Virus record (IMG/VR): IMGVR_UViG_3300010430_000004
Coordinates: 32,001-96,000 of that record
Reading direction: 5' to 3' (one strand)
DNA from: a virus
DNA: 64,000 nt
Position 1 is the first letter of the stretch; every line of letters starts with the position of its first letter. The notes below the pieces were generated by a model. The model had not been told where the DNA came from and made no database searches. It saw nothing but the letters and a program-made list of their open reading frames with translations. A program made the position numbers and the translations under genes. Of this stretch, positions 1 through 64,000 are shown piece after piece.

Positions 1-411
1 CTCATTAGTTATAAACAAAACCTTTCTTTGTTCACGATAAAGTCCCCATGCAATATTTGCAGCAAAAGTAGATTTACCTTGTTTTTGAGCAGCTAGAAAA
101 CAATAAAGTTGGTTACGAGCAACTTTACAGTGCTCTTGAAATAATTTGTCAATGAATGGTCTGTTTAGTAGCGCGTCTTCTCTCGCCTCGTTGTCCAAAA
201 TAAAATCATCGTCACCATCATAGGCTTGATTAAAGAGTTTCACAGGGTCCAAACTCTCAAGACTCTCAAGGCCTCTGTTCATTGTCTTATTTCGTTCATT
301 CTCTCTTTTAATTCTATTAATTCTATTTTGCTCATCAAGATTTTGGATAGCTGTTTCTTCTTCTACAAGCGTTTCCAATTCTTTGCCAAATTTTTCCTTA
401 GCATCACTCAC
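1..411 (-). CDS. DnaB/RecA-superfamily replicative helicase, N-terminal part (runs off the window)
   Basis: Not in the ORF track. Manual translation from GTG at 411 is open to base 1 and contains the Walker A motif LAAQKQGKSTFAANIAWGLYREQRKVLFITNE. Confidence 0.75.
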   Translation of the reverse strand, partial: MSDAKEKFGKELETLVEEETAIQNLDEQNRINRIKRENERNKTMNRGLESLESLDPVKLFNQAYDGDDDFILDNEAREDALLNRPFIDKLFQEHCKVARNQLYCFLAAQKQGKSTFAANIAWGLYREQRKVLFITNE

Positions 412-1360
412 TGATGGCCTCTTCTTTAGCTTTCCGTTTCTTGTATCTTGCTATCATTTCTTTTCTCATAAGGTCAGTATGTTCATTCTCAAAGTCATCT
501 TCATCTTTAGGCTCAGGCTCTTGTATGTCAAGATCTTTAGCAAACCATTCACCTAGCAATGATTCAAATTTTTCTTCAATATTTTCTTTGTATTCTTTTT
601 GAGCTTTAGTTTTTTGTTTCTTGCCAAAGTAATGAGTGACTAGTGTACTGACTGTAAATATGTCATTGTCAAAGTCGTCGCAATTTAAAGCGGCAGTTTC
701 TATAATAGCTGATAGCAATCCAAAATTAACGCTTTCGCTTGCTGGAAATCTACCATTTAGCATTTCTTTAAAACTTATTTTGTTGGTTTTTGTCTCGACT
801 TCTTGCTTGACTGGATTTGCTTTGATAGCAGTGTCTTTAGCTTTAGTGTCTTCAAACTTATTATTATCGTTATTCTTGTTATTAAGGAATTGTTCTAATT
901 GTTTTGTTTGTTCGTTTATATCAACCTTCATATATTCTAGAATTTCAGGCAATGCTATTTTAAGGCCCAAGGGCTTTCTGCTAGTTTTGTCATTGTCAAA
1001 AATTATCTCAAAGATACCAGAATCAGTGGCCTTTTTGATAACATCTTTATATTGATTGCTACTAAAAGCCTTGCCTTGTTCAAAGGTATAATTTTGATCA
1101 CTTCTTATCAGATTTTGCAATGAAGTTCTAGTAACTGCAAAACACACCTTATTTTGGTGAATGGCACTATTTAGCATTGTAGCTAGTGCCCTGCTTATAG
1201 GATCGTAGCCAAAACTCTCGTTGTTTAGGTCGTCATATAAGTCCTGAGACATCTGCCAGTGAGGATGTATCAAGTCTTCTGGCTGAATAACCTTGGTTGT
1301 TTTCAATATAATTAATTCGTTTTTGGTTGCCAATATCTTTTTCATTAGCAGACTTGCCAT
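404..1360 (-). CDS. Hypothetical protein, possible replication initiator or helicase partner
   Basis: 318-aa ORF with AGGAG RBS; overlaps the helicase start; function inferred from context only. Confidence 0.5.
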   Translation of the reverse strand: MASLLMKKILATKNELIILKTTKVIQPEDLIHPHWQMSQDLYDDLNNESFGYDPISRALATMLNSAIHQNKVCFAVTRTSLQNLIRSDQNYTFEQGKAFSSNQYKDVIKKATDSGIFEIIFDNDKTSRKPLGLKIALPEILEYMKVDINEQTKQLEQFLNNKNNDNNKFEDTKAKDTAIKANPVKQEVETKTNKISFKEMLNGRFPASESVNFGLLSAIIETAALNCDDFDNDIFTVSTLVTHYFGKKQKTKAQKEYKENIEEKFESLLGEWFAKDLDIQEPEPKDEDDFENEHTDLMRKEMIARYKKRKAKEEAISE

Positions 1361-1428
1361 TATTTTCTCCTAAATACTTAAAACCAGTAAAGAAACCAGG
1401 AATATACTAAAATTTCTGTACGCTTTAA

Positions 1429-1436
1429 TAATATCG
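1429..1436 (-). promoter_or_regulatory. Putative phage middle promoter box CGATATTA
   Basis: Copy of the YGATAYTA motif oriented toward ORF 1360. Confidence 0.55.
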
Positions 1437-1443
1437 CAAAACC

Positions 1444-1516
1444 CTATACCGAATACTATACCGAATACTATACCGAATACTATACACAGAATAAGAATAA
1501 GAATAAGAATAAGAAT
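1444..1516. repeat. Tandem repeats (CTATACCGAATA)x3.5 and (AGAATA)x~5
   Basis: 12-bp units at 1444, 1456 and 1468 plus a partial unit at 1480; 6-bp units at 1488-1516. Confidence 0.9.
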
Positions 1517-2019
1517 TATTCAAAATACCCATTCTCTTCTAAATACTCCCTTTCAGGGGTTATGAAATTTTCTCTATAAGCCTTTTTAACACGATCATCA
1601 GAATAATCATTGTCACTATCCCACTTCATTTGAGGTCTGTATTTCTTCATAAGCTTTTTACCAGAGCTATCGGCGCATTGTTCAGCCTTGAGTCCATATC
1701 TAATAGTAGCAAAGGCCCTGTCAACTTCATCTATATAAGATTGACTCTTAGATGCTGAACTCTCGTATTTATAGTACTTTCCATCTACATAATTTCTATG
1801 ATGACCAAGCTCATGGAAGAAATCTTGCCAAACGTGCATGGCCAGCTGACTAAGATTGATTTGAACAAGCCTATCACAATTATAGATACCACTGCAAAGC
1901 TTTTTAACTGGTTGTATATTTAACCTATAGCCAAACTCAATCAGTGCTATGTGTCTCATTTGTCTGATAATTGAGATGTTCTTTTCTTTGCTTCTCCAGT
2001 AATTGTCATATAATCCCAT
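1516..2019 (-). CDS. Putative Zn-metallopeptidase (HExxH)
   Basis: FFHELGHH motif with a downstream E..AD. Confidence 0.55.
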   Translation of the reverse strand: MGLYDNYWRSKEKNISIIRQMRHIALIEFGYRLNIQPVKKLCSGIYNCDRLVQINLSQLAMHVWQDFFHELGHHRNYVDGKYYKYESSASKSQSYIDEVDRAFATIRYGLKAEQCADSSGKKLMKKYRPQMKWDSDNDYSDDRVKKAYRENFITPEREYLEENGYFE

Positions 2020-2181
2020 TATTGTCCTTTGTTGTATTTGTATAATTCTAATCCACAGCTAATGTAACAAAACAAAGCAAGATAAATGAATTTAGGCTCC
2101 ATAGGTATTAGAACAAATACGTTTAAATTGCCACATAAAAACATGACTATAGCTAAATGTATTCTCATGCTTTTCATAACA

Positions 2182-2394
2182 CTATCCTGTTTGCTTTATA
2201 AATATTGTAATTAGACCAAACAAAATATAAATCCTGTTACCATAGCCTGCCTTTCCAATAACATTACTATAATATTGTTGGTAGCCTATTAAACCGTAAA
2301 GTATTTGCCAGTCTTCGTCACACCTATCTGTATAAATAGAGGTTACGTTTTCTTTAAAAATTCTAGCTTTAGTTTGTAATTTTGTTTCAGTCAT
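2182..2394 (-). CDS. Hypothetical protein
   Basis: 70-aa ORF in the leftward gene run. Confidence 0.5.
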   Translation of the reverse strand: MTETKLQTKARIFKENVTSIYTDRCDEDWQILYGLIGYQQYYSNVIGKAGYGNRIYILFGLITIFIKQTG

Positions 2395-2570
2395 AGTTCT
2401 CTTAACCTCTTTCTTAGTTCTTCAAGTATTTTCTCAAATCTCTTAAACTTATCTTCTACTTCAACTCGTTTAGCACTGGTTCCACATCTACCTTTATTGT
2501 CGGTAATTTCTGTGTGTAGTAAAATAAACATTTCAAGGCTATTGATTTCTCTCTCAAGCCTTTCAATGTC

Positions 2571-2861
2571 TTAGTCTTTACTAGTTTTCTTCCCAACACC
2601 AATAACCTCACTTATTTCGTTTAATATAAATTTGTTCTTGCTTAAGAGATTTTCTAGTTTTTTAATATTCTCTTTTAACTCATAAAGCTCTTTATCTTTC
2701 TTATAGTCATTGTATATCTTATACATAGAAGTTTTGCCCATTTTTTTAGGAAAGCAAATCAGCCTAGTTTTAGGTTTGCTTTCAAAGGCTTCAATCATTA
2801 ATAACTGATAGTCATGTAGTTTATATCCCAGATGCTTTTCAGAAAATTCTTTAAAACTCAT
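2571..2861 (-). CDS. Hypothetical protein with a degenerate terminase/helicase-like N-terminal motif
   Basis: LHDYQ...PKKMGKTS resembles a Q-motif plus Walker A fragment. Confidence 0.5.
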   Translation of the reverse strand: MSFKEFSEKHLGYKLHDYQLLMIEAFESKPKTRLICFPKKMGKTSMYKIYNDYKKDKELYELKENIKKLENLLSKNKFILNEISEVIGVGKKTSKD

Positions 2862-2992
2862 ACAATAACAACCTTAAATCCAGCTTTATTTAGTTCAGTT
2901 AGCTGTTTGTTAGAGATTTTAGTAACCCTAACAGTTTTGGTTTTCAATGCTTCTTTAATTTTTCTAGGTAAATCCATATAGATAACGTTCAT
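2858..2992 (-). CDS. Small hypothetical protein (44 aa)
   Basis: Manual ORF MNVIYMDLPRK..., GGAG RBS, ATGA overlap with the next gene. Confidence 0.55.
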   Translation of the reverse strand: MNVIYMDLPRKIKEALKTKTVRVTKISNKQLTELNKAGFKVVIV

Positions 2993-3003
2993 TGTTTTAT
3001 CTC

Positions 3004-3555
3004 CTACTGTTTTACTTCTTTAAATCTAGATGGACAGTTATCAGCGTGTAAAGCGTCTTTAATTGTTTTCTGTCCACAAGTACACTTTGGATGATGTTCT
3101 TTAAAAAAGAACTTTTTAAGTTTATCAGCCTCAGTTTCCTCTGTTTCTTCTTCTGCTTCTTTGATCATTTCCTTAATTTCTTGCTTCTTAACCTCATTTT
3201 CAAGATCTGTTAATGATGATCCTGTAGGCAATGTTACAGTGTTCCAACGATTGGTGTTTGTTTTACTTTCAAGGTGTTTGTCAAGATCTTTCACTTTGCT
3301 GGTCACTATACTGTTTAGGTCTTGACTAAACTCAATAACAACTTCTGGTATATTTATTTGTCCACCAACGTCTTTAAAGTCATCATGTTCAAGATAGAAA
3401 TAATAAGTCCCTATCCTAGTAGGGTCATGCTCAATCATTACCAATTTAATGTCCTTTGGTAATTGAGAGAGAATATTCCTATAGGCATAGTGATTTAAAG
3501 GCCATTTATTTGCGTTAAGCCCTACATTATTAATTGCTATCTTGATTTGCCTCAT
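3004..3555 (-). CDS. Hypothetical protein with a C-terminal CxC...H...C motif
   Basis: 183-aa ORF; KCTCG...HADNC. Confidence 0.6.
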   Translation of the reverse strand: MRQIKIAINNVGLNANKWPLNHYAYRNILSQLPKDIKLVMIEHDPTRIGTYYFYLEHDDFKDVGGQINIPEVVIEFSQDLNSIVTSKVKDLDKHLESKTNTNRWNTVTLPTGSSLTDLENEVKKQEIKEMIKEAEEETEETEADKLKKFFFKEHHPKCTCGQKTIKDALHADNCPSRFKEVKQ

Positions 3556-4091
3556 CCTACTTGCTCTTCTTTTTGAATAGTAGGGTTTGATGGATAAATT
3601 CTACCCATAGGGTTTAGCCTTGGCACTCTAAATTGTTTAGCTTCATTATTAAGCAAGAAACCAGTTTTAATTTTTTCAGTTACTGCTAATTCAGTGCCAT
3701 CTAAAAGATAAACTGTTCTGCCTATTTCAAAAGGCTCATTAATCCACTCTACATTATATGGAGCATAACTTCTAATGCTTGTCTTGTCCACTACAGAATC
3801 TTTAAGTTCAATATCCCAACCAATAATTTTGGCAGCGTCCATGAATAATTTAAGGTCTCCATCTTCTTCTAAGAAGACGCGAGTAGAGTTTATAAAGCTA
3901 AATGGGCTTATTAAATCTTTGATGCCAGTGGCTACGATGTCTTCGTGAGGCACACTCACCCAGCCATGTCCAGGGTCTTGAGTATAAGTATATTTCTTTT
4001 TAATTTTAGTTTTGATTTTTAATTCTGTGACATTTTGTCCGAATTCTTGTCCAGCTAATGGTTTATTTTGAGTTCCGATTGGTAAGTTCAT
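3552..4091 (-). CDS. Phage early protein with a DPGHGW...FLEED motif
   Basis: Start moved to MNLPIG (AAGGAG RBS, sigma70 promoter upstream). Confidence 0.6.
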   Translation of the reverse strand: MNLPIGTQNKPLAGQEFGQNVTELKIKTKIKKKYTYTQDPGHGWVSVPHEDIVATGIKDLISPFSFINSTRVFLEEDGDLKLFMDAAKIIGWDIELKDSVVDKTSIRSYAPYNVEWINEPFEIGRTVYLLDGTELAVTEKIKTGFLLNNEAKQFRVPRLNPMGRIYPSNPTIQKEEQVG

Positions 4092-4112
4092 CTTGGCTCC
4101 TTGGTTAATTTT

Positions 4113-4169
4113 AATATAACATAGATTGTTAAAAAATGCTAGTAAAATTTTAAAACGTCTCAAAATGAG
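4113..4169 (-). promoter_or_regulatory. sigma70-type promoter with palindromic operator
   Basis: TAGCAT-N17-TATATT with extended TG; CTCAAAATGAG at 4159-4169. Confidence 0.7.
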
Positions 4170-4170
4170 A

Positions 4171-4485
4171 TTAGGCAGCAATTTCAATTATTTGTGTGTC
4201 TTCTAGTTGTTCTTCTTTTTGTTTTAAATTGTTTTTGAATAATCTTAAAAGTATGTCTACATCCATGCCACAAGTTTCTAGTGTAATATCCCAAACGCAT
4301 TTATCTAAATGTATCATACACTTATTATTTCTAAAACCACGGTATTTAAAAGCAAAGGTCATTTTATCAAAGCCAATAATTTCCATCATTAGCTCTAAGG
4401 CCTTGCCTTCGTTGTGGTAAAACCTTTTTTCTCTTCCTTCAATTATTATTAAAACTTCTTTAGTATTTATCCACAAAACGTTCAT
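4171..4485 (-). CDS. Hypothetical protein
   Basis: GGAGG RBS before MNVLW. Confidence 0.6.
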   Translation of the reverse strand: MNVLWINTKEVLIIIEGREKRFYHNEGKALELMMEIIGFDKMTFAFKYRGFRNNKCMIHLDKCVWDITLETCGMDVDILLRLFKNNLKQKEEQLEDTQIIEIAA

Positions 4486-4527
4486 ATTGGCCTCCAAAAT
4501 AAAAGGGCACTATGTGCCCCATACTGT

Positions 4528-5145
4528 TTAGAAATTAAGTCCACCATTAAGGTAAGCAGATCCTTGCATATGAATTTGTCCACCAATGCTATAACGTTGT
4601 TTTTTACCAAAACGTCTTTGATACATAAGACCCATATCAAATTCTTCATCAGTTTCAGCACGATAACTGCCAGTAGCTTCTTTGACTTTTAATTTAGTAG
4701 GTGTAATGCCAACAACTAAACTAATAGTGTTTTTCTTAGAAATGTCACGGTCAACATATTCTGTACGAATGACTACAGGTTTAATTTTCTTTTTGCTCTT
4801 AACCACTTTAATTCTGTTTTGGTTTCTTGGTACAATTTTAAATTTGTCACCATCAAGCTCAACAGTTTTTCCATCCTTAGTAGTGCGAACAATTTTGGAG
4901 TCTTTAAACACTTCAGGTGTTTCTTCTTTTACATAATGCTTTTCTACATCACTTGTATCTACATTACATACTCCAGTTTTATCTAAAATACACTCAGTAA
5001 ACTCTCTGCTATCTTCATCCATGATCTGATCTAATTCAAAAAGAAGCTCAGTATCAGCCTTGGCATTGACAGCAAAGGCCATAGTTAGTAGAATAATAAC
5101 TGCTAGTGTGTTTAGTACTTTTAGTGTTTTGTTAAAGTTCATCAT
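4528..5145 (-). CDS. Secreted protein with outer-membrane beta-strand-like C-terminus
   Basis: Signal peptide (AFAVNAKA) and terminal YLNGGLNF. Confidence 0.5.
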   Translation of the reverse strand: MMNFNKTLKVLNTLAVIILLTMAFAVNAKADTELLFELDQIMDEDSREFTECILDKTGVCNVDTSDVEKHYVKEETPEVFKDSKIVRTTKDGKTVELDGDKFKIVPRNQNRIKVVKSKKKIKPVVIRTEYVDRDISKKNTISLVVGITPTKLKVKEATGSYRAETDEEFDMGLMYQRRFGKKQRYSIGGQIHMQGSAYLNGGLNF

Positions 5146-5171
5146 TTTATTTCTCCTATTTAAGTTCATTA

Positions 5172-6332
5172 TTAGTTAAAGTCCAAAACTTTTATAATCA
5201 TAGATGAGTATTCGCCTTCTATAGTAACTTGCAAGTCATCTACCCAACAAATCTCACCTTGCTCATCATTGCTGTTCTCACCAGAAGCAATGTTGTTACA
5301 ATAAGCAAATCGTCCACCACCACTATGATGACAGTCATCATTATTGTAAACATCTGCATGGTCACCTTCATTTTCAACATAAAGACCTGGAGCAATATTA
5401 TAGCATTGGCCAGTAACAGGGGTCAAAACAGTAGACAAGATAACAGCATCAGTACCGTTAGTACCATTAGTTCCATTAGTTCCATTAGTTCCATCAGTAC
5501 CGTTAGTTCCATTTGTTCCATCTTTGCCGTCTTTACCGTCTTTGCCGTTTTCAATAACAAGCTCAGATCCGTCATCACAAACAAGTTTATTGCCTTTTAA
5601 AGTACAGGATTTGCCATCAGTGCCGTTAGTTCCATTTGTACCGTTAGTGCCATCAGTGCCGTTAGTTCCATTTGTACCGTTAGTGCCATCCACACCGTCT
5701 TTACCATCTTTACCGTTAACACCGTTAGTACCGTTAGTGCCATCAGTACCATTTGTGCCGTTGTTTCCTGTATCACCTTTAATATTTGTTTGAAGAACCC
5801 AAACTCCAGCGATTCTTTTAAATACGTCATTGGTATTGGTATTGATAAAGGTATCTCCATCTTTGCCGTCAACACCGTCAACAGGATCTACTGGACCATA
5901 AAGAACTTCAGAACCATCAGCACCATTTAAACCATTAGTACCGTCAACACCATTAGTACCGTTAGTACCGTTTGTTCCAGCAATTCCTTGAATGCCCTGA
6001 GTACCTTGAATGCCCTGAACACCTTGCTTGCCTTGAGCACCAGTAGCGCCTTTAGGTCCGGTTGCTCCTGTAGCACCTGTTGCTCCTGTAGCTCCAGTGT
6101 TTCCTTTGTCGCCTTTTGCTCCATCCACACCGTTAGTACCATTTAAACCGTTAGCTCCATCAACACCATTGTTAATGTCGGCTGTTGTTCCATCTTGACA
6201 TTCAATAGTTCCACCATTAGCGGTGTCTACTACAGTACAAGAGTCTCCTTTAGCTGTTCTAAACTCAACTGATTCATTGGCTCCACAAGCAGTTAATGCC
6301 AGCATCCCCAAAACAATTAATAAATTTTTCAT
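5172..6332 (-). CDS. Collagen-like (Gly-X-Y) lipoprotein
   Basis: Lipobox LTAC; long GAT/GTN/GKD triplet repeats. Confidence 0.85.
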   Translation of the reverse strand: MKNLLIVLGMLALTACGANESVEFRTAKGDSCTVVDTANGGTIECQDGTTADINNGVDGANGLNGTNGVDGAKGDKGNTGATGATGATGATGPKGATGAQGKQGVQGIQGTQGIQGIAGTNGTNGTNGVDGTNGLNGADGSEVLYGPVDPVDGVDGKDGDTFINTNTNDVFKRIAGVWVLQTNIKGDTGNNGTNGTDGTNGTNGVNGKDGKDGVDGTNGTNGTNGTDGTNGTNGTNGTDGKSCTLKGNKLVCDDGSELVIENGKDGKDGKDGTNGTNGTDGTNGTNGTNGTNGTDAVILSTVLTPVTGQCYNIAPGLYVENEGDHADVYNNDDCHHSGGGRFAYCNNIASGENSNDEQGEICWVDDLQVTIEGEYSSMIIKVLDFN

Positions 6333-6354
6333 AATATTCTCCTTTGTTTATTTT

Positions 6355-6412
6355 AATATAACTTATTTTTTTAAAAAATGCAATTAAATTTTTACAAATG
6401 TATCAAAACGAG
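6355..6412 (-). promoter_or_regulatory. sigma70-type promoter with operator
   Basis: TTGCAT-N17-TATATT; ATCAAAACGAG at 6402-6412. Confidence 0.7.
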
Positions 6413-6416
6413 TCGA

Positions 6417-6632
6417 TTAATGATAACTTTCGAAATCGTCTTCAACATCGTCTTCAATTAAACTTTCTTCGAATCTATTATATATTTCCCTTTCTTGCAT
6501 AATACGAACAAGGTCTTCAACTGTACTTAGCCAAGTCTCATCGTATTCTAACATTGGATCGTCTATTAACATATCTTCATGCTTTTTTAAAGCATCTAGC
6601 AGTTCATTATTTGTTAGGGCTTCTAAGCGCAT
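6417..6632 (-). CDS. Small acidic hypothetical protein
   Basis: 71 aa, D/E-rich, GGAG RBS. Confidence 0.65.
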   Translation of the reverse strand: MRLEALTNNELLDALKKHEDMLIDDPMLEYDETWLSTVEDLVRIMQEREIYNRFEESLIEDDVEDDFESYH

Positions 6633-7084
6633 TGTGATTTCTCCTTTTTACGTTCATTATATTGTTTAAGTTCTTCAGCATTTGCTTCAATAAGCATAGC
6701 ACAATCTGCTTGGTCTTTGCCTATATAGTTGATTACCCTTGTTTGTGTATTTTTCCATTTTCCTTCTCCATTACACCAATCTCTCATTTGAAGAAAATAA
6801 AGCATAGAGTTGTAGTTCATGTTTAGTTCCACAGCCAAAGCAACATGATCAGGAGTGTTTCCTTTTTGACTAAGACCACTATCAAGAACAGCAAATACTT
6901 CTTGGTCTTCATACTTTCTCTTTTTATAGCTCTTAAGCTGCTCAATAAGACTCAATACATCTCCAAGGTCTTTGTTGGCTCTTTGTATTCTATCTTGCAT
7001 TGTTGGAATGTTAGCCAATGGCTTTAAACTGTCAACAAGGTCTTCAGCTTTCTCTAATTTCTTTTTCAAATAATTTGGTGTCAT
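6623..7084 (-). CDS. Hypothetical protein
   Basis: 153 aa, AAGGAG RBS. Confidence 0.65.
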   Translation of the reverse strand: MTPNYLKKKLEKAEDLVDSLKPLANIPTMQDRIQRANKDLGDVLSLIEQLKSYKKRKYEDQEVFAVLDSGLSQKGNTPDHVALAVELNMNYNSMLYFLQMRDWCNGEGKWKNTQTRVINYIGKDQADCAMLIEANAEELKQYNERKKEKSQCA

Positions 7085-7105
7085 CAGTGCTCCTTAGTTA
7101 ACTCC

Positions 7106-7163
7106 AATATACCACGTTTTTGTAAAAAAAGCTACTATTTTTTTACAAACGTTTCATTTTGAG
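7106..7163 (-). promoter_or_regulatory. sigma70-type promoter with operator
   Basis: TAGCTT-N17-TATATT with extended TG; TTCATTTTGAG at 7153-7163. Confidence 0.7.
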
Positions 7164-7455
7164 AATCTATAATTGTTTCAAGATCTTTACGATTAAGAGG
7201 GCCAATTCCAATTCTGTTTGGTCTACCAAGATCTACCCACAATTTAAAGTCTTCTATGCTTGGAGTGCTGTAAGGGCTCCAGTCCATTGACTCTTCTTTA
7301 AACACTGTACGCATATCAAGCCTATGACTAGTCTCAGTATCCCATTGAAGCATTTGCACCTTAACTATGTGAAATATTTTGATGTTATCGTCTTCATAGT
7401 CTTTTTCAGGCAAATACTGAACGCCTTTATAAGTAAATTGATCAAATAGTTTCAT
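7135..7455 (-). CDS. Hypothetical protein
   Basis: GGAG RBS before MKLFDQ. Confidence 0.6.
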   Translation of the reverse strand: MKLFDQFTYKGVQYLPEKDYEDDNIKIFHIVKVQMLQWDTETSHRLDMRTVFKEESMDWSPYSTPSIEDFKLWVDLGRPNRIGIGPLNRKDLETIIDSQNETFVKK

Positions 7456-7942
7456 GTTCAACTCCGCAACCAATTACTTGGTTTTCTTGGTTAAGATAAA
7501 CAGCTCTATTATCTATTAGACTATCCATATAATAATCAAGGTTTAATTCATAATAGGGATCGTAGCCAAAGGCATAACTATTCATTATACTAACTGGCTT
7601 TGTATTCTCTTTATTATTATTGTGTGCAAGGCCAAAGTGACAATGACCAAGCTCATGGAAAATTAATTGATGAATAGCATAATAGTTGTGTTTATTGTTT
7701 TCAAAAAATTCAATGTCTATTACCACTCTGTAGTCTTTGCCATAATAGCATCTGCCAATGACATTGCCATCGTTTATTTCTGCAAATTCAACGCTTACTC
7801 CTATAGAAGTGTTATAAACACTTTCAAATTCTTCAACATAGTCTTGAAGTTCATACTCAATGAACGGCTTTCCCATGGCTTTAAAAGATGCGTTGTCACA
7901 CCCCATGAAGCAAAAAGAAAGCAAGATAAGTAACAATTTCAT
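7442..7942 (-). CDS. Lipoprotein Zn-metallopeptidase (matrixin/metzincin-like)
   Basis: Lipobox FMGC; HELGHCHFGLAH and a SIM Met-turn. Confidence 0.75.
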   Translation of the reverse strand: MKLLLILLSFCFMGCDNASFKAMGKPFIEYELQDYVEEFESVYNTSIGVSVEFAEINDGNVIGRCYYGKDYRVVIDIEFFENNKHNYYAIHQLIFHELGHCHFGLAHNNNKENTKPVSIMNSYAFGYDPYYELNLDYYMDSLIDNRAVYLNQENQVIGCGVEHETI

Positions 7943-8295
7943 TAAACTGCCTTAAGAACGTTAAGGTGAGCTTCAGCAACAATAACACAATCTACTGGAC
8001 CAAGGCCAACTATAAACTTGATACCATTGTGCTCATAGCCATGCAAAGTGCCTTCACCATTATCATAGACAAGAGTCATTTCAGCTGTGTCAATATGGTC
8101 TCTAATAATCTCATATTCACTAAGGTCTTCACTAGTAACCATAGCTAACTTAGTTAGAGAGTCGCCTAAATAACCAATAGACTTGCTCCATTCCTGAAAT
8201 TGTTCATCTTCAAGTAAACAGCCATCTTCTTTTTCAAAAAGATAAGGTTCAACTTTTTCTGCTCTGATTCCCTCTAAAACTTTTTCGAAATTCAT
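7942..8295 (-). CDS. Acidic hypothetical protein
   Basis: 117 aa, AAGGAG RBS. Confidence 0.65.
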   Translation of the reverse strand: MNFEKVLEGIRAEKVEPYLFEKEDGCLLEDEQFQEWSKSIGYLGDSLTKLAMVTSEDLSEYEIIRDHIDTAEMTLVYDNGEGTLHGYEHNGIKFIVGLGPVDCVIVAEAHLNVLKAV

Positions 8296-8316
8296 ACAAT
8301 CTCCTTGGTTAATTTT

Positions 8317-8376
8317 AGTATAACACGTTTTTGTAAAAAAAGCAAACTTTTTTGTAAAACTGTCTCATTTCGAGAC
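8317..8376 (-). promoter_or_regulatory. sigma70-type promoter with operator
   Basis: TTGCTT-N17-TATACT; GTCTCATTTCGAGAC at 8362-8376. Confidence 0.75.
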
Positions 8377-8377
8377 G

Positions 8378-9412
8378 TTAGGCCGCATTTATCCAGCTTG
8401 GAGAGAAATCAATCAATTTATAAGTGCCATCAAGGTAAACAACATTTCTCTCGTGAACATCTTGATGATAAATACCTGTTGACTCTTCAAGTGTTTCTTT
8501 AAGCTCTTCCATTACGCTTTCTACTTCATATTCACATAAGTCAGCCTCTTCAACGGTAATGCCACAATGCTCCATAAAAATAACAGCCACCCAGCCATGT
8601 GAAGTTTTGATTGCATGAGCACCATAGCCATAAGGTGTAACACCGCTTGATTCAGCTTGTTTGATGATCTCAAACTCTCTCTTAGCGTCATTAAAAGCCT
8701 CAGTATCTCTAAGAGCTGTTGAGCTACTCTTGATGTTGGCTAGGTTGTGGTGACGAGTGCCATTGATAATTAACTTAGCTCCTACACCCATGTAATGGGT
8801 ATAAAGGCTATATGAACCAACACTGCAATCGTTGTCTTCATCAATACCATTTTCAATATAGTCGCCAAGCTTTTTGTCAAGAGCATCAATTAGTTGACGC
8901 TTTACGAAAGTTTTCAGTGCCTTTTTCTTTGGTGGAATTCCAGGCTTAGTAACTCCACTGCAATAAGAGATAGGTGCTCCATTGAACGGTACGTTTGGTA
9001 CATAGATAAAGTAAGAACCATCTTTGCTGACTACTTTATACATAGGTCTATAGTGTCCATAGTTTCCTGTATGATTGATGTCTTTGAGACCACACCAAAC
9101 AAAGTGGCTAAAGTTGGAGATAATAGCCCTGTGATCGTCAGTAAATGGGTTGTCTTTTTGTTTTCTAGGTTTACCGTTTAGTCTGAAAGCGTATTTGTTT
9201 AACCACTCAATGCCAAGCTTTGTTTGCTCAGGAGTGATGTCGATACCTTTCTTAAGCTGGTGCTTTATGAGCGTAATAAGTTCAAATCTATCAGAGTCGT
9301 GATTTCTCTCTTCTTCTCTTTTCATGCGACAAACCTGATCTATTTGAGTCTTTATGAAAAGGTTAGCTTTAAGGGCATCTCTGTATCTCTTGATAGTTTG
9401 CTTAGTCATCAT
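8378..9412 (-). CDS. Two-domain protein with a C-terminal Ser/Thr protein-kinase-like domain
   Basis: VGSYSLY (P-loop), GAK, REF, IFMEH, HQDVHERNV (catalytic loop), LIDFS. Confidence 0.75.
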   Translation of the reverse strand: MMTKQTIKRYRDALKANLFIKTQIDQVCRMKREEERNHDSDRFELITLIKHQLKKGIDITPEQTKLGIEWLNKYAFRLNGKPRKQKDNPFTDDHRAIISNFSHFVWCGLKDINHTGNYGHYRPMYKVVSKDGSYFIYVPNVPFNGAPISYCSGVTKPGIPPKKKALKTFVKRQLIDALDKKLGDYIENGIDEDNDCSVGSYSLYTHYMGVGAKLIINGTRHHNLANIKSSSTALRDTEAFNDAKREFEIIKQAESSGVTPYGYGAHAIKTSHGWVAVIFMEHCGITVEEADLCEYEVESVMEELKETLEESTGIYHQDVHERNVVYLDGTYKLIDFSPSWINAA

Positions 9413-9442
9413 TTCTCCTTGCTAGTTTAACTTACAAATTAC

Positions 9443-9521
9443 CTATCGGTGGCTTGTAAAAAAACTTATGCCTCAATTCGAGAAAAATGCAAATTTTTTG
9501 AAAAAACTTTCTCAAAATGAG
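9443..9521 (-). promoter_or_regulatory. sigma28(FliA)-type promoter with two operators
   Basis: ATAAGTTT-N11-ACCGATAG (9469-9443); palindromes at 9472 and 9511. Confidence 0.75.
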
Positions 9522-9530
9522 ACAGGCTAT

Positions 9531-9719
9531 TCAATTAATAAGCTTTTCAAGCAAATCCTTGTTTTTGGCTATAGCACTACACATTACAGTGTTGCAAATG
9601 TTTGTATTTTCTACATTTCTGTCTATACGCTTGTTGGTTCGGTAAAGCCATAACAGGCAACTGATTATAAGTATACCATGTACAGCAACAAAAGCTATAA
9701 ATAAGTCTGTATGGTTCAT
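9531..9719 (-). CDS. Small membrane protein
   Basis: N-terminal hydrophobic segment; AAGGAG RBS. Confidence 0.6.
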   Translation of the reverse strand: MNHTDLFIAFVAVHGILIISCLLWLYRTNKRIDRNVENTNICNTVMCSAIAKNKDLLEKLIN

Positions 9720-9922
9720 GTGTTCTCCTTTAGAAAATAAATCTCAATGTTACTTAAACAGTCTTGGTCTGCTAAATTCTTAACAGTTTCCAATACTTGC
9801 GTCTGTTCTTCAGTCAGTGTGTTGTTAACCCACAGTTTTCCAACAGCCTCAATAAAACCTTGGTTGCTAGAATTGTCTTCATAGATCTTCAATAAACGTT
9901 TGTTAAATATAGAGTTTTTCAT
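9716..9922 (-). CDS. Hypothetical protein
   Basis: 68 aa, translationally coupled. Confidence 0.6.
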   Translation of the reverse strand: MKNSIFNKRLLKIYEDNSSNQGFIEAVGKLWVNNTLTEEQTQVLETVKNLADQDCLSNIEIYFLKENT

Positions 9923-10098
9923 CAGTGAGCCTTTACTGGTTCATAAACTTCATAGCTATCATAGCCACTTAGCGCGTTAAAAAAGTCAATTAGATCATCA
10001 CACGTCTCGAAATGATACGTGTTAACTTTTCCATTAGTCACGGTTGCTAGTGTCCAATAGATTGACGCTTCTTTTTCCATCTCTAGTAAGCTCTTCAT
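9922..10098 (-). CDS. Hypothetical protein (58 aa)
   Basis: Manual ORF MKSLLEMEKE...VKAH, AGGAG RBS, TGATG overlap. Confidence 0.6.
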   Translation of the reverse strand: MKSLLEMEKEASIYWTLATVTNGKVNTYHFETCDDLIDFFNALSGYDSYEVYEPVKAH

Positions 10099-10106
10099 AT
10101 ACTCTC

Positions 10107-10334
10107 CTATGCTACTTTCTTGTTAGTGTTCAATTTCTCGACAAAAATGTCAGCAACTGCTTGTTCACCATAAGTTGCTATCATATTGCTTAATTGTAGT
10201 CTAATAGCCTCTTTTGGATGAGCCATGAAATACTCAATGTTCAGGGCATGAGGTCTGGTAACAGTGTCATCAAACAGTTCTGCTTCAGCTTTCTTATCTA
10301 ATGCTTTGGTTTTATTCATCTTAATCGGTTTCAT
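10107..10334 (-). CDS. Hypothetical protein
   Basis: 75 aa, AAGGAG RBS. Confidence 0.65.
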   Translation of the reverse strand: MKPIKMNKTKALDKKAEAELFDDTVTRPHALNIEYFMAHPKEAIRLQLSNMIATYGEQAVADIFVEKLNTNKKVA

Positions 10335-10343
10335 AAATTCTCC

Positions 10344-10661
10344 TTAGAAAATAAGCACATAGCCGTGCTGTGATAAGTTAGTGATATCTGTTAAGTTTTC
10401 CATGTGACTTTCAGCAATCGTTTTGAGTTCACATAAACCCAATCGTCCACAAGAAAGCTGATACTCGTTGTAATTGTCGTCTTCATCGTAAAAGCAGAAA
10501 GCGATAGTGCTCTCGTCTCCATTGTCTTTGTTATAAAGAGTGATACCTACCGAGAATTCTATACCACTCATGTCTGCTCCATCACAGGCCAAGTTGCAAT
10601 CAAGGGCATGGGTATTAAAAGGTTGGCTGCTCCATTCACTGTCCATTGTAGTTGCTGTCAT
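10344..10661 (-). CDS. Acidic early protein
   Basis: 105 aa, first gene after a sigma28-type promoter. Confidence 0.65.
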   Translation of the reverse strand: MTATTMDSEWSSQPFNTHALDCNLACDGADMSGIEFSVGITLYNKDNGDESTIAFCFYDEDDNYNEYQLSCGRLGLCELKTIAESHMENLTDITNLSQHGYVLIF

Positions 10662-10693
10662 TTTTCTCTCCTTTAGTTTTCCTTACAAATTAC

Positions 10694-10771
10694 TCATCGG
10701 TCAACTTTCAAAAAACTTATGCCTCAATTCGAGATTTTTCAAAAAAAGTTAAAAAACTTTCTCGTTTTGAT
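10694..10771 (-). promoter_or_regulatory. sigma28(FliA)-type promoter with two operators
   Basis: ATAAGTTT-N11-ACCGATGA (10720-10694); palindromes at 10723 and 10761. Confidence 0.75.
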
Positions 10772-10776
10772 ACGCT

Positions 10777-11304
10777 TTAGCTTGCTTCTTGCTCACTAGC
10801 TATCTGTTGGAGTTCGTCTAAGAGGCTATCCACGTCTAGGATGCTGACCCATCTGTCATAGCTCATGTTTAGGTAAAGCCAACCATCGTCACTGATATAG
10901 CCATCATCGACTTCTCGTTGTACCGTCTTCTTTTCGTCTTCAGTTAAGGCTTTAAAAGCGTCATGCAATTCGTCTTCTGGTTGGATTTCTACTTCACCCA
11001 AAGTCATGCCATAAACCTCATTGCTTTGATAGAAAACACCCTCACTAAAGCGCACAGTGCAATGCTTGTGAATGAGAGTAAGGGCTTCATCGTTTTCAAT
11101 ACCACACTTTTCTAAAAGCTTAGCGATATCATGGCTTTCCTCAGAATCAACGTTTTGTAGCGCCTCAATAACAGTGTCAATAGCCTCACCATAGCCATGG
11201 CTTTCTACAAAGTCAGCTGTACCGTTGTCTGGATTGTTTGTGTAGTACTCTGTACCCCATTCACACTCATTCATGTACTTTTCGATAATTTGCTTAACAG
11301 TCAT
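10777..11304 (-). CDS. Highly acidic early protein
   Basis: Start at MTVKQ with AAGGAG RBS; D/E-rich. Confidence 0.7.
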   Translation of the reverse strand: MTVKQIIEKYMNECEWGTEYYTNNPDNGTADFVESHGYGEAIDTVIEALQNVDSEESHDIAKLLEKCGIENDEALTLIHKHCTVRFSEGVFYQSNEVYGMTLGEVEIQPEDELHDAFKALTEDEKKTVQREVDDGYISDDGWLYLNMSYDRWVSILDVDSLLDELQQIASEQEAS

Positions 11305-11328
11305 ATACTCTCCTTTGGTCATATTTTC

Positions 11329-11405
11329 TTATCGGTGGGTCTACAAAAAACTTATGTCTCAATATGAGAATTTTGAAAAAAGTTAAAAAACTTTCTCAAA
11401 ATGAG
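11329..11405 (-). promoter_or_regulatory. sigma28(FliA)-type promoter with two operators
   Basis: ATAAGTTT-N11-ACCGATAA (11355-11329); palindromes at 11358 and 11395. Confidence 0.8.
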
Positions 11406-11693
11406 TCAGTCAATGTCAAGGTTGCGTTGTTCAATGTCATCATGGTAATCTCCAGCCATCAGCCACAACACCTTGATCTGTAAGTCAGCCTCATCCATGT
11501 CAGTTAGCTCATCCAGCGTCCACGCTCCAGTGTCTCTCAAATACTCTACCATCAACGGTCTCTCGGGAAAGTCCACCTTTTCAGAGTAGTCAACACAGTC
11601 TTGGTAACAATCACCTGCATGGTAACAAGCCTCTAATGCTTCAATGCTGATCTCCATTTCAAAGTAACTAGTCGTCATTATTATAGTTTCCAC
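11406..11693 (-). CDS. Highly acidic early protein
   Basis: 95 aa, GTG start with AGGAG RBS. Confidence 0.65.
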   Translation of the reverse strand: METIIMTTSYFEMEISIEALEACYHAGDCYQDCVDYSEKVDFPERPLMVEYLRDTGAWTLDELTDMDEADLQIKVLWLMAGDYHDDIEQRNLDID

Positions 11694-11745
11694 AAATCTC
11701 TCCTATCTATTTAGTATTGCTCAAGAATCGCACGTTCTCTTGGTC

Positions 11746-11934
11746 TCACAGATGATTCTCAAAATCGCTAGTCACTAGGTTCAACATTTCTATCAAGGTT
11801 TCTGTGTCATAGATCACTCCACGATCAATGGCACGAATAATAGCAGCATTATCAGCTACCACTTTTTCTTCAGTGCTATGGCACACAATCAAATTGGCTA
11901 GTTGTCTGATTGCTTTTCTTAAAACGTTGTTCAT
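11746..11934 (-). CDS. Hypothetical protein
   Basis: 62 aa, coupled to the upstream gene. Confidence 0.6.
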   Translation of the reverse strand: MNNVLRKAIRQLANLIVCHSTEEKVVADNAAIIRAIDRGVIYDTETLIEMLNLVTSDFENHL

Positions 11935-12215
11935 TATCCTTCTCCTAGCAGTTCAGCTACAGTGCTCATAAAGTCTACTGGAACTGTGATTTCGATACTG
12001 TCTATTTCACAAAAATCTAACTCAAGAAAGTCACCATTGTCACTCTCAACGTCACTAACCTCTACTACGTGTCCACCTATAGAGGTCATTGGGTATTTCA
12101 TGCCTTTAGACAAAGCAGTGGCATCTGGACAAAGATCTTCACTCCATAGATAGTCGATAACGTTTTCTATTCTATTCATTCCAATCTCTTCTAGTGTCAT
12201 TCTTAGTGTAATCAT
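11934..12215 (-). CDS. Acidic early protein
   Basis: 93 aa, AAGGAG RBS, first gene of the leftward module. Confidence 0.65.
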   Translation of the reverse strand: MITLRMTLEEIGMNRIENVIDYLWSEDLCPDATALSKGMKYPMTSIGGHVVEVSDVESDNGDFLELDFCEIDSIEITVPVDFMSTVAELLGEG

Positions 12216-12236
12216 CAGTGCTCCTTAGTTAATTTC

Positions 12237-12314
12237 TTATCGGTCAACTACTAAAAAACTTATGACTCATTTTGAGAAAGTTGCAAAAAATATAAAAAAC
12301 TTTCTCGAAATGAG
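12237..12314 (-). promoter_or_regulatory. sigma28(FliA)-type promoter with two operators
   Basis: ATAAGTTT-N11-ACCGATAA (12263-12237); palindromes at 12266 and 12304. Confidence 0.8.
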
Positions 12315-13175
12315 TCGTGACTGATCGGGACAAGAATAGCGTCCTGATACGTCCTGATTAGGTCTATAGGGTATTACATAGCCACCTATATGCCTCTTAG
12401 AGGCAGACCTACGTGGCTAGAATAGGGGCATGAAACTATATGATTTTGCAACAGATTCGGGTATATACGCGCAGTTGCTGAGAGCTGTTAAGAGTGTGCT
12501 ACTATGGGGTTTGGAGCGCCCCATTGCGAACAGCCCCAACTGCCCAGAAAAACTGACAGTGGCCCATACAGGCAGACAGACAGCCAATCAAACAATGACC
12601 CTATCATACAGCCACCTAACAGACAGCCACCCAGTTAGCTATGGCAAAATGCTAGAAATTTGTATAATTTCGCGTATTTATAAAAATTTTGTGTGTGTTT
12701 TTTCCAGAAAAAGTTGCAGAGCTTGAGAAGCGTGAAAAATGTCGCCTAACTTATCGAAATCATTACAGATCTATTTTGTTTTGCCTATTTACGCGTAGGT
12801 TTTGCCCTAGAGGGAGCATGAGTTTTGTACGTGGCTCTGATAAAGTGGCTGATTGGAGTCGGCTAGTTGTGTCGCCTTTGTTGCCTGTCTGTTGTGGTCG
12901 TCTCTTTGTTGTGGCCTATAAGAAAAGCCTAGAGTCAAAGGCCCCTTGCTAGCTGTGGTAAGGGTTCAACCTTCTTTTCCATGCAGAGAAAAGGCCCCTG
13001 GGGGGTTGTCTGAGCTTTCCACCACTGACGAGGGACCCGTTGGATCCTTCTGACACAGTGGTTCGCCTCATGCAGTGTAACCATGAAAGTCCAGAAAAAT
13101 AGGTACCCCCTTACCATAGAAAACGGAAAAGGGTACCTCAAGGAATCCTGCAAAAAAGGAATCCTATACTGGAGT
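12315..13175. other. Non-coding strand-switch region (candidate origin or genome end)
   Basis: No credible ORF; divergent transcription on both sides; A/C-rich and G/T-rich flanks around an AT-rich core. Confidence 0.45.
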
Positions 13176-13177
13176 CC

Positions 13178-13185
13178 CGATACTA
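13178..13185 (+). promoter_or_regulatory. Putative middle promoter box CGATACTA
   Basis: First rightward copy of YGATAYTA; further copies at 13587, 14909, 15091, 15600, 16121, 16746, 18695, 19426, 20526 and 29041. Confidence 0.6.
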
Positions 13186-13230
13186 AAGTAGTGGACCATG
13201 GAGTCCCCAACCCTCTTAAAAGGAGAACAC

Positions 13231-13581
13231 ATGAAAGCCAGTATCGAAGGTACTATCAGAAATAATGGTAAAACTACCAGCCTAATATTCAAACTCTTAT
13301 CAATGGCAATGGCCAACCCTGGAACCCCTCAAAACATATTTACTGAAAGTGACGTTTATGCGAGAAATAAGGGAATGTTGAATCATGCTAAAAGAATCAT
13401 AAATACCCTAAACCTAGACATAGAAGTAGATCTAGTCAAAACCAACGATCCTGACGGTCGCCTAGCACTAGTCATGACTTCACGGTACTATGGCAAGTTC
13501 CAAGCAGAAAGTGGAATGTTCGATATCAAAGGTTACATGGAAGATGGCAAGCCTATTCTTGGCAAGTTTACCAAGTTCTAA
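13231..13581 (+). CDS. Hypothetical protein with a degenerate P-loop (RNNGKTT)
   Basis: AGGAG RBS before MKASIEG. Confidence 0.6.
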   Translation: MKASIEGTIRNNGKTTSLIFKLLSMAMANPGTPQNIFTESDVYARNKGMLNHAKRIINTLNLDIEVDLVKTNDPDGRLALVMTSRYYGKFQAESGMFDIKGYMEDGKPILGKFTKF

Positions 13582-13600
13582 ATTCACGATACTAGTAAAC

Positions 13601-13767
13601 GCTGGGCAAACCATTTGTGCTCGACAGAGTATTGCTTTCGGCTAAATAGCGATAGATACGGAAAGCTCATAGAGGATAAGACCCTTGATTATTGAATAGT
13701 GTACTCTAATGGTCCCTTACGCATTATCTGTCTGTTCTGGATAGTGGTAATTACTGAGTAACCCAGC
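13601..13767 (+). ncRNA. Structured RNA element A
   Basis: Nested stems GCTGGG/CCCAGC, ACCATT/AGTGGT, GACAGA/TCTGTC, TATTGCT/AGCGATA, TAGAG/CTCTA; follows promoter box; ends in a T-run. Confidence 0.6.
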
Positions 13768-13785
13768 ACTTTTTTTGGAGAATAT

Positions 13786-13995
13786 ATGAGAACAAAAATA
13801 AAACATAAATTATTGTTAGAAGTTGAAATAGAGTGCCCTCTTGATAGTGATCACCCTGAACTTCATATAACAAAAGAAGAAGTTGCCGAATCATTGCTTG
13901 GTTCGGGTACTTATGCGGTTTGTGGAGACAATCCTAAAAAATATACAGCATTTATGTCTATCAAAAAAGTAACAGAAATAGATAAAGAATCATAA
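13786..13995 (+). CDS. Hypothetical protein
   Basis: 69 aa, GGAG RBS. Confidence 0.6.
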   Translation: MRTKIKHKLLLEVEIECPLDSDHPELHITKEEVAESLLGSGTYAVCGDNPKKYTAFMSIKKVTEIDKES

Positions 13996-14207
13996 TGGCT
14001 ATTAGAAAGCTGTTTAATTGGATGAATCAATACTACGTTCCAGGCTGTAGTGGAAAATGGAGCCATGATTGTCCTGTATGTAAAAAGCCAGATATGATGG
14101 GCACTGCTAGTTGGGACTATGATAAAAAGGATTATTACATAACTGAACATTGCAAATGTGGATATGTTTACCGAGGCATGAGAAAAGACAAGGATGATAA
14201 TGAGTAA
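13995..14207 (+). CDS. Small Cys-rich (Zn-ribbon-like) protein
   Basis: CPVC...HCKC. Confidence 0.6.
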   Translation: MAIRKLFNWMNQYYVPGCSGKWSHDCPVCKKPDMMGTASWDYDKKDYYITEHCKCGYVYRGMRKDKDDNE

Positions 14208-14433
14208 GCTTTCAGATATGATTAGAAAAGGTGAAAGATATGGCATTCAAGCCTGTAATCGTTGCGATTACCCTTCTCTGGTCAGAGCTAATACTTGTGC
14301 TGCTTGTGGATCATGGGATATTGAAGCCAACTTCTATGGAACTACTCAATACAAAAAGCATTTAGATGAAGATCCAATAGTGAGACAAAAAGCCAATGCC
14401 ATTAAATGGCTAAGAACTAGAACACTGAAATGA
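14194..14433 (+). CDS. Small Zn-ribbon protein
   Basis: CNRC...CAAC. Confidence 0.6.
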   Translation: MIMSKLSDMIRKGERYGIQACNRCDYPSLVRANTCAACGSWDIEANFYGTTQYKKHLDEDPIVRQKANAIKWLRTRTLK

Positions 14434-14485
14434 ATATTCATGGGCGTGGAGTCCATGAAACAATTAAACAACCGTGGAGGTTAAT

Positions 14486-14911
14486 ATGCAAGCAGATGAC
14501 GCTATCAAGTTATCAAACAAAGCCAAAGAATTATACGATAAAATACTAGATCTATCACTTGTAGATTTTTTGAAAAGAATAGATAAAGATGTTTCGTCCA
14601 ATGCAAATAGGGGTTTTACTAGTTGTATGGTTGATTTGTCTTTTTTGATAAATAATACTAGTATTCTTTTTGAAGCTCTCCAGCCGCTAAACAACCCTAG
14701 CGAGCGAGATGCTATTATGAATAAACTCAAAAAGAGAGTAAAAGACAAATTACCTGTAGGGTGGAGTAGCGATTTTCTAATGACTCCTGGATTTAGGAAA
14801 TTAAAGAAAAACCTGGAACAACACTACAAAGAGTCTGGATTTCAAGTATCTAATGATTATAACAATCCACATACCAAATTTTTAATTAAGTGGCAGAAAC
14901 AGGAACCTTGA
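14486..14911 (+). CDS. Hypothetical protein
   Basis: GGAGG RBS before MQADD. Confidence 0.6.
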   Translation: MQADDAIKLSNKAKELYDKILDLSLVDFLKRIDKDVSSNANRGFTSCMVDLSFLINNTSILFEALQPLNNPSERDAIMNKLKKRVKDKLPVGWSSDFLMTPGFRKLKKNLEQHYKESGFQVSNDYNNPHTKFLIKWQKQEP

Positions 14912-14920
14912 TATTTATCT

Positions 14921-15072
14921 TTGTAGTTGGGAGCTAAGTATCAACGCACTCCAAACCATACATTTTGAATATGTAGCTACTGTGTGTTGGTCGTTGAGAA
15001 GACCAGTGACCCATCTAAACAAAAGTCTCTCATGTACGGTTTGGTCCGTTTAATGATCCGTTTCAACGCACA
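14921..15072 (+). ncRNA. Structured RNA element B (rod-like with a central bubble)
   Basis: CCAAACCaTACAT (14951) pairs with ATGTAcGGTTTGG (15032); apical TGGTC/GACCA; terminal GTTG/CAAC; no ORF before the next promoter. Confidence 0.6.
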
Positions 15073-15101
15073 GGACGCATGGTTATTTTATGATATTAAA
15101 G

Positions 15102-15272
15102 AATTGAACATTGAAAGCGTGGGTCACTCAGGGTAGCTGACATAGTGACATCTGGCTGTCCACCTTTTTACGCCTGATGAGGATTACCGAAACATAGAAA
15201 TATGTCGCGTGGAGTCTCCCCAGGACAGGAATAACTGGAGACCTAGGCTACCCACTCTTTGAATGTTCAATT
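15102..15272 (+). ncRNA. Structured RNA element C carrying the hammerhead ribozyme
   Basis: 21/23-bp terminal inverted repeat (15102-15124 with 15250-15272). Confidence 0.75.
15166..15214 (+). ncRNA. Type I hammerhead ribozyme
   Basis: Stem I ACGC/GCGT; core CTGATGA (15174); stem II GG-atta-CC; GAAA; stem III CATA-gaaa-TATG; GTC cleavage triplet (cut after 15206). Confidence 0.85.
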
Positions 15273-15281
15273 AGAGGAATT

Positions 15282-15596
15282 ATGGATAAAGACTTTCTTG
15301 AACAGCTACAATTAATCATTTTTAATAAGGTTCGTCTAGAACCAGTAGGTTATACAGTCAAAATTTTGATGCCCTCTTCAATGTACGACCAGTGTATTGA
15401 CCATTTCACTGCACTGGGTATAAAACCGTATATAGGAAAATTGGAACTGTCTGGACAAAGCGGCCCCCATTATAGTTATGTAGTTTTGATAAATCCAGAC
15501 GCTGATGAAGTGGACCAACACGCAGTATCTGAAGCTGTAATGATTCCAGCTAAACTGGACGGTTTGGGTCCTATACTAGAATACGTCCATATCTAA
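15282..15596 (+). CDS. Hypothetical protein
   Basis: 104 aa, GAGGA RBS directly after element C. Confidence 0.65.
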   Translation: MDKDFLEQLQLIIFNKVRLEPVGYTVKILMPSSMYDQCIDHFTALGIKPYIGKLELSGQSGPHYSYVVLINPDADEVDQHAVSEAVMIPAKLDGLGPILEYVHI

Positions 15597-15613
15597 TTTC
15601 GATATTAATATTT

Positions 15614-15684
15614 ATTCAAGGCATCCTAGAGTCGCGATAGGATGGTGGGAGTAAACCGCACGAAAGGCCCACTTCACCTTGGAT
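15614..15684 (+). ncRNA. Structured RNA element D (three-way junction)
   Basis: ATTCAAGG/CCTTGGAT closing stem; CATCCTA/TAGGATG; GTGGG/CCCAC. Confidence 0.55.
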
Positions 15685-15697
15685 GTTTGGAGAATAT

Positions 15698-15901
15698 ATG
15701 ACAAAATATAAAAACATTTCTATTAGAATTCCAGCACATACAACCAACAATGGCAAAATCATAGGTTTATATTTTAATTTTCCTACCAAGTTTCATATAG
15801 AAAAAACAAAACTGCCATCTTCTACCAGATATATACTAGACCTAGCTATTCTTGGTTTTGGAATTTATATAAATATTGTCAGAGGTCTTGATGCCACATA
15901 A
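15698..15901 (+). CDS. Hypothetical protein
   Basis: GGAG RBS before MTKYK. Confidence 0.55.
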   Translation: MTKYKNISIRIPAHTTNNGKIIGLYFNFPTKFHIEKTKLPSSTRYILDLAILGFGIYINIVRGLDAT

Positions 15902-16136
15902 AAATTATACTTGTTGTGACAGGAATATTTGTGAATGTGGAGAAAAAGAACACCGTACTCATGGCAGTCAAAAAGTAAAAATTGACATTAGAGAAGCGAC
16001 TAAAAAAATTGAATTAGCTTTCCATATAGAACAAAAATACCCCCAATTATCTCTTATAGAAATTAACAGAATAGTGGCAGGAATCCTAAAAGGCAATGTT
16101 CAGCTTTTAGATAAAAAGTCTGATATTAAAAAATAA
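15891..16136 (+). CDS. Hypothetical Cys/His-rich protein
   Basis: MPHKNYTCCDRNICECG. Confidence 0.55.
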   Translation: MPHKNYTCCDRNICECGEKEHRTHGSQKVKIDIREATKKIELAFHIEQKYPQLSLIEINRIVAGILKGNVQLLDKKSDIKK

Positions 16137-16209
16137 GTAGTAACTCAAGAGTAGAGTGCCATACCGAAAGAAGTATGAGGTGTGTCAGGTGCGAGTCCGG
16201 CCTACTTAG
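16134..16209 (+). tRNA. tRNA-like element with an abnormal 8-nt anticodon loop (pseudo-tRNA or mimic)
   Basis: Acceptor TAAGTAG/CTACTTA; D-arm ACTC/GAGT; CATAC-cgaaagaa-GTATG; T-arm GTCaGG-TGCGAGT-CCGGC; no CCA. Confidence 0.65.
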
Positions 16210-16212
16210 ATG

Positions 16213-16354
16213 TTATCGTCGGGTGATTCAGAAATGAATCAAGGGAAGCAAGATAATCAGCTCAGTCTCTGTAGACACTAAACTCAGGGTTCTTGTAACA
16301 TCGTTTTAAATTTAACACCGAAACTAGTCCGGTGTAATTGACTAGCCCAGATAA
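16213..16354 (+). ncRNA. Structured RNA element F with an H-type pseudoknot
   Basis: TTATC/GATAA closing stem; GATTCA-gaaa-TGAATC; GCAAGA/TCTTGT; ACACCG/CGGTGT whose loop CTAGTC pairs with GACTAG. Confidence 0.6.
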
Positions 16355-16364
16355 GGAGAAAATT

Positions 16365-16745
16365 ATGGCAGCGCCATTTATAATCAAATATGGTATAGAT
16401 GATTCCAATGGAACTCTTGGAGTTATAGAAACTAAAAAATCCAGAAAAGGAAATTATTACGAAAGAATCAATATTGGTTCTGGATGGGAATATAATCACC
16501 ACTACGAAAAAGATAAGGTATTTATTAACGATGGTTATCAATATGCTTATGCTGCCATAGTTGATTGGCTTTTAGGCAGAGATGATGAAATAGTTTATGA
16601 TCTTGATCTTAACACTGCTCCACCATTTCTTAAGGTTGAAAAAAGTAGTTGTTTTGTATATATCTCAGTAATAGACTTTGATGGTTTTGATATTGATGAA
16701 TTTCACAAATGGACAGAAAACAAAGTAATGGTAAGAGTTTGGTAA
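16365..16745 (+). CDS. Hypothetical protein
   Basis: AAGGAG RBS before MAAPF. Confidence 0.65.
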   Translation: MAAPFIIKYGIDDSNGTLGVIETKKSRKGNYYERINIGSGWEYNHHYEKDKVFINDGYQYAYAAIVDWLLGRDDEIVYDLDLNTAPPFLKVEKSSCFVYISVIDFDGFDIDEFHKWTENKVMVRVW

Positions 16746-16759
16746 CGATATTAATAAAC

Positions 16760-16824
16760 GGATATGCAGTCCACCGCGTATGATGCGTAGCTGGTCTTCT
16801 TTAAAGAATCATACTCTTGCCAGC
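16760..16824 (+). ncRNA. Structured RNA element G (loop-loop pairing)
   Basis: Hairpin loop GTATGAT (16778) is complementary to ATCATAC (16808) inside the GCTGG/CCAGC stem. Confidence 0.5.
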
Positions 16825-16842
16825 GATTTTTTAGGAGAATTT

Positions 16843-17097
16843 ATGGAATTTTGGGTAACTCTTATTGGAGTACATAATTTACACGTAGATGGAGTAAAAG
16901 AAGCATTAGAAGCTAACTGTACTCATGTATTGAATGATTATTATATTTTTGAAGGTTCTCTTGAATATCTTGAAAATCATTACGGAGTAGAATTTTCTAG
17001 TCTTGGCGAAGGTGCGGTTCCATCTCTAGGAGATATGGATCAAGGTGCTCTTATTCATCTTTGCTTTGAAGTTTTTGGAATAGATGTGACTATATGA
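16843..17097 (+). CDS. Hypothetical protein
   Basis: AGGAG RBS before MEFWV. Confidence 0.6.
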   Translation: MEFWVTLIGVHNLHVDGVKEALEANCTHVLNDYYIFEGSLEYLENHYGVEFSSLGEGAVPSLGDMDQGALIHLCFEVFGIDVTI

Positions 17098-17209
17098 GTG
17101 CTTCCCTTTTTATTTTTATACTAGCAGTGATTGTACCACACGAAGCAGACACTATTGTTTGGTTTGCTTGGTTCATTTCACTTTTTATTGATTTTGAGTA
17201 GGAGAATTT

Positions 17210-17917
17210 ATGAACAGAAGAGATCTTTTAAAAACCGGAGCAGCACTTTCTGCCGTTGCATTTTTGCCTTTTTATAAAAGCAAAACAAAACCAAAGTGGG
17301 CAAAGGCTGATCATATTAAAACTTTAGATAGTTGTCTTTATCAGTATAATAAAAGAATAACCAAAGATCTTCCACCTGTTTATTACAAATGGGGAAAGAA
17401 ACTAAACGCATCAATAGATGCCAACACTACTACTTATATCAGGCAAATTTCTATAGAAATGGCAGCGCCCAATGTTACCAAACAAAATATCATAAATGAA
17501 ATTAAAGAAAAATGGAACGATGACTCTGCAATCTTAACTACTATTGGTGCAGAAGGGGCTTTTATCGATTTGGATACTGAAACCTTTAGAGCTCATAGAG
17601 ATATAGCTTCCCTTAAAAGATCCTTAAAACAAAACAGAGAATACGAAGATTCGAAAAGCATGACAGAATATAAGGAATGTATTATTGATAAAAATCCTCA
17701 GTATTCTAGAAAGTGGAGAGAATGGTACACTGAAAATAAAAGGCACATCCATGTATTGCCTGTGGGAGAAAAATCTATAATCAAAGAGTCTTATAAAACA
17801 AGCAATAGATTTTGTATAGACTCTTTTGCTAATCAAAACATTGCCGCCAGAGACAAGACTATTCAGGATATAAAAAATAAAGAAATTAACCCACTTTATT
17901 ATAGGTCCCTTATATGA
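17210..17917 (+). CDS. Hypothetical protein with a twin-arginine-like signal
   Basis: MNRRDLLK followed by a hydrophobic stretch. Confidence 0.6.
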   Translation: MNRRDLLKTGAALSAVAFLPFYKSKTKPKWAKADHIKTLDSCLYQYNKRITKDLPPVYYKWGKKLNASIDANTTTYIRQISIEMAAPNVTKQNIINEIKEKWNDDSAILTTIGAEGAFIDLDTETFRAHRDIASLKRSLKQNREYEDSKSMTEYKECIIDKNPQYSRKWREWYTENKRHIHVLPVGEKSIIKESYKTSNRFCIDSFANQNIAARDKTIQDIKNKEINPLYYRSLI

Positions 17918-18240
17918 AGAAAAGAAAAGCACCTAAAGTTATAGCTGGGGCTCGTGGGTTGTTTGTTAAAGACGGAGTGACTCATGGGTATGCTGTTGGT
18001 GTATCTGTGGTAGCTAACTATGCCAACATCTCTTTTGGTACCGTCAGGGTAGTAAAAGGTCTGGTAGAAAAGTTTACCGAACTCCAAGAATGCGAATTAC
18101 AAATCTTGGACCCTGCCACTAATGAAATAATACACAAATTAGACCTTAAAGATTATAAACCCTATATTACAGCTAATGATGGTTTATTTACTTGCCAAAT
18201 ACCGCTGAAGGTTGATAAGGAAAAAGATGAAGATAATTAA
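17914..18240 (+). CDS. Hypothetical protein
   Basis: 108 aa, ATGA overlap. Confidence 0.6.
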   Translation: MKKRKAPKVIAGARGLFVKDGVTHGYAVGVSVVANYANISFGTVRVVKGLVEKFTELQECELQILDPATNEIIHKLDLKDYKPYITANDGLFTCQIPLKVDKEKDEDN

Positions 18241-18703
18241 AGCGCCAGCAACATTAAAAATTGAAGGACCTTCTGTATTCCTTGCAGGAAGCATAGAAAT
18301 GGGCAACGCTGTTGATTGGCAAAGTTCCATTACAGACTCTATAGAAGAATCTGGATTGTTCTGCACAGTATTGAATCCTAGAAGGGAAGACTGGGATTCT
18401 TCATGGTTGCAGAGTATAGAAGATCCACAATTCAAACAACAAGTAAGTTGGGAATTAAATGCTTTGGAAAAAGCAAAAGTAGTAGCTATGTATTTCGCGC
18501 CAGGGACAAAGAGCCCTATATCTTTGCTTGAGTTGGGCCTATACGCTGAAAGTGGCAAAATGATAGTGTGCTGCCCTCACGGTTTTTGGAGAAAAGGAAA
18601 TGTAGACGTAGTGTGCGAAAGGTATGGAATTCCAGTTGTCGAAACGCTCGAAGAACTGGCCGATGATATAATTGCTGAATTAGAACATTACGCCCGATAT
18701 TAA
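18227..18703 (+). CDS. Nucleoside 2-deoxyribosyltransferase-like protein
   Basis: VFLAGSI...DWQ...LNPRR...QVSWEL...PISLLELG. Confidence 0.85.
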   Translation: MKIIKAPATLKIEGPSVFLAGSIEMGNAVDWQSSITDSIEESGLFCTVLNPRREDWDSSWLQSIEDPQFKQQVSWELNALEKAKVVAMYFAPGTKSPISLLELGLYAESGKMIVCCPHGFWRKGNVDVVCERYGIPVVETLEELADDIIAELEHYARY

Positions 18704-18712
18704 TATTTAATA

Positions 18713-18787
18713 TACCCTAAAGCCTGAGCTCAAGTGGCCAAATGCTGATGGAAAATCCCACAATCATTCAAATGCCCAATTAGGGTG
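18713..18787 (+). ncRNA. Structured leader/RNA element
   Basis: ACCCTAA/TTAGGGT closing stem after promoter box 18695, abutting the GGAGG RBS. Confidence 0.4.
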
Positions 18788-18796
18788 GAGGTTGCC

Positions 18797-19438
18797 ATGA
18801 GCAAAAAAATAGAAGAATTCAAATACAGTTTTATAGTAGATATCATTACTCTTAAAGAATTCATTGAGAGAGTAGAAATTAAAGAGTTTGATGATTTATT
18901 TTATGCGTATAATGCGCAAGTATCAACGCCAGATTTTTCTGCTTTTTTAGAAGATGTAAATGATTATCCAGAAGAAGAAACTCACTATAAAAAGAAAGTG
19001 ACCTCAATGGTTAAAGCTAATGAAGAAAAGCTTTTTCTTAATTATGTTCTTAACAATGGCGAACATAGCTTTAAATGGAAAGTACCTATACAAGATTTTT
19101 ATGAAGACTTGGGCATAGATCACATGATGAACTTTGGCATGGCAAAATGTATAGTAAAGCTTGGCGCTAGAAGATATATGGTTGCTGACCCCTGCGATTT
19201 TGCCAGACTTCATGGAAAAAGAGGAAAAGGAGTCGTTGCTTATCATCACAATAGGCTTCTTATTAGAGAAATGATGCCTATAACTGAAAAGGAAGCTATT
19301 CGTAGGGCTAAAAAAATTATAGGAAGAAAACCCACAAAAGAAATGATCAAAAATTTAGAAGCAGCAGGTGAGGTCATTGAAAAAGCAAATGAACTTGTCA
19401 AAAAAATAAAAATTTCCAAAAATGACGATACTAAATAA
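18797..19438 (+). CDS. Hypothetical protein
   Basis: GGAGG RBS before MSKKI. Confidence 0.65.
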   Translation: MSKKIEEFKYSFIVDIITLKEFIERVEIKEFDDLFYAYNAQVSTPDFSAFLEDVNDYPEEETHYKKKVTSMVKANEEKLFLNYVLNNGEHSFKWKVPIQDFYEDLGIDHMMNFGMAKCIVKLGARRYMVADPCDFARLHGKRGKGVVAYHHNRLLIREMMPITEKEAIRRAKKIIGRKPTKEMIKNLEAAGEVIEKANELVKKIKISKNDDTK

Positions 19439-19442
19439 GTAC

Positions 19443-19514
19443 ATCTATGCTATCTTACCCTGGAAAGGCGTATTGAATCATTCTGCGGATTCTGTAGGAA
19501 AGTAAGTCATAGAT
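19443..19514 (+). ncRNA. Structured RNA element H (multibranch)
   Basis: ATCTATG/CATAGAT, CTTAC/GTAAG, CCT-ggaa-AGG, GAATC/GATTC. Confidence 0.6.
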
Positions 19515-19530
19515 AGGGAGTAATTGCCCT

Positions 19531-19599
19531 GGAAAAGTAGTTTAATTGGTTAAAACCCCCTCGTTGAGGGGAATGTCGGTTCGAGTCCGGCCTTTTCCG
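19531..19599 (+). tRNA. tRNA-like element, nominal GTT (Asn) anticodon in a non-canonical arm
   Basis: Acceptor GGAAAAG/CTTTTCC; D-arm GTTT/AAAC; CCCCTC-GTT-GAGGGG; T-arm GTCGG-TTCGAGT-CCGGC; no CCA. Confidence 0.7.
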
Positions 19600-19617
19600 A
19601 TTTTTTTAGGAGAATTT

Positions 19618-19806
19618 ATGGAAAACATAGACAAATTATTTATATATTTCCTTATACAAACGTTCGTAGCGGCTGGAATTATGACTATATTTAAAGTTAT
19701 AGGCGTAGCACCAGAAAATTTAGATATGAATATGATATTTGCCATTGCTGTTGGAACAGGCGTGTTCTGGAGCGTTAAGTACCATCTTGGGCAAAATGGA
19801 AAATAA
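19618..19806 (+). CDS. Small two-TM membrane protein
   Basis: AGGAG RBS before MENID. Confidence 0.6.
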   Translation: MENIDKLFIYFLIQTFVAAGIMTIFKVIGVAPENLDMNMIFAIAVGTGVFWSVKYHLGQNGK

Positions 19807-19981
19807 AGAAAAGAAAAATAAAAGATCCAAATATATTGGAAGGTTTGATGCTCTATCTGACGAGTATTCAAAAGTAAACAGAAGAAGAAGCCGAACATTA
19901 ACAGCAGACAATACAAGTACCCAGGGTCAACACTATAATGGGCACACATCAACTTCTGGTGGAAAAATGAGCACAAAATGA
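19796..19981 (+). CDS. Small basic protein
   Basis: Start at MENKEK, overlaps both neighbours. Confidence 0.5.
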   Translation: MENKEKKNKRSKYIGRFDALSDEYSKVNRRRSRTLTADNTSTQGQHYNGHTSTSGGKMSTK

Positions 19982-20310
19982 ATATTAGGTTTAACCCAAA
20001 AGGTTTGACAGAATCTTTTTCGGTAATATCTGTAGATTTTAGAAAAGATTCACCTAGAAGTTTTTGTCCTCACATGGGAAAGGTAAACTGGTTCAATTTA
20101 TATATAACCAATATATTATCTATACAAGACATGGGAAAATATAGAGAAATAAAAACAGATACGAGTGCTTCTGGAAATAGCCCCTATAGGCATCTTGTAA
20201 CTATAGGAGTTGGAAAAATGGATTCTAATGGAAGGCTTATATTCTTTGCACAAAACTCCCTACAAGACCTGATAGAGCAGTTAAAAAATTCAGGAGCAGA
20301 ACTGTATTAA
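19978..20310 (+). CDS. Hypothetical protein
   Basis: 110 aa, ATGA overlap. Confidence 0.6.
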   Translation: MNIRFNPKGLTESFSVISVDFRKDSPRSFCPHMGKVNWFNLYITNILSIQDMGKYREIKTDTSASGNSPYRHLVTIGVGKMDSNGRLIFFAQNSLQDLIEQLKNSGAELY

Positions 20311-20320
20311 TCTTAAATAT

Positions 20321-20521
20321 ATGAAATTAAAGTATTTGTCTGATTTGAAAAAAAATCAAAAAATTACACAAGGCTTAGAGAATCCTCACCAGCCTAAAAA
20401 GAACAGCATGGGACACAAATCTGGTGGACAGATCCTTCGCTACGGTTCAGATATATTTGCTAAACCTAAATCTAAGGTACCAAATAGCAAAATCGCCAGC
20501 AGATCTAAAAAAGACTACTAA
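20321..20521 (+). CDS. Small basic protein, probably on a leaderless late mRNA
   Basis: AATCTTAA begins 12 nt before the ATG; no SD. Confidence 0.55.
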   Translation: MKLKYLSDLKKNQKITQGLENPHQPKKNSMGHKSGGQILRYGSDIFAKPKSKVPNSKIASRSKKDY

Positions 20522-20540
20522 CACCTGATATTAAATTTTG

Positions 20541-20625
20541 AAGGAAAAAAGACTGTGAGCTAGTATCCTTTAGGGTGTGGCCCGTACCGACTTTTTCTTA
20601 TAGTTTTCTCACAGCTATAGGAAGG
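20541..20625 (+). ncRNA. Structured RNA element J (pseudoknot)
   Basis: CTGTGAG (20553) pairs with CTCACAG (20608) in the loop of TCTTATAG/CTATAGGA; internal TATCC-ttta-GGGTG. Confidence 0.55.
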
Positions 20626-20643
20626 GCGCTTTTAGGAGATCTT

Positions 20644-20787
20644 ATGAAAACTTTTCTTAATGTTTTAGGTATAATAGGGGCTTTAGTTGCTCTTGTTCTT
20701 TTTATGAGCTGGATGGTAAGCTGTACCTGTGAAAGTGCTGGAACTTCAACTGTAGTTGTCGGTGGGCAAACTCACAGATGTCATTAG
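20644..20787 (+). CDS. Small membrane or lipoprotein
   Basis: AGGAG RBS before MKTFL; hydrophobic segment followed by Cys. Confidence 0.55.
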   Translation: MKTFLNVLGIIGALVALVLFMSWMVSCTCESAGTSTVVVGGQTHRCH

Positions 20788-21725
20788 AACAAATAAACCT
20801 TGGCTGGGGCAATCCGTATTTTCTTTTACAAATATTGAATGGAAGTATACTTCCAAAATTTATGAATTTTGAAGCCAGCGAATTAAGTTATCCTCCGAAA
20901 GATGGGTTAGAGGAGTTGAGAAACCTAACCAAACAGGTAATCAAAGAAACTACTGGCCTTGATTATGATCATATTATAATTACCAATGGCGCTACATCTG
21001 CTATTAATACTATTCTTAGATACGAAAAACCAAAATATGTATACACCCATGAATATGGTTATCCTCTTTATGATAAAATTATAAAAGGCAATAAAATGGT
21101 TAGAGTAAATGATCTTACTAGACCTAGACAACAAGATTGCATTGATTTAATAGATAGCCCAAGCAACCCTACTGGTAAACAAGTATTGTTTGCTCACGGT
21201 AATAATTCTATATGGGATGCTGTATATCATAGTTCAATATACACTTATAATTTAAACCTTTTCCCAAAAAATCACAAATATTATGTAGGCTCTTATAGTA
21301 AGTTATTGGGTCTAGCAGGATGCAGAGTAGGATTTATTGCTATAAACGACCCTTTCCTTCGAGATGAATTGTATTTTGAAAATTGGAAAGACTTAGCTGG
21401 AGTTTCTGCTCTTAGCCAAAAATTTTTAATAAACGTTTTAAAAGAAATAGACCTTCCAATGTTCTTAAAAAGTGGAGAAAAAAGCCTAAATTACAACAGA
21501 GAAGAATTCCAAAAAATAGAGCATTTATTCGGCAATCAATTAGTCAATGAAATTGGTATGTTTTATTGTGCTAAATGCGATGATAGGCTTTTCAAATTCT
21601 TAGATAAATGCAATATTCAATACGTTAAATTAGATAGTGAGACTATACGATTATCTATGGGTCACGAAAATGAAATAACAAAATCTGCCATTAGCAGAAT
21701 CAACCAAATGGACAAAATAAAATGA
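20778..21725 (+). CDS. PLP-dependent aminotransferase class I/II
   Basis: ITNGAT, SPSNPTG, DAVY, GSYSKLLGLAGCRVG. Confidence 0.9.
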   Translation: MSLEQINLGWGNPYFLLQILNGSILPKFMNFEASELSYPPKDGLEELRNLTKQVIKETTGLDYDHIIITNGATSAINTILRYEKPKYVYTHEYGYPLYDKIIKGNKMVRVNDLTRPRQQDCIDLIDSPSNPTGKQVLFAHGNNSIWDAVYHSSIYTYNLNLFPKNHKYYVGSYSKLLGLAGCRVGFIAINDPFLRDELYFENWKDLAGVSALSQKFLINVLKEIDLPMFLKSGEKSLNYNREEFQKIEHLFGNQLVNEIGMFYCAKCDDRLFKFLDKCNIQYVKLDSETIRLSMGHENEITKSAISRINQMDKIK

Positions 21726-22048
21726 TAGCTGTTTGTTTTATAGTTGGACTTTTAGTATATAGTGGCTTAGCTTACATTTCCTATGAAGATTCTATCAAAA
21801 ATTCTTGGTATTTTTATTATCTAGGAATAGGTATAGCAATAGTGGCAAACTTTGCATGGTTAACCATTGCCAAAACTGTTCCTGAAAATTCAAAAATATT
21901 GATATATGGATCTATATGGGATGCTATGATTTTGTTTACTTTTATAACTATACCTTTTATATTTTTTGAAATGAAATTAACCACAAAAGACTGGATTGGC
22001 CTTTCTTTGATAATATTAGGTATACTAATTGTGAAGGTTTTAAAATAA
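21722..22048 (+). CDS. Four-TM membrane protein (SMR/EamA-like)
   Basis: 108 aa, four hydrophobic segments, WIGLSLIILG. Confidence 0.6.
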   Translation: MIAVCFIVGLLVYSGLAYISYEDSIKNSWYFYYLGIGIAIVANFAWLTIAKTVPENSKILIYGSIWDAMILFTFITIPFIFFEMKLTTKDWIGLSLIILGILIVKVLK

Positions 22049-22275
22049 TGAAAGATAAATTAAAAGAAGTAGAAAAAAATATCAAAGAATTAGTAGATAA
22101 AGCTGATTTGGAAATAGAAGAACAAATAGACAAATATTACAATGGTGCCGGATACTCTCACAATGTTATCAGCCTGATACTTAGCAATTTAGCCAAAAAG
22201 GTAGGAACTCATTACGCTAATGATTTGGTTCGTAAGCATGAGCTAGAAGAGATCTTTGGAATACCGGAGGCATGA
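22048..22275 (+). CDS. Hypothetical protein
   Basis: 75 aa, coupled. Confidence 0.6.
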   Translation: MKDKLKEVEKNIKELVDKADLEIEEQIDKYYNGAGYSHNVISLILSNLAKKVGTHYANDLVRKHELEEIFGIPEA

Positions 22276-22850
22276 TGAATAAAATAATTAAATTTGTATG
22301 CGATCAGTTGGTAAAATGGTGCATTAAAAATAATAGAGTTTATAAAATTACAGGTGGGCCAGCAGGAGAAACTGTTTATCTTGTAAGGTATATTGTCCAC
22401 AAAAGTAAATTTGGTTGCATATATATACATAGATTTATGAGAAGTGACGCTGATGACCCACATGATCATCCTTGGAATTTTTGGACATACGTAGTCTCAG
22501 GTGGATATACTGAAATTTTTTACGATAAAACAAAACAAGTTACTGAAGCAGGCACTAGATCTGATGGTATAAGGTATTCTATTTTCCATGCTCTGTGGGT
22601 GGAAAAGTTCAATAAAAGAAAACCAGGTTCTATTGCTTATCGCAAAGCTACTGATATTCATCAGGTTGTTGTTGATAAATCCAGAAATATGGATGAAATC
22701 GAAGAAGCCCCCTATACAATATGTTTAATGGGGCCTAGACGAAGAGATTGGGGTTTTTGGCTGAAACCTTTGAAAGGTACTGGTTTTTTAGATTGGAGAG
22801 AATATTTATCAATAACTCCAGAAGATGAGAGAATTGAAGGGTCTGAGTAA
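22272..22850 (+). CDS. Cupin-fold (cysteine dioxygenase-like) phage protein
   Basis: IYIHRF.RSD...HDHPW...GGYTE...H...GPRRRDWGFW. Confidence 0.7.
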   Translation: MMNKIIKFVCDQLVKWCIKNNRVYKITGGPAGETVYLVRYIVHKSKFGCIYIHRFMRSDADDPHDHPWNFWTYVVSGGYTEIFYDKTKQVTEAGTRSDGIRYSIFHALWVEKFNKRKPGSIAYRKATDIHQVVVDKSRNMDEIEEAPYTICLMGPRRRDWGFWLKPLKGTGFLDWREYLSITPEDERIEGSE

Positions 22851-22851
22851 A

Positions 22852-23151
22852 TTACTTTTTTTCGTATAATCCACTAAAGAAAGCGCCAAGATCATCACCG
22901 TATGTTCTGTTTTCTTCAGCATCTTGGGGTACACAAATAGCAGGGTCCATATCAGGTGTTTCAGGAACCCACTCGGTTTTTCTTATAATATTACAGTCAT
23001 TATTTTCTTGTTTTTTCCAGATTTTCCTATGAATTATACCATTTATAGACATTCTTTGAGGTACAAACTTAGGCGCAACTGCTTCTTCATAAGCTTTTTG
23101 CTCATTTTTCTTTATTTGTTCCATTAATTCGCCAGGATATAACAATTTCAT
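22852..23151 (-). CDS. Hypothetical protein, probably on a leaderless late mRNA
   Basis: Start moved to MKLLYP; AATCTTAA begins 12 nt upstream. Confidence 0.55.
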   Translation of the reverse strand: MKLLYPGELMEQIKKNEQKAYEEAVAPKFVPQRMSINGIIHRKIWKKQENNDCNIIRKTEWVPETPDMDPAICVPQDAEENRTYGDDLGAFFSGLYEKK

Positions 23152-23186
23152 ATATTTAAGATTATTACAAATATGGCAATTATCAA

Positions 23187-23194
23187 AATCTTTA
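23187..23194 (+). promoter_or_regulatory. Putative late promoter box AATCTTTA
   Basis: Same motif at 20309, 23156(-), 31594(-), 31621, 34237, 43412(-), 44668 and 44705, each just upstream of a gene start. Confidence 0.65.
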
Positions 23195-23209
23195 ATATTT
23201 GAGGTATTG

Positions 23210-25618
23210 ATGGAAAAGAAGATTAAAGTTAGCGCAAAATTTGACATGGCAGAGTTTGACCGTGATCTGGATAGGATGAAGGACAAACTCAAAGAAATGT
23301 ACGCGCCTAGCAACCAGGCTAGACAAACAGCTCAAACAGCTCAAAGAGCCCAGTCGCAAGGCTTGGCACCGTCAGGATTTGCCCAACAAGCTCAGGGTCT
23401 ATATAAAGCTACAGCCAATCAAGATATGCAACAGCTTGATAATTATATAAAAAAACAAGCAACTTCAAACTCAGGTATCAATAAGGCCCTCGAAAACAGA
23501 ACCAAGCAACTAAAAGAACTTAAAAAAGAATATTCAGACATTATAAAGCTTGGTGAAGAGGATCTTAAACTTAAACAACAGATAGCAAAGACTGAAGCTT
23601 CAGTTAGCAGACTTAGAGAAGTAAATAATCAGAAAAATGTAAATATAAACGCTGCAATGGATGCTAGACAAGAAATTGCCAGTGGATTGCCTCAAAAAAG
23701 AGAACAAGAACGTTTATCTGGAATGAGAAGGCTAGGTACTGCTTACCAACACGGTGGAATCGGTGGAATGGGCAAGTCTGCTTTCAGGATGATGAAACAA
23801 AATCCATTCGGAGTGGCTTCAGGGGCAGCAGCACTAGTTGGCGCTGGAATTAACTTAGCTGTTCCAATAATGAGACAAGAAGACTCTGCTGAGAGAAGAA
23901 CATTAGGCGCTCAAGGTAGAGCCGTGTCAAATGCTGGTTTTATGCAAGAAAACGTTATGCAGGGCAATGGTCAAACCAATATGTTTTGGATGGGCGAGAA
24001 CAATAAGGCAATGCAAAGTGCCATAAAAGAGATGAAAGAGCAACGCAAAACAGACAACTGGAAAGTTGGAGGTGCCGCCGCCGCCGTTACTGGTGGATTA
24101 GGTATGGCAGCTACAGGTGTCGGTGCCCTTCCAGGTCTAGCATTATCAGCTGGTGGAGCCGCTTATGCTGGTTATAATTTTGTATCTGATGAAAACATGA
24201 GAAACAAAATGCTTGGTGGAATGGGCTTTAGTGGTCGTAGACAAAGATATGAATCTGGTCTTGTTGAAGGTGCCATGAGCAACTACAAAGAAAACCTTGA
24301 AAATGAAAAAAGACTGAACCCATTTAAAAGAATGGGCGAACAATACTATGATAGAAATGGTATGAGAAATTTAAAAGCTCAAAGACAGACAGGGCTCGAT
24401 GATGAAGGTATGTACGGAGAAGGTGGATTCTTAAAAAATATCCTTGGAAGTGGTTTTACTCAAGAACAAGGTATGAGCATGATGAATCAAATATCTGCTA
24501 GTGGCGGCTCAACTAGAATGTCTCAGGATCCAACCCAAGCATTAAAATATGTAAGACAAATGAACCTAACAAATGCTGGATCAGTAATGGGCAAACTCTC
24601 AGGCACTATGGGAGGCGCTGGAGAAACAGATCAAGCTACTATTAAAATATTAGCTGAAGGTATGAAACAAGGCTTAAACTCATCTGATTTTGCTGAAGAA
24701 CAACGCAAATTTGCTTCTACCGTTTCTCAGATGGTTTTTAGATCAGGGACTCAAGATGTTGAAGGTGCTCAAGGTATTGCTAAAAACTTTGCTTCTTATC
24801 TAAACGATAAAACTAGCCGTGGAATCCAAGGGGCTGAAGGTGCATACGGAATCCAACAAGGTATAAGCTCAACTAGTGGTGGAATACGAGGGGCTATTCA
24901 AGCTTCATCTATTATGAACAGTTCTTCATTGGGCAAAATGAGCCATGATCAACGCTTATCTTTTATGGATCTTAGCGAAGAAGACATTGCTGCTGGTGGA
25001 GCTGAAATAGAATCAATGGCAAAAGCAGCTGGAGTTTCAGTTGAAGAGTTTAAAAAAGAAGCAATGAAAGTCAAACGAAATGCTGTTGGCCTAAGATCTA
25101 GCACTGATGGCTATAAAGCCAAATATCAAGAAGCGATGGCTTCTGGAGATGAAGAAGGCGCTAGAGATATTATGGGTAATTATATATCTGCCTTAGCTGC
25201 TGAAGATAAAACCTTCAAAGGAAAAGGAAGATCAGAAAGAGAAGCTTTTGCCAAATCAAATTTATCAGCTACAGGTGCAGCAGCAGACGATACTGGAGTT
25301 TTAAAAGAATTAACTAAAGACTCTACTGGTAGAATAGGCGATGATACAGAAAAGTCTAGAGCAAGATCACAAGAAATTGCCCTCGATGAATTTACTAAAG
25401 TAAAAGATGAGTTACAACAAGCAGCTGAAAATGCTAGTAACATGAGTGCAGCAATGATGGAAGCACTTCAAGGTTTGGCAAATGCTGTTAAACAAGAAGG
25501 TACACAATCAGTCGAAGAGTTTGGCAAAAATCTAAAACTACTAAATGAAGAACTTAGAAAATCAAACCAATCTTCTGGATACCAACAACAGCCTACTGGT
25601 GGGAAAAGGGGTAATTAA
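23210..25618 (+). CDS. Tail tape measure protein
   Basis: About 800 aa, helical and G/A/M/Q-rich, with central hydrophobic segments; heads the baseplate module. Confidence 0.75.
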   Translation: MEKKIKVSAKFDMAEFDRDLDRMKDKLKEMYAPSNQARQTAQTAQRAQSQGLAPSGFAQQAQGLYKATANQDMQQLDNYIKKQATSNSGINKALENRTKQLKELKKEYSDIIKLGEEDLKLKQQIAKTEASVSRLREVNNQKNVNINAAMDARQEIASGLPQKREQERLSGMRRLGTAYQHGGIGGMGKSAFRMMKQNPFGVASGAAALVGAGINLAVPIMRQEDSAERRTLGAQGRAVSNAGFMQENVMQGNGQTNMFWMGENNKAMQSAIKEMKEQRKTDNWKVGGAAAAVTGGLGMAATGVGALPGLALSAGGAAYAGYNFVSDENMRNKMLGGMGFSGRRQRYESGLVEGAMSNYKENLENEKRLNPFKRMGEQYYDRNGMRNLKAQRQTGLDDEGMYGEGGFLKNILGSGFTQEQGMSMMNQISASGGSTRMSQDPTQALKYVRQMNLTNAGSVMGKLSGTMGGAGETDQATIKILAEGMKQGLNSSDFAEEQRKFASTVSQMVFRSGTQDVEGAQGIAKNFASYLNDKTSRGIQGAEGAYGIQQGISSTSGGIRGAIQASSIMNSSSLGKMSHDQRLSFMDLSEEDIAAGGAEIESMAKAAGVSVEEFKKEAMKVKRNAVGLRSSTDGYKAKYQEAMASGDEEGARDIMGNYISALAAEDKTFKGKGRSEREAFAKSNLSATGAAADDTGVLKELTKDSTGRIGDDTEKSRARSQEIALDEFTKVKDELQQAAENASNMSAAMMEALQGLANAVKQEGTQSVEEFGKNLKLLNEELRKSNQSSGYQQQPTGGKRGN

Positions 25619-27447
25619 TGAGTAAGGCTTATACTTACAACATTACTCAAAACTCAAAGACTCCAGATGGACAATTTGATAGTCATCAAGTTAGTGCAGG
25701 GTGTGTCCTTACTTTTCTTAGATGGGAAAATAGAGACCCATTAAGATACCCTCAACTAGACCCTAAAAAAACCAGAGAGCCCCTTGTAGTAGAAAATGAC
25801 TGTGTTCAATTATCAGTTTCTGAAACTAAAGACGGATTAACTGGTTCAGTTCAGGCTACTTTACTTTCAGGCGATATAAACTATAGAACAGCCATAGCTC
25901 CTGGAGATTTTCTATTCGTAAATATCCTAAATTGGACAGAATCTACTGATAGAAAAATTACAACAGCAAAAACAGTTGCTGCTCGTGCTAGAAATTTACA
26001 GCCAATAAATAGATTCGGAGATGGATTTAAGGGTTTATACAAAGTACAAAATGTTAGAAAAGGCTTAAGAACGAACCCAGATGGAACCAAACAACTTGTT
26101 TATTTTATAAATGCTTTTTCTTTTACTGAATTTAATAATAAAATGTATTTTAATCCTTTCCTTCTAACTGCTGGTGATGCTTCAAATGATTTGCTATTTG
26201 TTTCTAGAATATCTGATCAATGGCAAAAAATAGTAAGCAACAAATCTGAAAAAAATATTCAAAACATTATAAAGTTATTCATCACAGCCTTTCTCGGAGA
26301 GGGCCTTTCAGATGAGGGCAAAAAAGTTAAAGGTATACTTAAATCACCCAATGATCTTTTCTTTATGCCACAAGAAGTTGGGAAACTTTTAGGTCTTCCA
26401 TCTGTTAAAAAAGCAGCAGACATATATAATTATTTAATGGGTATTCAAAAATACTCAAACACTTCTGGCAAGGCTACTCCACAGAATGGTTTAAATCCAA
26501 CAATAGGAAAAGTTTCTGGAAGATTTTTCGAAACCGCTGCAGGACAAATTGATGGCATATCCATTGTAAAGCCAGAGTATTGGAATCAAAAACAAGTATT
26601 TTCTATTATAAGGGAATATCTGAATAGCGTACTAAATGAATGTTACACTACTCACAGAGTAGATCCAAATGGTAGAGTAATGCCAACTATGGTATTCAGA
26701 CAAAAACCCTTTACTACTGAACATTATAATGGCCCACTATCTTCTAAGGCCACTAGATTCTTTAATTTACCTAGATGGAAGGTAGACCCCTCAATGATTC
26801 TTGGTGATTTAAATCTTGGAGCTGAAGAGGCCGCTAGGATTAATTTTGTACAAGTATTTGGGCGATCTATCGTTATTAATGTAGAAGGAAATATTTCTGA
26901 TCAAATAGCAAAGGGCAACTATGTTTTTGATCAAGCAGATATACAAAGAAATGGTTTGAAGCCGTATATAGCTACAAGTAATTTTGATTTTCCAGAAAAC
27001 AGAGATCCTAAAGGTACCAAAGCTCCACAGTGGACAAAATTAATAGCAGATATGCTTATAGGTGGACACCTTAAAGAAAACGGATCGATACCTTTAGTTG
27101 GCATTACAGAGCCTATTCCAGTAGGTGACAATATGGAACTTGATGGCATTGTATATCACATGGAAGCTGTAACTCATACTTATTTTATTGACCCTGAAGG
27201 TTTTAAAACTTTTAGAACAAATGTTCAAGTTTCTAATGGGGTAGATCTTAGAAGCAATGCTACTGCTCCTTTTTATCCCGAAATGGAACATACAGACGCA
27301 TTTACCCAAAAACTAGAAGATGCTGTTAGAAATAAATTATTGCCAGGATTTTCTGATACACAAAATATTCCAGGAAGAACTGAAGGCGAAGAAATCAAAG
27401 AAACTGGTCAAAAAAGCTTTGACCCTTTAAATAGGAAAAAACGATGA
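25618..27447 (+). CDS. Baseplate hub-like protein
   Basis: Position after tape measure; C-terminal 'YHMEAVTHTY...FRT' hub pattern. Confidence 0.6.
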   Translation: MSKAYTYNITQNSKTPDGQFDSHQVSAGCVLTFLRWENRDPLRYPQLDPKKTREPLVVENDCVQLSVSETKDGLTGSVQATLLSGDINYRTAIAPGDFLFVNILNWTESTDRKITTAKTVAARARNLQPINRFGDGFKGLYKVQNVRKGLRTNPDGTKQLVYFINAFSFTEFNNKMYFNPFLLTAGDASNDLLFVSRISDQWQKIVSNKSEKNIQNIIKLFITAFLGEGLSDEGKKVKGILKSPNDLFFMPQEVGKLLGLPSVKKAADIYNYLMGIQKYSNTSGKATPQNGLNPTIGKVSGRFFETAAGQIDGISIVKPEYWNQKQVFSIIREYLNSVLNECYTTHRVDPNGRVMPTMVFRQKPFTTEHYNGPLSSKATRFFNLPRWKVDPSMILGDLNLGAEEAARINFVQVFGRSIVINVEGNISDQIAKGNYVFDQADIQRNGLKPYIATSNFDFPENRDPKGTKAPQWTKLIADMLIGGHLKENGSIPLVGITEPIPVGDNMELDGIVYHMEAVTHTYFIDPEGFKTFRTNVQVSNGVDLRSNATAPFYPEMEHTDAFTQKLEDAVRNKLLPGFSDTQNIPGRTEGEEIKETGQKSFDPLNRKKR

Positions 27448-28499
27448 ATTTACCAGGCGGTTCAGTATTAAATTCGGCACTTCTTAGCCAAGAAGATGCT
27501 GAAATGGTTTCGGCTCACAATGCCACCTACAAAAACTTTGGTTTAAAGGCTGGCATTGTCACTAAGGTCTATGAATCTGATGATGAGTCCAATCTTTCAA
27601 AACTAGGCCCAGAATATGATGTTCTAGTTATTGAACAAGATGCCGATAGGAGTATTTCTGCTATCCAATATAAAAATTGTATAATGGCAGATACCTTTGG
27701 TTCTATTGCTGATTTTTTTGAATATAAATTAAGAGCCCAAACAAAAGAAGAGGGTGATTCTGGAAGAAACCCTGAAAAACAAAACGGTGCTATTGTTCTA
27801 ATGCTTTGCCTTGATGGGGCTTCAGAAAAAGGGATTATTCTTAAAGCACTAAAACATCCATCTAGAAAAGAAACTCTTGATAAAGATAAAGATATTCATA
27901 TGCAAGGGGAGTTTAATGGTTTAAATGTTACCGTGGATAAAGATGGCGCATTTAAATTAACATTTAAAGGCCCTAGAGACAATGATGGCGAGTATTCTAA
28001 AAAGGACAAAGAAGCTGGAACTTTTCTAGAAATAGATAAGGCTGGTAATGTAGCCCTAGATATGAATAACGACAAAGAGACTTCTGTAAAAGTTAGCAAA
28101 GAAGACGAAAAAATAACAACTACTTCTGAAAAAGAAACAGAAATAAATGCTGGAAAAGATATTACAGCAAAATCCAAAGAAAGTATAAATCTGGAAGCTG
28201 GAAAAGATTTCGCGTTTGCTGCTGGTGGAAAGGCCAACTTTAAAGCCGATAGCAAGTTCGATATAGAGTCTGGTGGAGATCTTAGTATGAAAGCGGCAAG
28301 TCTTAAAGCTACTATAGATGGACAGATTCAATTTCAAGGGTCACAAATAACCCTGCAAGGAATGACTTTTTTAGGAAGCGCAGGGGGCACACCAGCTTTA
28401 ATTGGAACGACTCAATTCTTAGGGACAGGAAACGTTGGGGCACCAGTAATCTCTTTGGCTATCGGTCCTTTTAGTAGCCAAGTCTTTGTTGCACCATAG
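27444..28499 (+). CDS. Baseplate central spike (gpV/gp5-like)
   Basis: N-terminal OB-like domain followed by beta-helix repeats (EINAGKDI, NLEAGKDF). Confidence 0.7.
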   Translation: MNLPGGSVLNSALLSQEDAEMVSAHNATYKNFGLKAGIVTKVYESDDESNLSKLGPEYDVLVIEQDADRSISAIQYKNCIMADTFGSIADFFEYKLRAQTKEEGDSGRNPEKQNGAIVLMLCLDGASEKGIILKALKHPSRKETLDKDKDIHMQGEFNGLNVTVDKDGAFKLTFKGPRDNDGEYSKKDKEAGTFLEIDKAGNVALDMNNDKETSVKVSKEDEKITTTSEKETEINAGKDITAKSKESINLEAGKDFAFAAGGKANFKADSKFDIESGGDLSMKAASLKATIDGQIQFQGSQITLQGMTFLGSAGGTPALIGTTQFLGTGNVGAPVISLAIGPFSSQVFVAP

Positions 28500-28551
28500 G
28501 ATGCCTGTGAAACAGTTGTATATCAGATATATAGTTTTAATGGAAGGCAGC

Positions 28552-28725
28552 ATGGTCAAGGTAGGCCAAGAATACCATTGGAGCGTTGACGAAGTTAAAC
28601 ATATTAAACAAGGACTAGAAAACAAAATAGAAGCTAAAATAGAAAGAGAAACCAATGAAATCCGACAAGCCATGTACGAATTGCAACTTGGGTCATTAGA
28701 AATACAAGAGGTAACTTTCCATTGA
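28552..28725 (+). CDS. Small hypothetical protein
   Basis: Likely start MVKVG. Confidence 0.45.
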   Translation: MVKVGQEYHWSVDEVKHIKQGLENKIEAKIERETNEIRQAMYELQLGSLEIQEVTFH

Positions 28726-29039
28726 GTAGAGGCAATATAAGAGCATTATGTGAATTTTTTGAAATGAACCCCAAAGATTTTGGGCTTGAGGACGAAGAGT
28801 ATTCTACAAAAGATGTGTTAAAATATGGTTCCGTAAATTGTAACGTAGACATTTCTAAAAAAGTAACTATACCTATAGCACTTAGTAGAAAATATAAATT
28901 TTACAATAAGATGGAAAGTCAAAGATATATGCGTGATATGGGCACTCAATCTAACGCTATATATGCAGATGAAGCTTATGAATACAATGAGAAGGCAAAT
29001 GAATACAATATAGTCCCAGAAGACTATGGATCTGATTGA
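28722..29039 (+). CDS. Hypothetical protein
   Basis: 105 aa, overlaps the upstream stop. Confidence 0.55.
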   Translation: MSRGNIRALCEFFEMNPKDFGLEDEEYSTKDVLKYGSVNCNVDISKKVTIPIALSRKYKFYNKMESQRYMRDMGTQSNAIYADEAYEYNEKANEYNIVPEDYGSD

Positions 29040-29065
29040 TCGATATTATATTTATTGGAGAATAG

Positions 29066-30388
29066 ATGGCACTTAGTAAAGATGAAAGAATAGCAATATC
29101 AAAAAAAATAGTTAGTATTCCTATAGAGAATAAGAACTCTGATAATACTACTAAACAACTTGAAGCTGTTCTTGTTGACGCTCAAACTAAGGATACTTCT
29201 AATAAGGGCCTAATTGAAAGGCTTGACCCAAAAATAAATAGTTATCAAAATGAAAAAGAAATTTTAGACGGTGCCACTCTTTTAGAGTTGTCTGAGCAAA
29301 ACATTGTAGACGCTGCTAATAAAAAATTACAAAACTTTTTCTTTCCAAATGATTCTACAGTTCCACTTCCAAGTGTACCAGATGGGATTTGGAAAAACTT
29401 TCAATCATTTTCAGGCACTGTTGCTATTGGTAGAAAATACACAGAAGACAATGATACCCAAGACAATGAACAACAGGCAATAGTTGATATATTAGCTTTA
29501 ATAGCTACAGCTGAATCTAATACAGATGTAACCAGGGTTACAGGAGAATCCTGTACTACCGAGCCTATTCCACCTCCACCAACAGATACAGTAGATGATG
29601 ATCCTGTCATACAACAGCTACTAGTAGATTTAAAAGCTAGAGTAGACAATTTGCAAAGCTTTCATGTTTTACAAAAAGCGGCAATTAGTGGAAATCCAGA
29701 CACTGACTCTGGCAATCAAGTAGAGAATCAAACAGCTGATGATGATATAGACAATAATATAACACCAGCATTAACTACTTGGGAAGCATATCAAGACTTT
29801 GACCCTCAAGGTGGAACAAGTTGTACATCTTTTAATTCTATAGATATAAATACTTTAGCAGACACTAAATTAAAACCAGCAATGCTTTCTGCTCTAAAAA
29901 CAGCAATTCAAACAAGGCAGACTTTTGTAGCTACTAGGGTATCGCAAATAGCAGGCAATCTAGGTGGAGTCACCCAAGCAGCAAACGGAGATATAAACGC
30001 CACTACTGGTTTTTATGGTGAACGTTTTAGACTTATAGAGCTTAGGTTGAATTTAATGAATGGCTCTTTAAATACGGTTACAGGGCTTACTAAAGCCATT
30101 GATGCCCAAGGGCAAGCAAAGAAAAGCAATGAAAATGCTGCAATAGCCTATTCTAGTGTTATCTCTGTTTCCTCTATAACGTCCAAAACAAACGGTTCAC
30201 GATATGTCAATGTCAAAGATGCTTCAATATTTTCTATAAAAGACGTTGTATATATTAAAGCGGTAGGAAAGCCGGAAATACAAACCAGCATAGTTGGTAA
30301 GGTTGGGAATAGACTAGAAGTAGCTAAGAATATCACCCAAGGTTATAATCTGGAAAATTTAGGAAGAGTATATAAAGATCTTACTTAG
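29066..30388 (+). CDS. Hypothetical protein, probably virion-associated
   Basis: 440 aa, GGAG RBS, inside the baseplate cluster. Confidence 0.6.
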   Translation: MALSKDERIAISKKIVSIPIENKNSDNTTKQLEAVLVDAQTKDTSNKGLIERLDPKINSYQNEKEILDGATLLELSEQNIVDAANKKLQNFFFPNDSTVPLPSVPDGIWKNFQSFSGTVAIGRKYTEDNDTQDNEQQAIVDILALIATAESNTDVTRVTGESCTTEPIPPPPTDTVDDDPVIQQLLVDLKARVDNLQSFHVLQKAAISGNPDTDSGNQVENQTADDDIDNNITPALTTWEAYQDFDPQGGTSCTSFNSIDINTLADTKLKPAMLSALKTAIQTRQTFVATRVSQIAGNLGGVTQAANGDINATTGFYGERFRLIELRLNLMNGSLNTVTGLTKAIDAQGQAKKSNENAAIAYSSVISVSSITSKTNGSRYVNVKDASIFSIKDVVYIKAVGKPEIQTSIVGKVGNRLEVAKNITQGYNLENLGRVYKDLT

Positions 30389-31202
30389 TAGGACCACAAA
30401 GCACTCTGTGCATTCTGTGTCCACTTTTAATAAATTGCCTAACACACTTTAAACCAGTCTGCTCTTCACATCTATCGTTATCTTTTACCCATTTAAGTTG
30501 ATCATTGTCGTGCTTTGTCCATGGCAATTCAGTAAGGTTCTTTTTCTTAGTTTCTGGACAATCACTGTCTTCTTCATTTTCTATTTTGGATGCCATAGAT
30601 TTTAGAATATTTCTAGCATTTGTATTTTTTATATTATACTTACTAGGGTTAAAAAGCTCTTCCATATAATATTTTCTGTGTTTCTTTAAACATTTATCAC
30701 TAAACATATAAGGGTGCATAATACTTGCTGGGCATCCATCTTTTAAATAGCCCTTTTTTTCAAAAACACCTAAGCTAAATAGAAAATTTTCAATTTTGTA
30801 TTCAATAGTTCCATCATCTTCTTTTATATCTGTATGGCCCCTAAATAAAGTACAATGACCAAGCTCATGGAAAATTAAAGCTTCCCTACCAGTCTCGCTC
30901 AACCACTTCCAATAGTAATCATCAATGGTTACTCTTTTAAAAAAATATTCACACAAGCCAACTGTGCTAGAATCATCTTCAGGATCAGAATATCCCAAGG
31001 TGCCGAAAACTGTATGATTTCTTATTTTAAGCCAAGGTCTTTTGCTTAATTTTAAAAATTTATCAATATGGGGAATAAACTCTTGATCTGCATAAAAGAT
31101 AGGTGTTACCTTTTTCATGCTAGGGGTAACTGTTACTGTAGAGCAACAAGGGCCAACTGCGAATACTAAAAAAATATAAAGTAAGACTCTTCTCATAACC
31201 AT
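30381..31202 (-). CDS. Secreted or lipoprotein Zn-metallopeptidase
   Basis: Signal peptide with Cys; IFHELGHCTLFRGH; SIM; paralog of ORF 7442. Confidence 0.75.
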   Translation of the reverse strand: MVMRRVLLYIFLVFAVGPCCSTVTVTPSMKKVTPIFYADQEFIPHIDKFLKLSKRPWLKIRNHTVFGTLGYSDPEDDSSTVGLCEYFFKRVTIDDYYWKWLSETGREALIFHELGHCTLFRGHTDIKEDDGTIEYKIENFLFSLGVFEKKGYLKDGCPASIMHPYMFSDKCLKKHRKYYMEELFNPSKYNIKNTNARNILKSMASKIENEEDSDCPETKKKNLTELPWTKHDNDQLKWVKDNDRCEEQTGLKCVRQFIKSGHRMHRVLCGPTK

Positions 31203-31207
31203 TAATA

Positions 31208-31567
31208 TCAGGCCATTGTGTAAGTTACTTTAATAGTTTCAGCTCCTGGATTGATTATTTCAAAACTAGTGATTGTTAATTTAGACAAAAAACTAGCCTT
31301 TAATTTGCTAGATCCTGCAAGTAGACGTTTAACACTAACAGCACCAAGGCCGTTAATGTCAATATCAAAGTCAGAATCACTTTCTATATAAATGAGTTTA
31401 TCTTCAGCAGTTCCTGTAAAAATAACAGAACTTGTAGCTGTAGCTAATTCTAATGTCTCTTTCTTAATGTCGCCTGCATCAGCGCCGCTCACTCCTTGGC
31501 ATATTTGGACTTTATCACAGTCAGTGTTGGTGAGTTCGATGTTCAGACTAATTTTGGCTTTTGACAT
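31208..31567 (-). CDS. Hypothetical beta-rich protein, probably late/virion
   Basis: 119 aa, preceded by AATCTTTA. Confidence 0.6.
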   Translation of the reverse strand: MSKAKISLNIELTNTDCDKVQICQGVSGADAGDIKKETLELATATSSVIFTGTAEDKLIYIESDSDFDIDINGLGAVSVKRLLAGSSKLKASFLSKLTITSFEIINPGAETIKVTYTMA

Positions 31568-31643
31568 TTATTTACCCCATTTAGCATAAAAATTAAAGAT
31601 TAATATTTGCTCCACGTCAAAATCTTTATATAGAGGTAACTAA

Positions 31644-34223
31644 ATGAGCTTTTTTGATGACGTACTAGCTGAAGGTAGAAAGGCACTATCTTCTCTAAAA
31701 GATAGGCAAGCAGACACTCCTGGAAGTGGTGGCAAGCCAACTGTGCCTTGGGGCTCTACAAATCCTGGAGAAGTTTTCTTCAAAGCTCCTGAAATTAAAG
31801 GAGAAAACTGGAATAAGTTTTTCCCATATAGATTAATGGTTATCGACATTAGAAACAATACACCTATTAGTTCAGGCTCTGCTGTAAGAAAGAGCATAGA
31901 ATCTCAAGAAGTTGACGGTAGAACCACCATAACTGTACAACCTATGGGAAATACTTGGGTTTATACCTTTCCTATATCTCCTCAAAGACTTAATATTTCT
32001 ACTCCCTTTGCCATTAGAACCACTGCTACCTCACAAGGGGTTCTAGAAGAGCATAATGCTGTAAAATTTAAAATGATATCCATAGCAGGAACCACTGGAA
32101 TTTGGCCTAATAGACCTAATATTTCAGCTCCAGCAAGGTCAGCCACAGTAGCCCAGACCCTATTGGCTAATACTTTTCAGAATCTTAGAAGATTGGGTGA
32201 CTCTGTAAGGCGAATACAAAATATTGCAGGAGGCAACCACCCATCTGATTCTCCAGAATCTCCCAAACCTGAAGGGGCTCTTGCAGAGCAAACAGGATAT
32301 TACCAACTAGAATTACTTGAAAAATTTCTAGAACAATATGCAGTGGCCAAAAAAGACCCAAGAAACAAGCACTGGAGATTGGTCCTAGATATGCCTAAGA
32401 AAAATGAGGCTTATGTAGTTTCTCCGATTGTCGCTCTTTATGATAAAAATCACGAGAAGCCAGCAGAAAATTTTTATACTTTACAATTAAAGGCATGGAA
32501 GAGAGTAAACTTAAAACAAAAAGTAGAATCAATAAATCCAAGTGCCACACCTATTACAGCCAATAGTCTACAAAGAATATACAATTCTATCAACGAAGCT
32601 AGGACAATAGTAGGAATATCCCTCGATTTGGTAAAGGCTGTTCGTTCAGATTTTCAAAGACCTTTAAACGCCCTTAGACAAGCTGCTCTTTTTCTTAAAG
32701 ATTCCGTAGGTTTAGCAACAGCTGCTGCTGATTTGCCACGACAAATTGTTCAAGATTTCAGCTCATCTATAAAGGATTCTTTAAATATTATAGAAGATGC
32801 TGTAGAAGATCTTGGAAATTTATTACCTGATGGTGGATTCTCTGCATTGCAAACCAATACCCAGAACAATGAAGGTTTATCAGAAAACCAAGTAAGATCT
32901 GGAGCATTAGGCGATGAAAGACAAAATTATATAGACAGTGATCCTGCTAATAATATTTTTAGAGATCCTGAAAGATATCACGAGTTTTTCAATAATCTTG
33001 ATTTGGGCCTTATGAACCTAAACCAGGATCAACAAGATATTATTGACCAAGAGATTGAAACTGTTAGAAATTTTAGAGTTGAAGATTTTAGAGAAATAAA
33101 AACAACCATTCAAGATCTAGCACAAGGTATATCTAACAGATATGGAGCAATACCAGAGGCTTATGCAGAGCTTTATGGACTTCCAGCACCAAGAGTCAGA
33201 GTTACAGAAATGACTATTGAAGAAAACGAGATTCTTGCTGCACTTTTTGAAGTTATTCAAGGGTTGGATTATTTAACGGCCAGTAAATTTCTAGATAAGC
33301 AAAACACTCAAAGTCCTCTAGAATATGTAGGAGGATTGGCAGATGAGTCTGGCATAGCCTTTGAATTGTCTAACAGCAAATATTTAGTACCTGTGCCTTT
33401 TAATAAGACTATTGAGCAAATTTCTCAAAGATATTTAAAAAATGCTAATAGGTGGATTGAAATTGCCACTTTAAATAATCTAAAAAGCCCCTATATTGAT
33501 GAAGAAGGCTTTACCAGAGACTTTCTATCAAACGGAGATGGAAGACAATTCAATATTGATTCTGATGATGAATTATATATAGGCCAAACTATCACACTAA
33601 GCAGTACTACTGTACCTAGATTTACTAGAAGAATACAAAATATTGAAAAAATTACAGATGGTAACTATTTAATAACTGTTGATGGTCTGGACAATCTTAC
33701 CCAACTTAAAATTGCTCAAAGTGCCAAAATGACAGCCTTTCTTCCTGGAACGGTAAATTCTCAAAATATGATTTACATACCTAGCGAAGAAACAGTAGAT
33801 GACCAAAACGAAACCTTTGCTATACCTTACCTTGAAGAAGACGAACTTTCGGGTCTTTCCAAGATTGATTGGTTGTTAACAGACTCTGGTGATTTGGCCC
33901 TAGATGCTACTGGTGATTTTAGGCTTGCTAATGGATTAACCAATATAATTCAAGCAATTAGGCAAAAACTGGTTACTAAAAAAGGTTCTCTTTTTGTTCA
34001 CCCTAACTATGGTTTAGGATTACAGCCAGGAGTGTCCCATGCAGACATTTTAGCTGGAGATATTTTTGATGACATGAGAGATATGATAGAACAAGACCCA
34101 AGGTTTTCTGGCATCGAAAGGCTTATTTTGGACATAAAAGGCCCAACCTTGGAAATAAAAGCAGAGATATCTTTAGCTGGCAATAGAGGGCTTTTGCCTA
34201 TCAGCTTTGAAGTACCAATATAA
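31644..34223 (+). CDS. Multidomain baseplate protein (tube-initiator-like, LysM/X-like and gp25-like domains)
   Basis: TIEQISQRYLKNANRWIEIATLNNL; C-terminal QAIRQKLVTKKGSLFVHPNYG...IEQDPRF. Confidence 0.7.
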   Translation: MSFFDDVLAEGRKALSSLKDRQADTPGSGGKPTVPWGSTNPGEVFFKAPEIKGENWNKFFPYRLMVIDIRNNTPISSGSAVRKSIESQEVDGRTTITVQPMGNTWVYTFPISPQRLNISTPFAIRTTATSQGVLEEHNAVKFKMISIAGTTGIWPNRPNISAPARSATVAQTLLANTFQNLRRLGDSVRRIQNIAGGNHPSDSPESPKPEGALAEQTGYYQLELLEKFLEQYAVAKKDPRNKHWRLVLDMPKKNEAYVVSPIVALYDKNHEKPAENFYTLQLKAWKRVNLKQKVESINPSATPITANSLQRIYNSINEARTIVGISLDLVKAVRSDFQRPLNALRQAALFLKDSVGLATAAADLPRQIVQDFSSSIKDSLNIIEDAVEDLGNLLPDGGFSALQTNTQNNEGLSENQVRSGALGDERQNYIDSDPANNIFRDPERYHEFFNNLDLGLMNLNQDQQDIIDQEIETVRNFRVEDFREIKTTIQDLAQGISNRYGAIPEAYAELYGLPAPRVRVTEMTIEENEILAALFEVIQGLDYLTASKFLDKQNTQSPLEYVGGLADESGIAFELSNSKYLVPVPFNKTIEQISQRYLKNANRWIEIATLNNLKSPYIDEEGFTRDFLSNGDGRQFNIDSDDELYIGQTITLSSTTVPRFTRRIQNIEKITDGNYLITVDGLDNLTQLKIAQSAKMTAFLPGTVNSQNMIYIPSEETVDDQNETFAIPYLEEDELSGLSKIDWLLTDSGDLALDATGDFRLANGLTNIIQAIRQKLVTKKGSLFVHPNYGLGLQPGVSHADILAGDIFDDMRDMIEQDPRFSGIERLILDIKGPTLEIKAEISLAGNRGLLPISFEVPI

Positions 34224-34267
34224 AAGGCACTTAAGAAATCTTTAATAGATAAAGGGAATTAGATTAA

Positions 34268-37200
34268 ATGGCAAAATCACCAGAAGTAAAATCTTTCGAA
34301 CAAATACTATCAGAGGCTCTAGCGTCTTATGAATCTAGACATGGTGCCAACGATAACAATATTGGTGGAGCTAAACTATCATTTTTAGAGTCTGTTGCCC
34401 AAATGGTATACAGAACTACAGGTGATACTTTTCAAATACTAAAAGATCGATCTGTTGACAGAGCTAAAGGCGAAGCCCTTAAGGATATTGCACTAGAAGA
34501 AAAAGTATCAATTTTATCAGCAACCCCAGCAACTGGACCAGTTACTATTATTGATACATCTTTTGATAAAATAGCTACAAAAATATATGCAGGATCTATT
34601 GCTCAAAATTTGCCTAATGTTGGCAAGCTTTTTGTTGAAGTTTCCGATGCTTCTCTGTTTCCTACTGCTGGTTCAATTTATATTGGCAGAGGGCTAAATA
34701 CAGTTGAAGGTCCTATTGCTTATAGTTCAACCACTCAAGTAGGTGGATATTGGAGAATCAACTTAGATGCTCCACTTACAAAGTACCACAATATCTCTGA
34801 GCCTGTAATCCTTTCCCAAGGTGGAACAAGAACAGTGCCAGCTGGTACTGTAGTGTCAGCCCCTGCTGTTGGTGCCTCTGACGATATACTTTTCTCAGTT
34901 ACAGAAAACGTTACTCTTCTTGATGGAGAAAACCAAATAACAAATGTTAAAGTTGTTTCACAAAAGACTGGTGTAAAGAATAATGTACCTAAAGGTGCTA
35001 TTACCTCTTTTCCTTCTGAGCCTTTTGCTGGAGCTTCCGTACTTAATGAAATTAAATTTGATACCGCTAGAAACACCGAAAGAGATGAATCTCTAAGAGC
35101 AAGAATTAAACAATCAAGACTTTCCAAAGGTCTTGGTACACCAATAGCCATTAAAAACGCTACTCGTGGAGCTAAAGCTACCGATGAGTCTGCTACCGTT
35201 ACCTCAAACGAAATGGTCACTGGTGATGTTGACAAAACTGTTTTATTCATTGACAATGGAGAAGCATACGAAGAGAAAAGCACAGGTGTTGGGCTTGAGA
35301 TAATCGTAGAATCAGCCCTGGGTGGAGAAGATAGTTTCCAACTTTCAACTGGTGGAAGGCAGACTCAAGTAGCTAAAGCATTTATTGAAACCACTCTTTC
35401 GTCTCCTTTTGCTATTAATGGTGGAGATGTACTAGCTGTATTAGTTGGTGGAGTTGCTTATGAACACGCTTTTAAGGCTACTGATTTTGTAAGTGAAGGC
35501 GCAGCAACGGCTTTTGAAGTTGTAGCTTCTATAAACGCTAATTCAGCTATTGAATTTCAAGGCACCACTTCTGAAGATGGAGAAAAAGTAGTTCTTCAAG
35601 CCAAGGAAGAAGATGATGAATATATTCAAATAACAACGCCATCAAACGTTATCGCTGGCAATGCTGGTGACACTATGGGTTTTCCGATTAATGAAATCGA
35701 AACCATTAGAATTTATAAAAACAACAAACCATTAAACAAAAATGGGCGTTCAGCTGTTTTAAGAACAGAAAACCAAATAGATTGGTCAAATGCCATTGCC
35801 AATGGTGATACTCTTGTTTTATCTATTGATGGAACTCCAGAGCAAACTTATACTTTTACTGATGCAGATTTTATAGCCGAAGGAAGTCACACTACTGCAT
35901 CATCGACCAATACCCTAGCTTCTTGGATTAGCGTCATCAATGACAAAGTAACAGGTATAACAGCTGAAGTAGATGGAACACAGATAAAAATCACGAGTAA
36001 TCTTGGTGCAAAAACAAGAGCGGCAATTTCAATTAACCCTACATCTACTCTTGTAACCAAAGGTATGTTTACTACTAACCAAGGTTTAATATCTCAGGGC
36101 CTTGAAGCTGATTTTAAAATTTCTAGAAATACTTCTCAATTAAAATTATTTACACCATTAGATCCTGGAGACAGACTAACTGCTGGTTCTAGTTTTACCA
36201 ATGGAAATGTAGAAAGCAATCCTATTCTAGGTGGAACCCTTTCTTTTCCTACAGATGCTAGTATTTGGGTTAATTTTGATGATCCAGATTCTGCTGTGAT
36301 TAAAACTGGTTTAATTGCTGGCACACAAATGAATGTTACAAAAGAAGCAGGAAATGTTTTACGTTTCGAATCAACTACAGCTGGTGTTTTTGCTAATGTT
36401 GAAGTTGGAGATTACGTTATAATTTGGTCTGAAGAATTTGCCGCGACTAACAGGGGCGAATTTGTTGTTACAGCTAAAACTTCTGATTACTTAGATTTTA
36501 AAGTTACTTCTCTTGAATATGCCCTTGCTGCCGTTGAAGCTCTTGTTTCTTATAGTGAAGGTATTGTTGTTTTAAGATCTAAAGAAGTGCCTCAAAAATT
36601 TACAATAAGTGCTGGTGTTAAAAATATCAATACCGTAGCTGAAGAATTAAACAACCAATTTACTATGGGCGAAGTGCTGGTAGACAATGATGAAATTTTA
36701 ATTTTTGTTACAAATACAAAAGGCTCGCAGGGCTCTGTTCATATAGTTACTTTTGATTCTGCTGGTAAAAATTTAAACTTTGTTGAGGATACTTTAGATG
36801 CTAGTATCATTTCACAAATTGCTAGTTATGACAATCAAACTCTAGAAGGTTCGTTTCCTTTGTTCATACATGGTAAATTTACTTCTGAAGATGCTGCTTA
36901 TCCACCAAATGACTATATTGATACCATTGATATTGACACAGATATTACTGCTCAAGATCCAAATAATTTGGTAAATATACTAAGTCCTTATAATACAATT
37001 AATGATGTTCTAGGCGAAGACGAGCACACACAAATTAAAACTCAAAGTGCAACTACACTTACTGTTGAGCAAAATGCTCTTATTAAAAGAATCAGAACAG
37101 AAGATAGATATGCAATATTGAGCCCACTTAATTTTGGTTTTGAAGACGAGGTTGTTGCTGTTCTTGATGAAGATGCTTCAAATAGATCCTTTAAGATCCC

Positions 37201-40200
37201 AATGACTAGAACTATAACTACAAATACTACTGCAACTTTAAGTTCTAATACATTTAATGCCTACGACACAGACAATGGACCTACCGCTTCTTTGGAAGAT
37301 AGCTTTGGATCTTTGTTTAATTTTTCTAACTATAAAGCCTTGATGCAAGCCAAAAATGTACTAGATCCATCTGGTGATGAAAACTCTATATTATATAAAT
37401 CAGTTATATGGGGTGCTGGTGGAGAAAAATATAAAATAGGTTACACTTATCCTACTGCTCCTAACGCTCCAATTTTAAGTACAGTTGTGGTTAGAGACGA
37501 AGTAGATATTAAAATTTCTATAAAATCAGGAAATTCAGTCACCACTTCTATTGATGGCACTACTGAGTGGAATGTATCTATAACACCAAATACCCCTGTA
37601 GCTGGTACTGACCAAGTCACATATACATATACTGGTACTGGTACTGCTCCAAATCTCGCACCTCTTACTGGTGGAGAATATGTTAATATAAAAGAAACTT
37701 CAGGATTTAATGTTTTAAATAAAGGCATATTCAGAGTTTCAGATGAAGTTGGTTTTACTCCAACTGCTACATCTTTTAGTATAGTCAGAGCAAATGGGGA
37801 AGCTATAGCAGAAACAGACGCACCTACTCTTGTAGCAGCTGCTATTGTTTTTTATCTGTCTGACACTACCACTGCTCTTGAAGTGAAAGACTATATTGAT
37901 GCTAACCTTTCAGACTATATAGCTGCTACACTATTAGACGATAACGGAACCTCTGGCGCTGGTGAAATAAACAGAAGCACATACGAAGAAAGTGGCTTTA
38001 CTTTTTCTGAAGTTTATTTACTCGATGGTGTTAACTGGGTCTTAATGAATGATCTTTCATCTTCTCCTCAGTTTACTTTTAAAAGAAATCTCAACTTTAT
38101 TTCTGGCGGAGGCTATGCCTTTAATGATGGAGAAGTTGTAAAATTAATACCTACTACTTTTAGCCAGCTAAATGAGTTTTTAAATACACTATCTGTAACA
38201 GGTTTCTCAACACTTGGAACTGTTAAGCTTACAAATAGAGACGAGGCCCTTGAGCTTGGAACCCAAGTACTCGGTTCAGCTGGTGCGATACAGATAATTG
38301 GTGGATCAGGAAATAAAGTTGTTTCTCCTGTAATCAATCAATCAGTAGAAATCGATAATCAATATATAAAAACTTCTCTAGGGGCAGCTGCTACTTCAGG
38401 TATTAACCCTGATCAGTGGGTCAAGCTTGTCGCTCTAGACAATCAAAACAAGATTACAAATTTCTCAAATGTAAATAGAATAAAAATAACCCCAAATACA
38501 CCAACAGCTAATAAATCACTTATCCAAATAAGCAACTCCCAAGATGGAGAAAGACATTTTGGTGCTCCAAGAAGATTCGTAAGAGATCGTGGAAGAACTT
38601 TTAAGGTTGAATTCCAAGGTAGTCTTGTTTGTATTAGCCATGACGGTATATCTGCCAGTCCAGCTTTTCAAAAAGAAGTAGAGCTAAACGATGCTGCTGG
38701 TGGAACTATTAGTGTATTTCGTGGAATAAACAGCAATCTAGCTACCTATGTTATTGAGAGTGGTCTGGCCACCTTTAAAGCAATGGATCATGGTGACTTC
38801 CTAACAGTTTCTGGTTTATCTGATTCAGAAAATAACGGCACTTTCAAAGTAATCCAAATATCTTCTGATGGCTTAACTGCCACTGTAAGAAACCCAGATG
38901 CTGTAAATAGTCTTCCAGATGCTACTATAACTATTACAAATAACGCTAATATAACCAGTGATACTTTTTCTGTCAATGGAACTTCTCTAGTAGAAGGTGT
39001 AGACTTTGCTGCTGGAGTTGATGATGAAGCTACTGCTGCAAATCTTGCAGCTGCTATAGCAGTTATTGTAGGGGTTACAGCTGTAGCTGATACAAATATA
39101 ATTACTGTTACTTCTGATACTCAAGGTGTAATAGTTCCTATTTCTTATACAGATAGTGGAAGTGGAGTTGCTGCTACAGTTTCTGATCCTCAACTTACTG
39201 GTGAAACTTTTGCAGATGCTAATCTAGTAGGAAATGCTGAAATTAGAGAAGGCGACACCGTTATTTTTGGTTCACCTTTTAATATTCTTAATCAGGGAAG
39301 ACATAGAGTTATCAGAACCTATAATGATTCTATTTATATAGAAAATGATAAAGCCGTTGAAGAAATGGTTGATATCGTAGACAATTTAATTTCAACTGGT
39401 GCTGATGCGACTACTGAATACGATGTTTTAAATAATAATGAATTTATGAGAATCCAATGGACTGGTACAGGCACAGAGCCTGATTTAGGCTTGCTTAAAG
39501 TTGGAGATATATTAACTATCGGTACTGATTTTAATGCAGCAAACCAAGGCGAATTTGCCATTGTAAAACCTAAATCTGCTCAATCAGAAATAACTAGAGT
39601 TACAACTGTCCCATCGACAGAAATAACTACAGGAACTCACTTTTTGCTAAATAATGCTGGTGATGTAATAGAATATTACGTTTGGTATAATAAAAATGGC
39701 GGCGGTGGAGACCCAGGTTTGGCCGGAAAAACTGGAGTCGAAGTTGCTATTACTCTTGTTGACACTGACGAAGAAATTGCCACTAAGACAAAAAATCTTT
39801 TGGATCCTCTTGGTGATTTTACTGTTGGGTTACAGTCAAACGTACTTACAATAACTACTGTTGGTAAAAACTTTACCACAAATTCAGCCGATGGTGATAT
39901 TGGTGGAAACTTTTTAGTTGAAACATTACAAGAAGGCAATGTTACCTATGTTGACTTAATTAATCCAGGGTTTGCCACTGAAACTGGAATCACTGTAAGT
40001 GATGTTTTTGAAACCCATCGCCCATCGTTTAAAGTTTACGAATACGAAGCTTCTGTTGAAAATGACGTATTCAGTATTGCTTCTGATTATTTCAATGAAA
40101 ATAACATTGGAACATGGACCATTGAAGAAGTTCTTGACCGTGATACTATAATTGTTTCTGGAAATATGACTGCTTTAGATGAAACACCACTGTTAAGCAA

Positions 40201-40828
40201 TGAAGAAGCTATTTTTGTAGAAGAAGGTGTTAAATATACTGGTTACAAATTCATACATACCATGGGTATCGATCCTGGAAATAGCACTTTAATGAATCTT
40301 ATATTTGACAGCCAAGATCAAGTAGAAAAAATAAACAATATTGGTGTTGTTTCGGCAAATACTATTAATAAACTTAATTTTGAAACAGCCATTAAAAATG
40401 GTCTAGATAGTTACAGATTTTCAACTGGTTTAATAGCAGAAACAAACAGAATAGTTTACGGTGATCCTAGAGATAACCAAACATATCCTGGAGTTGCTGC
40501 TGCTGGTGCTGAGATTTTCATTAATGGACCTCTTGTTAAAAAGATTCAAGTGTCAGTTGACATTAGAGTTAAAACAGGTATTCCATTTACTTCAATAGCA
40601 GAACAAGCTAGAAACGCTATTTCTGCTCTTGTAAACTCTAACGACATAGGAAAAGCTATTGCAATTTCGGATATAGTTGGTGTTGTTAGGCAAATACCTG
40701 GAGTGTTGTCTATAGCTATAAGTAGCCCACAGTATGACCCAGCTAATGATATCATTGCTGTTCAGCCTGCTGAGAAAACACTAATACTAGATGATATTAA
40801 TGATATCATTGTAAGCGAAATTGGATAA
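34268..40828 (+). CDS. Giant baseplate J/gp6-like wedge protein
   Basis: J motifs at both ends (ERDESLRARI...KGLGT; IAISDIVGVVRQIPGV) with a very large internal insertion. Confidence 0.8.
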   Translation: MAKSPEVKSFEQILSEALASYESRHGANDNNIGGAKLSFLESVAQMVYRTTGDTFQILKDRSVDRAKGEALKDIALEEKVSILSATPATGPVTIIDTSFDKIATKIYAGSIAQNLPNVGKLFVEVSDASLFPTAGSIYIGRGLNTVEGPIAYSSTTQVGGYWRINLDAPLTKYHNISEPVILSQGGTRTVPAGTVVSAPAVGASDDILFSVTENVTLLDGENQITNVKVVSQKTGVKNNVPKGAITSFPSEPFAGASVLNEIKFDTARNTERDESLRARIKQSRLSKGLGTPIAIKNATRGAKATDESATVTSNEMVTGDVDKTVLFIDNGEAYEEKSTGVGLEIIVESALGGEDSFQLSTGGRQTQVAKAFIETTLSSPFAINGGDVLAVLVGGVAYEHAFKATDFVSEGAATAFEVVASINANSAIEFQGTTSEDGEKVVLQAKEEDDEYIQITTPSNVIAGNAGDTMGFPINEIETIRIYKNNKPLNKNGRSAVLRTENQIDWSNAIANGDTLVLSIDGTPEQTYTFTDADFIAEGSHTTASSTNTLASWISVINDKVTGITAEVDGTQIKITSNLGAKTRAAISINPTSTLVTKGMFTTNQGLISQGLEADFKISRNTSQLKLFTPLDPGDRLTAGSSFTNGNVESNPILGGTLSFPTDASIWVNFDDPDSAVIKTGLIAGTQMNVTKEAGNVLRFESTTAGVFANVEVGDYVIIWSEEFAATNRGEFVVTAKTSDYLDFKVTSLEYALAAVEALVSYSEGIVVLRSKEVPQKFTISAGVKNINTVAEELNNQFTMGEVLVDNDEILIFVTNTKGSQGSVHIVTFDSAGKNLNFVEDTLDASIISQIASYDNQTLEGSFPLFIHGKFTSEDAAYPPNDYIDTIDIDTDITAQDPNNLVNILSPYNTINDVLGEDEHTQIKTQSATTLTVEQNALIKRIRTEDRYAILSPLNFGFEDEVVAVLDEDASNRSFKIPMTRTITTNTTATLSSNTFNAYDTDNGPTASLEDSFGSLFNFSNYKALMQAKNVLDPSGDENSILYKSVIWGAGGEKYKIGYTYPTAPNAPILSTVVVRDEVDIKISIKSGNSVTTSIDGTTEWNVSITPNTPVAGTDQVTYTYTGTGTAPNLAPLTGGEYVNIKETSGFNVLNKGIFRVSDEVGFTPTATSFSIVRANGEAIAETDAPTLVAAAIVFYLSDTTTALEVKDYIDANLSDYIAATLLDDNGTSGAGEINRSTYEESGFTFSEVYLLDGVNWVLMNDLSSSPQFTFKRNLNFISGGGYAFNDGEVVKLIPTTFSQLNEFLNTLSVTGFSTLGTVKLTNRDEALELGTQVLGSAGAIQIIGGSGNKVVSPVINQSVEIDNQYIKTSLGAAATSGINPDQWVKLVALDNQNKITNFSNVNRIKITPNTPTANKSLIQISNSQDGERHFGAPRRFVRDRGRTFKVEFQGSLVCISHDGISASPAFQKEVELNDAAGGTISVFRGINSNLATYVIESGLATFKAMDHGDFLTVSGLSDSENNGTFKVIQISSDGLTATVRNPDAVNSLPDATITITNNANITSDTFSVNGTSLVEGVDFAAGVDDEATAANLAAAIAVIVGVTAVADTNIITVTSDTQGVIVPISYTDSGSGVAATVSDPQLTGETFADANLVGNAEIREGDTVIFGSPFNILNQGRHRVIRTYNDSIYIENDKAVEEMVDIVDNLISTGADATTEYDVLNNNEFMRIQWTGTGTEPDLGLLKVGDILTIGTDFNAANQGEFAIVKPKSAQSEITRVTTVPSTEITTGTHFLLNNAGDVIEYYVWYNKNGGGGDPGLAGKTGVEVAITLVDTDEEIATKTKNLLDPLGDFTVGLQSNVLTITTVGKNFTTNSADGDIGGNFLVETLQEGNVTYVDLINPGFATETGITVSDVFETHRPSFKVYEYEASVENDVFSIASDYFNENNIGTWTIEEVLDRDTIIVSGNMTALDETPLLSNEEAIFVEEGVKYTGYKFIHTMGIDPGNSTLMNLIFDSQDQVEKINNIGVVSANTINKLNFETAIKNGLDSYRFSTGLIAETNRIVYGDPRDNQTYPGVAAAGAEIFINGPLVKKIQVSVDIRVKTGIPFTSIAEQARNAISALVNSNDIGKAIAISDIVGVVRQIPGVLSIAISSPQYDPANDIIAVQPAEKTLILDDINDIIVSEIG

Positions 40829-40830
40829 TA

Positions 40831-42495
40831 ATGGCGACCATTGAAGAAGAAATACAAAAAGAATACGAAAGGTTAAGAAAATATCTTAACCCTTCAATTA
40901 AGGGTCCAGAAGTGGATGCTATTCTTTATGGTGTTGCCGCCATGAGTCGTGGCCTTATACACAACGTAGAAGCTGTACACGATCAATTATATATAGTCTC
41001 TGCTACTGGGAAATATCTCGATCAAAGACTAGCAGATTATGGCCTAATTCGTCCAGGCTCAGTTGGTTTATCTGATGAAATTTTTAAAGAAATCGGAATC
41101 GAAGTAATCAACAGAAAACAAGTAAGAGATCTTATACATATATTATTAAGAACAATGTATGGAGAAGAATTTACAAATGCTACTATTAGGGCAAATACTC
41201 TTGAACCTTACAATTTAAATGATGGTGATGATCTTATTCTTTCAATAGATGATAGTGATCCTATTATTGTAAAGTTTACCACTGATCAATTTTCAAATAT
41301 AAATGCTGCTACTGCTCAAGAAGTTGCTGATGCAATAACCAAAGAGATTAGAAAGCAAGGACTAACAGGTTCTGGTGTAGCAAAAGACGATGGCCTTGGT
41401 GGGTATGTAATTTTATTTTCAGACACTTCAGGTCCATCATCTACTATAAAAGTTCTTGGTGGACGTTCACAAAACGAATTTAAATTTGATCAAATCAGAC
41501 CTACCAGTGGAGATGCTTCCACTCAATGGACCATTGAACAACAGCCTTCTGGTACAACTCGTGCTACGTGGACTGCTGGTGCCAATCCAAATATAGGAAA
41601 AGTTAAAGTTGGAGACTATGCTAATATTTTTGGTTCAGCCTTTGACGATAACAATAAAGGTACTTTTAATATACTAGAAGTCAAGGGTGGAACTGTTGGA
41701 AATGCCTATGTAGAGTATGATAATCCATTAGGCATAAATGAAATTCAATTACAAGGTACACCGGATGGGTTTTTGTTTTTTAATCCTGAACGCAAAACAT
41801 TAAATAGCAAATTACGCTTTGCTGCTGCTTATCAGTCAGAAAGTAGGTTACTTGAGGTGTTCTTACCAGCAGTAACAAAAGTTGTTAGAAGAGACAGAGA
41901 AGGCGCTTCACATCTACATGACCCGACCGCTGCAGGATATGTACCTAACGATGGTACTTTCCCAGGTCCTTATCTTTTTGATCTTAGCAAGAACTATGTT
42001 ATTGGTGATGTAGCAACTACAAACGATGATGAACTTAATAATGGTTCTAATAATGTTTTTCAAGTAGCAGACTCTTCACAATTTCCAGATGAACAAGGAA
42101 GCTTAGTTTTTGGTTTTGGAACTTCGCATGAAGAGGGTCCAGTCCCTTATATTGCTAGACCTTCAAATAATTCACTTATGATTAGCCCTGCTTACAAATT
42201 CAAAAAAGTACACCCAGCTGGAACAGATGTTTCTTTTATTATTCAAAATAGCCCATATATTCCAGCTAAAGACGGCACGGATTATCCTTTTTATATTACA
42301 GACAGTATATCAGGCAGATTATATGCTGAAGAATTGATTAAAACAGTAGCTGCCACTGGTATTCGCTTAGTTATTACTATACTTTACCCCAATGATATTG
42401 GGCTTGGTAAACATGGCACTCCTTTTTCTGAAAAAACAGAAGTATGGGGTGACGATGGTTGGGCAAAACCTTTTCAAATAAATGAGGATGAGTAA
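40831..42495 (+). CDS. Baseplate wedge protein (P2 gpI/gp7-like)
   Basis: SATGKYLD...GLIRP...SDEIF; C-terminal VAATGI; follows J. Confidence 0.7.
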   Translation: MATIEEEIQKEYERLRKYLNPSIKGPEVDAILYGVAAMSRGLIHNVEAVHDQLYIVSATGKYLDQRLADYGLIRPGSVGLSDEIFKEIGIEVINRKQVRDLIHILLRTMYGEEFTNATIRANTLEPYNLNDGDDLILSIDDSDPIIVKFTTDQFSNINAATAQEVADAITKEIRKQGLTGSGVAKDDGLGGYVILFSDTSGPSSTIKVLGGRSQNEFKFDQIRPTSGDASTQWTIEQQPSGTTRATWTAGANPNIGKVKVGDYANIFGSAFDDNNKGTFNILEVKGGTVGNAYVEYDNPLGINEIQLQGTPDGFLFFNPERKTLNSKLRFAAAYQSESRLLEVFLPAVTKVVRRDREGASHLHDPTAAGYVPNDGTFPGPYLFDLSKNYVIGDVATTNDDELNNGSNNVFQVADSSQFPDEQGSLVFGFGTSHEEGPVPYIARPSNNSLMISPAYKFKKVHPAGTDVSFIIQNSPYIPAKDGTDYPFYITDSISGRLYAEELIKTVAATGIRLVITILYPNDIGLGKHGTPFSEKTEVWGDDGWAKPFQINEDE

Positions 42496-42923
42496 TGTCA
42501 CAATCCATAGTAGTAAAAGGAGCAGATGTAAAAGTCTATATGAATGGCGAAGTTGTACCAGAGGTTCAAAAAATTAGCTATGCTATAAACTATGGCGAGC
42601 AAGAAATATATGGAATAGATCAAGTATTCCCTCAAGAAATTGCTGTAACAAAAGTGTCAGTAGCTGGATCTATATCGGGATTTAAAACAAAATATTCCGG
42701 TGGACTTCAAGCAAAGGCCCTACGACCATTGATATTTGATGTACTAAACGCACCATACATCAGCTTAAGAGTGGTGGATAGATCTACTGGTGAAGATATC
42801 ATTTATATTCCTAGCATTAAAGTTTCAGATGAGACTATGGGTGCTGCTGCTAAGGGAATAGTAAATCTTAGTTTTAAATTTAAAGGTATTATGCCTTTTA
42901 ATCCTCTTGACCGAAATTCTTAG
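42495..42923 (+). CDS. Tail tube-like protein
   Basis: 142 aa, beta-rich; EIYGIDQVFPQEIA. Confidence 0.55.
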   Translation: MSQSIVVKGADVKVYMNGEVVPEVQKISYAINYGEQEIYGIDQVFPQEIAVTKVSVAGSISGFKTKYSGGLQAKALRPLIFDVLNAPYISLRVVDRSTGEDIIYIPSIKVSDETMGAAAKGIVNLSFKFKGIMPFNPLDRNS

Positions 42924-43098
42924 AAATTTTTCTAATACACCAAGCACAAATCGCTGAATAAGAAACACCTATGCTGGCTGTCCAGAATATACCAAACGTA
43001 GGTGTAAATTCAACCATTAATGGAATTATAAAAATTAAAGAAATAAAGAAAAGTCTATCTAGCCAATTAAGCTTATTCTGGCTCATCGCTAGAGCCAC
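42898..43098 (-). CDS. Small two-TM membrane protein
   Basis: Two hydrophobic segments. Confidence 0.5.
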   Translation of the reverse strand: MALAMSQNKLNWLDRLFFISLIFIIPLMVEFTPTFGIFWTASIGVSYSAICAWCIRKISKNFGQED

Positions 43099-43396
43099 TT
43101 AAATCTAAGCTTTTTTCAGAAAGATTGATTTTAACTCCATCAAGCCTTCTGAGCCTATAAAATATAAAAGTAGAAAACATAAGCATGGTAGGCATTATAG
43201 TGGCGGTCATGTAGTCACCTTTAATAGTCATCATAACAGAAGATACCATTATAGTTAAAAAGGCTGTAAAGAAACCAATATAAAACATCATAAGAGTAAC
43301 TGAAGGCTTGCCACGTACAGGGTCATGTACAAACGGCCAGTTCATACCTTTTTTGCACCACTTTTCCCATCTTTCCATTACATCTGCAAAGCTCAT
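43073..43396 (-). CDS. Two-TM membrane protein, holin candidate
   Basis: GKPSVTL followed by two TM segments and a basic tail; late motif at 43412. Confidence 0.5.
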   Translation of the reverse strand: MSFADVMERWEKWCKKGMNWPFVHDPVRGKPSVTLMMFYIGFFTAFLTIMVSSVMMTIKGDYMTATIMPTMLMFSTFIFYRLRRLDGVKINLSEKSLDLSGSSDEPE

Positions 43397-43420
43397 AATA
43401 ATCTCCTACAATAAAGATTA

Positions 43421-43669
43421 CTAGAACTCCCATCTATATGAAATATATTTCTTATCTATAGCATTTGCCAATATAAGAGTATTCACTATCAATACTTTTT
43501 GGGTAGGAGATATTCCCTTTGTTATTCTTTTTTCATATTTTTTAATATTTTCATCTAGCCCAGCTTCTCTGGAATAGGATATAGCTAATTGATTCAAAGC
43601 CCTGTCTTGATCAGGGCTAGGTGTAATTGATATTCCAACTGCTAAAGAAAGTGTAACTATTTCGAGCAT
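43421..43669 (-). CDS. Hypothetical protein
   Basis: 82-aa ORF. Confidence 0.5.
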   Translation of the reverse strand: MLEIVTLSLAVGISITPSPDQDRALNQLAISYSREAGLDENIKKYEKRITKGISPTQKVLIVNTLILANAIDKKYISYRWEF

Positions 43670-43832
43670 TTACAAGATTTACACTTGCCTTGTCTTAGCT
43701 TTAAAAGTTCATTTTGAAGCTTTGTATCAAGAGCATAAAATCCCTTGTCATCGATCACTTTGTTTATAAGGACTTTATTTTTCTCTTGTTCTTCAGCAAA
43801 TCTGATTTTATTACCTAATTTTTCAAAAAATT

Positions 43833-44234
43833 TCACTCTTCATCCTTTTCGCTAACAACTCCATCCACAGTGGCTGGATTGTATTTTTTCATAGCAGTTT
43901 TATTGTCGCACTCAAGGTTGCTACATTTTCTGCTATAATATACGCCATGTGGTAGATTCATCAATCTGATTTCCATAATACCACCACCACAGGTGTAGCA
44001 TTCCCATCTACTCTTGGCTTTGTTGTACTTTTTATTAATTTTTATTTGTTCTTTATCTTCTTCTATTTGCCTAGCTACTAGATCCTGAAGGTCTGCCAAT
44101 CTCTCAGAACTGGTGGCCCTACTTAGTTGGCTTCTTAATGAAGAAATCTGCCTTTTAAGTTTTTTAATAGTTTCCCTAGCTCTTTGAAGTTCATTAAGTT
44201 CTTTCTCGCCGTGAATTCTTCTACCTTTTGACAT
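43833..44234 (-). CDS. Coiled-coil protein with Zn-ribbon
   Basis: CYTC...CSNLEC. Confidence 0.65.
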   Translation of the reverse strand: MSKGRRIHGEKELNELQRARETIKKLKRQISSLRSQLSRATSSERLADLQDLVARQIEEDKEQIKINKKYNKAKSRWECYTCGGGIMEIRLMNLPHGVYYSRKCSNLECDNKTAMKKYNPATVDGVVSEKDEE

Positions 44235-44383
44235 TGTGTATCCTTTTTAGAACCATCTTTATTAAAGATTTCGGTTTTTCCTGATTTGGTGAAAAATACT
44301 GCAATATATTCTTTTCCCATATATTGCACTACACCTCTGTCACCGTTATAGTCTACAATGTCATTTTCTATAAATTTTAACAT
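44135..44383 (-). CDS. Small SH3-like hypothetical protein
   Basis: FIENDIVDYNGDRGVV; 3' end overlaps the next gene. Confidence 0.45.
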   Translation of the reverse strand: MLKFIENDIVDYNGDRGVVQYMGKEYIAVFFTKSGKTEIFNKDGSKKDTQCQKVEEFTARKNLMNFKELGKLLKNLKGRFLH

Positions 44384-44601
44384 CCATGAGCCTCCGTCAA
44401 TTTAATAATATCCTCAAACCATTTGCTTATTTTGTCATGGTCGGCATTTTCTTTCTTAACCCTTAATTTGTGTGAGATTTGGCAATTATCTATATATTCC
44501 CAAACCTCATATCCAGGAGCTACATCTATTTGCAACATATTTATATCTCCTGCATTGGCTTGAATTGCCATAAACGATATTAATAACAGTAGTTTTTTCA
44601 T
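44377..44601 (-). CDS. Small secreted protein
   Basis: Signal peptide ending ANA; GGAGG RBS. Confidence 0.6.
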   Translation of the reverse strand: MKKLLLLISFMAIQANAGDINMLQIDVAPGYEVWEYIDNCQISHKLRVKKENADHDKISKWFEDIIKLTEAHGC

Positions 44602-44618
44602 AATTCCTCCATATTTTC

Positions 44619-44647
44619 AATATAGCATGAATTTGCCAAAAAAGCTA
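44619..44647 (-). promoter_or_regulatory. sigma70-type promoter
   Basis: TAGCTT-N17-TATATT with extended TG. Confidence 0.65.
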
Positions 44648-44740
44648 CTAAATTTTGTACAGTAATTAATCTTTAATTAAAGAATAATAAATGTTATAAA
44701 AGTAAATCTTTATAATATAGACGCTTTATAGAGGAATTAA

Positions 44741-47700
44741 ATGTCAGTTAAACGTAGAGTAAATTTTGTAAACCAGATGCGTGTCGATGTTCCAGCTATG
44801 AAATCGATAGAATCTGGAATTAGTAATGATTTCGATGAGTTACTCAACGCTCTTGTAACTGGAGAAAATAATAGTTACGTTATTAGAGGTTTTAACGTAA
44901 ATATGACAGGAGCTATAGGCTCTGCTGCATCGGGTCTTCAGATGCTTGTTGAAGATTCTGCTATTCTTCACGGCTCTTCAAATGAGTCCGGTACATTTTT
45001 TGTAGTCCCTTCTGGAACTGCACCGCAAATTCTCAATTCTGTAACAAATACACGAGTAATCGGATCTTTTACTCCAGGCGCTCAAAACTATATAAGTCTC
45101 GAATTTGTTAGACAAGTAGATGACACTACTACTGGTCAAGTATATATATGGAATCCTGCCAATAAAAACGAAACAACTAAAACTATTCCTTTAGCAATTA
45201 CAATGGATTACAACCTAGTAATTGGAACTACCCAGCCAGCCAGCAATTCGTTGCCTATGGCTCTAGTTACTACTGATCTTAGCAATAACGTTGTAGACAT
45301 TACAAACATCAAACCAAACCTTTTAGGTCTTGGCCGTGGTGGAGCTTCCCCTGATCCCACATATTCTTATCCTTGGACAGATGGAAGAGAACCAAATGCT
45401 CTAACTTCTAGCAATTCCCTAATTGACCCATTTAAAGGTGGAGATCTTCAGCTTCAAAACTTGAAAGAGTGGATGGATGCTGTTATGTCTCGTTTCAAGG
45501 AAATCTTTGGAACACCATACTGGACTAGTGCAAATGCTTCAGGATCATTGGCCTCTCTTAGGCAAGATCTAGCAAATACCATTTTTACTGGCCGTGGAAC
45601 AGTTACCCATAGTGACACTGTTGCTGGACAAATTAACTGGTCAAATGATCTAAGTGCCGTGGTTATTGGTTCAGACATTAAATATGTTATTACTGCCAAT
45701 CCTGCCACTACAGATATTACTCTTGCCGATAATGATGTTGCTTATATTACTCTCGTAAGAGATGAAGACATTACACCAAATCTTATCTTTACCAATGCCA
45801 GCCAAGTAGTTACTTCTGTTGGTGCTATCCCATGGACAAGTGGTTTACAAGCCGGAGATTTTGTCAAAACTGCAACTGCTTCAGCTGCTCTATATTATGA
45901 AATTTTAACCGTTGACTCCCCTACCCAAGTAACTTTGGTTGAGGCTTATGCTGAAACTGATACTGGAGCTGTTGGGGTTCAATCACAATACGCTTTTGGT
46001 GGATATGAAACCAATCCCTCTCCATCTACTGATAGACATATAAAAGTTGCCCAAAGAGACCAAGTTCCTTTTGGTGAAAATATTTACTGGGTACTTTTAA
46101 GACAAGACAATGGTGGAAGTGTACCTAGAGTTTATGCTCGTTTTATTGGAAAAGAATTAGAGCAAGGTGAAACTCAAGACATTAACGATGGAACGCCTCA
46201 AGCAGTCCTAGATTATATTGGCTCATTCAGCGAATCTGATTCTGGACCAGACTATGGTCAAGCATATACGCCTCTAGTTGCTGAAGTAAGCACTATCACA
46301 GCTGTAGCAGCTTCTGACATTACTAGTGGGCAAAGATTTTCATTAAATGCTTCAAACGACATTGAACAATACTATGGTTGGTTTAACAAAGATGCTGCTG
46401 GTGGAGACCCTACACCTTCAGGTTTAACTGGTATTGAAATTCCAGTAACTACAGGTGACAACCAATTAGTTGTTGCTGCTGCCATTCAAGCTGCTGTTGA
46501 TGCTATTTCTGATTTTAATGCTGTAGATAATTTAAACGGTACAGTTACAATTACCAACGATGATGCTGGTGCTACAACTAATGCTGCAAACGTTGATGTT
46601 GGTGGAGCTTTTGCTATCGCTATTGATGTTGAAGGTACTGGAGATAGAAACAGATACGTTATTGACGAAGAAAATTTAACCAAAGGAATCAAAACTCTAG
46701 ACAAAGCTCTTGGTTTACTTCAAGATGCTATTGACGATTTGCCCTGGAAAGGCACTGCTATCAACTTTGCTGCCCTTCCTAGTAGTGGTAACTCTGATGG
46801 TGATGTTAGACTTGTATTAGATACTCGTGTTGCATATCACTGGGATGCTTCACAAAGCCTTTGGCTGCCACTTACAGGTGGATCTGGCCTCAAATTAATT
46901 GGCGGTGGAACAGTTTCATTAACTAAAGTTAAAGAACTTGTTGGTACAATAGAGCAGTTAGTTAACACTGCCAGCATTAATAATCCTAATCAAAATAACT
47001 TTACCGCTCAAACATTTACCCCTGCTGTAGACACTACTGTTAGTGCTGTTGAGCTTTTATTCTGGGGAGCTGGTTCAGCTCCTGTTGGAACAGTTACTTG
47101 TGAAATTTGGGGCACTGATGGTTCTTCTGAACCAGATGAAACAAATATTTTAGCTACTTCTACTCCGTTAGATGTAACTGGTATTCCTGATTTTGTAGAT
47201 GATATTAGACAATTTACCCTTACTGCACCAATCACGTTAACTGCTGGAACAACTTATGCTATAGTTTCTAACACAGACAATATGACTGGTGGATTTATTA
47301 GATATAGAGGATCTACTGCAAATCCTTATGCTGGTGGATCGGTCTTTGCTCAATCAAGTCCCCCAACTGGTGCTTGGTCAAACCCAGGCGGTGGAGCTTA
47401 CGATCTTTGGTTTAGAATCTTAGAAGAGCAAGATGCTCAAGAAGTTATTTATAACTCACCTAATGCTTCTCCTGATCAGTTTTTTGCTCCAAATAATAAC
47501 TATAGAATGGGTCAGAACTTTATTCCACCTGAAAGTGGAAATTTAACATCTGCTTCTTTATTTTTAGCAGGATCAGGTTTCTCAGGTTCAGGATCGATAA
47601 AAGCAGAATTATATGACACAAGTGGAAACAATCCAAATACTCTTATAGCTACTTCTACTAATACTGTAGATCCAACTACTCTTCCTAGTCACCCATCTGC

Positions 47701-50700
47701 TTCTGGTTTTCTTTTTAACTTTCCAGCAACTGCACTTGTAGGTTTGACTAAATATTCTATAGTTGTAAACTTAGAAGACGTAGTTTTTACTGGTGGAAGC
47801 ATAGGGGTATATCACAATACTGCTAACCCTGTTGCCACAACTGGAGTTGGTAGAGTATCAAGTACAAATGGTGGAGGCTCTTGGAGTTTTACTTCAGCAC
47901 ACGACCTTATAGGTACCATATCAATAGAAAGTAAAGGCGTTTCAATTAACTTTGATGCTGATATGTTTCTCGAAAAAGCTGGACTATTATATTCAGCCAA
48001 CACTATCCCAACTTCAGAAAGCCCAATAGCCCTATTAAGCGACAAAGATGTTGCTTATGTTGAGCCAAACCTAATTGCTCCTGGTGGCAATCTTGCGGTA
48101 GTTTTAGATACTCTTGATAACGTTCCACCTACTGCTGTAATTATCGGTAGAAACGATGGTGGCGAAGCTATTGTTGGTTCTTCTTCTACTAGATTAAAAG
48201 TAGGCGAATCAATCAAGCTATATGACACAATTACTGATCAGGCTCGTAACAAAGTTTACGGACATAAATCTGGTTTCTTTAGATCAGATGAACCCATAGT
48301 ATGGACTGGCTCAGAAATCCAACATACTACTGATATAATTTTTGAAACTCTCAAAGACGATGGAACAGAGCAGGCATATACAATAACCGCTCCAGCTCCA
48401 GCTGCTTTGCCAAATATAGAACAAACCGCTCAGTTAGCTTATGGTCTAGCTTTTATAGCTAACAATCATATAGCTCAGACATTTACAGTTCCAGGTGGAC
48501 AAGATTTTGATATCCTAACTTCTGCTTTTAAAATGAGAAGTCAAGGAGCCACTACTGGAACTTTTACTGCTGAAATTTGGGGTGTAGACGGCGGTGGATT
48601 GCCTGATAGCTCCAATGTCGTTGGTACAGCTACAGCTTCTTATGATGCTACAACCTTGCCTACCACTCCCACCGCTGGAGTAGATGCTACTTTTAATTTT
48701 AGTGGAGTAACATTAACTGCTGGAACTCAATACGCTTTTGTTCTAAATGGATCAGCCCTTGGTGGAAGTAATATAGAAATCGGAACAGCCAACTCTGATG
48801 TTTTACCTTCAGAAGAATTGGCCTTTGCAGCAAGCCCAGGAACAACTGGTTCTTGGAGCACAGATAATGAAGATGCTTATTTTGTTATTACTGGACAATC
48901 AGCGGCAGCTTCTCCAACGGCTCTTGCTGATGGAGAGTATGCTTACGTTACTATTGATAGAACACAAGATGCTCAGGCAATAGAATTTACTGTTGGTACT
49001 GCACCAGCTGAAGCTGCTCCAGGAAGTGAAGTAGTTATATTCGGTAAACGTAAAGATGTTTCCGGCGCTGGTTATTTACATCTTCCATTCAATAAACAAG
49101 TACTTGAGCCTGGACAGTCTGTTTTAATCGGAGCTGCTGGATCAGGCGGTAGTGGAACAATTCTTACTGCTGACGTTAAACGTAGGCTTTCTTTTAGCCC
49201 TTATTGTTATGCCACTGCAAACGAGATTGCATTAGATACCGATTCTAAAATCAACACAGTAGATTCAACTGGTGCTTATTCTCCAGCTGATAAGGCTTTT
49301 AAGTTTTCCAGCATAGGTGAAACTTTAGTTTCTAACGAATTGCTGGATGCAGACTTTTGGTCTCAGGGCAAAGACATCACTGAAGCTGAAGCCATGTTTA
49401 GATATGTACTAGCTAGCTATGATGATTCTTCGACCTTTGAATTATCTAGAGATGGTGGAAATGAATATCAAGCATTTGTACCCACTAGAATAGGTGCCAC
49501 GGACACTTTATCTGGAAAGCATGAATTTGCTGAAGAAGCTTCTTTTGCTCATTCATTTAATAATGGTGCTACAGATGGCTCTATAACTTTAACAGATGAC
49601 GCTGGACTTAACCCACTAGAGTCTGGAAGTTTTACCTTAACAGCAACTACAACTTTAAAACAGATTCCATTAAATGTAACTAAATCTGGAACTGCACTAG
49701 GAAATTATAGAATTCAAGTAGTAAAAGACGATGGAGGAAATCCTTCGACTGATACAGCAGACTTGTTATTTGAAAGCTCTGCTAAAAATATAGCTTTATT
49801 ATCTGCTGGTGCCAACGCTACTGTTTTAGATTTTACTTTAACTTTAGTTGCTGGAATCTATCATGTAGTTATTGTTACTGACACTGAATATAAAGATACT
49901 TATACTGCTAACAATGCAAACAATATAGCAGTAGAAGCCACTGGAACAGATTTAACTACTGTAGTTAATGGTAGAGAACTTTCACTATTATTAAGAGTTA
50001 CAGCTGGAACAGCCAATACTCTTTCTCAAGGTTATGGTGTTTTCTACGACAACTCTTATGGCTCTACAGATATTACCCTCAAGAAACAAATAAATAAGTT
50101 TTACTTTAGCAGTGATGATAACAAGGTTCTTTTTAATCTTAACTTTTTGCCTGATCCTGATATTTTGGTTGCTTATGATCCTTTTAGGGGTCAAACTTAT
50201 GTTGCTGCTGATGGTGTATTTAGAATCGAAGGTAACTCTGTTATTTTTGAAGCAGGAACTTTTGCTACCGATCCAACTACAGGTGCTGAAGATATTTTAA
50301 TAATCTTTAGACAAATAGTTGGAAACGGTTTTGATAATTCTGACCAAAATGCTAACAAAATTGCTTCAATAGAATCTCAACTAATTGATATTGGCGATCA
50401 ACTAGAATCTGTTTCTGATTCAATGGTTGTTCCAAAAATTGCCGCCCCTTTTACTACTGTACAAAGCAGAAGCTTAATGCCTGACCTTTCTATGGATTTA
50501 AAACCTAGATTGGGAATTGAACGCATAATGACTCAAAGTGTTTCAAAAATTCAAGATGAAATTGGTCCCAACGGTGGAGCAGTTTATGGTTTAGTAAATG
50601 ACAAATTTGACCAAATAAGATTTGTTGGGGATATTGACTCTAGAAACGACTCTTCTGGAGTATATATAGCCATTAACAACACAGATGGTACTGGATTTGT

Positions 50701-53137
50701 AGAAGTTACTTTTTACGGAACTGGGCTAAATTTATTATACTACTGGAACGGAGTAAGAGATCAGAGAGTATCTGTTGATGGCGGTGCAGAGACCACAATC
50801 AACCCGAATACATCTGGGTTGTTGAATGCTAGAAACTATACTCCAAATACTAGTGTTAATGTAGCTAGTGGATTAACTCTAGGTACTCACACAGTTAAAA
50901 TTAGAAATAACAATGGAGCTGGACAAGGTGTTCTTGGTTTTGAAATTTTAAACGAAGAAGTTAATGGAAATATTTTAACAAATCCTGGGGCACAGCTTTT
51001 CAAGGGCAAACGTTTAGTAAATTCTACCCAAGACTCTACTTCTTACAACTCAGACTTTGAATCTGGAACATTGACCACTTATGGTGGACACGTTTTAATG
51101 TACCAAAAATCCGATGGGTCTGTAGCTAAAGCCGTAAATTCTTCAGATGATACTTTGGGCACAGAATTAATCACCAATGGAACTTTTGACTCGGATATAA
51201 CTGGATGGACAAAAACTGGGGGAAGCCCAGGTACGATTACTCACTCAGCTACTTTTGGTGGAAGTTTAAGGTACAATGATACTGGTGCTGGGTATTTGCA
51301 AGCAAATGCTTTCTTTGCTACCGTTCCTGGTATAATGTATGAAATATCTGTAGATATTAAATCTATTTCTGCCAATCAGTTGGCTGCATTAGTAGGAGAT
51401 GCCGGAGAAGCTTTAGATGGAAACGGCTTTATAGGTATCCCAGGAAGATGGGGTGGCCTTGGTCTTGGTGGGGCACCTAAAGATAATATAAGGTTTAGTT
51501 TTGTTGCCCAAGGTACTAGTGCTAGAATTCAAATTTACGAAGGAAACTCTTCTGTAAACGTAACTGATGCCTTTGTGGACAATGTTTCCGTTAAGGAAGT
51601 GCCAGCAAAAGTTCTTGCAAGTGCTGACCACTCTAATGAAGAAATTATACGTAGGGTCACTTATAAAGAATTTGGTGCTGGACAGTCAACTGCCGATTTC
51701 AGTTCACCGCTTCCAACAAATGCAGGCCAAGGGCCGAGGGCATTTACTCTAGACGATGGAACTATGACTTTACTAAGTGATAATGTAGCTGTTTTTAATC
51801 GAGGAATTTATCCAAAAGATCCTAGCGATATCATCACTTTCACTTTTGTTGGAACAGGTTTGGATCTAATAAGCGTTTCCGACAATGCTTCAACAGCTTG
51901 GGATTATGACATTCATGTAGACGGAGTAAAAATTGGTTCTCCAGATCCTTCGTATTGGAACAACTTTGAAGGAACTAACAAAATAGTTTCAGGTCTTCCC
52001 TATGGAACCCACACTGTTCGTCTTCAAACAATAACAGCATCAGGCACTGCACCAGTGTTTAGAGACTTTATTATCTATGGACCTAAAACTCCGACCTTAC
52101 CTTCAGGGGCTAAGGCTGTTTCTGATTACTTTATTATGGCCGACTTTCGAGAAGCTTATAGTCAAGGGTTGTTAACAGTATCTCGTGGAGCACTAAGAAA
52201 AGACATTTCTAGAGAAATGCTTTATGTAGAAGGGACTGGTGGAGCAAACAACTGGGGATTAAGTTTTGTGCCTTCAGCAATAATTGGTGGATATCAAGCT
52301 TTTAGCGATAGGCAAGATGCTTATATGGAATACACGTTTTTTGGTACTGGATTTGACCTTAGATGGGCGGCTGACACAGGAAGAACAGCAAGCGTAGATG
52401 TAACTCTTAATGGAATTGCAGCTTCAGCAGCAAACTATCCGACAGCAGAATATTTCGAATACGGTGGAACAACAGCTAGATGGAACACAGGTCTTGGATC
52501 TTTATCAATGATAGATACAGGCCCAAACCTTGGTGTTGGCGCTGGAATAAGCAACTTGCCATTAGGAACTTATACTGTTAGGTTTTCTAACAACAATGCT
52601 GGATCTTTTATAGTGCCAGAAGCGTTAGATATTATAACACCTATTCACGCTCCTAAGCAAAATGGGCCATTTACTATTCAGGGTGCGTTAGAAGTTGGAT
52701 CTCAAGGCATTAGAGACTTGAGAAAGTTTAGCAGCAAGGACATTCCAGTTGCAAATATGTCCGGTGCTGGCTATACACAAATGCTTGACTCTTTGACGAC
52801 TTTAAGTGCTGGTCAAGTGAAACCTATTGGTTCTCCAATGAGTATTGTTCTAGAAGAAGATTCTTATGTTAATTTTACTTATAATGTTGAATACCGTTCA
52901 ACAGGGGCAGACTCAGCGGATGATTTCACTGTTTATCTAAACGGAAAAGCATTTGGGCTTAGAACTATAGATCAATCTCACTCAGCTAATAGATCAATAC
53001 AAAGATTCATTAGTGAGAGATTGTTTTTAAGAAAAGGAAGTTACACCGCTCACTTAGAAGTTGCTTCAGGAAGTGCTGTAAGCTTTACTTACAATGCCAC
53101 TAGACATAAAATGACCTATAAAGTGGAGAAAAAATGA
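44741..53137 (+). CDS. Giant multidomain tail fibre / receptor-binding protein
   Basis: 2798 aa, T/G/S-rich, repeated beta-sandwich modules, carbohydrate-binding-like ELITNGTFDSDITGW. Confidence 0.75.
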   Translation: MSVKRRVNFVNQMRVDVPAMKSIESGISNDFDELLNALVTGENNSYVIRGFNVNMTGAIGSAASGLQMLVEDSAILHGSSNESGTFFVVPSGTAPQILNSVTNTRVIGSFTPGAQNYISLEFVRQVDDTTTGQVYIWNPANKNETTKTIPLAITMDYNLVIGTTQPASNSLPMALVTTDLSNNVVDITNIKPNLLGLGRGGASPDPTYSYPWTDGREPNALTSSNSLIDPFKGGDLQLQNLKEWMDAVMSRFKEIFGTPYWTSANASGSLASLRQDLANTIFTGRGTVTHSDTVAGQINWSNDLSAVVIGSDIKYVITANPATTDITLADNDVAYITLVRDEDITPNLIFTNASQVVTSVGAIPWTSGLQAGDFVKTATASAALYYEILTVDSPTQVTLVEAYAETDTGAVGVQSQYAFGGYETNPSPSTDRHIKVAQRDQVPFGENIYWVLLRQDNGGSVPRVYARFIGKELEQGETQDINDGTPQAVLDYIGSFSESDSGPDYGQAYTPLVAEVSTITAVAASDITSGQRFSLNASNDIEQYYGWFNKDAAGGDPTPSGLTGIEIPVTTGDNQLVVAAAIQAAVDAISDFNAVDNLNGTVTITNDDAGATTNAANVDVGGAFAIAIDVEGTGDRNRYVIDEENLTKGIKTLDKALGLLQDAIDDLPWKGTAINFAALPSSGNSDGDVRLVLDTRVAYHWDASQSLWLPLTGGSGLKLIGGGTVSLTKVKELVGTIEQLVNTASINNPNQNNFTAQTFTPAVDTTVSAVELLFWGAGSAPVGTVTCEIWGTDGSSEPDETNILATSTPLDVTGIPDFVDDIRQFTLTAPITLTAGTTYAIVSNTDNMTGGFIRYRGSTANPYAGGSVFAQSSPPTGAWSNPGGGAYDLWFRILEEQDAQEVIYNSPNASPDQFFAPNNNYRMGQNFIPPESGNLTSASLFLAGSGFSGSGSIKAELYDTSGNNPNTLIATSTNTVDPTTLPSHPSASGFLFNFPATALVGLTKYSIVVNLEDVVFTGGSIGVYHNTANPVATTGVGRVSSTNGGGSWSFTSAHDLIGTISIESKGVSINFDADMFLEKAGLLYSANTIPTSESPIALLSDKDVAYVEPNLIAPGGNLAVVLDTLDNVPPTAVIIGRNDGGEAIVGSSSTRLKVGESIKLYDTITDQARNKVYGHKSGFFRSDEPIVWTGSEIQHTTDIIFETLKDDGTEQAYTITAPAPAALPNIEQTAQLAYGLAFIANNHIAQTFTVPGGQDFDILTSAFKMRSQGATTGTFTAEIWGVDGGGLPDSSNVVGTATASYDATTLPTTPTAGVDATFNFSGVTLTAGTQYAFVLNGSALGGSNIEIGTANSDVLPSEELAFAASPGTTGSWSTDNEDAYFVITGQSAAASPTALADGEYAYVTIDRTQDAQAIEFTVGTAPAEAAPGSEVVIFGKRKDVSGAGYLHLPFNKQVLEPGQSVLIGAAGSGGSGTILTADVKRRLSFSPYCYATANEIALDTDSKINTVDSTGAYSPADKAFKFSSIGETLVSNELLDADFWSQGKDITEAEAMFRYVLASYDDSSTFELSRDGGNEYQAFVPTRIGATDTLSGKHEFAEEASFAHSFNNGATDGSITLTDDAGLNPLESGSFTLTATTTLKQIPLNVTKSGTALGNYRIQVVKDDGGNPSTDTADLLFESSAKNIALLSAGANATVLDFTLTLVAGIYHVVIVTDTEYKDTYTANNANNIAVEATGTDLTTVVNGRELSLLLRVTAGTANTLSQGYGVFYDNSYGSTDITLKKQINKFYFSSDDNKVLFNLNFLPDPDILVAYDPFRGQTYVAADGVFRIEGNSVIFEAGTFATDPTTGAEDILIIFRQIVGNGFDNSDQNANKIASIESQLIDIGDQLESVSDSMVVPKIAAPFTTVQSRSLMPDLSMDLKPRLGIERIMTQSVSKIQDEIGPNGGAVYGLVNDKFDQIRFVGDIDSRNDSSGVYIAINNTDGTGFVEVTFYGTGLNLLYYWNGVRDQRVSVDGGAETTINPNTSGLLNARNYTPNTSVNVASGLTLGTHTVKIRNNNGAGQGVLGFEILNEEVNGNILTNPGAQLFKGKRLVNSTQDSTSYNSDFESGTLTTYGGHVLMYQKSDGSVAKAVNSSDDTLGTELITNGTFDSDITGWTKTGGSPGTITHSATFGGSLRYNDTGAGYLQANAFFATVPGIMYEISVDIKSISANQLAALVGDAGEALDGNGFIGIPGRWGGLGLGGAPKDNIRFSFVAQGTSARIQIYEGNSSVNVTDAFVDNVSVKEVPAKVLASADHSNEEIIRRVTYKEFGAGQSTADFSSPLPTNAGQGPRAFTLDDGTMTLLSDNVAVFNRGIYPKDPSDIITFTFVGTGLDLISVSDNASTAWDYDIHVDGVKIGSPDPSYWNNFEGTNKIVSGLPYGTHTVRLQTITASGTAPVFRDFIIYGPKTPTLPSGAKAVSDYFIMADFREAYSQGLLTVSRGALRKDISREMLYVEGTGGANNWGLSFVPSAIIGGYQAFSDRQDAYMEYTFFGTGFDLRWAADTGRTASVDVTLNGIAASAANYPTAEYFEYGGTTARWNTGLGSLSMIDTGPNLGVGAGISNLPLGTYTVRFSNNNAGSFIVPEALDIITPIHAPKQNGPFTIQGALEVGSQGIRDLRKFSSKDIPVANMSGAGYTQMLDSLTTLSAGQVKPIGSPMSIVLEEDSYVNFTYNVEYRSTGADSADDFTVYLNGKAFGLRTIDQSHSANRSIQRFISERLFLRKGSYTAHLEVASGSAVSFTYNATRHKMTYKVEKK

Positions 53138-53841
53138 AAATAACTAGTGTAGATTCTTCAAAAGAAAAAATAGGAACACTAATTAATGCTGGCTCTGATA
53201 TTAATTTAGGGCCATCGGTGTTGACGATTGGTGGTTTGCAATATACTACAGAGTCAACTCTGGTTGTCGCAATGCCTGCTTTAGCAGAAAGTGAAAGATA
53301 TCAAGTTTATGCAGTTCAAATCGCTGGAGTTGTTAGTTTAGTTATCAGTCAAAATGAGAATTCAGTTGGTCCTTCAGGATACAATACTTGGAAACTAGTT
53401 GGAAGTTTTTATTCAAGTGTTGGTTCTAACTTTCTTCAATTTGCTAATATTAAAACTAAACCTTTTGAAGACATTGAAGAGGCCATTGATTTAGATGGAA
53501 ATGCAGATTTTACTACAGGAGAAATTACAGTTACTAGAAACGGAAATCAAATAAATATTCAAACCACTAGAGATTTGGTCTTTCCATCTCAATCTACAGC
53601 AGCTTCAACGATTGGTATATTGCCTTTGTGGGCAACCCCATTGCAAGATCAATTCAATATATATGTAAATAATGGCCCATCAAATATTGCTAGAGCTAAT
53701 GCTAGAAATAACAGAGGTTTTAATGTTGATTTTAGTAATTTTGACGGATCCAATTCCAACGAAACAACAGATTTTGGTTGGGCTCAGTTAGATTATAGAG
53801 TTCCAGGAAATACTGATAAACGAAACATTGAGGACTTATAA
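53134..53841 (+). CDS. Tail fibre-associated protein
   Basis: Coupled to the fibre gene. Confidence 0.55.
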   Translation: MKITSVDSSKEKIGTLINAGSDINLGPSVLTIGGLQYTTESTLVVAMPALAESERYQVYAVQIAGVVSLVISQNENSVGPSGYNTWKLVGSFYSSVGSNFLQFANIKTKPFEDIEEAIDLDGNADFTTGEITVTRNGNQINIQTTRDLVFPSQSTAASTIGILPLWATPLQDQFNIYVNNGPSNIARANARNNRGFNVDFSNFDGSNSNETTDFGWAQLDYRVPGNTDKRNIEDL

Positions 53842-55106
53842 TGAGTAACACAGGAAAAGGCGCAACGTCTATTAAAAAAGATATTCTCCAGCCAGGAAGT
53901 ATCCCAAAGACTGGATACAAAAGCCTTAGATGGAAACATCAAGCAAGTGCTGGTGACACTGTAATTAATATACAATCACTAACCGTTCCAGCTATATCTA
54001 CTGCTAAAGGTTTTGTCCAACCTTCTGCCCCTGAACGCGCAACTGTTGATCATTTTCAATATATGAATAATTTTCGTTTAGAATCTTCCCTTAGAATGCT
54101 TTCTATGCCTGAAGATTACAGAATAACTGGTGCTCAAACTATAGTTTTAGAGGTTGCTGCTGCTGAAGGCGAAATTTTTACAGGTGTAATGATGGCTTTT
54201 CCTGTATCAGGAAACACCATTGTTGACGCTAACACAGATCCAATTTCAGTAGTTTTACCTGCTGGACAAACAGACATTTCCATCGGAACCTATGACGTGG
54301 GTAAAAATACCAACGCCCAACATGGTCAATATACTGTTCACGAAGATGGACAATTAGTTTACCGTAACTTTGGAAACCAATCCGATGGCGAAGGTTCTTA
54401 TTACGAATTAGACGGCATTATTCGTTTTAACACTACGAGCACAGAAGATAGAAACATATCTTTAATTCCTACAGCAGCTATCGTTCACGCCCCTGATAAT
54501 TCTCTTCTCCAAAAAATTCAAACAGTATCTGGAAAAGTAGATTCTATGATTCCTACACTTGCTGCTGAAGCCGGAGTTCCTGAGAGTACGTTTGGTGGAG
54601 TAAGTGACCCAGACATAAAGGCCCATGGTGCAAGGGTTGTGCAAAACGAAGCAGACATTGCTCAAAATACAACAGATATAACTACTAAAACACAACACGT
54701 ATTGCCGTATGTTGATTCTGGGGTTCAAACATTGAGCCCTACTATATTCTTTAATTTGACTATACCAGCTGGTACAGTAACAAAACAATACCGTTGGATT
54801 AGGACTGGTAAAGTAGTAGATCTTTGGATTTGGTTCAGATACGATGGTGCAGCAGCAACTAATGATTTTTTCTATTTCGATTACACTACACTTGGAATTC
54901 CAACTCCAGAAAACCACCCCAATGCATCTACTTTTCAGCAAGATACTATCAGTAGCTCTGGAAATGGTGGTTGGGGTAACGGTGGATCAGTATTGAGTCC
55001 AGCAACTTGTCAGTTTTTGCAAAATGATAGAATTTATTCAACTGCTGAAGATCAGAAGGTTATTGCTGAGTTTCATGGTCACATAAGATACATAACGAGC
55101 GATTAA
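53841..55106 (+). CDS. Tail fibre protein
   Basis: Short coiled coil, then YRWIRTGKVVDL tip domain. Confidence 0.6.
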   Translation: MSNTGKGATSIKKDILQPGSIPKTGYKSLRWKHQASAGDTVINIQSLTVPAISTAKGFVQPSAPERATVDHFQYMNNFRLESSLRMLSMPEDYRITGAQTIVLEVAAAEGEIFTGVMMAFPVSGNTIVDANTDPISVVLPAGQTDISIGTYDVGKNTNAQHGQYTVHEDGQLVYRNFGNQSDGEGSYYELDGIIRFNTTSTEDRNISLIPTAAIVHAPDNSLLQKIQTVSGKVDSMIPTLAAEAGVPESTFGGVSDPDIKAHGARVVQNEADIAQNTTDITTKTQHVLPYVDSGVQTLSPTIFFNLTIPAGTVTKQYRWIRTGKVVDLWIWFRYDGAAATNDFFYFDYTTLGIPTPENHPNASTFQQDTISSSGNGGWGNGGSVLSPATCQFLQNDRIYSTAEDQKVIAEFHGHIRYITSD

Positions 55107-55116
55107 GGGATAGATA

Positions 55117-55623
55117 ATGAGTGCTAGAAGAAAATCAAATGAAGAAATAGAAACTAGGATAGCTGCTTTAGAAAATCCTGCAGAGCCTCTTGGTATTTTA
55201 GCTAGCCTTACTACTGGTGGCGTTACCCACGCTGGCGGTGCTACTTGGGACGCAATACCATTTAACAATATAAAAAGCAACAATGGAATGTCTTACAATC
55301 CAGGAACTGGAGAAATAACCATTACAAAAACTGCTTGGTACACTGCAAATGCTAAAGTCAACTTTGTAATTAATCCACCAGGAAACCATACACCGAGCAT
55401 TAGGGCTTTTATTACTAGGCCAGGCGGTGCCAACGATTCCTTAACAGGAGATTTTCAGTCAGAATCAACTTCAGGAAGTTTTAATTTTGGTAGAGGAGTG
55501 AGTTTTTCCGAAAGATTTGAGGCTGGAACGGTAATTAAATTTGAGGCATTTGCCAATTCTGGATCTGTAGCCACGCTCCAAACCTCTGGCTTAACATACT
55601 TTTCATTAGTGGAGAACAGATAA
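55117..55623 (+). CDS. Short fibre with a C1q/TNF-like head
   Basis: ETRIAALE; IPFNN...YNPGTGEITI...WY. Confidence 0.6.
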   Translation: MSARRKSNEEIETRIAALENPAEPLGILASLTTGGVTHAGGATWDAIPFNNIKSNNGMSYNPGTGEITITKTAWYTANAKVNFVINPPGNHTPSIRAFITRPGGANDSLTGDFQSESTSGSFNFGRGVSFSERFEAGTVIKFEAFANSGSVATLQTSGLTYFSLVENR

Positions 55624-56696
55624 TGAGTATTTTAACCCCAAGAAGCAATAGATATGACAGAAATTTGTTTATCAATGGTAACTTTGATTTCTTTAGATAC
55701 GGTACAGCTGGTAATTTAGGTTACGTTGCTGACAGGTTTAGAACTTCTGGTTCTGGAAACGGCCAAGGCACTGCTGCATTATTGCAATCTAAGAATACGG
55801 ACGTTCCATTTGGCGGTGGAAATTCTATGCAACTTGAATGTATAGGACTAGCTTCCCCTGATCCCACAGATTCTTTAGGATTCGTTTCCATAATGGAAGG
55901 TGCTGATATTGAAGAATATTTAGGACAAGAAGTTACTTTTGGTGCTCATTTTAAGGCCAATCATACAGGAACTTATGGAGTAGGCTTTAACGTTGGTGCT
56001 GGAGAGTTTTCTTACGTTTCAGCATTAACTATAGATACAGCAGACGTATGGCAATTCCATACCTTTACAGTGACCCTTCCTTCTAGTGTTGCAGCTCCTT
56101 TAGACAACACCAACGGATTCGCTTTAGTAATCGAATTAATGGAGTCTTCGGCTTTTTCTACCAGCACACTTGATCAGATTATTTCTGGAAATAAAAGAGG
56201 GATTGCTGGACAAAAAAACCTATTCGATAATATTGGAAATACGCTAAAAGTAGCAAAAGTACAACTCCTTAAGGGTAGTGGGATATCTCCAACAGAATTT
56301 GTTAGACGTGGCTTTGATAAAGCTGAAGAGTTGCAAAAATGCAAAAGATATATGAGAAAAACGTATAGCGAAGAAGTTACGCCTGGAACAATTACCAGTT
56401 CAGGGAGATATAGTCACGCACACTTTGAAACAAACTCAAATGTTTTAGACTCTGTAACTCACCATTTTGGTGAATCAATGAGGGCAGCACCTCAAATGAC
56501 AGCTTATTCATACAATACAGGTGCAGCTAATCAATGTCTATATGTAACAGCAGCTAGCAGCTCCTCCGTTCATCCTGTCAACTTTTATGAAGAGACAGAA
56601 AAAGGTTTTAGTTACGGAGCTACTGGAACAGTCGGTGGAACTCGTGGTAACGCTGCTTTAATGTTATTTCACTGGGTAGCCAGAGCAGAGCTATAG
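55623..56696 (+). CDS. Tail fibre carbohydrate-binding-domain protein
   Basis: RNLFINGNFD...ADRF...VQL...EELQKCKRY...MRAAP. Confidence 0.7.
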   Translation: MSILTPRSNRYDRNLFINGNFDFFRYGTAGNLGYVADRFRTSGSGNGQGTAALLQSKNTDVPFGGGNSMQLECIGLASPDPTDSLGFVSIMEGADIEEYLGQEVTFGAHFKANHTGTYGVGFNVGAGEFSYVSALTIDTADVWQFHTFTVTLPSSVAAPLDNTNGFALVIELMESSAFSTSTLDQIISGNKRGIAGQKNLFDNIGNTLKVAKVQLLKGSGISPTEFVRRGFDKAEELQKCKRYMRKTYSEEVTPGTITSSGRYSHAHFETNSNVLDSVTHHFGESMRAAPQMTAYSYNTGAANQCLYVTAASSSSVHPVNFYEETEKGFSYGATGTVGGTRGNAALMLFHWVARAEL

Positions 56697-56705
56697 GAGA
56701 ATTAA

Positions 56706-58913
56706 ATGCCAAATAAGACAAAAGCAAAAATTGCAAATATAGGTGAGGCTCTTGGTAAAAAAGCTAAAGAGTTTACTTTCATTGATCCTCCTATGGTTGA
56801 CGCTCCTTTTACCCAGATACGAAACCTGGATGATTCCAATCGTCAACTCCCAGATCCTAGCAAAACCCTCAAACCTGCTATGGGCGTTGAAAGAATAGAA
56901 TTTAGCGCAATAGAACTTTCTACTAAAGAAAAATTTAACGATGGCACTTCAGTGTACAAAATGATCAAAGACGACCCCAGAGTTAGATTTTTTGGAGAAG
57001 TCGATGGTACCAATACCTTTGGAGGTTCAAAGACTGGTTTTACCATAACTTTTCTTTCTACTGCAAATGAAGGTTTTGAAGTAACTTATTTTGGTACTGG
57101 CATAAATCTTATGATCCAGCAAGCAGCCAACGATGGTAGATATATGGAGGTAGTTGCCGATGGCGTAGTGCAGCCCAATATAGTTGTTGGATCTTCTACA
57201 ATTTTAAATGTTAGGAACACTAAAGTAAGGTCAATTTATAATGCTGTAAAAGGACAAACACTAGGTATTCACACAGTTAAATTTAAAATTGGTCCATCTG
57301 GCTCTTTGCCTATTAATGGTATAGAAATACTCAACGAGTCTACTCAAATTCAAATTCCTCAAGGGGAAATTTTTGCTGCTGGAAATAAATATGCAAACGA
57401 TACTTTAGTTACAACAGATTATAATGCTGATTTTGACAATTCACCAGTTCTTAATGGTCGTGGTGGACGAGTGTCTATTTATATGACTCCCCAAGGCGAA
57501 ATTAAAAAAGCAATTCAGCAAACAGATAACACGCAATTAAATTTATCTTTAGTTGATCACTCAAATGAAGAAGTTATTAGCAGAATTAATTGGAGAGAAT
57601 TTGGCCTAAATAGAGCAGATGATTTTAGTACTCTTACTTCTAGCAATTCAGACAGGGCATTTACTCTAGACGATGGTGCTACTACCTTAATTGGAGATGA
57701 CGTTAGAACTGGAAGTACAATGGGGGTTAGACCTAGCCTTACAGGAGACAAATTAACCTTTACTTTCATTGGAACTGGACTAGACTTTTACTGCGAGCAT
57801 TCGGTAACAAGTAACACTGCTCATGAAGTTATTATCGATGGTGTATCGGTAGGAAACTTGGTTCAAATAGATTCCACCAAAACAGAAAAAATAGTTTCAG
57901 GGCTTCCCTATGGTTCTCACACTGTACAGATATCAAAGATAGATGCTTCTTCGAATATAGATATTGAATATTTTATAGTGTATGGACCTAAAAAGCCAAC
58001 TATTCCAGACAATGCCCAAGAAATTAGCGAATATTTTTTAATGGCTGATTATGACGGTACTACTGCTACTGGAACTGCTGTTGCTGATCAACTTCAAAGA
58101 CCTAAAGGTGTTTTACAAAAATGTTCAGAGAAAGAGCTGGTTTATTCTGGAACTTGGATTCAAAGTGGAGGGGTTCAGCCAGACAATCCTTCTGGATTTT
58201 TCATAAATACCTCAACCTTAAACGACTTTTACGAGTATACGTTCACAGGAACTGGTATAGTAATTCATCACGCTGGTACTGTGAGTGGCACTTATAGTTT
58301 TGAAGTTCAAATAGATGGCGCAACTAATGATGCTGGAGTAGCAAGAAGTAACGTAAGTAACGATGGTTCTGGAAATTACAGTACAACCGTAGCGACAAGT
58401 AATGCCCCTGTAAGATTAGAATTTACAGGTCTCACAATGGGCGCACATACTATTAAAGTAACTCTAAAAACTGCTGCTAGAAATATGGGAATGGGAGCTT
58501 TATATATAATAACCCCTATTCACTTCCCCAATACAAAATCTGGCTCTCAATCCATGAGCCCTGGAACTCAACTTCAAACAAAGACTGCTAGTGGTGGAGT
58601 AGATTTAGGAAAAGCTAAAGCTTGGGCCAAATACAGTACATTGGATGGCAGCATAATATCGTCACATAATGTATCGGCCATTATAGAGGTGAGTACTCAA
58701 CTTGTTAAATTTTATTGGGACACACCATTTAAAAGCGAACCAACCATTGTTGCTACCACTTCAGGTACTCAGTCTGCTATACCTAGAGGGATAGAAGACA
58801 ACGGTACAGGTTTGGCAGATGGCACAATGAAGCCAGGTGTAACTATAGGTTGCGATAGTGTTTCTAACTTTTATTCTGTTGTTGCTTACGGTGAACTGGA
58901 AGGAGAAGAATAA
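56706..58913 (+). CDS. Tail fibre protein, paralog of the C-terminal third of ORF 44741
   Basis: Shared APFT, LKP.xGxERI, DHSNEE, RAFTLDDG, KIVSGLPYG; C-terminal AKAWA module. Confidence 0.7.
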   Translation: MPNKTKAKIANIGEALGKKAKEFTFIDPPMVDAPFTQIRNLDDSNRQLPDPSKTLKPAMGVERIEFSAIELSTKEKFNDGTSVYKMIKDDPRVRFFGEVDGTNTFGGSKTGFTITFLSTANEGFEVTYFGTGINLMIQQAANDGRYMEVVADGVVQPNIVVGSSTILNVRNTKVRSIYNAVKGQTLGIHTVKFKIGPSGSLPINGIEILNESTQIQIPQGEIFAAGNKYANDTLVTTDYNADFDNSPVLNGRGGRVSIYMTPQGEIKKAIQQTDNTQLNLSLVDHSNEEVISRINWREFGLNRADDFSTLTSSNSDRAFTLDDGATTLIGDDVRTGSTMGVRPSLTGDKLTFTFIGTGLDFYCEHSVTSNTAHEVIIDGVSVGNLVQIDSTKTEKIVSGLPYGSHTVQISKIDASSNIDIEYFIVYGPKKPTIPDNAQEISEYFLMADYDGTTATGTAVADQLQRPKGVLQKCSEKELVYSGTWIQSGGVQPDNPSGFFINTSTLNDFYEYTFTGTGIVIHHAGTVSGTYSFEVQIDGATNDAGVARSNVSNDGSGNYSTTVATSNAPVRLEFTGLTMGAHTIKVTLKTAARNMGMGALYIITPIHFPNTKSGSQSMSPGTQLQTKTASGGVDLGKAKAWAKYSTLDGSIISSHNVSAIIEVSTQLVKFYWDTPFKSEPTIVATTSGTQSAIPRGIEDNGTGLADGTMKPGVTIGCDSVSNFYSVVAYGELEGEE

Positions 58914-59299
58914 TGGCTAAATTATATAAAGATTCTGAAGACAATATAGTGAGTATAATTTCTGTCAATGGTACTATACCCGATGGTTACACTGAACTTA
59001 TAGCTGAAGAAATTGACGCTGCTGAATTACAACGTTGCAAGGATAGCAAAATAGCAGATATTAAAATGAAAAGAGATATTAAACTTTTAGCAAACGATAA
59101 AGAATGGATCATAGCCTCTAAAAGTGGCAACGATACAGTTTCTATTGTTGCAACTAGAGACGCTTTGCTTGCTGATGTTGAAACGGCAGAAACAGATATT
59201 GCCGCTTTAACCACTAAAGAAGAAGTCAAGGCTTTTTGGTTATTTCCTGAAGACGAACCAGCACCTGAGCCAGAGCCTGAAGAGGAGCCTGAACCATGA
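58913..59299 (+). CDS. Tail fibre assembly chaperone-like protein
   Basis: IKMKRDIKL...RDAL pattern; follows the fibre genes; PE-repeat tail. Confidence 0.55.
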   Translation: MAKLYKDSEDNIVSIISVNGTIPDGYTELIAEEIDAAELQRCKDSKIADIKMKRDIKLLANDKEWIIASKSGNDTVSIVATRDALLADVETAETDIAALTTKEEVKAFWLFPEDEPAPEPEPEEEPEP

Positions 59300-59664
59300 A
59301 ATTTGGAATAGTTTGTCAGAAAACATCAAAAGTTTTTAAAATATATGAATCAGATGAGCCAAAAGATTCTACAAAATTCTGGGACTATAAGTGGACCAGC
59401 ACTGAAGGCCATTGTGAGCACATACAATTACACAACGATTTAGATGAAAGCTCTATTGAAGAGCTAAACGCAGAATTGAACAATCTAGAATCTAAAATGG
59501 TAAAAATTCAAATAGGAATATCTAGAGTTCCTACTGGAGAAATGGAAGAAGCTCGCGACGATGAAGGTGTTATCATATTAAATGAAAATAACAATCCAAC
59601 AATGGTACCTAGCTATATTGACCAACCCACTTTACAAGACGTAAAAAGAATAGTTAGAAAATAA
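59296..59664 (+). CDS. Hypothetical tail-associated protein
   Basis: 122 aa, coupled. Confidence 0.55.
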   Translation: MKFGIVCQKTSKVFKIYESDEPKDSTKFWDYKWTSTEGHCEHIQLHNDLDESSIEELNAELNNLESKMVKIQIGISRVPTGEMEEARDDEGVIILNENNNPTMVPSYIDQPTLQDVKRIVRK

Positions 59665-60260
59665 TGTGGAAATTTATATTGTCTCTTTTTAAGGGGTCAA
59701 CCAAAACAACACCTAAAGCTAAACCTAAGAAAACAGAAAGAGAAATAATAGAAGAAATTTCTAAAATCATACAGGAATCAGAAATGAGCAGTGCTAAAAA
59801 TCCAGATTATAAAGTTACATTAAAAGAATTCTTAAAAGGTCGAGCAAACTTTGACAAACTTGACGCTGATATTCAGAAAAATATTGAAGAAACTCTTGAG
59901 AAAATAAACAAGGTTAGAAATAAATATGGCAAAGCCATGAAAGTCAATGATGGCCTTAGAATCAAAGAAGGATATAAGGGTTCTGGAGCACCAACTAGTA
60001 AACATTTCAAGGGCCAAGCCATTGATATTGACGACAACGATGCTGGTGACTTTGCTATTTGGTGTATAGCTAATTTAGATTTCTTAGCTTCTGTTGGTTT
60101 ATTTATGGAAGACTTTAGATGGACCAATGGCTGTGGATCATGGGTGCATTTTCAAACAGTTCCACCTAGAAGTGGCAAGAGAGTTTTCATACCCAATTCA
60201 TCACCAGCTTGTAATCCTAAGTTATGGGATGGAAAATACGACAAGAAACTTAACGTATAG
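59664..60260 (+). CDS. Endolysin, peptidase M15 family
   Basis: GLR...GAPTSKHFKGQAIDI...WVHFQ. Confidence 0.85.
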   Translation: MWKFILSLFKGSTKTTPKAKPKKTEREIIEEISKIIQESEMSSAKNPDYKVTLKEFLKGRANFDKLDADIQKNIEETLEKINKVRNKYGKAMKVNDGLRIKEGYKGSGAPTSKHFKGQAIDIDDNDAGDFAIWCIANLDFLASVGLFMEDFRWTNGCGSWVHFQTVPPRSGKRVFIPNSSPACNPKLWDGKYDKKLNV

Positions 60261-60492
60261 TATAATACAAAAGTATTCCAGCTTGACAACCAGCTATAGC
60301 GTATTGGGCAATCAGAGCCTTATCTTTACTGGTCTTATAGACATAGAAACATAAAATAAACATTGAAATAAACCACATAGATAACCATGAAGGGTCCATG
60401 CCCTTGCCGTGGCCTTGCTTAATAACTAACAATACCTGTGGCATTGAACAAGCCACTGCAAGAAAAGATCCAAGATATCCTAAATGTTTCAT
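60250..60492 (-). CDS. PQ-loop / SemiSWEET-like membrane protein
   Basis: 80 aa, three TM segments, SMPQV motif. Confidence 0.75.
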   Translation of the reverse strand: MKHLGYLGSFLAVACSMPQVLLVIKQGHGKGMDPSWLSMWFISMFILCFYVYKTSKDKALIAQYAIAGCQAGILLYYTIR

Positions 60493-60589
60493 TTAATTCT
60501 CTTAAGAATAACCTTTTTAGGTTTTGTAATTTTCTTATAAAGATAAATAGATATAAGAGAAAAAACCAAAAATATATAGCCGAAATAAA

Positions 60590-60841
60590 TTAATGCCATT
60601 CTAGCTCTAATTGTCCGTTGTTTTCTTCGTTAACCATAGAGTATACTGAAATTCCCATATCTGCTACTTGTCTTTCAAATTCTCTAAGCTTAGAAGTTTC
60701 GCAAATAACTATACAGTTAAAGAAACCAAGCTTTGCGTGTTTCATTACTATTTTTTCTACTTCTTTCATTGTAGAGCAAATCTTATCGTGGCTTTCTTTA
60801 ACAGCTTTAAGTGAAATCTCTTTTAGTTCATTTCTTTTCAT
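60590..60841 (-). CDS. Hypothetical protein
   Basis: 83 aa, AGGAG RBS. Confidence 0.6.
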   Translation of the reverse strand: MKRNELKEISLKAVKESHDKICSTMKEVEKIVMKHAKLGFFNCIVICETSKLREFERQVADMGISVYSMVNEENNGQLELEWH

Positions 60842-60860
60842 AAAATTCTCCTACACAAAA

Positions 60861-60874
60861 TAATATCGATATTA
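60861..60874. promoter_or_regulatory. Bidirectional middle promoter TAATATCGATATTA
   Basis: Perfect palindrome of the CGATATTA box between divergent genes. Confidence 0.65.
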
Positions 60875-60894
60875 ATACATAAGAGGAGTATATT

Positions 60895-61515
60895 TTGGAA
60901 AAAGAAACGAATAATTCTAAAGAATTTGACAAGATTGATCAAGAATTTCTAGAATTTGAAACAAAATACAATACCGATGGTGAACTTGTTTACAAATTTA
61001 AAGAAATTGTAGGTAGCCACCCAGATATTGAAGACTTCTTATATGTAGAGGGCGACGACATTTATTATACTAAGGGCGAAGAATTCCTTAGATATAGAAT
61101 GCCACAATCAAAGAAAAACAAAAGAGCAGAACTAACATACAAAACTAAACATGGCAACAAAAATAATATTGCTAGAACTGAAGTTAATTTAAGAGTAGAC
61201 CCCAATGACCACGCTACTGTAGAAAAATTTGTCAATATTCTTGGTTATGAACAAAATTTTAGAATCACTAAGATTTGTCATATATACTATACCAAAGAAG
61301 CTAATCTAGTTTTTTATAGCATTATTGACCATGCCAACAAATCTAAGTCTATGAGCCATTTCATAGAAATTGAAGTAAACGAAGAATTGGCCACTGGCCT
61401 CACTGAAGAAGAAAATTGGGATATTATTAGAAAGTGGGAAGGCGTTATGGCCCCCCTTGGAGTTCTTGCTCAGAAGAGATTAAGAAAATCACTATTTGAA
61501 ATGTATAGGAAATAA
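60895..61515 (+). CDS. CYTH-domain (class IV adenylate cyclase / triphosphate tunnel) protein
   Basis: EFETKY, FLRYR, LTYK, RTE, FIEIE. Confidence 0.8.
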   Translation: MEKETNNSKEFDKIDQEFLEFETKYNTDGELVYKFKEIVGSHPDIEDFLYVEGDDIYYTKGEEFLRYRMPQSKKNKRAELTYKTKHGNKNNIARTEVNLRVDPNDHATVEKFVNILGYEQNFRITKICHIYYTKEANLVFYSIIDHANKSKSMSHFIEIEVNEELATGLTEEENWDIIRKWEGVMAPLGVLAQKRLRKSLFEMYRK

Positions 61516-61516
61516 T

Positions 61517-61807
61517 ATGCCTTATTTAAAGCGCAAAAGAAGACCTAATATTTTTAAAAAATACGATGATGATTCTATTCAGATAGATGGCCATGTTGTT
61601 TTTGCTGATAGTGTAGAAAACGGCGGTGATTTACAATATGCTATTGCTGAAATTATAAATCTTATGTTAAAAAAATTGCCAGACAATTATGCAAGTAAAG
61701 AAATGATAATGGGAGCTTTATCTGGTGCAGATAAAGAGTTTTACAGAAAAGTAGTTGCACCTTATGAAGACAAAAAAATCGAAGAAAATGGAGCAGTATA
61801 TGACTAA
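61517..61807 (+). CDS. Conserved phage protein (DUF6899-like)
   Basis: MPY...GDLQYAI...EFYR...PYEDKKIEENG. Confidence 0.6.
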   Translation: MPYLKRKRRPNIFKKYDDDSIQIDGHVVFADSVENGGDLQYAIAEIINLMLKKLPDNYASKEMIMGALSGADKEFYRKVVAPYEDKKIEENGAVYD

Positions 61808-62024
61808 AGAACAACAGCAAATTATAAATAAATTCATTCTCGCTTTAACTAAAGCTGAAGCTTTTGTTCCAGAAGTTATGTTACCTGAAGATATGTGCAT
61901 TTCAAAAGAAAGCAAAGGTTCTTTGGCTATGATTAGTGTAGCCAAAATTATGTCTGAGTGGAAAAAGTGCAGAGTAGAGTTAGACAAAACTCAAGATTTT
62001 TCTGGAGAAAGCGATGAAAAATAA
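61800..62024 (+). CDS. Hypothetical protein
   Basis: GGAG RBS before MTKEQ. Confidence 0.55.
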   Translation: MTKEQQQIINKFILALTKAEAFVPEVMLPEDMCISKESKGSLAMISVAKIMSEWKKCRVELDKTQDFSGESDEK

Positions 62025-62715
62025 AACAGTAATTTTGGACGTTGATGACATTATTCTTAAATTTATTGAAGGGTTCAATAGATACTTAGTCACTGTACGG
62101 GCCGATATAAAGATCAAACCTCATTATCTCCCTAAGGTTTGGGGTTTTACAGAGCTTGGTGACATTAGCAAAGAAATTAACGAATATATCAATACCTATG
62201 CCGATGGTGGACAAATAAGTTGTGACGGTGTAAAAATAAGCTTTGGAAAACTTTACGATGGTGCTGCTGATTTTACTAACAAGATCAAAGAAATGGGCCA
62301 CGATGTTGTTCTTCTAACTGCTCACCCATCTCACAGAATTATTGAAAGAATTAATAACTTAAAAAGTCAGGGTTTGAAGTTTGACCATATTTATTGTACC
62401 GCTGCTCACGATGCTGATGGTAATAAAGTGTACCACTCTAAATCAGATTTCATTGAGGCTCTTGGATATACTGATGAAAACTTTTTATTTGCTGACGATA
62501 AAGCTGCTACAATTATGGAAATGCTTGGTAGATTTAAAAATGCCGATTTGTTTACCCTAGATAGAGACTATAACAAAGAAGCCCTTGTAGAGTCAGCTAA
62601 TTTATTTGATGAAGACAGAGAAAGGTTAAATATAATTCCAGGAGGGAATAATATTATGCCAAGCAATCAAATAGCCCTTCTATACGAACAAATATTACAA
62701 AAACTGGAGAAATAA
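62014..62715 (+). CDS. HAD-family phosphatase / 5'-nucleotidase-like
   Basis: LDVDD, LLTA, K, FADD motifs. Confidence 0.8.
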   Translation: MKNKTVILDVDDIILKFIEGFNRYLVTVRADIKIKPHYLPKVWGFTELGDISKEINEYINTYADGGQISCDGVKISFGKLYDGAADFTNKIKEMGHDVVLLTAHPSHRIIERINNLKSQGLKFDHIYCTAAHDADGNKVYHSKSDFIEALGYTDENFLFADDKAATIMEMLGRFKNADLFTLDRDYNKEALVESANLFDEDRERLNIIPGGNNIMPSNQIALLYEQILQKLEK

Positions 62716-63260
62716 TGCTTATAGCCTTTGTTGGATCACCTTGTTCTGGCAAGACTACAGCTGCTGCTGCCTTATTTTCTGAATTGAAAAACATGGGCAA
62801 GCCTGCTGAGTTCTTTCCTGAGTATGCTAGAGAATATATTATGAAGAAAAGATTCACTGAAAAGACAAGTGAACTAAATGAACAAGATCAGTTAAATATT
62901 TATGATGGGCAAAAAGGCATAGAAGAATCATATAAAGTAATGAGCCCTAATTCCATAACTATTACCGATGGTTCTACTCTCAATTCATATTTTTATGGTT
63001 TAAACAAATATGTAAAGCTGGAAGAAGAACTTCATAGATATGATGTTATTTTCTTTTGTCGTGGTTTAAAAAATAATGATCAAGATGATAATCGTGTTCA
63101 CGATGAAGATTTTTCTAAACAAATAGACAAGCAGATGGCTAAAAAAATACACAAATATATCAATAATATAAGCGAAGATTCAAAAAAGATCTGTACTCTT
63201 TGGGGCAACAGAAAGCAACGAATGAAGACAGCACTGGAATTCTTGAATGAAGTTTCGTAA
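62715..63260 (+). CDS. AAA_28 / NadR-type P-loop kinase
   Basis: GSPCSGKTT, PEYAREY, ITD, YD, R. Confidence 0.8.
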   Translation: MLIAFVGSPCSGKTTAAAALFSELKNMGKPAEFFPEYAREYIMKKRFTEKTSELNEQDQLNIYDGQKGIEESYKVMSPNSITITDGSTLNSYFYGLNKYVKLEEELHRYDVIFFCRGLKNNDQDDNRVHDEDFSKQIDKQMAKKIHKYINNISEDSKKICTLWGNRKQRMKTALEFLNEVS

Positions 63261-64000
63261 AGTATCACCTACAAAAGCTTATATTGTAGATTATACTGAA
63301 GCTGAGTTTGCTGATCTTGAAAAGCATTGCAAATACACCAATAGTAGTGTTGGCTTTCAATTATCAAAACACATGAAAAATACCAGATACAGGAACTGGT
63401 GTGCAGCAAACAATAGCTCTAAATGGGAAGATACCAAAAATGAGCTAATAGCCAAAAAAGATCATTCACTATTGCAAAGAGACAAAGAAGGTTGGCACCT
63501 TTACCCAGGCTACTTGGGCTATTTGCCTAAGAAAATAAAAGTGGAAGTTGAAGACAATTCAACCTACCCAGAATTCAAACTTCTGGCTTGGAAACACAAG
63601 TTTCCCCATGAGCTGTATAATTGTCAACAAGAGACCATTGATCTCATGTTAAAGAACCCTCACTGCCACGCCGAACTTGCCACTGGTATTGGTAAAACTA
63701 TCACAATCATTACCCTTGCCCAACAAACAGGCAACACTATTATTGTTACTCCATCTAAGGATCTATTTAAGGATCTTGTTAAAAAATTCACCTACTATCT
63801 TGGAGCAAACAACGTAGGAACGTATGGAGATGGAAAAAAGAAAATAGGAAAACCTGTAACTATATGTATAGCCAAGTCGTTGACAATGATCAAGCCGAAT
63901 ACTCTTGAATGGGAATTCTTTAGTAACGCGTCAGTGGTCATAGGTGATGAGTGCCACACACTGGCAGCAGCAACACTAGAGAAGACATTTCACAATGTAC
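63247..64000 (+). CDS. SF2 DExH helicase (UvsW-like), partial
   Basis: Manual translation from ATG 63247: Q motif, ELATGIGKT, IVTPS, GDECH; open to the window end. Confidence 0.8.
   Translation, partial: MKFRKVSPTKAYIVDYTEAEFADLEKHCKYTNSSVGFQLSKHMKNTRYRNWCAANNSSKWEDTKNELIAKKDHSLLQRDKEGWHLYPGYLGYLPKKIKVEVEDNSTYPEFKLLAWKHKFPHELYNCQQETIDLMLKNPHCHAELATGIGKTITIITLAQQTGNTIIVTPSKDLFKDLVKKFTYYLGANNVGTYGDGKKKIGKPVTICIAKSLTMIKPNTLEWEFFSNASVVIGDECHTLAAATLEKTFHNV

Follow-up and report, generated by a model that had tools for sequence, protein, structure and literature searches.

Candidate sigma28-type promoter units with palindromes precede small genes of an uncultured Mx1-related phage

The uncultured phage considered here has a genome of 168,536 bp, a 64,000-nt stretch of which is called the window. 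A pattern scan of the window finds ATAAGTTT-N11-ACCGATRR in four exact matches, on the minus strand only, and still at four sites when up to two mismatches are allowed (0.18 expected; 0/100 shuffles reach four). The Bdellovibrio-style pattern AAG-N15/16-CCGAWRRG returns exactly the same four sites (shuffle mean 0.7), and the whole genome holds no further copy of the former pattern. All four copies are intergenic and on the coding strand, with an AGGAG Shine-Dalgarno (SD) sequence and an ATG 22–36 nt downstream of each. An earlier note on this DNA had described the four copies, their identical spacing and the SD and ATG correctly, but the description was incomplete. Each site sits in a repeat unit of about 90 nt. 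The unit also has two CTCR-N3-YGAG palindromes, one of which ends 2 nt before ATAAG, and, 18 nt ahead of TAAGTT, a hexamer resembling TTGCAA. Megablast found no deposited phage that matches the region.

Unit 1 has its sigma28-type core at 12237..12263 on the minus strand, composed of ATAAGTTT (12256-12263), N11 and ACCGATAA (12237-12244). The proximal palindrome CTCAAAATGAG lies at 12266..12276, the distal one at 12304-12314 and the TTGCAA of the sigma70-like -35 at 12281-12286. The sigma28 start is predicted near 12229 on the minus strand, by the offset from HD100 Table S2. The first gene (11934..12215, minus strand) encodes 93 aa with no family match and is followed by ORFs of 62 and 95 aa down to 11406 on the same strand. 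In unit 2, the core ATAAGTTT-N11-ACCGATAA (11329..11355, minus strand) has a predicted start near 11321, the proximal palindrome CTCATATTGAG at 11358..11368 and the distal one at 11395-11405. Its gene (10777..11304, minus strand) encodes 175 aa from the SD-linked ATG at 11304.

The core of unit 3 is ATAAGTTT-N11-ACCGATGA (10694..10720, minus strand; predicted start near 10686), with the proximal palindrome CTCGAATTGAG at 10723..10733 and a degenerate distal copy. It precedes five small ORFs of 105, 75, 58, 68 and 62 aa (9531..10661, minus strand), for which no informative family match was found. That of unit 4 is ATAAGTTT-N11-ACCGATAG (9443..9469, minus strand; predicted start near 9435), with CTCGAATTGAG again as the proximal palindrome (9472..9482), the distal one at 9511-9521 and TTGCAT 18 nt upstream of TAAGTT. 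Its gene (8378..9412, minus strand) encodes 344 aa with faint kinase-like matches only, and no relatives of this protein were found in IMG/VR. The next downstream promoter belongs to the sigma70 class of the phage (8317..8374, minus strand) and has the same scaffold as units 1–4, namely the palindrome CTCGAAATGAG, N18, TTGCTT, N17 and TGTTATACT. Further promoters of this class are at 7106, 4113 and -1261.

The predicted sigma28 starts would give leaders of 14–25 nt including the SD. RNA structure in these leaders is ruled out by folding z-scores of -0.2 to +0.8, and the CCGAT box is therefore no RNA element. The sigma28-type motif precedes no structural gene anywhere in the genome and is found only at the four small-ORF units.

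Seven more sigma28-type copies occur in three distant metagenome relatives (L012-L014), with -10 octamers ACCGATAAG, GCCGATAAG and ACCGAAAAG. The consensus of all 11 copies is CATA[A/G]G-N15-CCGA[T/A][A/G][A/G]G. In 11/11, AAG and CCGA stand 15 nt apart and the motif ends in G, which is the invariant G after CCGATRR in the four phage copies, and the spacer sequences vary. The proteins of L012 are 37–57% identical to those of the phage, and the promoter cores are nearly the sole similarity at the DNA level. An exact motif scan of IMG/VR gave two matches only, both by chance and inside coding sequence. The early region is absent from a relative fragment at 81% (L008/G001).

In B. bacteriovorus HD100, TTAAG-N16-CCGATA is present in 92 of the 140 attack-phase promoters with mapped transcription start sites (TSS) (Karunker et al. 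2013, PMC3627812). Its FliA promoters have AAG-to-CCGA spacing of 15 or 16, the TSS is 8–9 nt after CCGATA and leaders of 4–17 nt are common (PMC3627812). The commonest -10 in Table S2 is CCGATAAG, about 26 by our own count, and CCGAAAAG, CCGATGAG (Bd0367) and CCGATAGG (Bd3754) are listed too (PMC3627812). These four are the extended -10 variants of the phage, and the -10 octamers of the phage and its relatives are all present among the TSS-mapped FliA promoters of HD100. The earlier note had read the sites as sigma28 promoters, and both this identity and the retention of boxes and spacing among relatives with such diverged proteins speak for that reading.

The phage sites are like the HD100 promoters also in the AAG-type -35, the spacing and the short leaders, and some HD100 members (Bd3268, Bd0161) have CTCA-N3-TGAG just upstream. 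The -35 box CATAAG(TTT) fits in part, by its AAG core and subsequent T-run (cf. Bd0224, Bd0500), but has an A where the hosts have T in CT[A/C/T]AAG or TTAAG. The phage sites are unlike them in being phage-borne, in overlapping a sigma70-like promoter, in having two palindromes per unit and in that their FliA dependence is putative. With a matrix from 19 flagellin promoters only, the four sites rank 5th–12th genome-wide, and shuffled DNA scores just as well.

The class 3 flagellar promoters of E. coli and Salmonella have the consensus TAAAGTTT-N11-GCCGATAA. The phage sites share the two octamers and the 11-nt gap, matching them at 6/8 and 7/8, and GCCGATAA is exact in one copy of a phage relative. 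They differ in that CCGAT is preceded by A and not G and that CCGATAA is always followed by G, both as in Bdellovibrio, and they would drive phage ORFans instead of flagellar genes.

A lead to the host comes from the phage M17 peptidase. All its organism-named cellular matches but one are metagenome-assembled genomes (MAGs) of Bdellovibrionota, and the exception, labelled Pseudomonadota only, groups with Bdellovibrionota MAGs. The tree places the phage clade beside the Bdellovibrionota clade as its sister, within a branch of 100% SH-aLRT support. All five candidate-host MAGs encode FliA above the TIGR02479 cut-off and 4–7 flagellins. A first scan of genome contigs with the phage peptidase gave no match. 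The homologues of the RNR R2 protein are from phage relatives only, the closer ones being 78–91% identical, and give no host signal. CRISPR spacers, proposed earlier as another route to the host, did not help, as BLAST of window positions 1-20000 only against 384 genomes of the order gave no spacer-like match and hit just collagen repeats and AT-rich sequence.

Flagellin promoters of the Bdellovibrionales, as derived here, read cCTAAAG-n-CTCAnnnTGArACA-CCGATrAG. The ACCGATrAG -10, the AAG -35, a spacing of 15 nt and a pair of CTCA-N3-TGAG palindromes are common to them and the phage units. They differ in where the proximal palindrome sits. That of the host occupies the whole sigma28 spacer, whereas that of the phage lies just 5′ of the -35, which is its placement in other host FliA promoters. 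Across 61 genomes of the order, CTCA-N3-TGAG-N18-30-CCGATA has 86 matches versus 9 in the control, including the mapped FliA promoters Bd3268 and Bd0161, and AAG-N15/16-CCGATAAG has 452 versus 183. Enrichment of the sigma28 pattern is only modest (22 versus 8) among the five MAGs whose peptidase is closest, and there is none for the loose TAAG-N14-17-CCGATA, because that pattern is too unspecific. By these counts, the palindrome is a recurrent feature of predicted sigma28 promoters in Bdellovibrionales genomes. The host lead consists of one gene tree plus the shared cis-elements. Together they favour the early guess of a Bdellovibrionota host, and the host is most likely a Bdellovibrio-like predator of the Bdellovibrionales, an order in which most attack-phase genes are driven by FliA.

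We think it probable, judging from sequence, that the four sites are fired by the host sigma28 (FliA) holoenzyme. What the analysis shows is the features in the sequence, that they are conserved and that they match host promoters; we infer who the host is, that FliA is needed, where transcription starts, that it is early and what the palindromes do. Each unit would mimic the host architecture of CTCA-N3-TGAG, the -35 (C)ATAAG, a free stretch of 15 nt and the -10 CCGATAAG, and the host holoenzyme would read it to begin transcription about 9 nt after CCGATA. The palindromes may let a putative DNA-binding protein, probably of the host, modulate the units.

The units would also keep a weaker sigma70-like promoter, TTGCAA-N18-TAAGTT, whose TAAGTT doubles as the -10 hexamer. 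By this overlap, the first four leftward units could fire from either holoenzyme. The weak promoter shares its scaffold and -35 with the sigma70 class of the phage, so the units are probably dual. Enteric flagellar operons (fliA, flgM, fliD) have dual sigma70/sigma28 promoters as well. In both cases two holoenzymes would reach the same genes from closely spaced starts, but the phage pair shares one hexamer, TAAGTT being both the putative sigma70 -10 and the putative sigma28 -35.

The sigma70 component could in principle be the whole story. The units would then be ordinary sigma70 early promoters with a repressor operator in the spacer, and the ACCGATAAG box would be a separate protein site or start-region element with a coincidental sigma28 likeness. 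The starts modelled for sigma70, about 7 nt after TAAGTT, lie near 12250, 11342, 10707 and 9456 on the minus strand, about 21 nt upstream of the sigma28 ones. In 11/11 copies, TAAGTT or TAGGTT is preceded at a distance of exactly 18 nt by TTGCNN, TTTCAA or TTACAA, and TAAGTT retains T-12, A-11 and T-7. The layout of palindrome, N18, TTGCAT, N17/18 and -10 is the same as in the clear sigma70 class of the phage, and the promoter predicted to drive the L014 homologue of the unit-2 gene is of the sigma70 class instead.

However, TTGCAA-N18-TAAGTT matches the consensus TTGACA-N17±1-TATAAT, often accompanied by TGn, at 7/12, is not called by the consensus scan and lacks the TGn present in every good sigma70 promoter of the phage. 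A sigma70 promoter gives no reason for an invariant octamer at a fixed distance across a free spacer. The leader shows no RNA fold. A sigma70 promoter also leaves the identity of the octamer and its variants with the Bdellovibrio FliA -10 unexplained. We regard this account as unlikely.

Another candidate reader is the sigma factor of the phage itself, which would make the sites middle or late promoters and not host sigma28 ones. The earlier note had seen a phage sigma as a possible objection, and one is indeed present, a divergent protein of 350 aa at genome positions 96788-97840. Its PHROG match is 351 'RNA polymerase sigma factor' (2.4e-6). Among NCBIfam models a sigma-28 model scores best, over region 2 only (6.7e-6), and weak PDB matches are to SigK and WhiG. 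In six-frame genome searches, Pfam Sigma70_r2, r4, T7 RNA polymerase and FlgM had no match; these negatives are weak, since the Sigma70_r2 and r4 searches missed the sigma later found by PHROGs and NCBIfam. A phage-specific motif, YGATAYTA (46 copies, 18 intergenic), shares the CGATA core with the -10 box.

The phage sigma, however, does not look sigma28-specific. The profile of its family prefers RpoD (1e-9) over FliA/WhiG (about 2e-5), an FliA HMM from the MAGs reaches only E = 0.04 on it, and the family members match many sigma groups, so a sigma28-specific affinity is absent. The gene is kept next to the helicase and terminase genes in Myxococcus phage Mx1, whose host is non-flagellated and whose genome has no sigma28-like sites beyond chance (1 versus 2 in the control) and no YGATAYTA enrichment. 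The YGATAYTA sites have no -35 partner, and none of the 13 palindromes is at such a site, whereas the four units and the sigma70-class promoters share palindromes. A sigma serving just four small-gene units would moreover be odd. Recognition of the sites by the phage sigma is thus quite improbable, and the likelier targets of this protein are a third class of promoters or the late genes. SPO1 (gp28, gp33/34) and T4 (gp55) start on host sigma70/sigmaA and then use their own sigma. The present phage is like them in having several promoter classes and a sigma-family protein, and unlike them in the apparent use of an alternative host sigma by its first units.

N4-style hairpin promoters for a virion-packaged polymerase, or a repeat without promoter function, are very improbable. 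N4-type promoters come with a virion RNA polymerase gene and have a 5–7-bp stem with a 3-nt loop at -11, and CTCA-N3-TGAG, immediately 5′ of the boxes, can fold into a stem of 4–5 bp that has a loop of 3 nt; we reject the hairpins since these stems are short, no T7-like polymerase domain was found by a search of limited sensitivity (silent in control genomes too), the two giant ORFs resemble baseplate and tail proteins, and the palindromes, recurring in host flagellin and FliA promoters across an order, are host-type DNA sites, while a non-promoter repeat would not explain why an SD and ATG immediately follow every unit.

The usual view is that a phage either starts with sigma70 of the host or supplies a polymerase or sigma of its own, and we found no description of sigma28-type phage early promoters in the literature searched. 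If the host sigma28 reading is true, beginning with an alternative sigma of the host would count as a new strategy of entry. Such a start would suit Bdellovibrio-like predators with their unusual biology, in which the free-swimming cell does not replicate and FliA dominates. To our knowledge, the non-growing swimming attack-phase cell is the sole stage within reach of a phage. The arrangement suggests that the phage reads the life stage of the predator. More tentatively, the phage may have copied the full attack-phase cis-logic, FliA boxes with the CTCA-N3-TGAG regulator site, and fused it to sigma70 promoters; its first genes would fire in the attack-phase cell and sigma70 would take over once the infected predator grows in prey.

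Very few phages of predatory bacteria are known to us, and for a large uncultured lineage related to Mx1 these units point towards a host and supply promoters that can be tested. Such compact promoter cassettes, if attack-phase-specific, are possible tools for engineering Bdellovibrio. The genome scans also indicate an undescribed regulatory palindrome at flagellin and other FliA promoters across the Bdellovibrionales.

The motif ATAAGTTT-N11-ACCGATRR occurs four times, on the minus strand only, at 9443, 10694, 11329 and 12237 (window coordinates, unless given as genome positions). Chance would give 0.18 copies with two mismatches permitted, which bears out the four-copy motif of the earlier note, and no further copy was found in the 168,536-bp genome. 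A Bdellovibrio-style pattern, AAG-N15/16-CCGAWRRG, matches exactly the same four sites (shuffle mean 0.7). Every site is intergenic with AGGAG and ATG 22–36 nt downstream. They lead a block of small ORFs running leftward from about 12.3 kb, and no informative family was found for the proteins downstream of them.

The sites are embedded in repeat units of about 90 nt, which go beyond the earlier description. From 5′ to 3′ on the minus strand, a unit consists of a distal palindrome CTCA-N3-TGAG (degenerate in the unit at 10694), an A/T-rich stretch of 18 nt, a TTGCAA-like hexamer, a 4-nt gap and a proximal palindrome CTCR-N3-YGAG, then nCATAAGTTTTTT, 8 free nt and ACCGATRRG, and finally a short leader without structure before the SD and ATG. 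A weak sigma28-like site at genome 17432 (minus strand, outside the window), TAAGTTT-N11-TCCGATAT, has its spacing shorter by 1 nt. It is intergenic with no downstream minus-strand gene and is probably a chance occurrence.

Of the 140 attack-phase promoters that Karunker et al. mapped in B. bacteriovorus HD100, 92 contain TTAAG-N16-CCGATA (PMC3627812). In their Table S2, the commonest −10 box is CCGATAAG, about 26 by our own count, the second commonest is CCGAAAAG, and CCGATGAG (Bd0367) and CCGATAGG (Bd3754) are also found. The phage copies show exactly these variants, among them the T-to-A change of L012, a metagenome contig from a distant phage relative. The same table gives AAG-to-CCGA distances of 15 or 16 nt, transcription starts 8–9 nt past CCGATA and, commonly, leaders of 4–17 nt. 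With this start offset, the phage starts are predicted near 12229, 11321, 10686 and 9435, and the leaders would be 14–25 nt long with the SD retained.

Among 61 genomes of the order Bdellovibrionales, AAG-N15/16-CCGATAAG is enriched, with 452 matches versus 183 for the reversed-pattern control. With a weight matrix made from the flagellin promoters alone, the four sites do not stand out from shuffled DNA, and the phage −35 box has A at a position where the hosts carry T. Sequence evidence and the comparison with experimentally mapped host promoters together give good support to the sigma28 reading, and host sigma28 quite likely recognises the four phage promoters, probably as dual promoters. 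The timing, FliA dependence and stage sensing of the units are what we infer. No report of sigma28-type phage early promoters was found in the literature searched.

A metagenome scan found seven further copies on three contigs of distant relatives (L012–L014). The early block has a syntenic counterpart in L012, at a protein identity of only 37–57%, and the promoter cores are nearly the sole DNA stretches that still align with the phage. The consensus of all 11 copies is CATA[A/G]G-N15-CCGA[T/A][A/G][A/G]G; the spacing and the final G are invariant in all 11, while the spacer sequence is free. Such a pattern typifies a DNA signal of two boxes that is recognised at a fixed geometry.

The palindrome is likewise an element of host type. 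In each of five candidate-host MAGs (G002–G006), and in many genomes of the order, the promoter of the best flagellin gene reads cCTAAAG-n-CTCAnnnTGArACA-CCGATrAG, and flagellin promoters of the order carry a second palindrome upstream. Placement of the palindrome directly upstream of the −35 box, as in the phage, is likewise frequent in the order: CTCA-N3-TGAG-N18-30-CCGATA yields 86 matches versus 9 for the control in the 61 genomes, among them Bd3268 and Bd0161, both FliA-type with mapped starts (PMC3627812, Table S2). Because this geometry recurs in the order, the phage units reproduce a host promoter class and not the generic consensus alone. As judged by these comparisons, CTCA-N3-TGAG(AC) recurs across Bdellovibrionales genomes as a conserved cis-element in flagellin promoters and other FliA promoters, either within the spacer of the sigma28 promoter or directly upstream of the −35 box (host loci L117–L146 and L160–L169; HD100 promoters Bd3268, Bd0161, Bd2486 and Bd3143); it is apparently new to the literature.

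Further along the minus strand is a clear sigma70 class, composed of the palindrome, N18, TTGCWT or TAGCAT, N17 and TGTTATAYT. It is very uniform, acTAGCATttttt-N-caTGTTATAYT, with about 15 copies across the genome, mostly without the palindrome (window 8317, 7106, 4113 and −1261; genome 100436, 110728, 130399, 134897, 136209, 146721 and 150532). CTCA-N3-TGAG is confined to the members of the leftward early block plus a single one at genome 143292. The homologue of the unit-2 gene (175-aa ORF, 10777–11304, minus) in L014 has a sigma70-class promoter at its head (L014 minus strand 1737–1815 versus window 11304–11405), so the two types behave as interchangeable promoter cassettes. The L012 homologue of the 344-aa gene of unit 4 (8378–9412, minus) has only a terminator-like hairpin and no promoter cassette.

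That sigma70 alone reads the four sites is unlikely. Every copy has a sigma70-like pair, TTGCAA-N18-TAAGTT, set on the scaffold of the phage sigma70 class, but it is weak, matching at 7 of 12 positions without TGn, and the consensus scan makes no call. Alongside recognition by sigma28, transcription may also start from this pair, about 21 nt further upstream, and TAAGTT would then serve as both the sigma70 −10 and the sigma28 −35 box.

Slightly less probable still is reading by the phage's own sigma factor, a divergent sigma70-family protein of 350 aa just past the window end (genome 96788–97840, L003:1788–2840), with an N-terminal extension of about 135 aa, that a Pfam-based six-frame search missed. 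The profile of its family (about 390 metagenomic cluster representatives) best matches RpoD regions 2–4 and FliA/WhiG more weakly. Moreover, Myxococcus phage Mx1 keeps the sigma gene, likewise adjoining helicase and terminase, but no sigma28-like sites were found in its genome; to our knowledge, its host has no flagella. A likelier role for the phage sigma is at late genes or at a third promoter-like class, YGATAYTA (mostly CGATATTA), which is its candidate target. This class has 46 copies (window 13178–20533 and genome-wide, e.g. genome 27884, 33429, 61041, 92861/92867 and 137166), 18 of them in the intergenic DNA that makes up about 8% of the genome. The copies face the genes downstream of them and have no −35 partner, and no enrichment was found in Mx1. 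Other explanations for the four sites share the small remaining probability.

The window covers bases 32001–96000 of a single IMG/VR virus record of 35.9% G+C, rated complete by CheckV. The virus is a myovirus whose baseplate proteins are giant. Mx1 (169.6 kb) is its sole relative among deposited phages, at 31% identity in a baseplate protein and 32% in the sigma factor. The gene content includes a DnaE-type polymerase, RNR, RecA, ligase, ClpP, NAMPT, a PRPP-synthetase-like protein and an M17 leucyl aminopeptidase of Bdellovibrionota type (genome 145209–146693, L006:5209–6693). The last neighbours NAMPT, the PRPP-synthetase-like protein and the polymerase, genes that together could sustain replication in a cell that is not growing. 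About ten other large contigs, probably related phages, share the peptidase at 50–82% identity.

The Bdellovibrionota host guessed in the earlier note gains support from this peptidase. Its organism-named cellular homologues (43–44% identity) are all Bdellovibrionota, Bdellovibrionia or Bdellovibrionales MAGs with one exception, labelled just 'Pseudomonadota bacterium', yet grouping with Bdellovibrionota MAGs. In the maximum-likelihood tree, the Bdellovibrionota clade is sister to the phage clade, and both fall within a branch (100% SH-aLRT) that a long branch sets apart from other phyla. All five candidate MAGs have FliA above the family cut-off and 4–7 flagellin genes each. Their order also includes HD100-like genomes, and the Bd0760, Bd3144 and Bd3268 promoters are found verbatim in two other genomes of the order (G060 and G050). 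Homologues of RNR R2 were found only in phage relatives and no spacer-like match in BLAST of 20 kb against 384 genomes of the order, so this host is a good lead rather than proof.

At 19530–19600, ARAGORN reports a tRNA-like gene whose anticodon is undetermined (two bases, gt). Within the presumed early block, a collagen-triple-helix repeat protein of 386 aa is encoded at 5172–6332 (minus), and its repeat DNA has many weak matches to collagen-like genes of Bdellovibrionales genomes.

Follow-up and report, generated by a model that had tools for sequence, protein, structure and literature searches.

In phage tRNA clusters such as those of T4, with its RNAs C and D, and of T5, the tRNA genes are interspersed with small ORFs and with stable RNAs that have no known function. 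tRNAs (RF00005), YrlA and the tRNA-like domain of tmRNA have acceptor, D and T arms and the motifs of the tRNA elbow. To our knowledge, most hammerheads of bacteria and phages have no known biological role.

Type I hammerheads of bacteria and prophages have the full consensus core and a stem II of down to 2 bp (Perreault et al. 2011, PMC3088659; Rfam RF00163). HRIMA-1, or non-circularly permuted, hammerheads have a rearranged core and are almost only metatranscriptomic (Eckert et al. 2023, PMC10085705). Theta ribozymes, which are minimal HDV-like, sit next to phage tRNA genes, only a few bases away, and were proposed to be a processing device (Kienbeck et al. 2024, PMC10879173), in a paper that does not mention hammerheads. 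Autoregulatory leaders of T4 genes 32 and 43 place a pseudoknot or hairpin 5′ of the RBS and, together with the gene, are conserved in related phages (PMC3014915).

Here we describe an RNA array in a 64,000-nt stretch (the window; positions 32,001 to 96,000 of IMG/VR record IMGVR_UViG_3300010430_000004) of a 168.5-kb myophage genome. All features lie on the + strand.

Promoter-like boxes and array elements

A motif scan finds exact YGATAYTA boxes at 13178, 13587, 15091, 15600, 16121, 16746, 18695, 19426, and 20526. The window has 21 such boxes in total, compared with 10.0 ± 3.4 by chance, and 7.4 kb holds 9 of the 46 boxes in the genome, where 2.0 are expected (p = 1.5e-4). The 100 nt 3′ of the eight cluster boxes have a GC content of 40–46%; for the remaining 38 boxes, many of which are probably chance sites within genes, the median is 34% (p = 1.1e-4). 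The first box past a long non-coding region (13178..13185) is followed by a short leader and ORF 13231, an arrangement shared by L121, L435, and G031. Others lie upstream of E1 (13587..13594), E3 (15091..15098), and E5a (16121..16128).

The original prediction of about eleven promoter-driven structured RNAs is partly confirmed: nine exact boxes are present, eight of them before GC-richer non-coding segments, but most elements fold like shuffles. Some details were revised. The element at 14921 follows a one-mismatch variant box at 14909 rather than an exact one, 16134–16356 contains three parts instead of two (16134 and 16213), and an element at 14437–14485, after a variant box at 14431, had been overlooked. 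T-runs, said to end most elements, reach six or more only after 13601, 16760, and 19531, with T4 ending three more. On the other hand, the hammerhead core and the two tRNA-shaped segments are where they had been placed, and pseudoknot-type pairings occur at 16316–16345, at 16778–16824, and within 15102–15272, in agreement with the expected three or more.

Folding and homologue searches

Single-sequence folding beats dinucleotide shuffles only at 15102 (z −3.7) and 19531 (z −2.0); the remaining elements have z of −1.2 to +0.7. A pseudoknot-tolerant score gives p = 0.005 (16314–16348), 0.045 (16760), 0.05 (14925), 0.055 (15102), and 0.1–0.46 for the rest, uncorrected over 12 tests. This test is weak, because the 15102 element, proven by covariation, barely registers. 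Since most elements fold like shuffles, homologues decide.

When the elements were searched against Rfam 15 (gathering score, E ≤ 5, and E ≤ 10), the tRNA match at 19531 was the sole one accepted; sub-threshold matches to SpF41, GIR1, flavi_FSE, MIR166, and Bacteroidales-2 were rejected. A blastn search of the region against cultured phages matched only the deoxyribosyltransferase gene. Sequence searches with E1, E2, E5, and E8a gave chance matches only, and nhmmer against ~4 Mb of fetched loci gave nothing for E1, E2, E4, E5b, E6, E8a, and E9. The covariation and recurrence looked for are found for E3 and E8b, which covary, and for three leaders, which recur; seven elements have no homologue. 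Part of the apparent invariance of E3 and E8b is imposed by the search patterns.

A hammerhead joined to a double-pseudoknot domain

E3 (15102..15272), the best supported element of the array, consists of a hammerhead and a two-half double-pseudoknot RNA enclosed by an 11-bp outer stem. Half A (15117..15161) has an invariant 5′ heptamer, helix Pa (15123–28/15144–49), a PK1 strand (15131–37), an invariant CAUCU, and a PK2 strand (15156–61). The hammerhead (15170..15210), type I by the core criteria of PMC3088659, has a 4-bp stem I, a 2-bp stem II, and stem III around a core in which CUGANGA is CUGAUGA (15174–80), GAAA is at 15189–92, and UH at the cut is within GUC (15204–06). The predicted cut is after C15206. 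Half B (15207..15253) starts there, with helix Pe (15214–19/15237–42), a PK2 strand (15223–28), a conserved GAAUAACU joiner, and a PK1 strand (15247–53).

Stems I–III show compensatory change among homologues, and the hammerhead core is intact in the 29 other distinct members of the family, always in standard order, with the rearranged order of HRIMA-1 in none. Loop II varies widely among members, with no conserved pairing partner seen. In 19 sequences, 89.7% of cells are paired compared with 67.9% when shuffled, and 27 of 38 pairs have double changes (0 of 500 shuffles). Members in the second of two circular permutations (9 sequences) are 98.2% paired, with double changes in 23 of 44 pairs. 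Both pseudoknots covary. Outside the search pattern, the 5′ heptamer, CAUCU, and an octamer after the cut are invariant. The hammerhead does not stand alone in a leader but belongs, as one module, to a larger conserved family of RNAs.

The E3 model scores 125 bits on a member left out of its training and recovers permuted members as split matches. For nine of 28 members, a tRNA or T-arm is no more than 36 nt away, and the ORFs 3′ of members are mutually unrelated or absent. The family is represented among cultured phages (Enterobacter phage SDFMU_EhYP, Pectobacterium phages Pappous and Taid, and Dickeya phage Setonix) and in genome sequences of Pseudomonas and Bordetella. None was found in 31 related phage records. 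Comparison of member neighbourhoods revealed no partner protein gene that travels with E3.

Rfam hammerhead models give no E3 match at E ≤ 10, nor at gathering score in the homologue loci, where the same search recognised the type II hammerhead of L060. With a generic hammerhead pattern, most matches were chance ones in coding DNA, but one of the loci, L060, carries an E3 homologue. No description of the E3 domain was found in the literature searched, which was mainly the text of open-access papers. Judged by its sequences, E3 is a widespread phage RNA family that joins a predicted type I hammerhead to a compact double-pseudoknot domain, without an Rfam 15 match.

tRNA-shaped RNAs and candidates without homologues

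E8b (19531..19600) matches RF00005 with 48.1 bits, and ARAGORN leaves its anticodon unassigned. The acceptor, D, and T stems and the T-loop and D-loop motifs are present (7/7 and 5/5 pairs). A 6-bp stem with a 3-nt loop replaces the anticodon arm and its 7-nt loop, so that 18 nt instead of 22–23 lie between the D and T stems; there is no encoded CCA, and a T7 run follows. Sixteen further short-arm elements that keep the acceptor and T stems were found in other viral loci, and G031 carries one at the matching position. The family covaries (76.9% compared with 57.0% shuffled), counting the acceptor and T stems only, as the D helix is mis-registered in the alignment. On its predicted fold, E8b is a tRNA-shaped RNA without an anticodon loop, of a design that recurs in other phages, and so folded it cannot read codons. 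Its most likely role would be that of a decoy with a tRNA shape, or of a cutting signal for RNase P/Z that frees E8a.

E8a, a candidate RNA with a 7-bp closing stem, lies with its box (19426..19530) directly 5′ of E8b. E8a and E8b together were considered as a tmRNA and rejected: there is no RF00023 match or tag ORF, a real tmRNA in G029 was detected, and the ARAGORN call appears only at a relaxed threshold amid many false ones.

E5a (16134..16209), by eye, has a 7-bp acceptor, a 4-bp D stem, an 8-nt loop at the anticodon position, and a variant T loop, and looks similar to the E8b design. It has no RF00005 match at E ≤ 10, is called by ARAGORN only at a relaxed threshold, and weakly resembles a G029 element (E 2.7). 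From its discriminator onward runs E5b (16209..16302), a candidate RNA with an 8-bp closing stem.

The remaining candidates likewise lack homologues. E1 (13601..13776) is multibranched, with a 6-bp closing stem, a T7 run, and an RBS; its motif scan gave two matches, both chance. E2 with its variant box (14909..15084) has an 11-bp helix (14980/15073), an 8-mer present twice, and loops that may pair with each other. E4 with its box (15600..15690) is a three-way candidate with an 8-bp closing stem. E1 and E4 were rejected as c-di-GMP-I riboswitches (RF01051-type two-hairpin aptamer), with no Rfam match at E ≤ 10 and only those two chance matches in the motif scan.

E6 with its box (16746..16830) has a pseudoknot (16778–84/16808–14 crossing 16790–94/16820–24), an inner 3-bp hairpin, and a T6 run. 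By eye it resembles an HDV-like nested pseudoknot, with a 7-bp P1 starting with G, P2, and a 3-bp P3 with a 7-nt loop, but it was rejected as an HDV-like or theta ribozyme because the P1.1 pairing and a J4/2 strand bearing the catalytic C are absent: only five pyrimidine-rich bases follow P1, with no GG, no P4, and no Rfam match. E9 with its box (20526..20638) has a possible pseudoknot (20541–51/20591–99 crossing 20553–59/20608–14) or a long 3′ hairpin, with no folding signal.

Probable gene-linked leaders

The leader of ORF 14486, with its variant box (14431..14485), has a 9-bp hairpin, an A-rich linker, and an RBS hairpin within 14437–14485. L435 has the same layout and an identical 13-nt RBS hairpin before a homologous ORF (27% over 137 aa, E 2.6e-14). 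E5c (16316..16358; p = 0.005) is a compact H-type pseudoknot (16316–20/16330–34 and 16324–29/16340–45) just 5′ of the RBS of ORF 16365, which has no Pfam match and no database relative. Its L435 homologue, with one compensatory change in stem 1, precedes a weakly similar ORF (26% over 66 aa, E 0.005); a pattern scan of viral contigs gave no matches.

E7 with its box (18695..18796) has an internal-loop hairpin, a C/A-rich linker, and a hairpin at the RBS. It is kept before homologous ORFs in L433, L434, and L435, diverged in L436, and absent in L437. A metagenome scan gave no matches, with a gap range that missed a known homologue by one base. The 213-aa ORF that follows (18797..19438) has a predicted reduced HK97-capsid-like fold (37 relatives; best Z 8.7, rmsd 2.6, 131 aligned) and no usable match in the ESM Atlas. 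Upstream lies a nucleoside 2-deoxyribosyltransferase-like gene (PF15891; 18227..18703), whose homologues are near tRNA or tRNA-like genes in four relatives.

The 14437 element, E5c, and E7 are probably gene leaders, since they travel with their ORFs in 1–3 other phages, although so few homologues per leader do not allow statistics. They cover or flank the RBS and, in the manner of the T4 gene 32 leader, would most likely serve as operators through which either autogenous control or a phage repressor acts.

All elements could be cis 5′ leaders or stabilisers that shield new 5′ ends or gate the next RBS, the hammerhead merely processing the ORF 15282 mRNA. Every element has a box on its 5′ side and an RBS or the next box on its 3′ side, the three leaders just described are linked to their ORFs, and closing stems end at the RBS for 15102 (p = 0.001), 18713 (0.016), and 15614 (0.039). 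mRNA processing was also proposed for prophage hammerheads (PMC3088659). With its very short stem II and an outer stem that reaches an RBS, a local cis role is possible for E3. However, E3 homologues have unrelated or no downstream ORFs, often among tRNAs, the conservation of the E3 core is far above a stabiliser's needs, and E2, E5a, E5b, and E8a have no ORF directly 3′, making a cis role for all elements improbable.

Proposed maturation of E3

We propose that the E3 hammerhead is a built-in maturation device for the attached RNA domain. Cleavage after C15206 would make half B always begin at the same conserved G, and in the permuted form the same cut would trim the 5′ end of the whole domain. 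After the cut, the 4-bp stem I would release, and the two similar halves would lock via the two pseudoknots into a nuclease-resistant ~120-nt core. The two natural permutations share one constant, the cut, and the maturation of a conserved RNA domain attached to it would be a definite, testable job for a hammerhead. E3 is testable now, because members sit in cultured phages of laboratory-tractable hosts and in sequenced genomes.

The core most likely binds a protein, for example a host defence or RNA-handling factor, if at slightly less than an even chance. A ligand sensor and a processing aid for tRNA operons are both unlikely, to a similar degree, and a selfish RNA more so. We suggest only tentatively that E3 is a new phage RNA class, with a pseudo-symmetric, circularly permutable double-pseudoknot core that needs the hammerhead-made 5′-OH for its own job (as a ligand sensor, a catalyst, or an inhibitor of a host defence enzyme), and that the array forms a mobile set of several RNA devices of this sort for counter-defence or host control, standing in for the clade's tRNAs.

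Alternatively, the core might bind a metabolite or signalling nucleotide and switch hammerhead cleavage as a natural aptazyme, with other elements being riboswitch-like sensors too. The invariant joiners noted above are in line with this, and the 3′ strand of stem I, common to core and ribozyme, offers a coupling route. Yet E3 members have no common regulated gene, Rfam gives no riboswitch match at E ≤ 10, and the permuted form would release the ribozyme altogether, so that we regard an aptazyme as quite improbable.

The array at the tRNA locus

Six relatives (G011, G012, G016, G021, G029, and G031) carry tRNAs, tmRNA, or tRNA-like RNAs at the position of the array, with tRNA loci 5–21 kb upstream of the marker gene; in G003, G004, and G007 these loci lie elsewhere. 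In the closest relative (70% protein identity), the same boxes occur over ~2 kb, but counterparts of the RNAs are missing there, as they are from the marker-gene flanks of L121–L123, L129, and L130.

An RNA arsenal of mostly unclassified RNAs instead of tRNAs had been proposed for this region. The tRNA position in six relatives, at least two covarying stand-alone RNA types, and a genome without an evident canonical tRNA (ARAGORN, Rfam) agree with it, but nothing shows tRNA replacement or sponge action. A single arsenal is unsupported: three elements are tied to downstream ORFs and look like cis leaders, and for seven there is no homologue and at most a slight folding signal. The cluster is real but mixed in kind.

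Our preferred reading, probable though well short of certain, is that the clade's tRNA locus is occupied here, at 13.2–20.6 kb, by a rapidly changing array of accessory cassettes, with stand-alone RNAs and gene-linked leaders. A cassette would consist of a phage-specific single-box promoter, whose activity, middle or late, we infer, a structured 5′ RNA, and small ORFs. Two kinds of RNA would be at work: stand-alone RNAs acquired from other phages (E3, E8b, and E5a) and gene-linked translational leaders. If so, RNAs that do not decode and leader-gene cassettes can come to refill a phage tRNA locus; the array also adds three new leader candidates.

It is very unlikely that, E3 aside, the orphan and tRNA-shaped elements are a decayed tRNA/tmRNA cluster and chance structure in GC-richer spacers, as z near zero for most elements, true tRNAs at this position in relatives, and a gene remnant in the closest relative, which lost the region, would suggest, since E8b has perfect acceptor, D, and T stems and a cleanly closed short arm of a design found in at least 16 other viral loci, E5c, E7, and 14437 are conserved, and each element has its own intact box.

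Comparison with known systems

Like the T4 and T5 clusters, the array mixes small RNAs with orphan ORFs, and relatives keep real tRNAs; it differs in layout by having no canonical tRNA and a promoter-like box per element. Unlike in tRNA, the anticodon arm is closed by 3 nt in E8b or by an 8-nt loop in E5a. Both have normal 5′ and 3′ ends, unlike YrlA, and no tag ORF or tmRNA match.

E5c resembles the T4 gene 32 leader as an H-type pseudoknot 5′ of the RBS, conserved with its gene, as judged from one homologue with a weak ORF match. The putative leaders here differ from those of T4 genes 32 and 43 in that the linked ORFs are not SSB or polymerase, and E5c is ~9 nt from the RBS without a long U/A tract.

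E3 shares with the type I hammerheads of PMC3088659 the full consensus core, three stems, a short stem II, and a phage intergenic setting. It differs in that a conserved ~120-nt double-pseudoknot domain, which occurs in two circular permutations, continues from stem I; this domain is not described in the sections of that paper drawn on here. With HRIMA-1 it shares a hammerhead core, several pseudoknots, and natural permutation, but it keeps the standard order of the core, the permutation affects the attached domain instead, and it resides in DNA phages. Like theta ribozymes, E3 is a putative self-cleaving RNA near phage tRNA genes. Unlike them, it would use hammerhead chemistry, only about one-third of its members touch a tRNA, and its predicted cut sets the start of its own conserved domain.

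Content and setting of the array

The array at 13.2-20.6 kb is a real RNA locus with mixed content. It contains element E3, apparently an undescribed but strongly supported family of ribozyme-fused RNAs, along with one or two non-decoding tRNA mimics, seven further candidates and three elements that are probably gene leaders. The original prediction of an RNA arsenal region was right in outline but too uniform.

The source virus record is 168,536 bp long with terminal repeats at its ends, and its genes for tail sheath, baseplate proteins, major head protein and DNA polymerase mark a large myophage. No close relative was found among cultured phages. Immediately to the left of the array is a non-coding stretch of about 1 kb at which both strand and GC skew switch. 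This GC-richer stretch (12237-13177), with blocks conserved in loci L126, L121 and L435 of other records, is likely a genome end or origin region. Two sigma-28-like sites are the predicted drivers of the minus-strand genes left of the array.

The YGATAYTA boxes are real and clustered, and GC-richer segments do follow them. Because the boxes have no common -35 element and recur before genes in relatives, we infer that each would serve as a phage-specific single-box promoter. The array also includes an ORF with a twin-arginine signal peptide (17210-17917; PF10518, E 4e-5), and elsewhere in the source record an ORF-free, GC-richer segment of ~340 nt ends in a T run (record positions 110250-110720).

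Clear nested stems had been ascribed to every element, but by MFE only E3 and the tRNA-shaped E8b do better than shuffles, and with a score that tolerates pseudoknots only E2, E5c and E6 do so. Since folding by itself is weak evidence here, homologues were sought. Rfam recognised E8b alone, classing it as a tRNA whose loop has 3 nt, and matched no other element. Covariation among homologues holds for E3 and for the acceptor and T stems of the E8b type, whereas seven elements have plausible stems and no homologue found: E1 (13601-13776), E2 (14909-15084 with a variant box), E5b (16209-16302) and, each with its box, E4 (15600-15690), E6 (16746-16830), E8a (19426-19530) and E9 (20526-20638). E6 was rejected as an HDV-like ribozyme, as its topology is HDV-like but the catalytic strand is missing; a short motif of c-di-GMP-I aptamers also occurs in E1 and E4, both of which failed the family test. 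In E2, an identical 8-mer occurs at 14942-14949 and 15064-15071, and either copy can pair with 14982-14989, an alternative that would allow a switch.

A ribozyme-fused RNA family

E3 (15102-15272) combines a hammerhead with a double pseudoknot made of half A (15117-15161) and half B (15207-15253). The halves are short hairpins; the loop of either one pairs with the tail of its partner, and their opening hexamers are nearly identical. The family has two forms, ordered half A, hammerhead, half B (form 1, as in the window) or hammerhead, half B, hairpin, half A (permuted).

In 19 sequences of form 1, 89.7% of cells are paired, compared with 67.9% in shuffles and 34-46% in slid controls, and both sides change in 27 of 38 pairs. 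The permuted form (9 sequences) is 98.2% paired with covariation in 23 of 44 pairs. That the pseudoknot pairing competes with the outer stem was ruled out, as both pseudoknots covary and the pairing is thus a fixed pseudoknot. Every one of the 29 other distinct members retains the catalytic core and a cleavable triplet; of the invariant blocks, only the CUGAUGAG and GGAAUAACU letters had been fixed beforehand by the search pattern.

The hammerhead is predicted to cut after C15206, which would give half B the identical 5′ nucleotide in both permutations. Stem I has only 4 bp, with one strand borrowed from the core, so that cleavage should release it and the core would then close. For the core, binding of a protein seems the most likely role, judging from the absence of a common regulated gene and the free movement among RNA-rich, highly expressed phage loci.

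The first homologue was found with nhmmer in an unrelated 45-kb virus, and a pattern built on the two motifs that it shares with E3 gave 37 viral matches (31 genuine) and 5 genuine matches in bacterial genomes, among them those of Pseudomonas nitroreducens and Bordetella trematum. With blastn, the family was found in four cultured phages; the member in SDFMU_EhYP lies in a gap between capsid and tail genes, and that in Pappous 11 nt upstream of tRNA-Met. Nine of 28 members have a tRNA or T-arm no more than 36 nt away, and the ORFs downstream have no mutual similarity. Rfam does not report the member sites. A covariance model recovered a member left out of training at 125 bits and permuted members as two split hits. 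It matched nothing in 31 related viral records, which points to horizontal gain of E3.

The 45-kb virus has a mixture of RNAs resembling that of the array: its E3 member shares one segment (L060, 4720-5370 minus) with a type II hammerhead, a further closed RNA and two tRNA-like RNAs of aberrant form. At L261 13354-13470 is a second, incomplete copy of the 3′ part of E3, without half A or the CUGAUGA box; an assembly repeat may account for it.

tRNA-shaped RNAs

In E8b (19531-19600), the acceptor, D and T arms are all complete, the D and T stems lie 18 nt apart (22-23 in tRNA), the loop has 3 nt and CCA is not encoded. Scanning with a pattern brought up 16 further viral elements in which the acceptor and T stems are paired and the D-to-T distance is 14-20 nt; ten of them have a closing loop of 3-5 nt. 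The set covaries in both stems, and its elements need not share one lineage. The tRNA shape of E5a (16134-16209) was recognised by eye only.

E8a ends where E8b begins, and E5b begins at the 3′ end of E5a. Given this abutment, E8b and E5a could be RNase P or Z signals that free a neighbour. The other likely role would be that of decoys against tRNA-targeting defences.

A third tRNA-like RNA of the genome, at record positions 146724-146806 (L006, about 16724-16806), has a perfect T arm, a long acceptor-like stem, no normal cloverleaf and a sigma70-like promoter upstream.

The locus in related phages

The 31 related records were gathered through a conserved 802-aa gene at 23210. In six, tRNAs, tmRNA or tRNA-like RNAs lie upstream of its homologue at a distance of 5-21 kb, in four of these near a homologue of the deoxyribosyltransferase-like gene that the array carries at 18227-18703; in three further related genomes, tRNAs are located elsewhere. 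One relative, G031, keeps the order of the window: non-coding stretch, box, RNAs, box, nested RNA with a short-arm tRNA core, deoxyribosyltransferase-like gene. In the closest relative (70% protein identity), the locus is ~2 kb with boxes and a deoxyribosyltransferase-gene remnant (L126, about 4230-4375), and counterpart RNAs are absent from it. The locus itself is kept, with rapid replacement of its content.

Other features were noticed in these records. L126 3513-3620 carries tandem 13-16-nt repeats, three with the promoter box. G031 (L232, about 12740-12860 minus) and another relative, G029 (L234, about 6020-6120 minus), have in common an RNA of ~120 nt, unmatched in Rfam, in which a single multibranch carries two T-loop hairpins. 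Promoter-driven ~200-nt RNAs at L232 about 12380-12610 minus, containing the short-arm tRNA core, and L234 about 2170-2350 minus have similar closing ends, GUGAC ... GUAGCGAC ... GUCAC, and only a marginal tRNA score in Rfam. Directly 3′ of the G029 tmRNA (L234, 9908-10050 minus) is a tRNA-like RNA with a ~70-nt D-loop insertion and a 9-nt anticodon loop.

Probable gene-linked leaders

E7 (18695-18796 with its box) precedes ORF 18797, which has 37 relatives. The leader consists of a hairpin with an internal loop, which shows compensatory changes, then a C/A-rich linker and an RBS hairpin. Of five homologues compared, it is present in three (37-41% identity; two boxes exact, one variant), retained in part in a fourth and absent from a fifth (23-28%). 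The window's copy has a weak lower stem, and its RBS-proximal strand is covered by an alternative closing stem.

The 213-aa product of the ORF (18797-19438) gave a confident model (pLDDT 88) closest to HK97-fold capsid proteins and encapsulins. These make up all of the best 50 matches listed (best Z 8.7, rmsd 2.6, 131 residues), although Z is near the background range and Foldseek E only 0.014. It is possibly a reduced capsid-fold protein, a decoy or size modifier, encoded far from the head genes.

The syntenic contig L435 has the E5c pseudoknot (16316-16358 in the window, before ORF 16365) with one compensatory change, upstream of a weakly similar ORF, and a leader of the 14437 type upstream of a clear homologue of ORF 14486. 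Its positions 1700-1785, directly 5′ of the E5c homologue in the E5a/E5b slot, hold a box and then a closed RNA of ~70 nt that has a T run.

The three leaders, 14437, E5c and E7, each with few homologues, resemble translational operators, by analogy with the leaders of T4 genes 32 and 43 (PMC3014915).

Follow-up and report, generated by a model that had tools for sequence, protein, structure and literature searches.

A predicted hammerhead ribozyme set in a loop of a conserved double-pseudoknot RNA of phages

The window, by which we mean the whole 64,000-nucleotide stretch of virus DNA that was analysed, carries a 171-nt element (positions 15102-15272, plus strand, as are all window features described below) that contains one complete type I hammerhead. 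Judged by sequence comparison, this hammerhead sits as an insert in loop L1 of a scaffold with two pseudoknots, and the scaffold is autonomous, because it also exists in hammerhead-less and in circularly permuted forms. The hammerhead class has long been known; what we have not found described is the scaffold and its composite with the hammerhead, which is absent from Rfam 15 and from the full-text literature searched. A divergent cluster of hammerheads, with 152 loci that fall below Rfam thresholds, is described in a preprint (10.64898/2026.10.21.760802), and this cluster may or may not be the family of the window element. The field still asks what the thousands of hammerheads in bacteria and phages are for, and in the present family the ribozyme is tied to a strongly conserved partner structure. 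We lean towards reading the element, of which this phage has a single copy, as a constitutive, self-maturing cassette of a widespread phage RNA that would process the transcript and remodel its 5′ end.

The hammerhead of the window element

The hammerhead occupies positions 15170-15210, within loop L1 of the scaffold, and an 8-nt joiner separates it from the 5′ strand of scaffold helix Pb (CUGUCC, 15156-15161). Its stem I comprises 4 bp (ACGC 15170-73 with GCGU 15207-10). The core segment CUGAUGA (15174-15180) is followed by stem II and its loop (15181-88), in which the 2 bp GG/CC enclose the loop AUUA, then by the core segment GAAA (15189-15192) and by the stem III hairpin (15192-15205), whose 5 bp are formed by ACAUA-GAAA-UAUGU. 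C15206 takes the place of C17, and cleavage is predicted 3′ of this nucleotide, between 15206 and 15207. The conserved type I core positions are all matched, including the A15192-U15205 pair and C15206, and the three helices around the core, with stems II and III capped and stem I open, are backed by compensatory changes in the family. All the parts from which the initial annotation had deduced a perfect catalytic core with a cut after 15206 can be found in the sequence. Its observation of a minimal stem II is correct as to the 2 bp, but such a stem is ordinary, since it recurs in the family and is common among natural hammerheads (Perreault et al., 2011, PMC3088659).

By its core, the element belongs to the same class as the type I hammerheads of bacteria and phages (RF00163; PMC3088659). 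It differs from them in that its short stem I continues into the conserved scaffold with its two pseudoknots and not into a simple helix, in that no contact between loop II and stem I is evident, the family showing no conserved partner for one, and in that the Rfam hammerhead models do not see it. Loop II is varied within the family (AUUA, GAAA, GUAACGC and others), and stem II ranges from 2 to about 9 bp; it has 2 bp in the window element and in member L122, and opens with an A-A mismatch in 12 others. Five members (L136, L142, L151, L169 and L126) have GUAACGC as their loop II; the ACGC of this loop is complementary to the invariant 5′ GCGU block, and pairing between the two might give these members a tertiary pseudoknot specific to their subgroup.

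When searched against Rfam 15, the window element matched neither a hammerhead nor any other family, either at the gathering thresholds or at E ≤ 10; 10 family loci searched at gathering matched no hammerhead or other family, and one hammerhead-less member matched no family. HDV-family models gave no match at E ≤ 10 on either the window element or the hammerhead-less member. The search with hammerhead covariance models that the initial annotation had proposed thus finds no hammerhead even at E 10, which we attribute to the architecture of the element (short stems, and a scaffold in stem I) and not to its core. A covariance model built in leave-one-out fashion from 20 relatives, with the window sequence excluded, aligns with the element over its full length (1-156) at 123.4 bits and E 4.5e-31, and detects no second copy in the 168.5-kb phage genome. 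BLAST of positions 14400-16000 against 50,697 phage records produced no match. The 191-nt region that holds the element folds with z = -3.2, and the fold of the 175 nt upstream of it (14918-15092) is not significant (z = -0.58).

The silence of the Rfam models, together with the abundance of the loose motif CUGAUGA..GAAA..GUH (six occurrences in the window as compared with 1.5 expected, and hence not rare), could suggest a chance resemblance or a dead relic without activity. We regard this explanation as extremely improbable. The full hammerhead descriptor, which demands the core, a stem II of at least 2, a stem III of at least 4 and a stem I of at least 4 Watson-Crick pairs, is matched at a single site in the 168.5-kb genome and nowhere in 200 Markov-simulated genomes. 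The explanation is also contradicted by the family. Stems II and III are too variable in length to align, and the hammerheads were therefore counted anchored on the core, giving 32 distinct examples; the core segment reads CUGAUGA in 24 of these, CUGACGA in six, and CUGAAGA and CCGAUGA in one each. H17 is C in all 32, the pairs 15.1-16.1 and 15.2-16.2 are invariant, and positions 2-4 of stem II and 3-5 of stem III display between three and five types of Watson-Crick pair. A core that was not conserved in homologs had been named at the outset, together with a lack of cleavage under any condition, as evidence against the ribozyme; what the 32 relatives reveal is a conserved core flanked by covarying stems II and III.

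Pairings of the double-pseudoknot scaffold

The scaffold, about 100 nt in length, combines a hairpin, Pa, whose loop pairs with the 3′ end to form helix X1, with an H-type pseudoknot made up of Pb and Pc. The block GCGUGGG (15117-15123) marks its 5′ edge and is invariant in alignments A2, A3 and A5. Pa (15123-28 with 15144-49) is paired in 100% of cells, with five of its six pairs changed on both sides in A2, and in 98.8% among hammerhead-less members. The Pa loop bears the 5′ strand of X1, GGGUAGC(U) (GGGUAGCU, 15131-15138), which pairs with the 3′ strand (G)GCUACCC (GGCUACCC, 15246-15253). Changes on both sides are found in all seven X1 pairs, which are among the top pairs by mutual information. 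Downstream of Pa, the invariant joiner CAUCUGG (15149-15155) precedes the 5′ strand of Pb, whose partner is GGACAG (15223-15228); this helix is 98.6% paired, with six of six pairs changed on both sides, and 100% paired where the hammerhead is lacking. Pc crosses Pb and is formed by GUCUCC (15214-15219) and GGAGAC (15237-15242, the start having been corrected to 15237). It is 99.3% paired, with three pairs changed on both sides and the others invariant, and contains the pair that ranks first by mutual information, 15217-15239.

Two further invariant segments complete the fold. The block GCGYGGAGU, here GCGUGGAGU (15207-15215), includes the 3′ strand of stem I and is retained in hammerhead-less members, and the A-rich loop L3, GAAUAACUG (15229-15237), is invariant in all alignments. 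In the terms used for H-type pseudoknots, Pb represents stem 1, Pc stem 2 and GAAUAACU loop 3, with the hammerhead residing in loop 1. A lone covarying pair, 15155-15220, which is G-C in 38 sequences and U-A in seven in a 46-sequence mutual-information scan, connects the CAUCUGG joiner with the 3-nt loop between Pc and Pb, and probably represents a tertiary contact.

For the covariation test we used alignment A2, which comprises 23 sequences. Within its scaffold helices, 93.7% of cells are paired, as compared with 70.7% in shuffles and 35-48% when the partners are slid, and 22 of 31 pairs have changed on both sides. None of 500 shuffles matches A2 in the percentage of paired cells, in the number of pairs changed on both sides or in the covariation score. 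In stem I, the distal pair alternates between A-U (11 A2 sequences) and G-C (eight). The unbiased mutual-information scan, carried out on the 46-sequence model-based alignment, returns the same scaffold helices as its top pairs. The window element possesses the invariant blocks GCGUGGG, CAUCUGG, GCGYGGAGU and GAAUAACUG in family order, and Pa, X1, Pb and Pc can all form in it with the crossing topology of the family; about 30 scaffold nucleotides are invariant, most of them unpaired. The crossing of CUGUCC/GGACAG by GUCUCC/GGAGAC that had been pointed out in the initial annotation is therefore a true conserved pseudoknot with compensatory changes.

Two other arrangements were considered and rejected. 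Pairing of the Y of GCGY with the Pa loop is hinted at by mutual information, but at least six loci break the correlation, which is probably a subfamily signal. An HDV-like fold (P1-P2-P3-P1′-P4-P2′, with P1 starting at the cleavage site) was set aside because the strand order of the covarying helices differs.

The scaffold of the window element is enclosed by an outer closing helix in which 15102-15124 pairs with 15250-15272 (duplex energy -27.3 kcal/mol). This helix had been described as a 23-bp stem; it does span 23 positions on each arm, but two are mismatched, leaving 21 bp. Its inner 4-5 bp overlap the conserved Pa and X1, the first 4 nt of the 3′ arm being shared with the 3′ strand of X1, and in the consensus fold its length is about 17-18 bp. 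GGGTAGC and GCTACCC, which had been proposed to pair in competition with the outer stem, do pair, and form the conserved X1 pseudoknot; the supposed competition corresponds to an overlap, 4 nt long in the window copy, where the two helices adjoin, and this overlap ranges from 0 to 4 nt in the family and is not conserved among members.

These alternatives bear on a further proposal of the initial annotation, namely that the ribozyme is regulated, as an allosteric or switchable hammerhead whose scaffold would sense a ligand, a protein or temperature while alternative pairings toggle cleavage. In keeping with such a device, the conserved scaffold, which resembles a pocket, grips the 4-bp stem I directly, nucleotides 15250-53 of the window copy can pair either within X1 or with 15121-24, and ACGC 15170-73 is in principle pairable with GCGU at 15117-20 or at 15207-10. 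However, the overlap between the outer helix and X1 varies from member to member, and the alternative partners are invariant, so that covariation cannot support the alternative pairings. Moreover, loci without a ribozyme and sites between tRNAs, which offer nothing to regulate, have kept the scaffold. The glmS ribozyme, the c-di-GMP-dependent group I intron and aptazymes all join a structured domain to a catalytic core. The window element resembles these composites in coupling a conserved structured domain to such a core, as allostery would require, but differs from them in that its scaffold stands alone at many loci and that no conserved alternative pairing was found. We know of no natural ligand-controlled hammerhead, and because the analysis yielded no positive support for regulation, we consider it improbable.

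Natural forms of the family

Pattern scans, three over IMG/VR and one over bacterial genomes, uncovered about 60 distinct loci in IMG/VR records, prophages and genomes. A pattern for the 3′ half of the scaffold (GUCGCGNGGAGU..GAAUAACUG) identified 49 IMG/VR loci, and a second pattern, which describes the scaffold with only a short middle part, added 26 further IMG/VR loci. The hammerhead pattern, when applied to bacteria, was found in six genomes or MAGs, from Burkholderia, Lysobacter, Mycobacterium, Acinetobacter, Pseudomonas and Planctomycetota. The scaffold is present in prophages of Proteobacteria, Actinobacteria and Planctomycetota, and many unrelated phages carry it.

Fourteen distinct loci have the whole scaffold without a hammerhead, with all four helices kept. 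In these, all that separates the 5′ strand of Pb from the invariant GCGYGGAGU is a spacer of 2-4 nt or a plain hairpin, and Pa, X1, Pb and Pc are 86-100% paired, with many pair types. Since the scaffold exists without the ribozyme, it is more than an accessory through which the hammerhead is regulated. Three other loci have an intact scaffold combined with a degenerate core, which reads CUUGAUAA in L125:13039-13191 (-), CUGAUUA in L167:6309-6467 (+) and CCGAUGA in L142:3548-3702 (+). From their sequences, these members look like cases of ribozyme decay in which the knot has been retained, and their cores indicate that cleavage is not kept in every member.

A circularly permuted design occurs in enterobacterial prophages. 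Here, a loop caps the outer helix and the RNA ends lie in loop 1, where a new terminal helix closes them, and the hammerhead comes first, 5′ of the scaffold. Once rotated, the permuted sequence is collinear with the window element, and in the permuted and the standard designs the predicted cut frees a 5′-OH on the same G of GCGYGGAGU. The three natural designs, with the ribozyme inside, in front or absent, constitute ready-made natural controls.

Pseudoknots have been described in other hammerheads, in which they tie loop I or stem I to loop II or to the tail and serve solely to fold the ribozyme (PMC3088659). The likeness of these pseudoknot-stabilised hammerheads to the window element consists in the presence of pseudoknots beside the ribozyme, whereas both pseudoknots of the present family lie within a scaffold and are fully conserved also where there is no hammerhead. 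The view that the element is something other than a simple processing site is borne out to this extent, in that a real hammerhead is embedded in a larger fold.

Genomic setting, predicted products and function

The complete 168.5-kb IMG/VR virus record of which the window is a part has few recognisable genes, and the nearest named phage, Myxococcus phage Mx1, shows 28% identity over one protein only. Immediately 3′ of the element lies a ribosome-binding site, GAGGAA (15274-15279), followed by the start codon of an orphan open reading frame (ORF) of 104 aa (15282-15596). This ORF and its neighbours have no Pfam or PHROG families, and a search for relatives of ORF 15282 in IMG/VR produced one spurious weak match, which has no element upstream. 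The outer stem does end at the ribosome-binding site of this ORF, as had been noted initially, but the arrangement is local and not a family trait; at 62 loci, the distance from the element to the next ORF reveals no consistent coupling to a ribosome-binding site. The window copy unites the 2-bp stem II, the long closing helix that ends at the ribosome-binding site and a candidate phage promoter motif directly upstream.

This motif, UGAUAUUA (15091-15098), is situated 3 nt upstream of the element and is a copy of YGATAYTA, of which the window holds 21 copies where 10 are expected. Nine plus-strand copies fall in gaps between small ORFs from 13178 to 20533, and YGATAYTA(A) is present in nearly every gap of this kind on that strand (for example, at 13587, 15091, 15600, 16121, 16746, 18695, 19426 and 20526), as well as just before a tRNA-like gene. 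By its sequence and distribution, YGATAYTA(A) resembles a phage-specific promoter with a -10 element only, or else a processing signal. If UGAUAUUA is a promoter, then the 5′ end of the RNA would be expected near 15105-15108, inside the outer helix. The window's only tRNA-like gene (19530-19600, plus strand) scores 48 bits with the Rfam tRNA model; ARAGORN calls it tRNA-???, with an abnormal anticodon loop.

The permuted cassette is located between the gene for the Q antiterminator and that for a lambda-family holin (L131:10452-10672 (+), and L203:2501-2731 in the prophage of E. coli CFSAN061763). Of 5,426 complete E. coli genomes, 15 contain the whole cassette, which is annotated in none of the 15, and in one E. 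coli prophage it lies about 50 nt downstream of a predicted 11/12 sigma-70-like promoter. Phage lambda has just the 35-nt 3′ flank of the cassette. A position at the head of a lambdoid late operon and, in the window, upstream of a plus-strand structural block of about 49 kb would suit an RNA of the put type, which would act on RNA polymerase during transcription and cause processive antitermination at the head of long operons. We give this possibility only a slim chance, given that many copies lie in tRNA clusters or elsewhere, that self-cleavage would sever the tether to the polymerase and that the element has no similarity to the known antiterminator RNAs in Rfam. The structural block of the window includes two giant ORFs of 2,186 and 2,798 aa (34268-40828 and 44741-53137, plus strand), and the large proteins of this phage are mostly without PHROG matches.

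By analogy with established hammerhead chemistry, the transcribed ribozyme would cut 3′ of C15206, leaving a 2′,3′-cyclic phosphate on the 5′ piece and a 5′-OH on G15207. By computation, the two predicted products are connected by 38 intermolecular base pairs, and a nested cofold of the halves in which the pseudoknots are uncounted yields a ddG of -18.8 kcal/mol; besides the outer helix, the duplex energies are -11.5 kcal/mol for X1, -8.0 for Pb and -7.2 for stem I. From these values the halves should remain together after the cut, in agreement with what had been anticipated in the initial annotation. Its alternative suggestion of a two-piece RNA likewise gains credibility from the paired halves, and from the natural permuted form, which is the same knot with its break at the same place.

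A clamped product geometry would favour religation mediated by the hammerhead itself. The geometry of the paired halves and the existence of circular permutants could accordingly be taken to indicate a cleave-and-religate cycle or a circular RNA, with the ends rejoined by an RNA ligase or by the reverse reaction of the ribozyme. Each element has a single cleavage site, however, and no RtcB or Rnl-type RNA ligase was found in the 168.5-kb phage genome, which makes this route very unlikely.

In the constitutive processing reading that we prefer, stem I, Pb, X1 and the outer helix would keep the two pieces firmly joined, and the resulting nicked, compact knot would serve as a structured 5′-OH end of the ORF 15282 mRNA, covalently cut off from the promoter-proximal triphosphate end. 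The ribozyme would act to open loop L1 or to trim the leader of an autonomous scaffold, and in the prophage design the same knot would become the 5′ end of the late mRNA. It is these two predicted mRNA ends that lead us to favour a constitutive cassette for 5′-end remodelling. RiboJ-type insulators similarly employ hammerhead self-cleavage in a 5′ leader, RiboJ being synthetic and devoid of a knot; the resemblance lies in a predicted self-cut that leaves a structured 5′-OH end just upstream of a ribosome-binding site. Approximately 40% of family members are found in tRNA clusters and not in mRNA leaders, and thus a 5′-leader role cannot be the whole story.

A tRNA on the same strand lies within 1.5 kb of 23 of the 57 distinct family elements. 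At eight loci the element is separated by 0-4 nt from the tRNA that follows, and at four by 0-1 nt from the one that precedes. Clear closing helices, whose sequences are unrelated, enclose about 18 of 42 members; where a tRNA gene abuts directly, such helices are missing. This pattern resembles the RNase III processing stalks of rRNA; in such stalks, which are found in T7 early mRNA as well, the flanks pair into a long helix around a folded RNA, as do those of the window element in its 21-bp helix.

These observations bring in the main rival to the constitutive cassette, which is that the scaffold is a free small RNA acting in trans, putatively as a binder or decoy for a protein of the host or the phage, a small-molecule aptamer or a new ribozyme, with any effects on neighbouring mRNAs being incidental. 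Its release would be the work of RNase III, cutting at the outer helix, or, in tRNA clusters, of RNase P and the tRNA-processing enzymes, and the hammerhead would be one of several ways to free or nick the scaffold. That hammerhead-less scaffolds fill tRNA-sized slots at the closely abutting loci is consistent with this possibility, as are the distribution of the closing helices, present without an abutting tRNA and absent with one, and the roughly 30 invariant, mostly unpaired nucleotides, which are typical of a binding or catalytic pocket. However, no conserved neighbouring gene was found, and the permuted prophage and window copies are located right behind promoter-like sites at the head of operons, where a role in cis fits equally well. 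We therefore view the trans-acting RNA as quite possible, yet doubtful.

Another class of self-cleaving RNA associated with phage tRNA genes is the HDV-like theta ribozyme, which occurs in tailed phages, often abuts tRNA genes and has been proposed to process transcripts (Kienbeck et al., 2024, PMC10879173). The present family shares with it the character of a small, here putatively self-cleaving RNA with two pseudoknots that resides in tailed phages and often next to tRNA genes. In contrast to theta ribozymes, X1 starts inside the Pa loop, Pb and Pc form a separate H-type knot, and the predicted cleavage is internal and carried out by a hammerhead, whereas theta ribozymes cleave at the 5′ end of the element.

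The scaffold might also represent a new functional RNA class, whether a ribozyme, an aptamer, or a nuclease-blocking or protein-binding knot, that becomes active once loop L1 is opened at GCGYGGAGU by the hammerhead. The built-in ribozyme would open L1 from inside the loop in the window element and from the 5′ end in the permuted prophage form. We advance this proposal tentatively and consider it rather unlikely. If it is true, the family would show a ribozyme that, in nature, converts a second structured RNA into a mature form made of two pieces, and bacterial and phage hammerheads would gain a defined task. Because the permuted version resides in the late-operon leader of lambdoid E. coli prophages, the question of what these hammerheads do can be tested in a standard genetic system.

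One virus contig (marine or other) contains both a member of the family and a separate, canonical hammerhead. The latter (L055:5300-5362 (-)) is a type II hammerhead that matches Rfam RF02276 at 47.7 bits. The family member (L055:4873-5053 (-)) lies about 250 nt downstream of it and has an extra hairpin in loop L1, and both are situated in a tRNA cluster.
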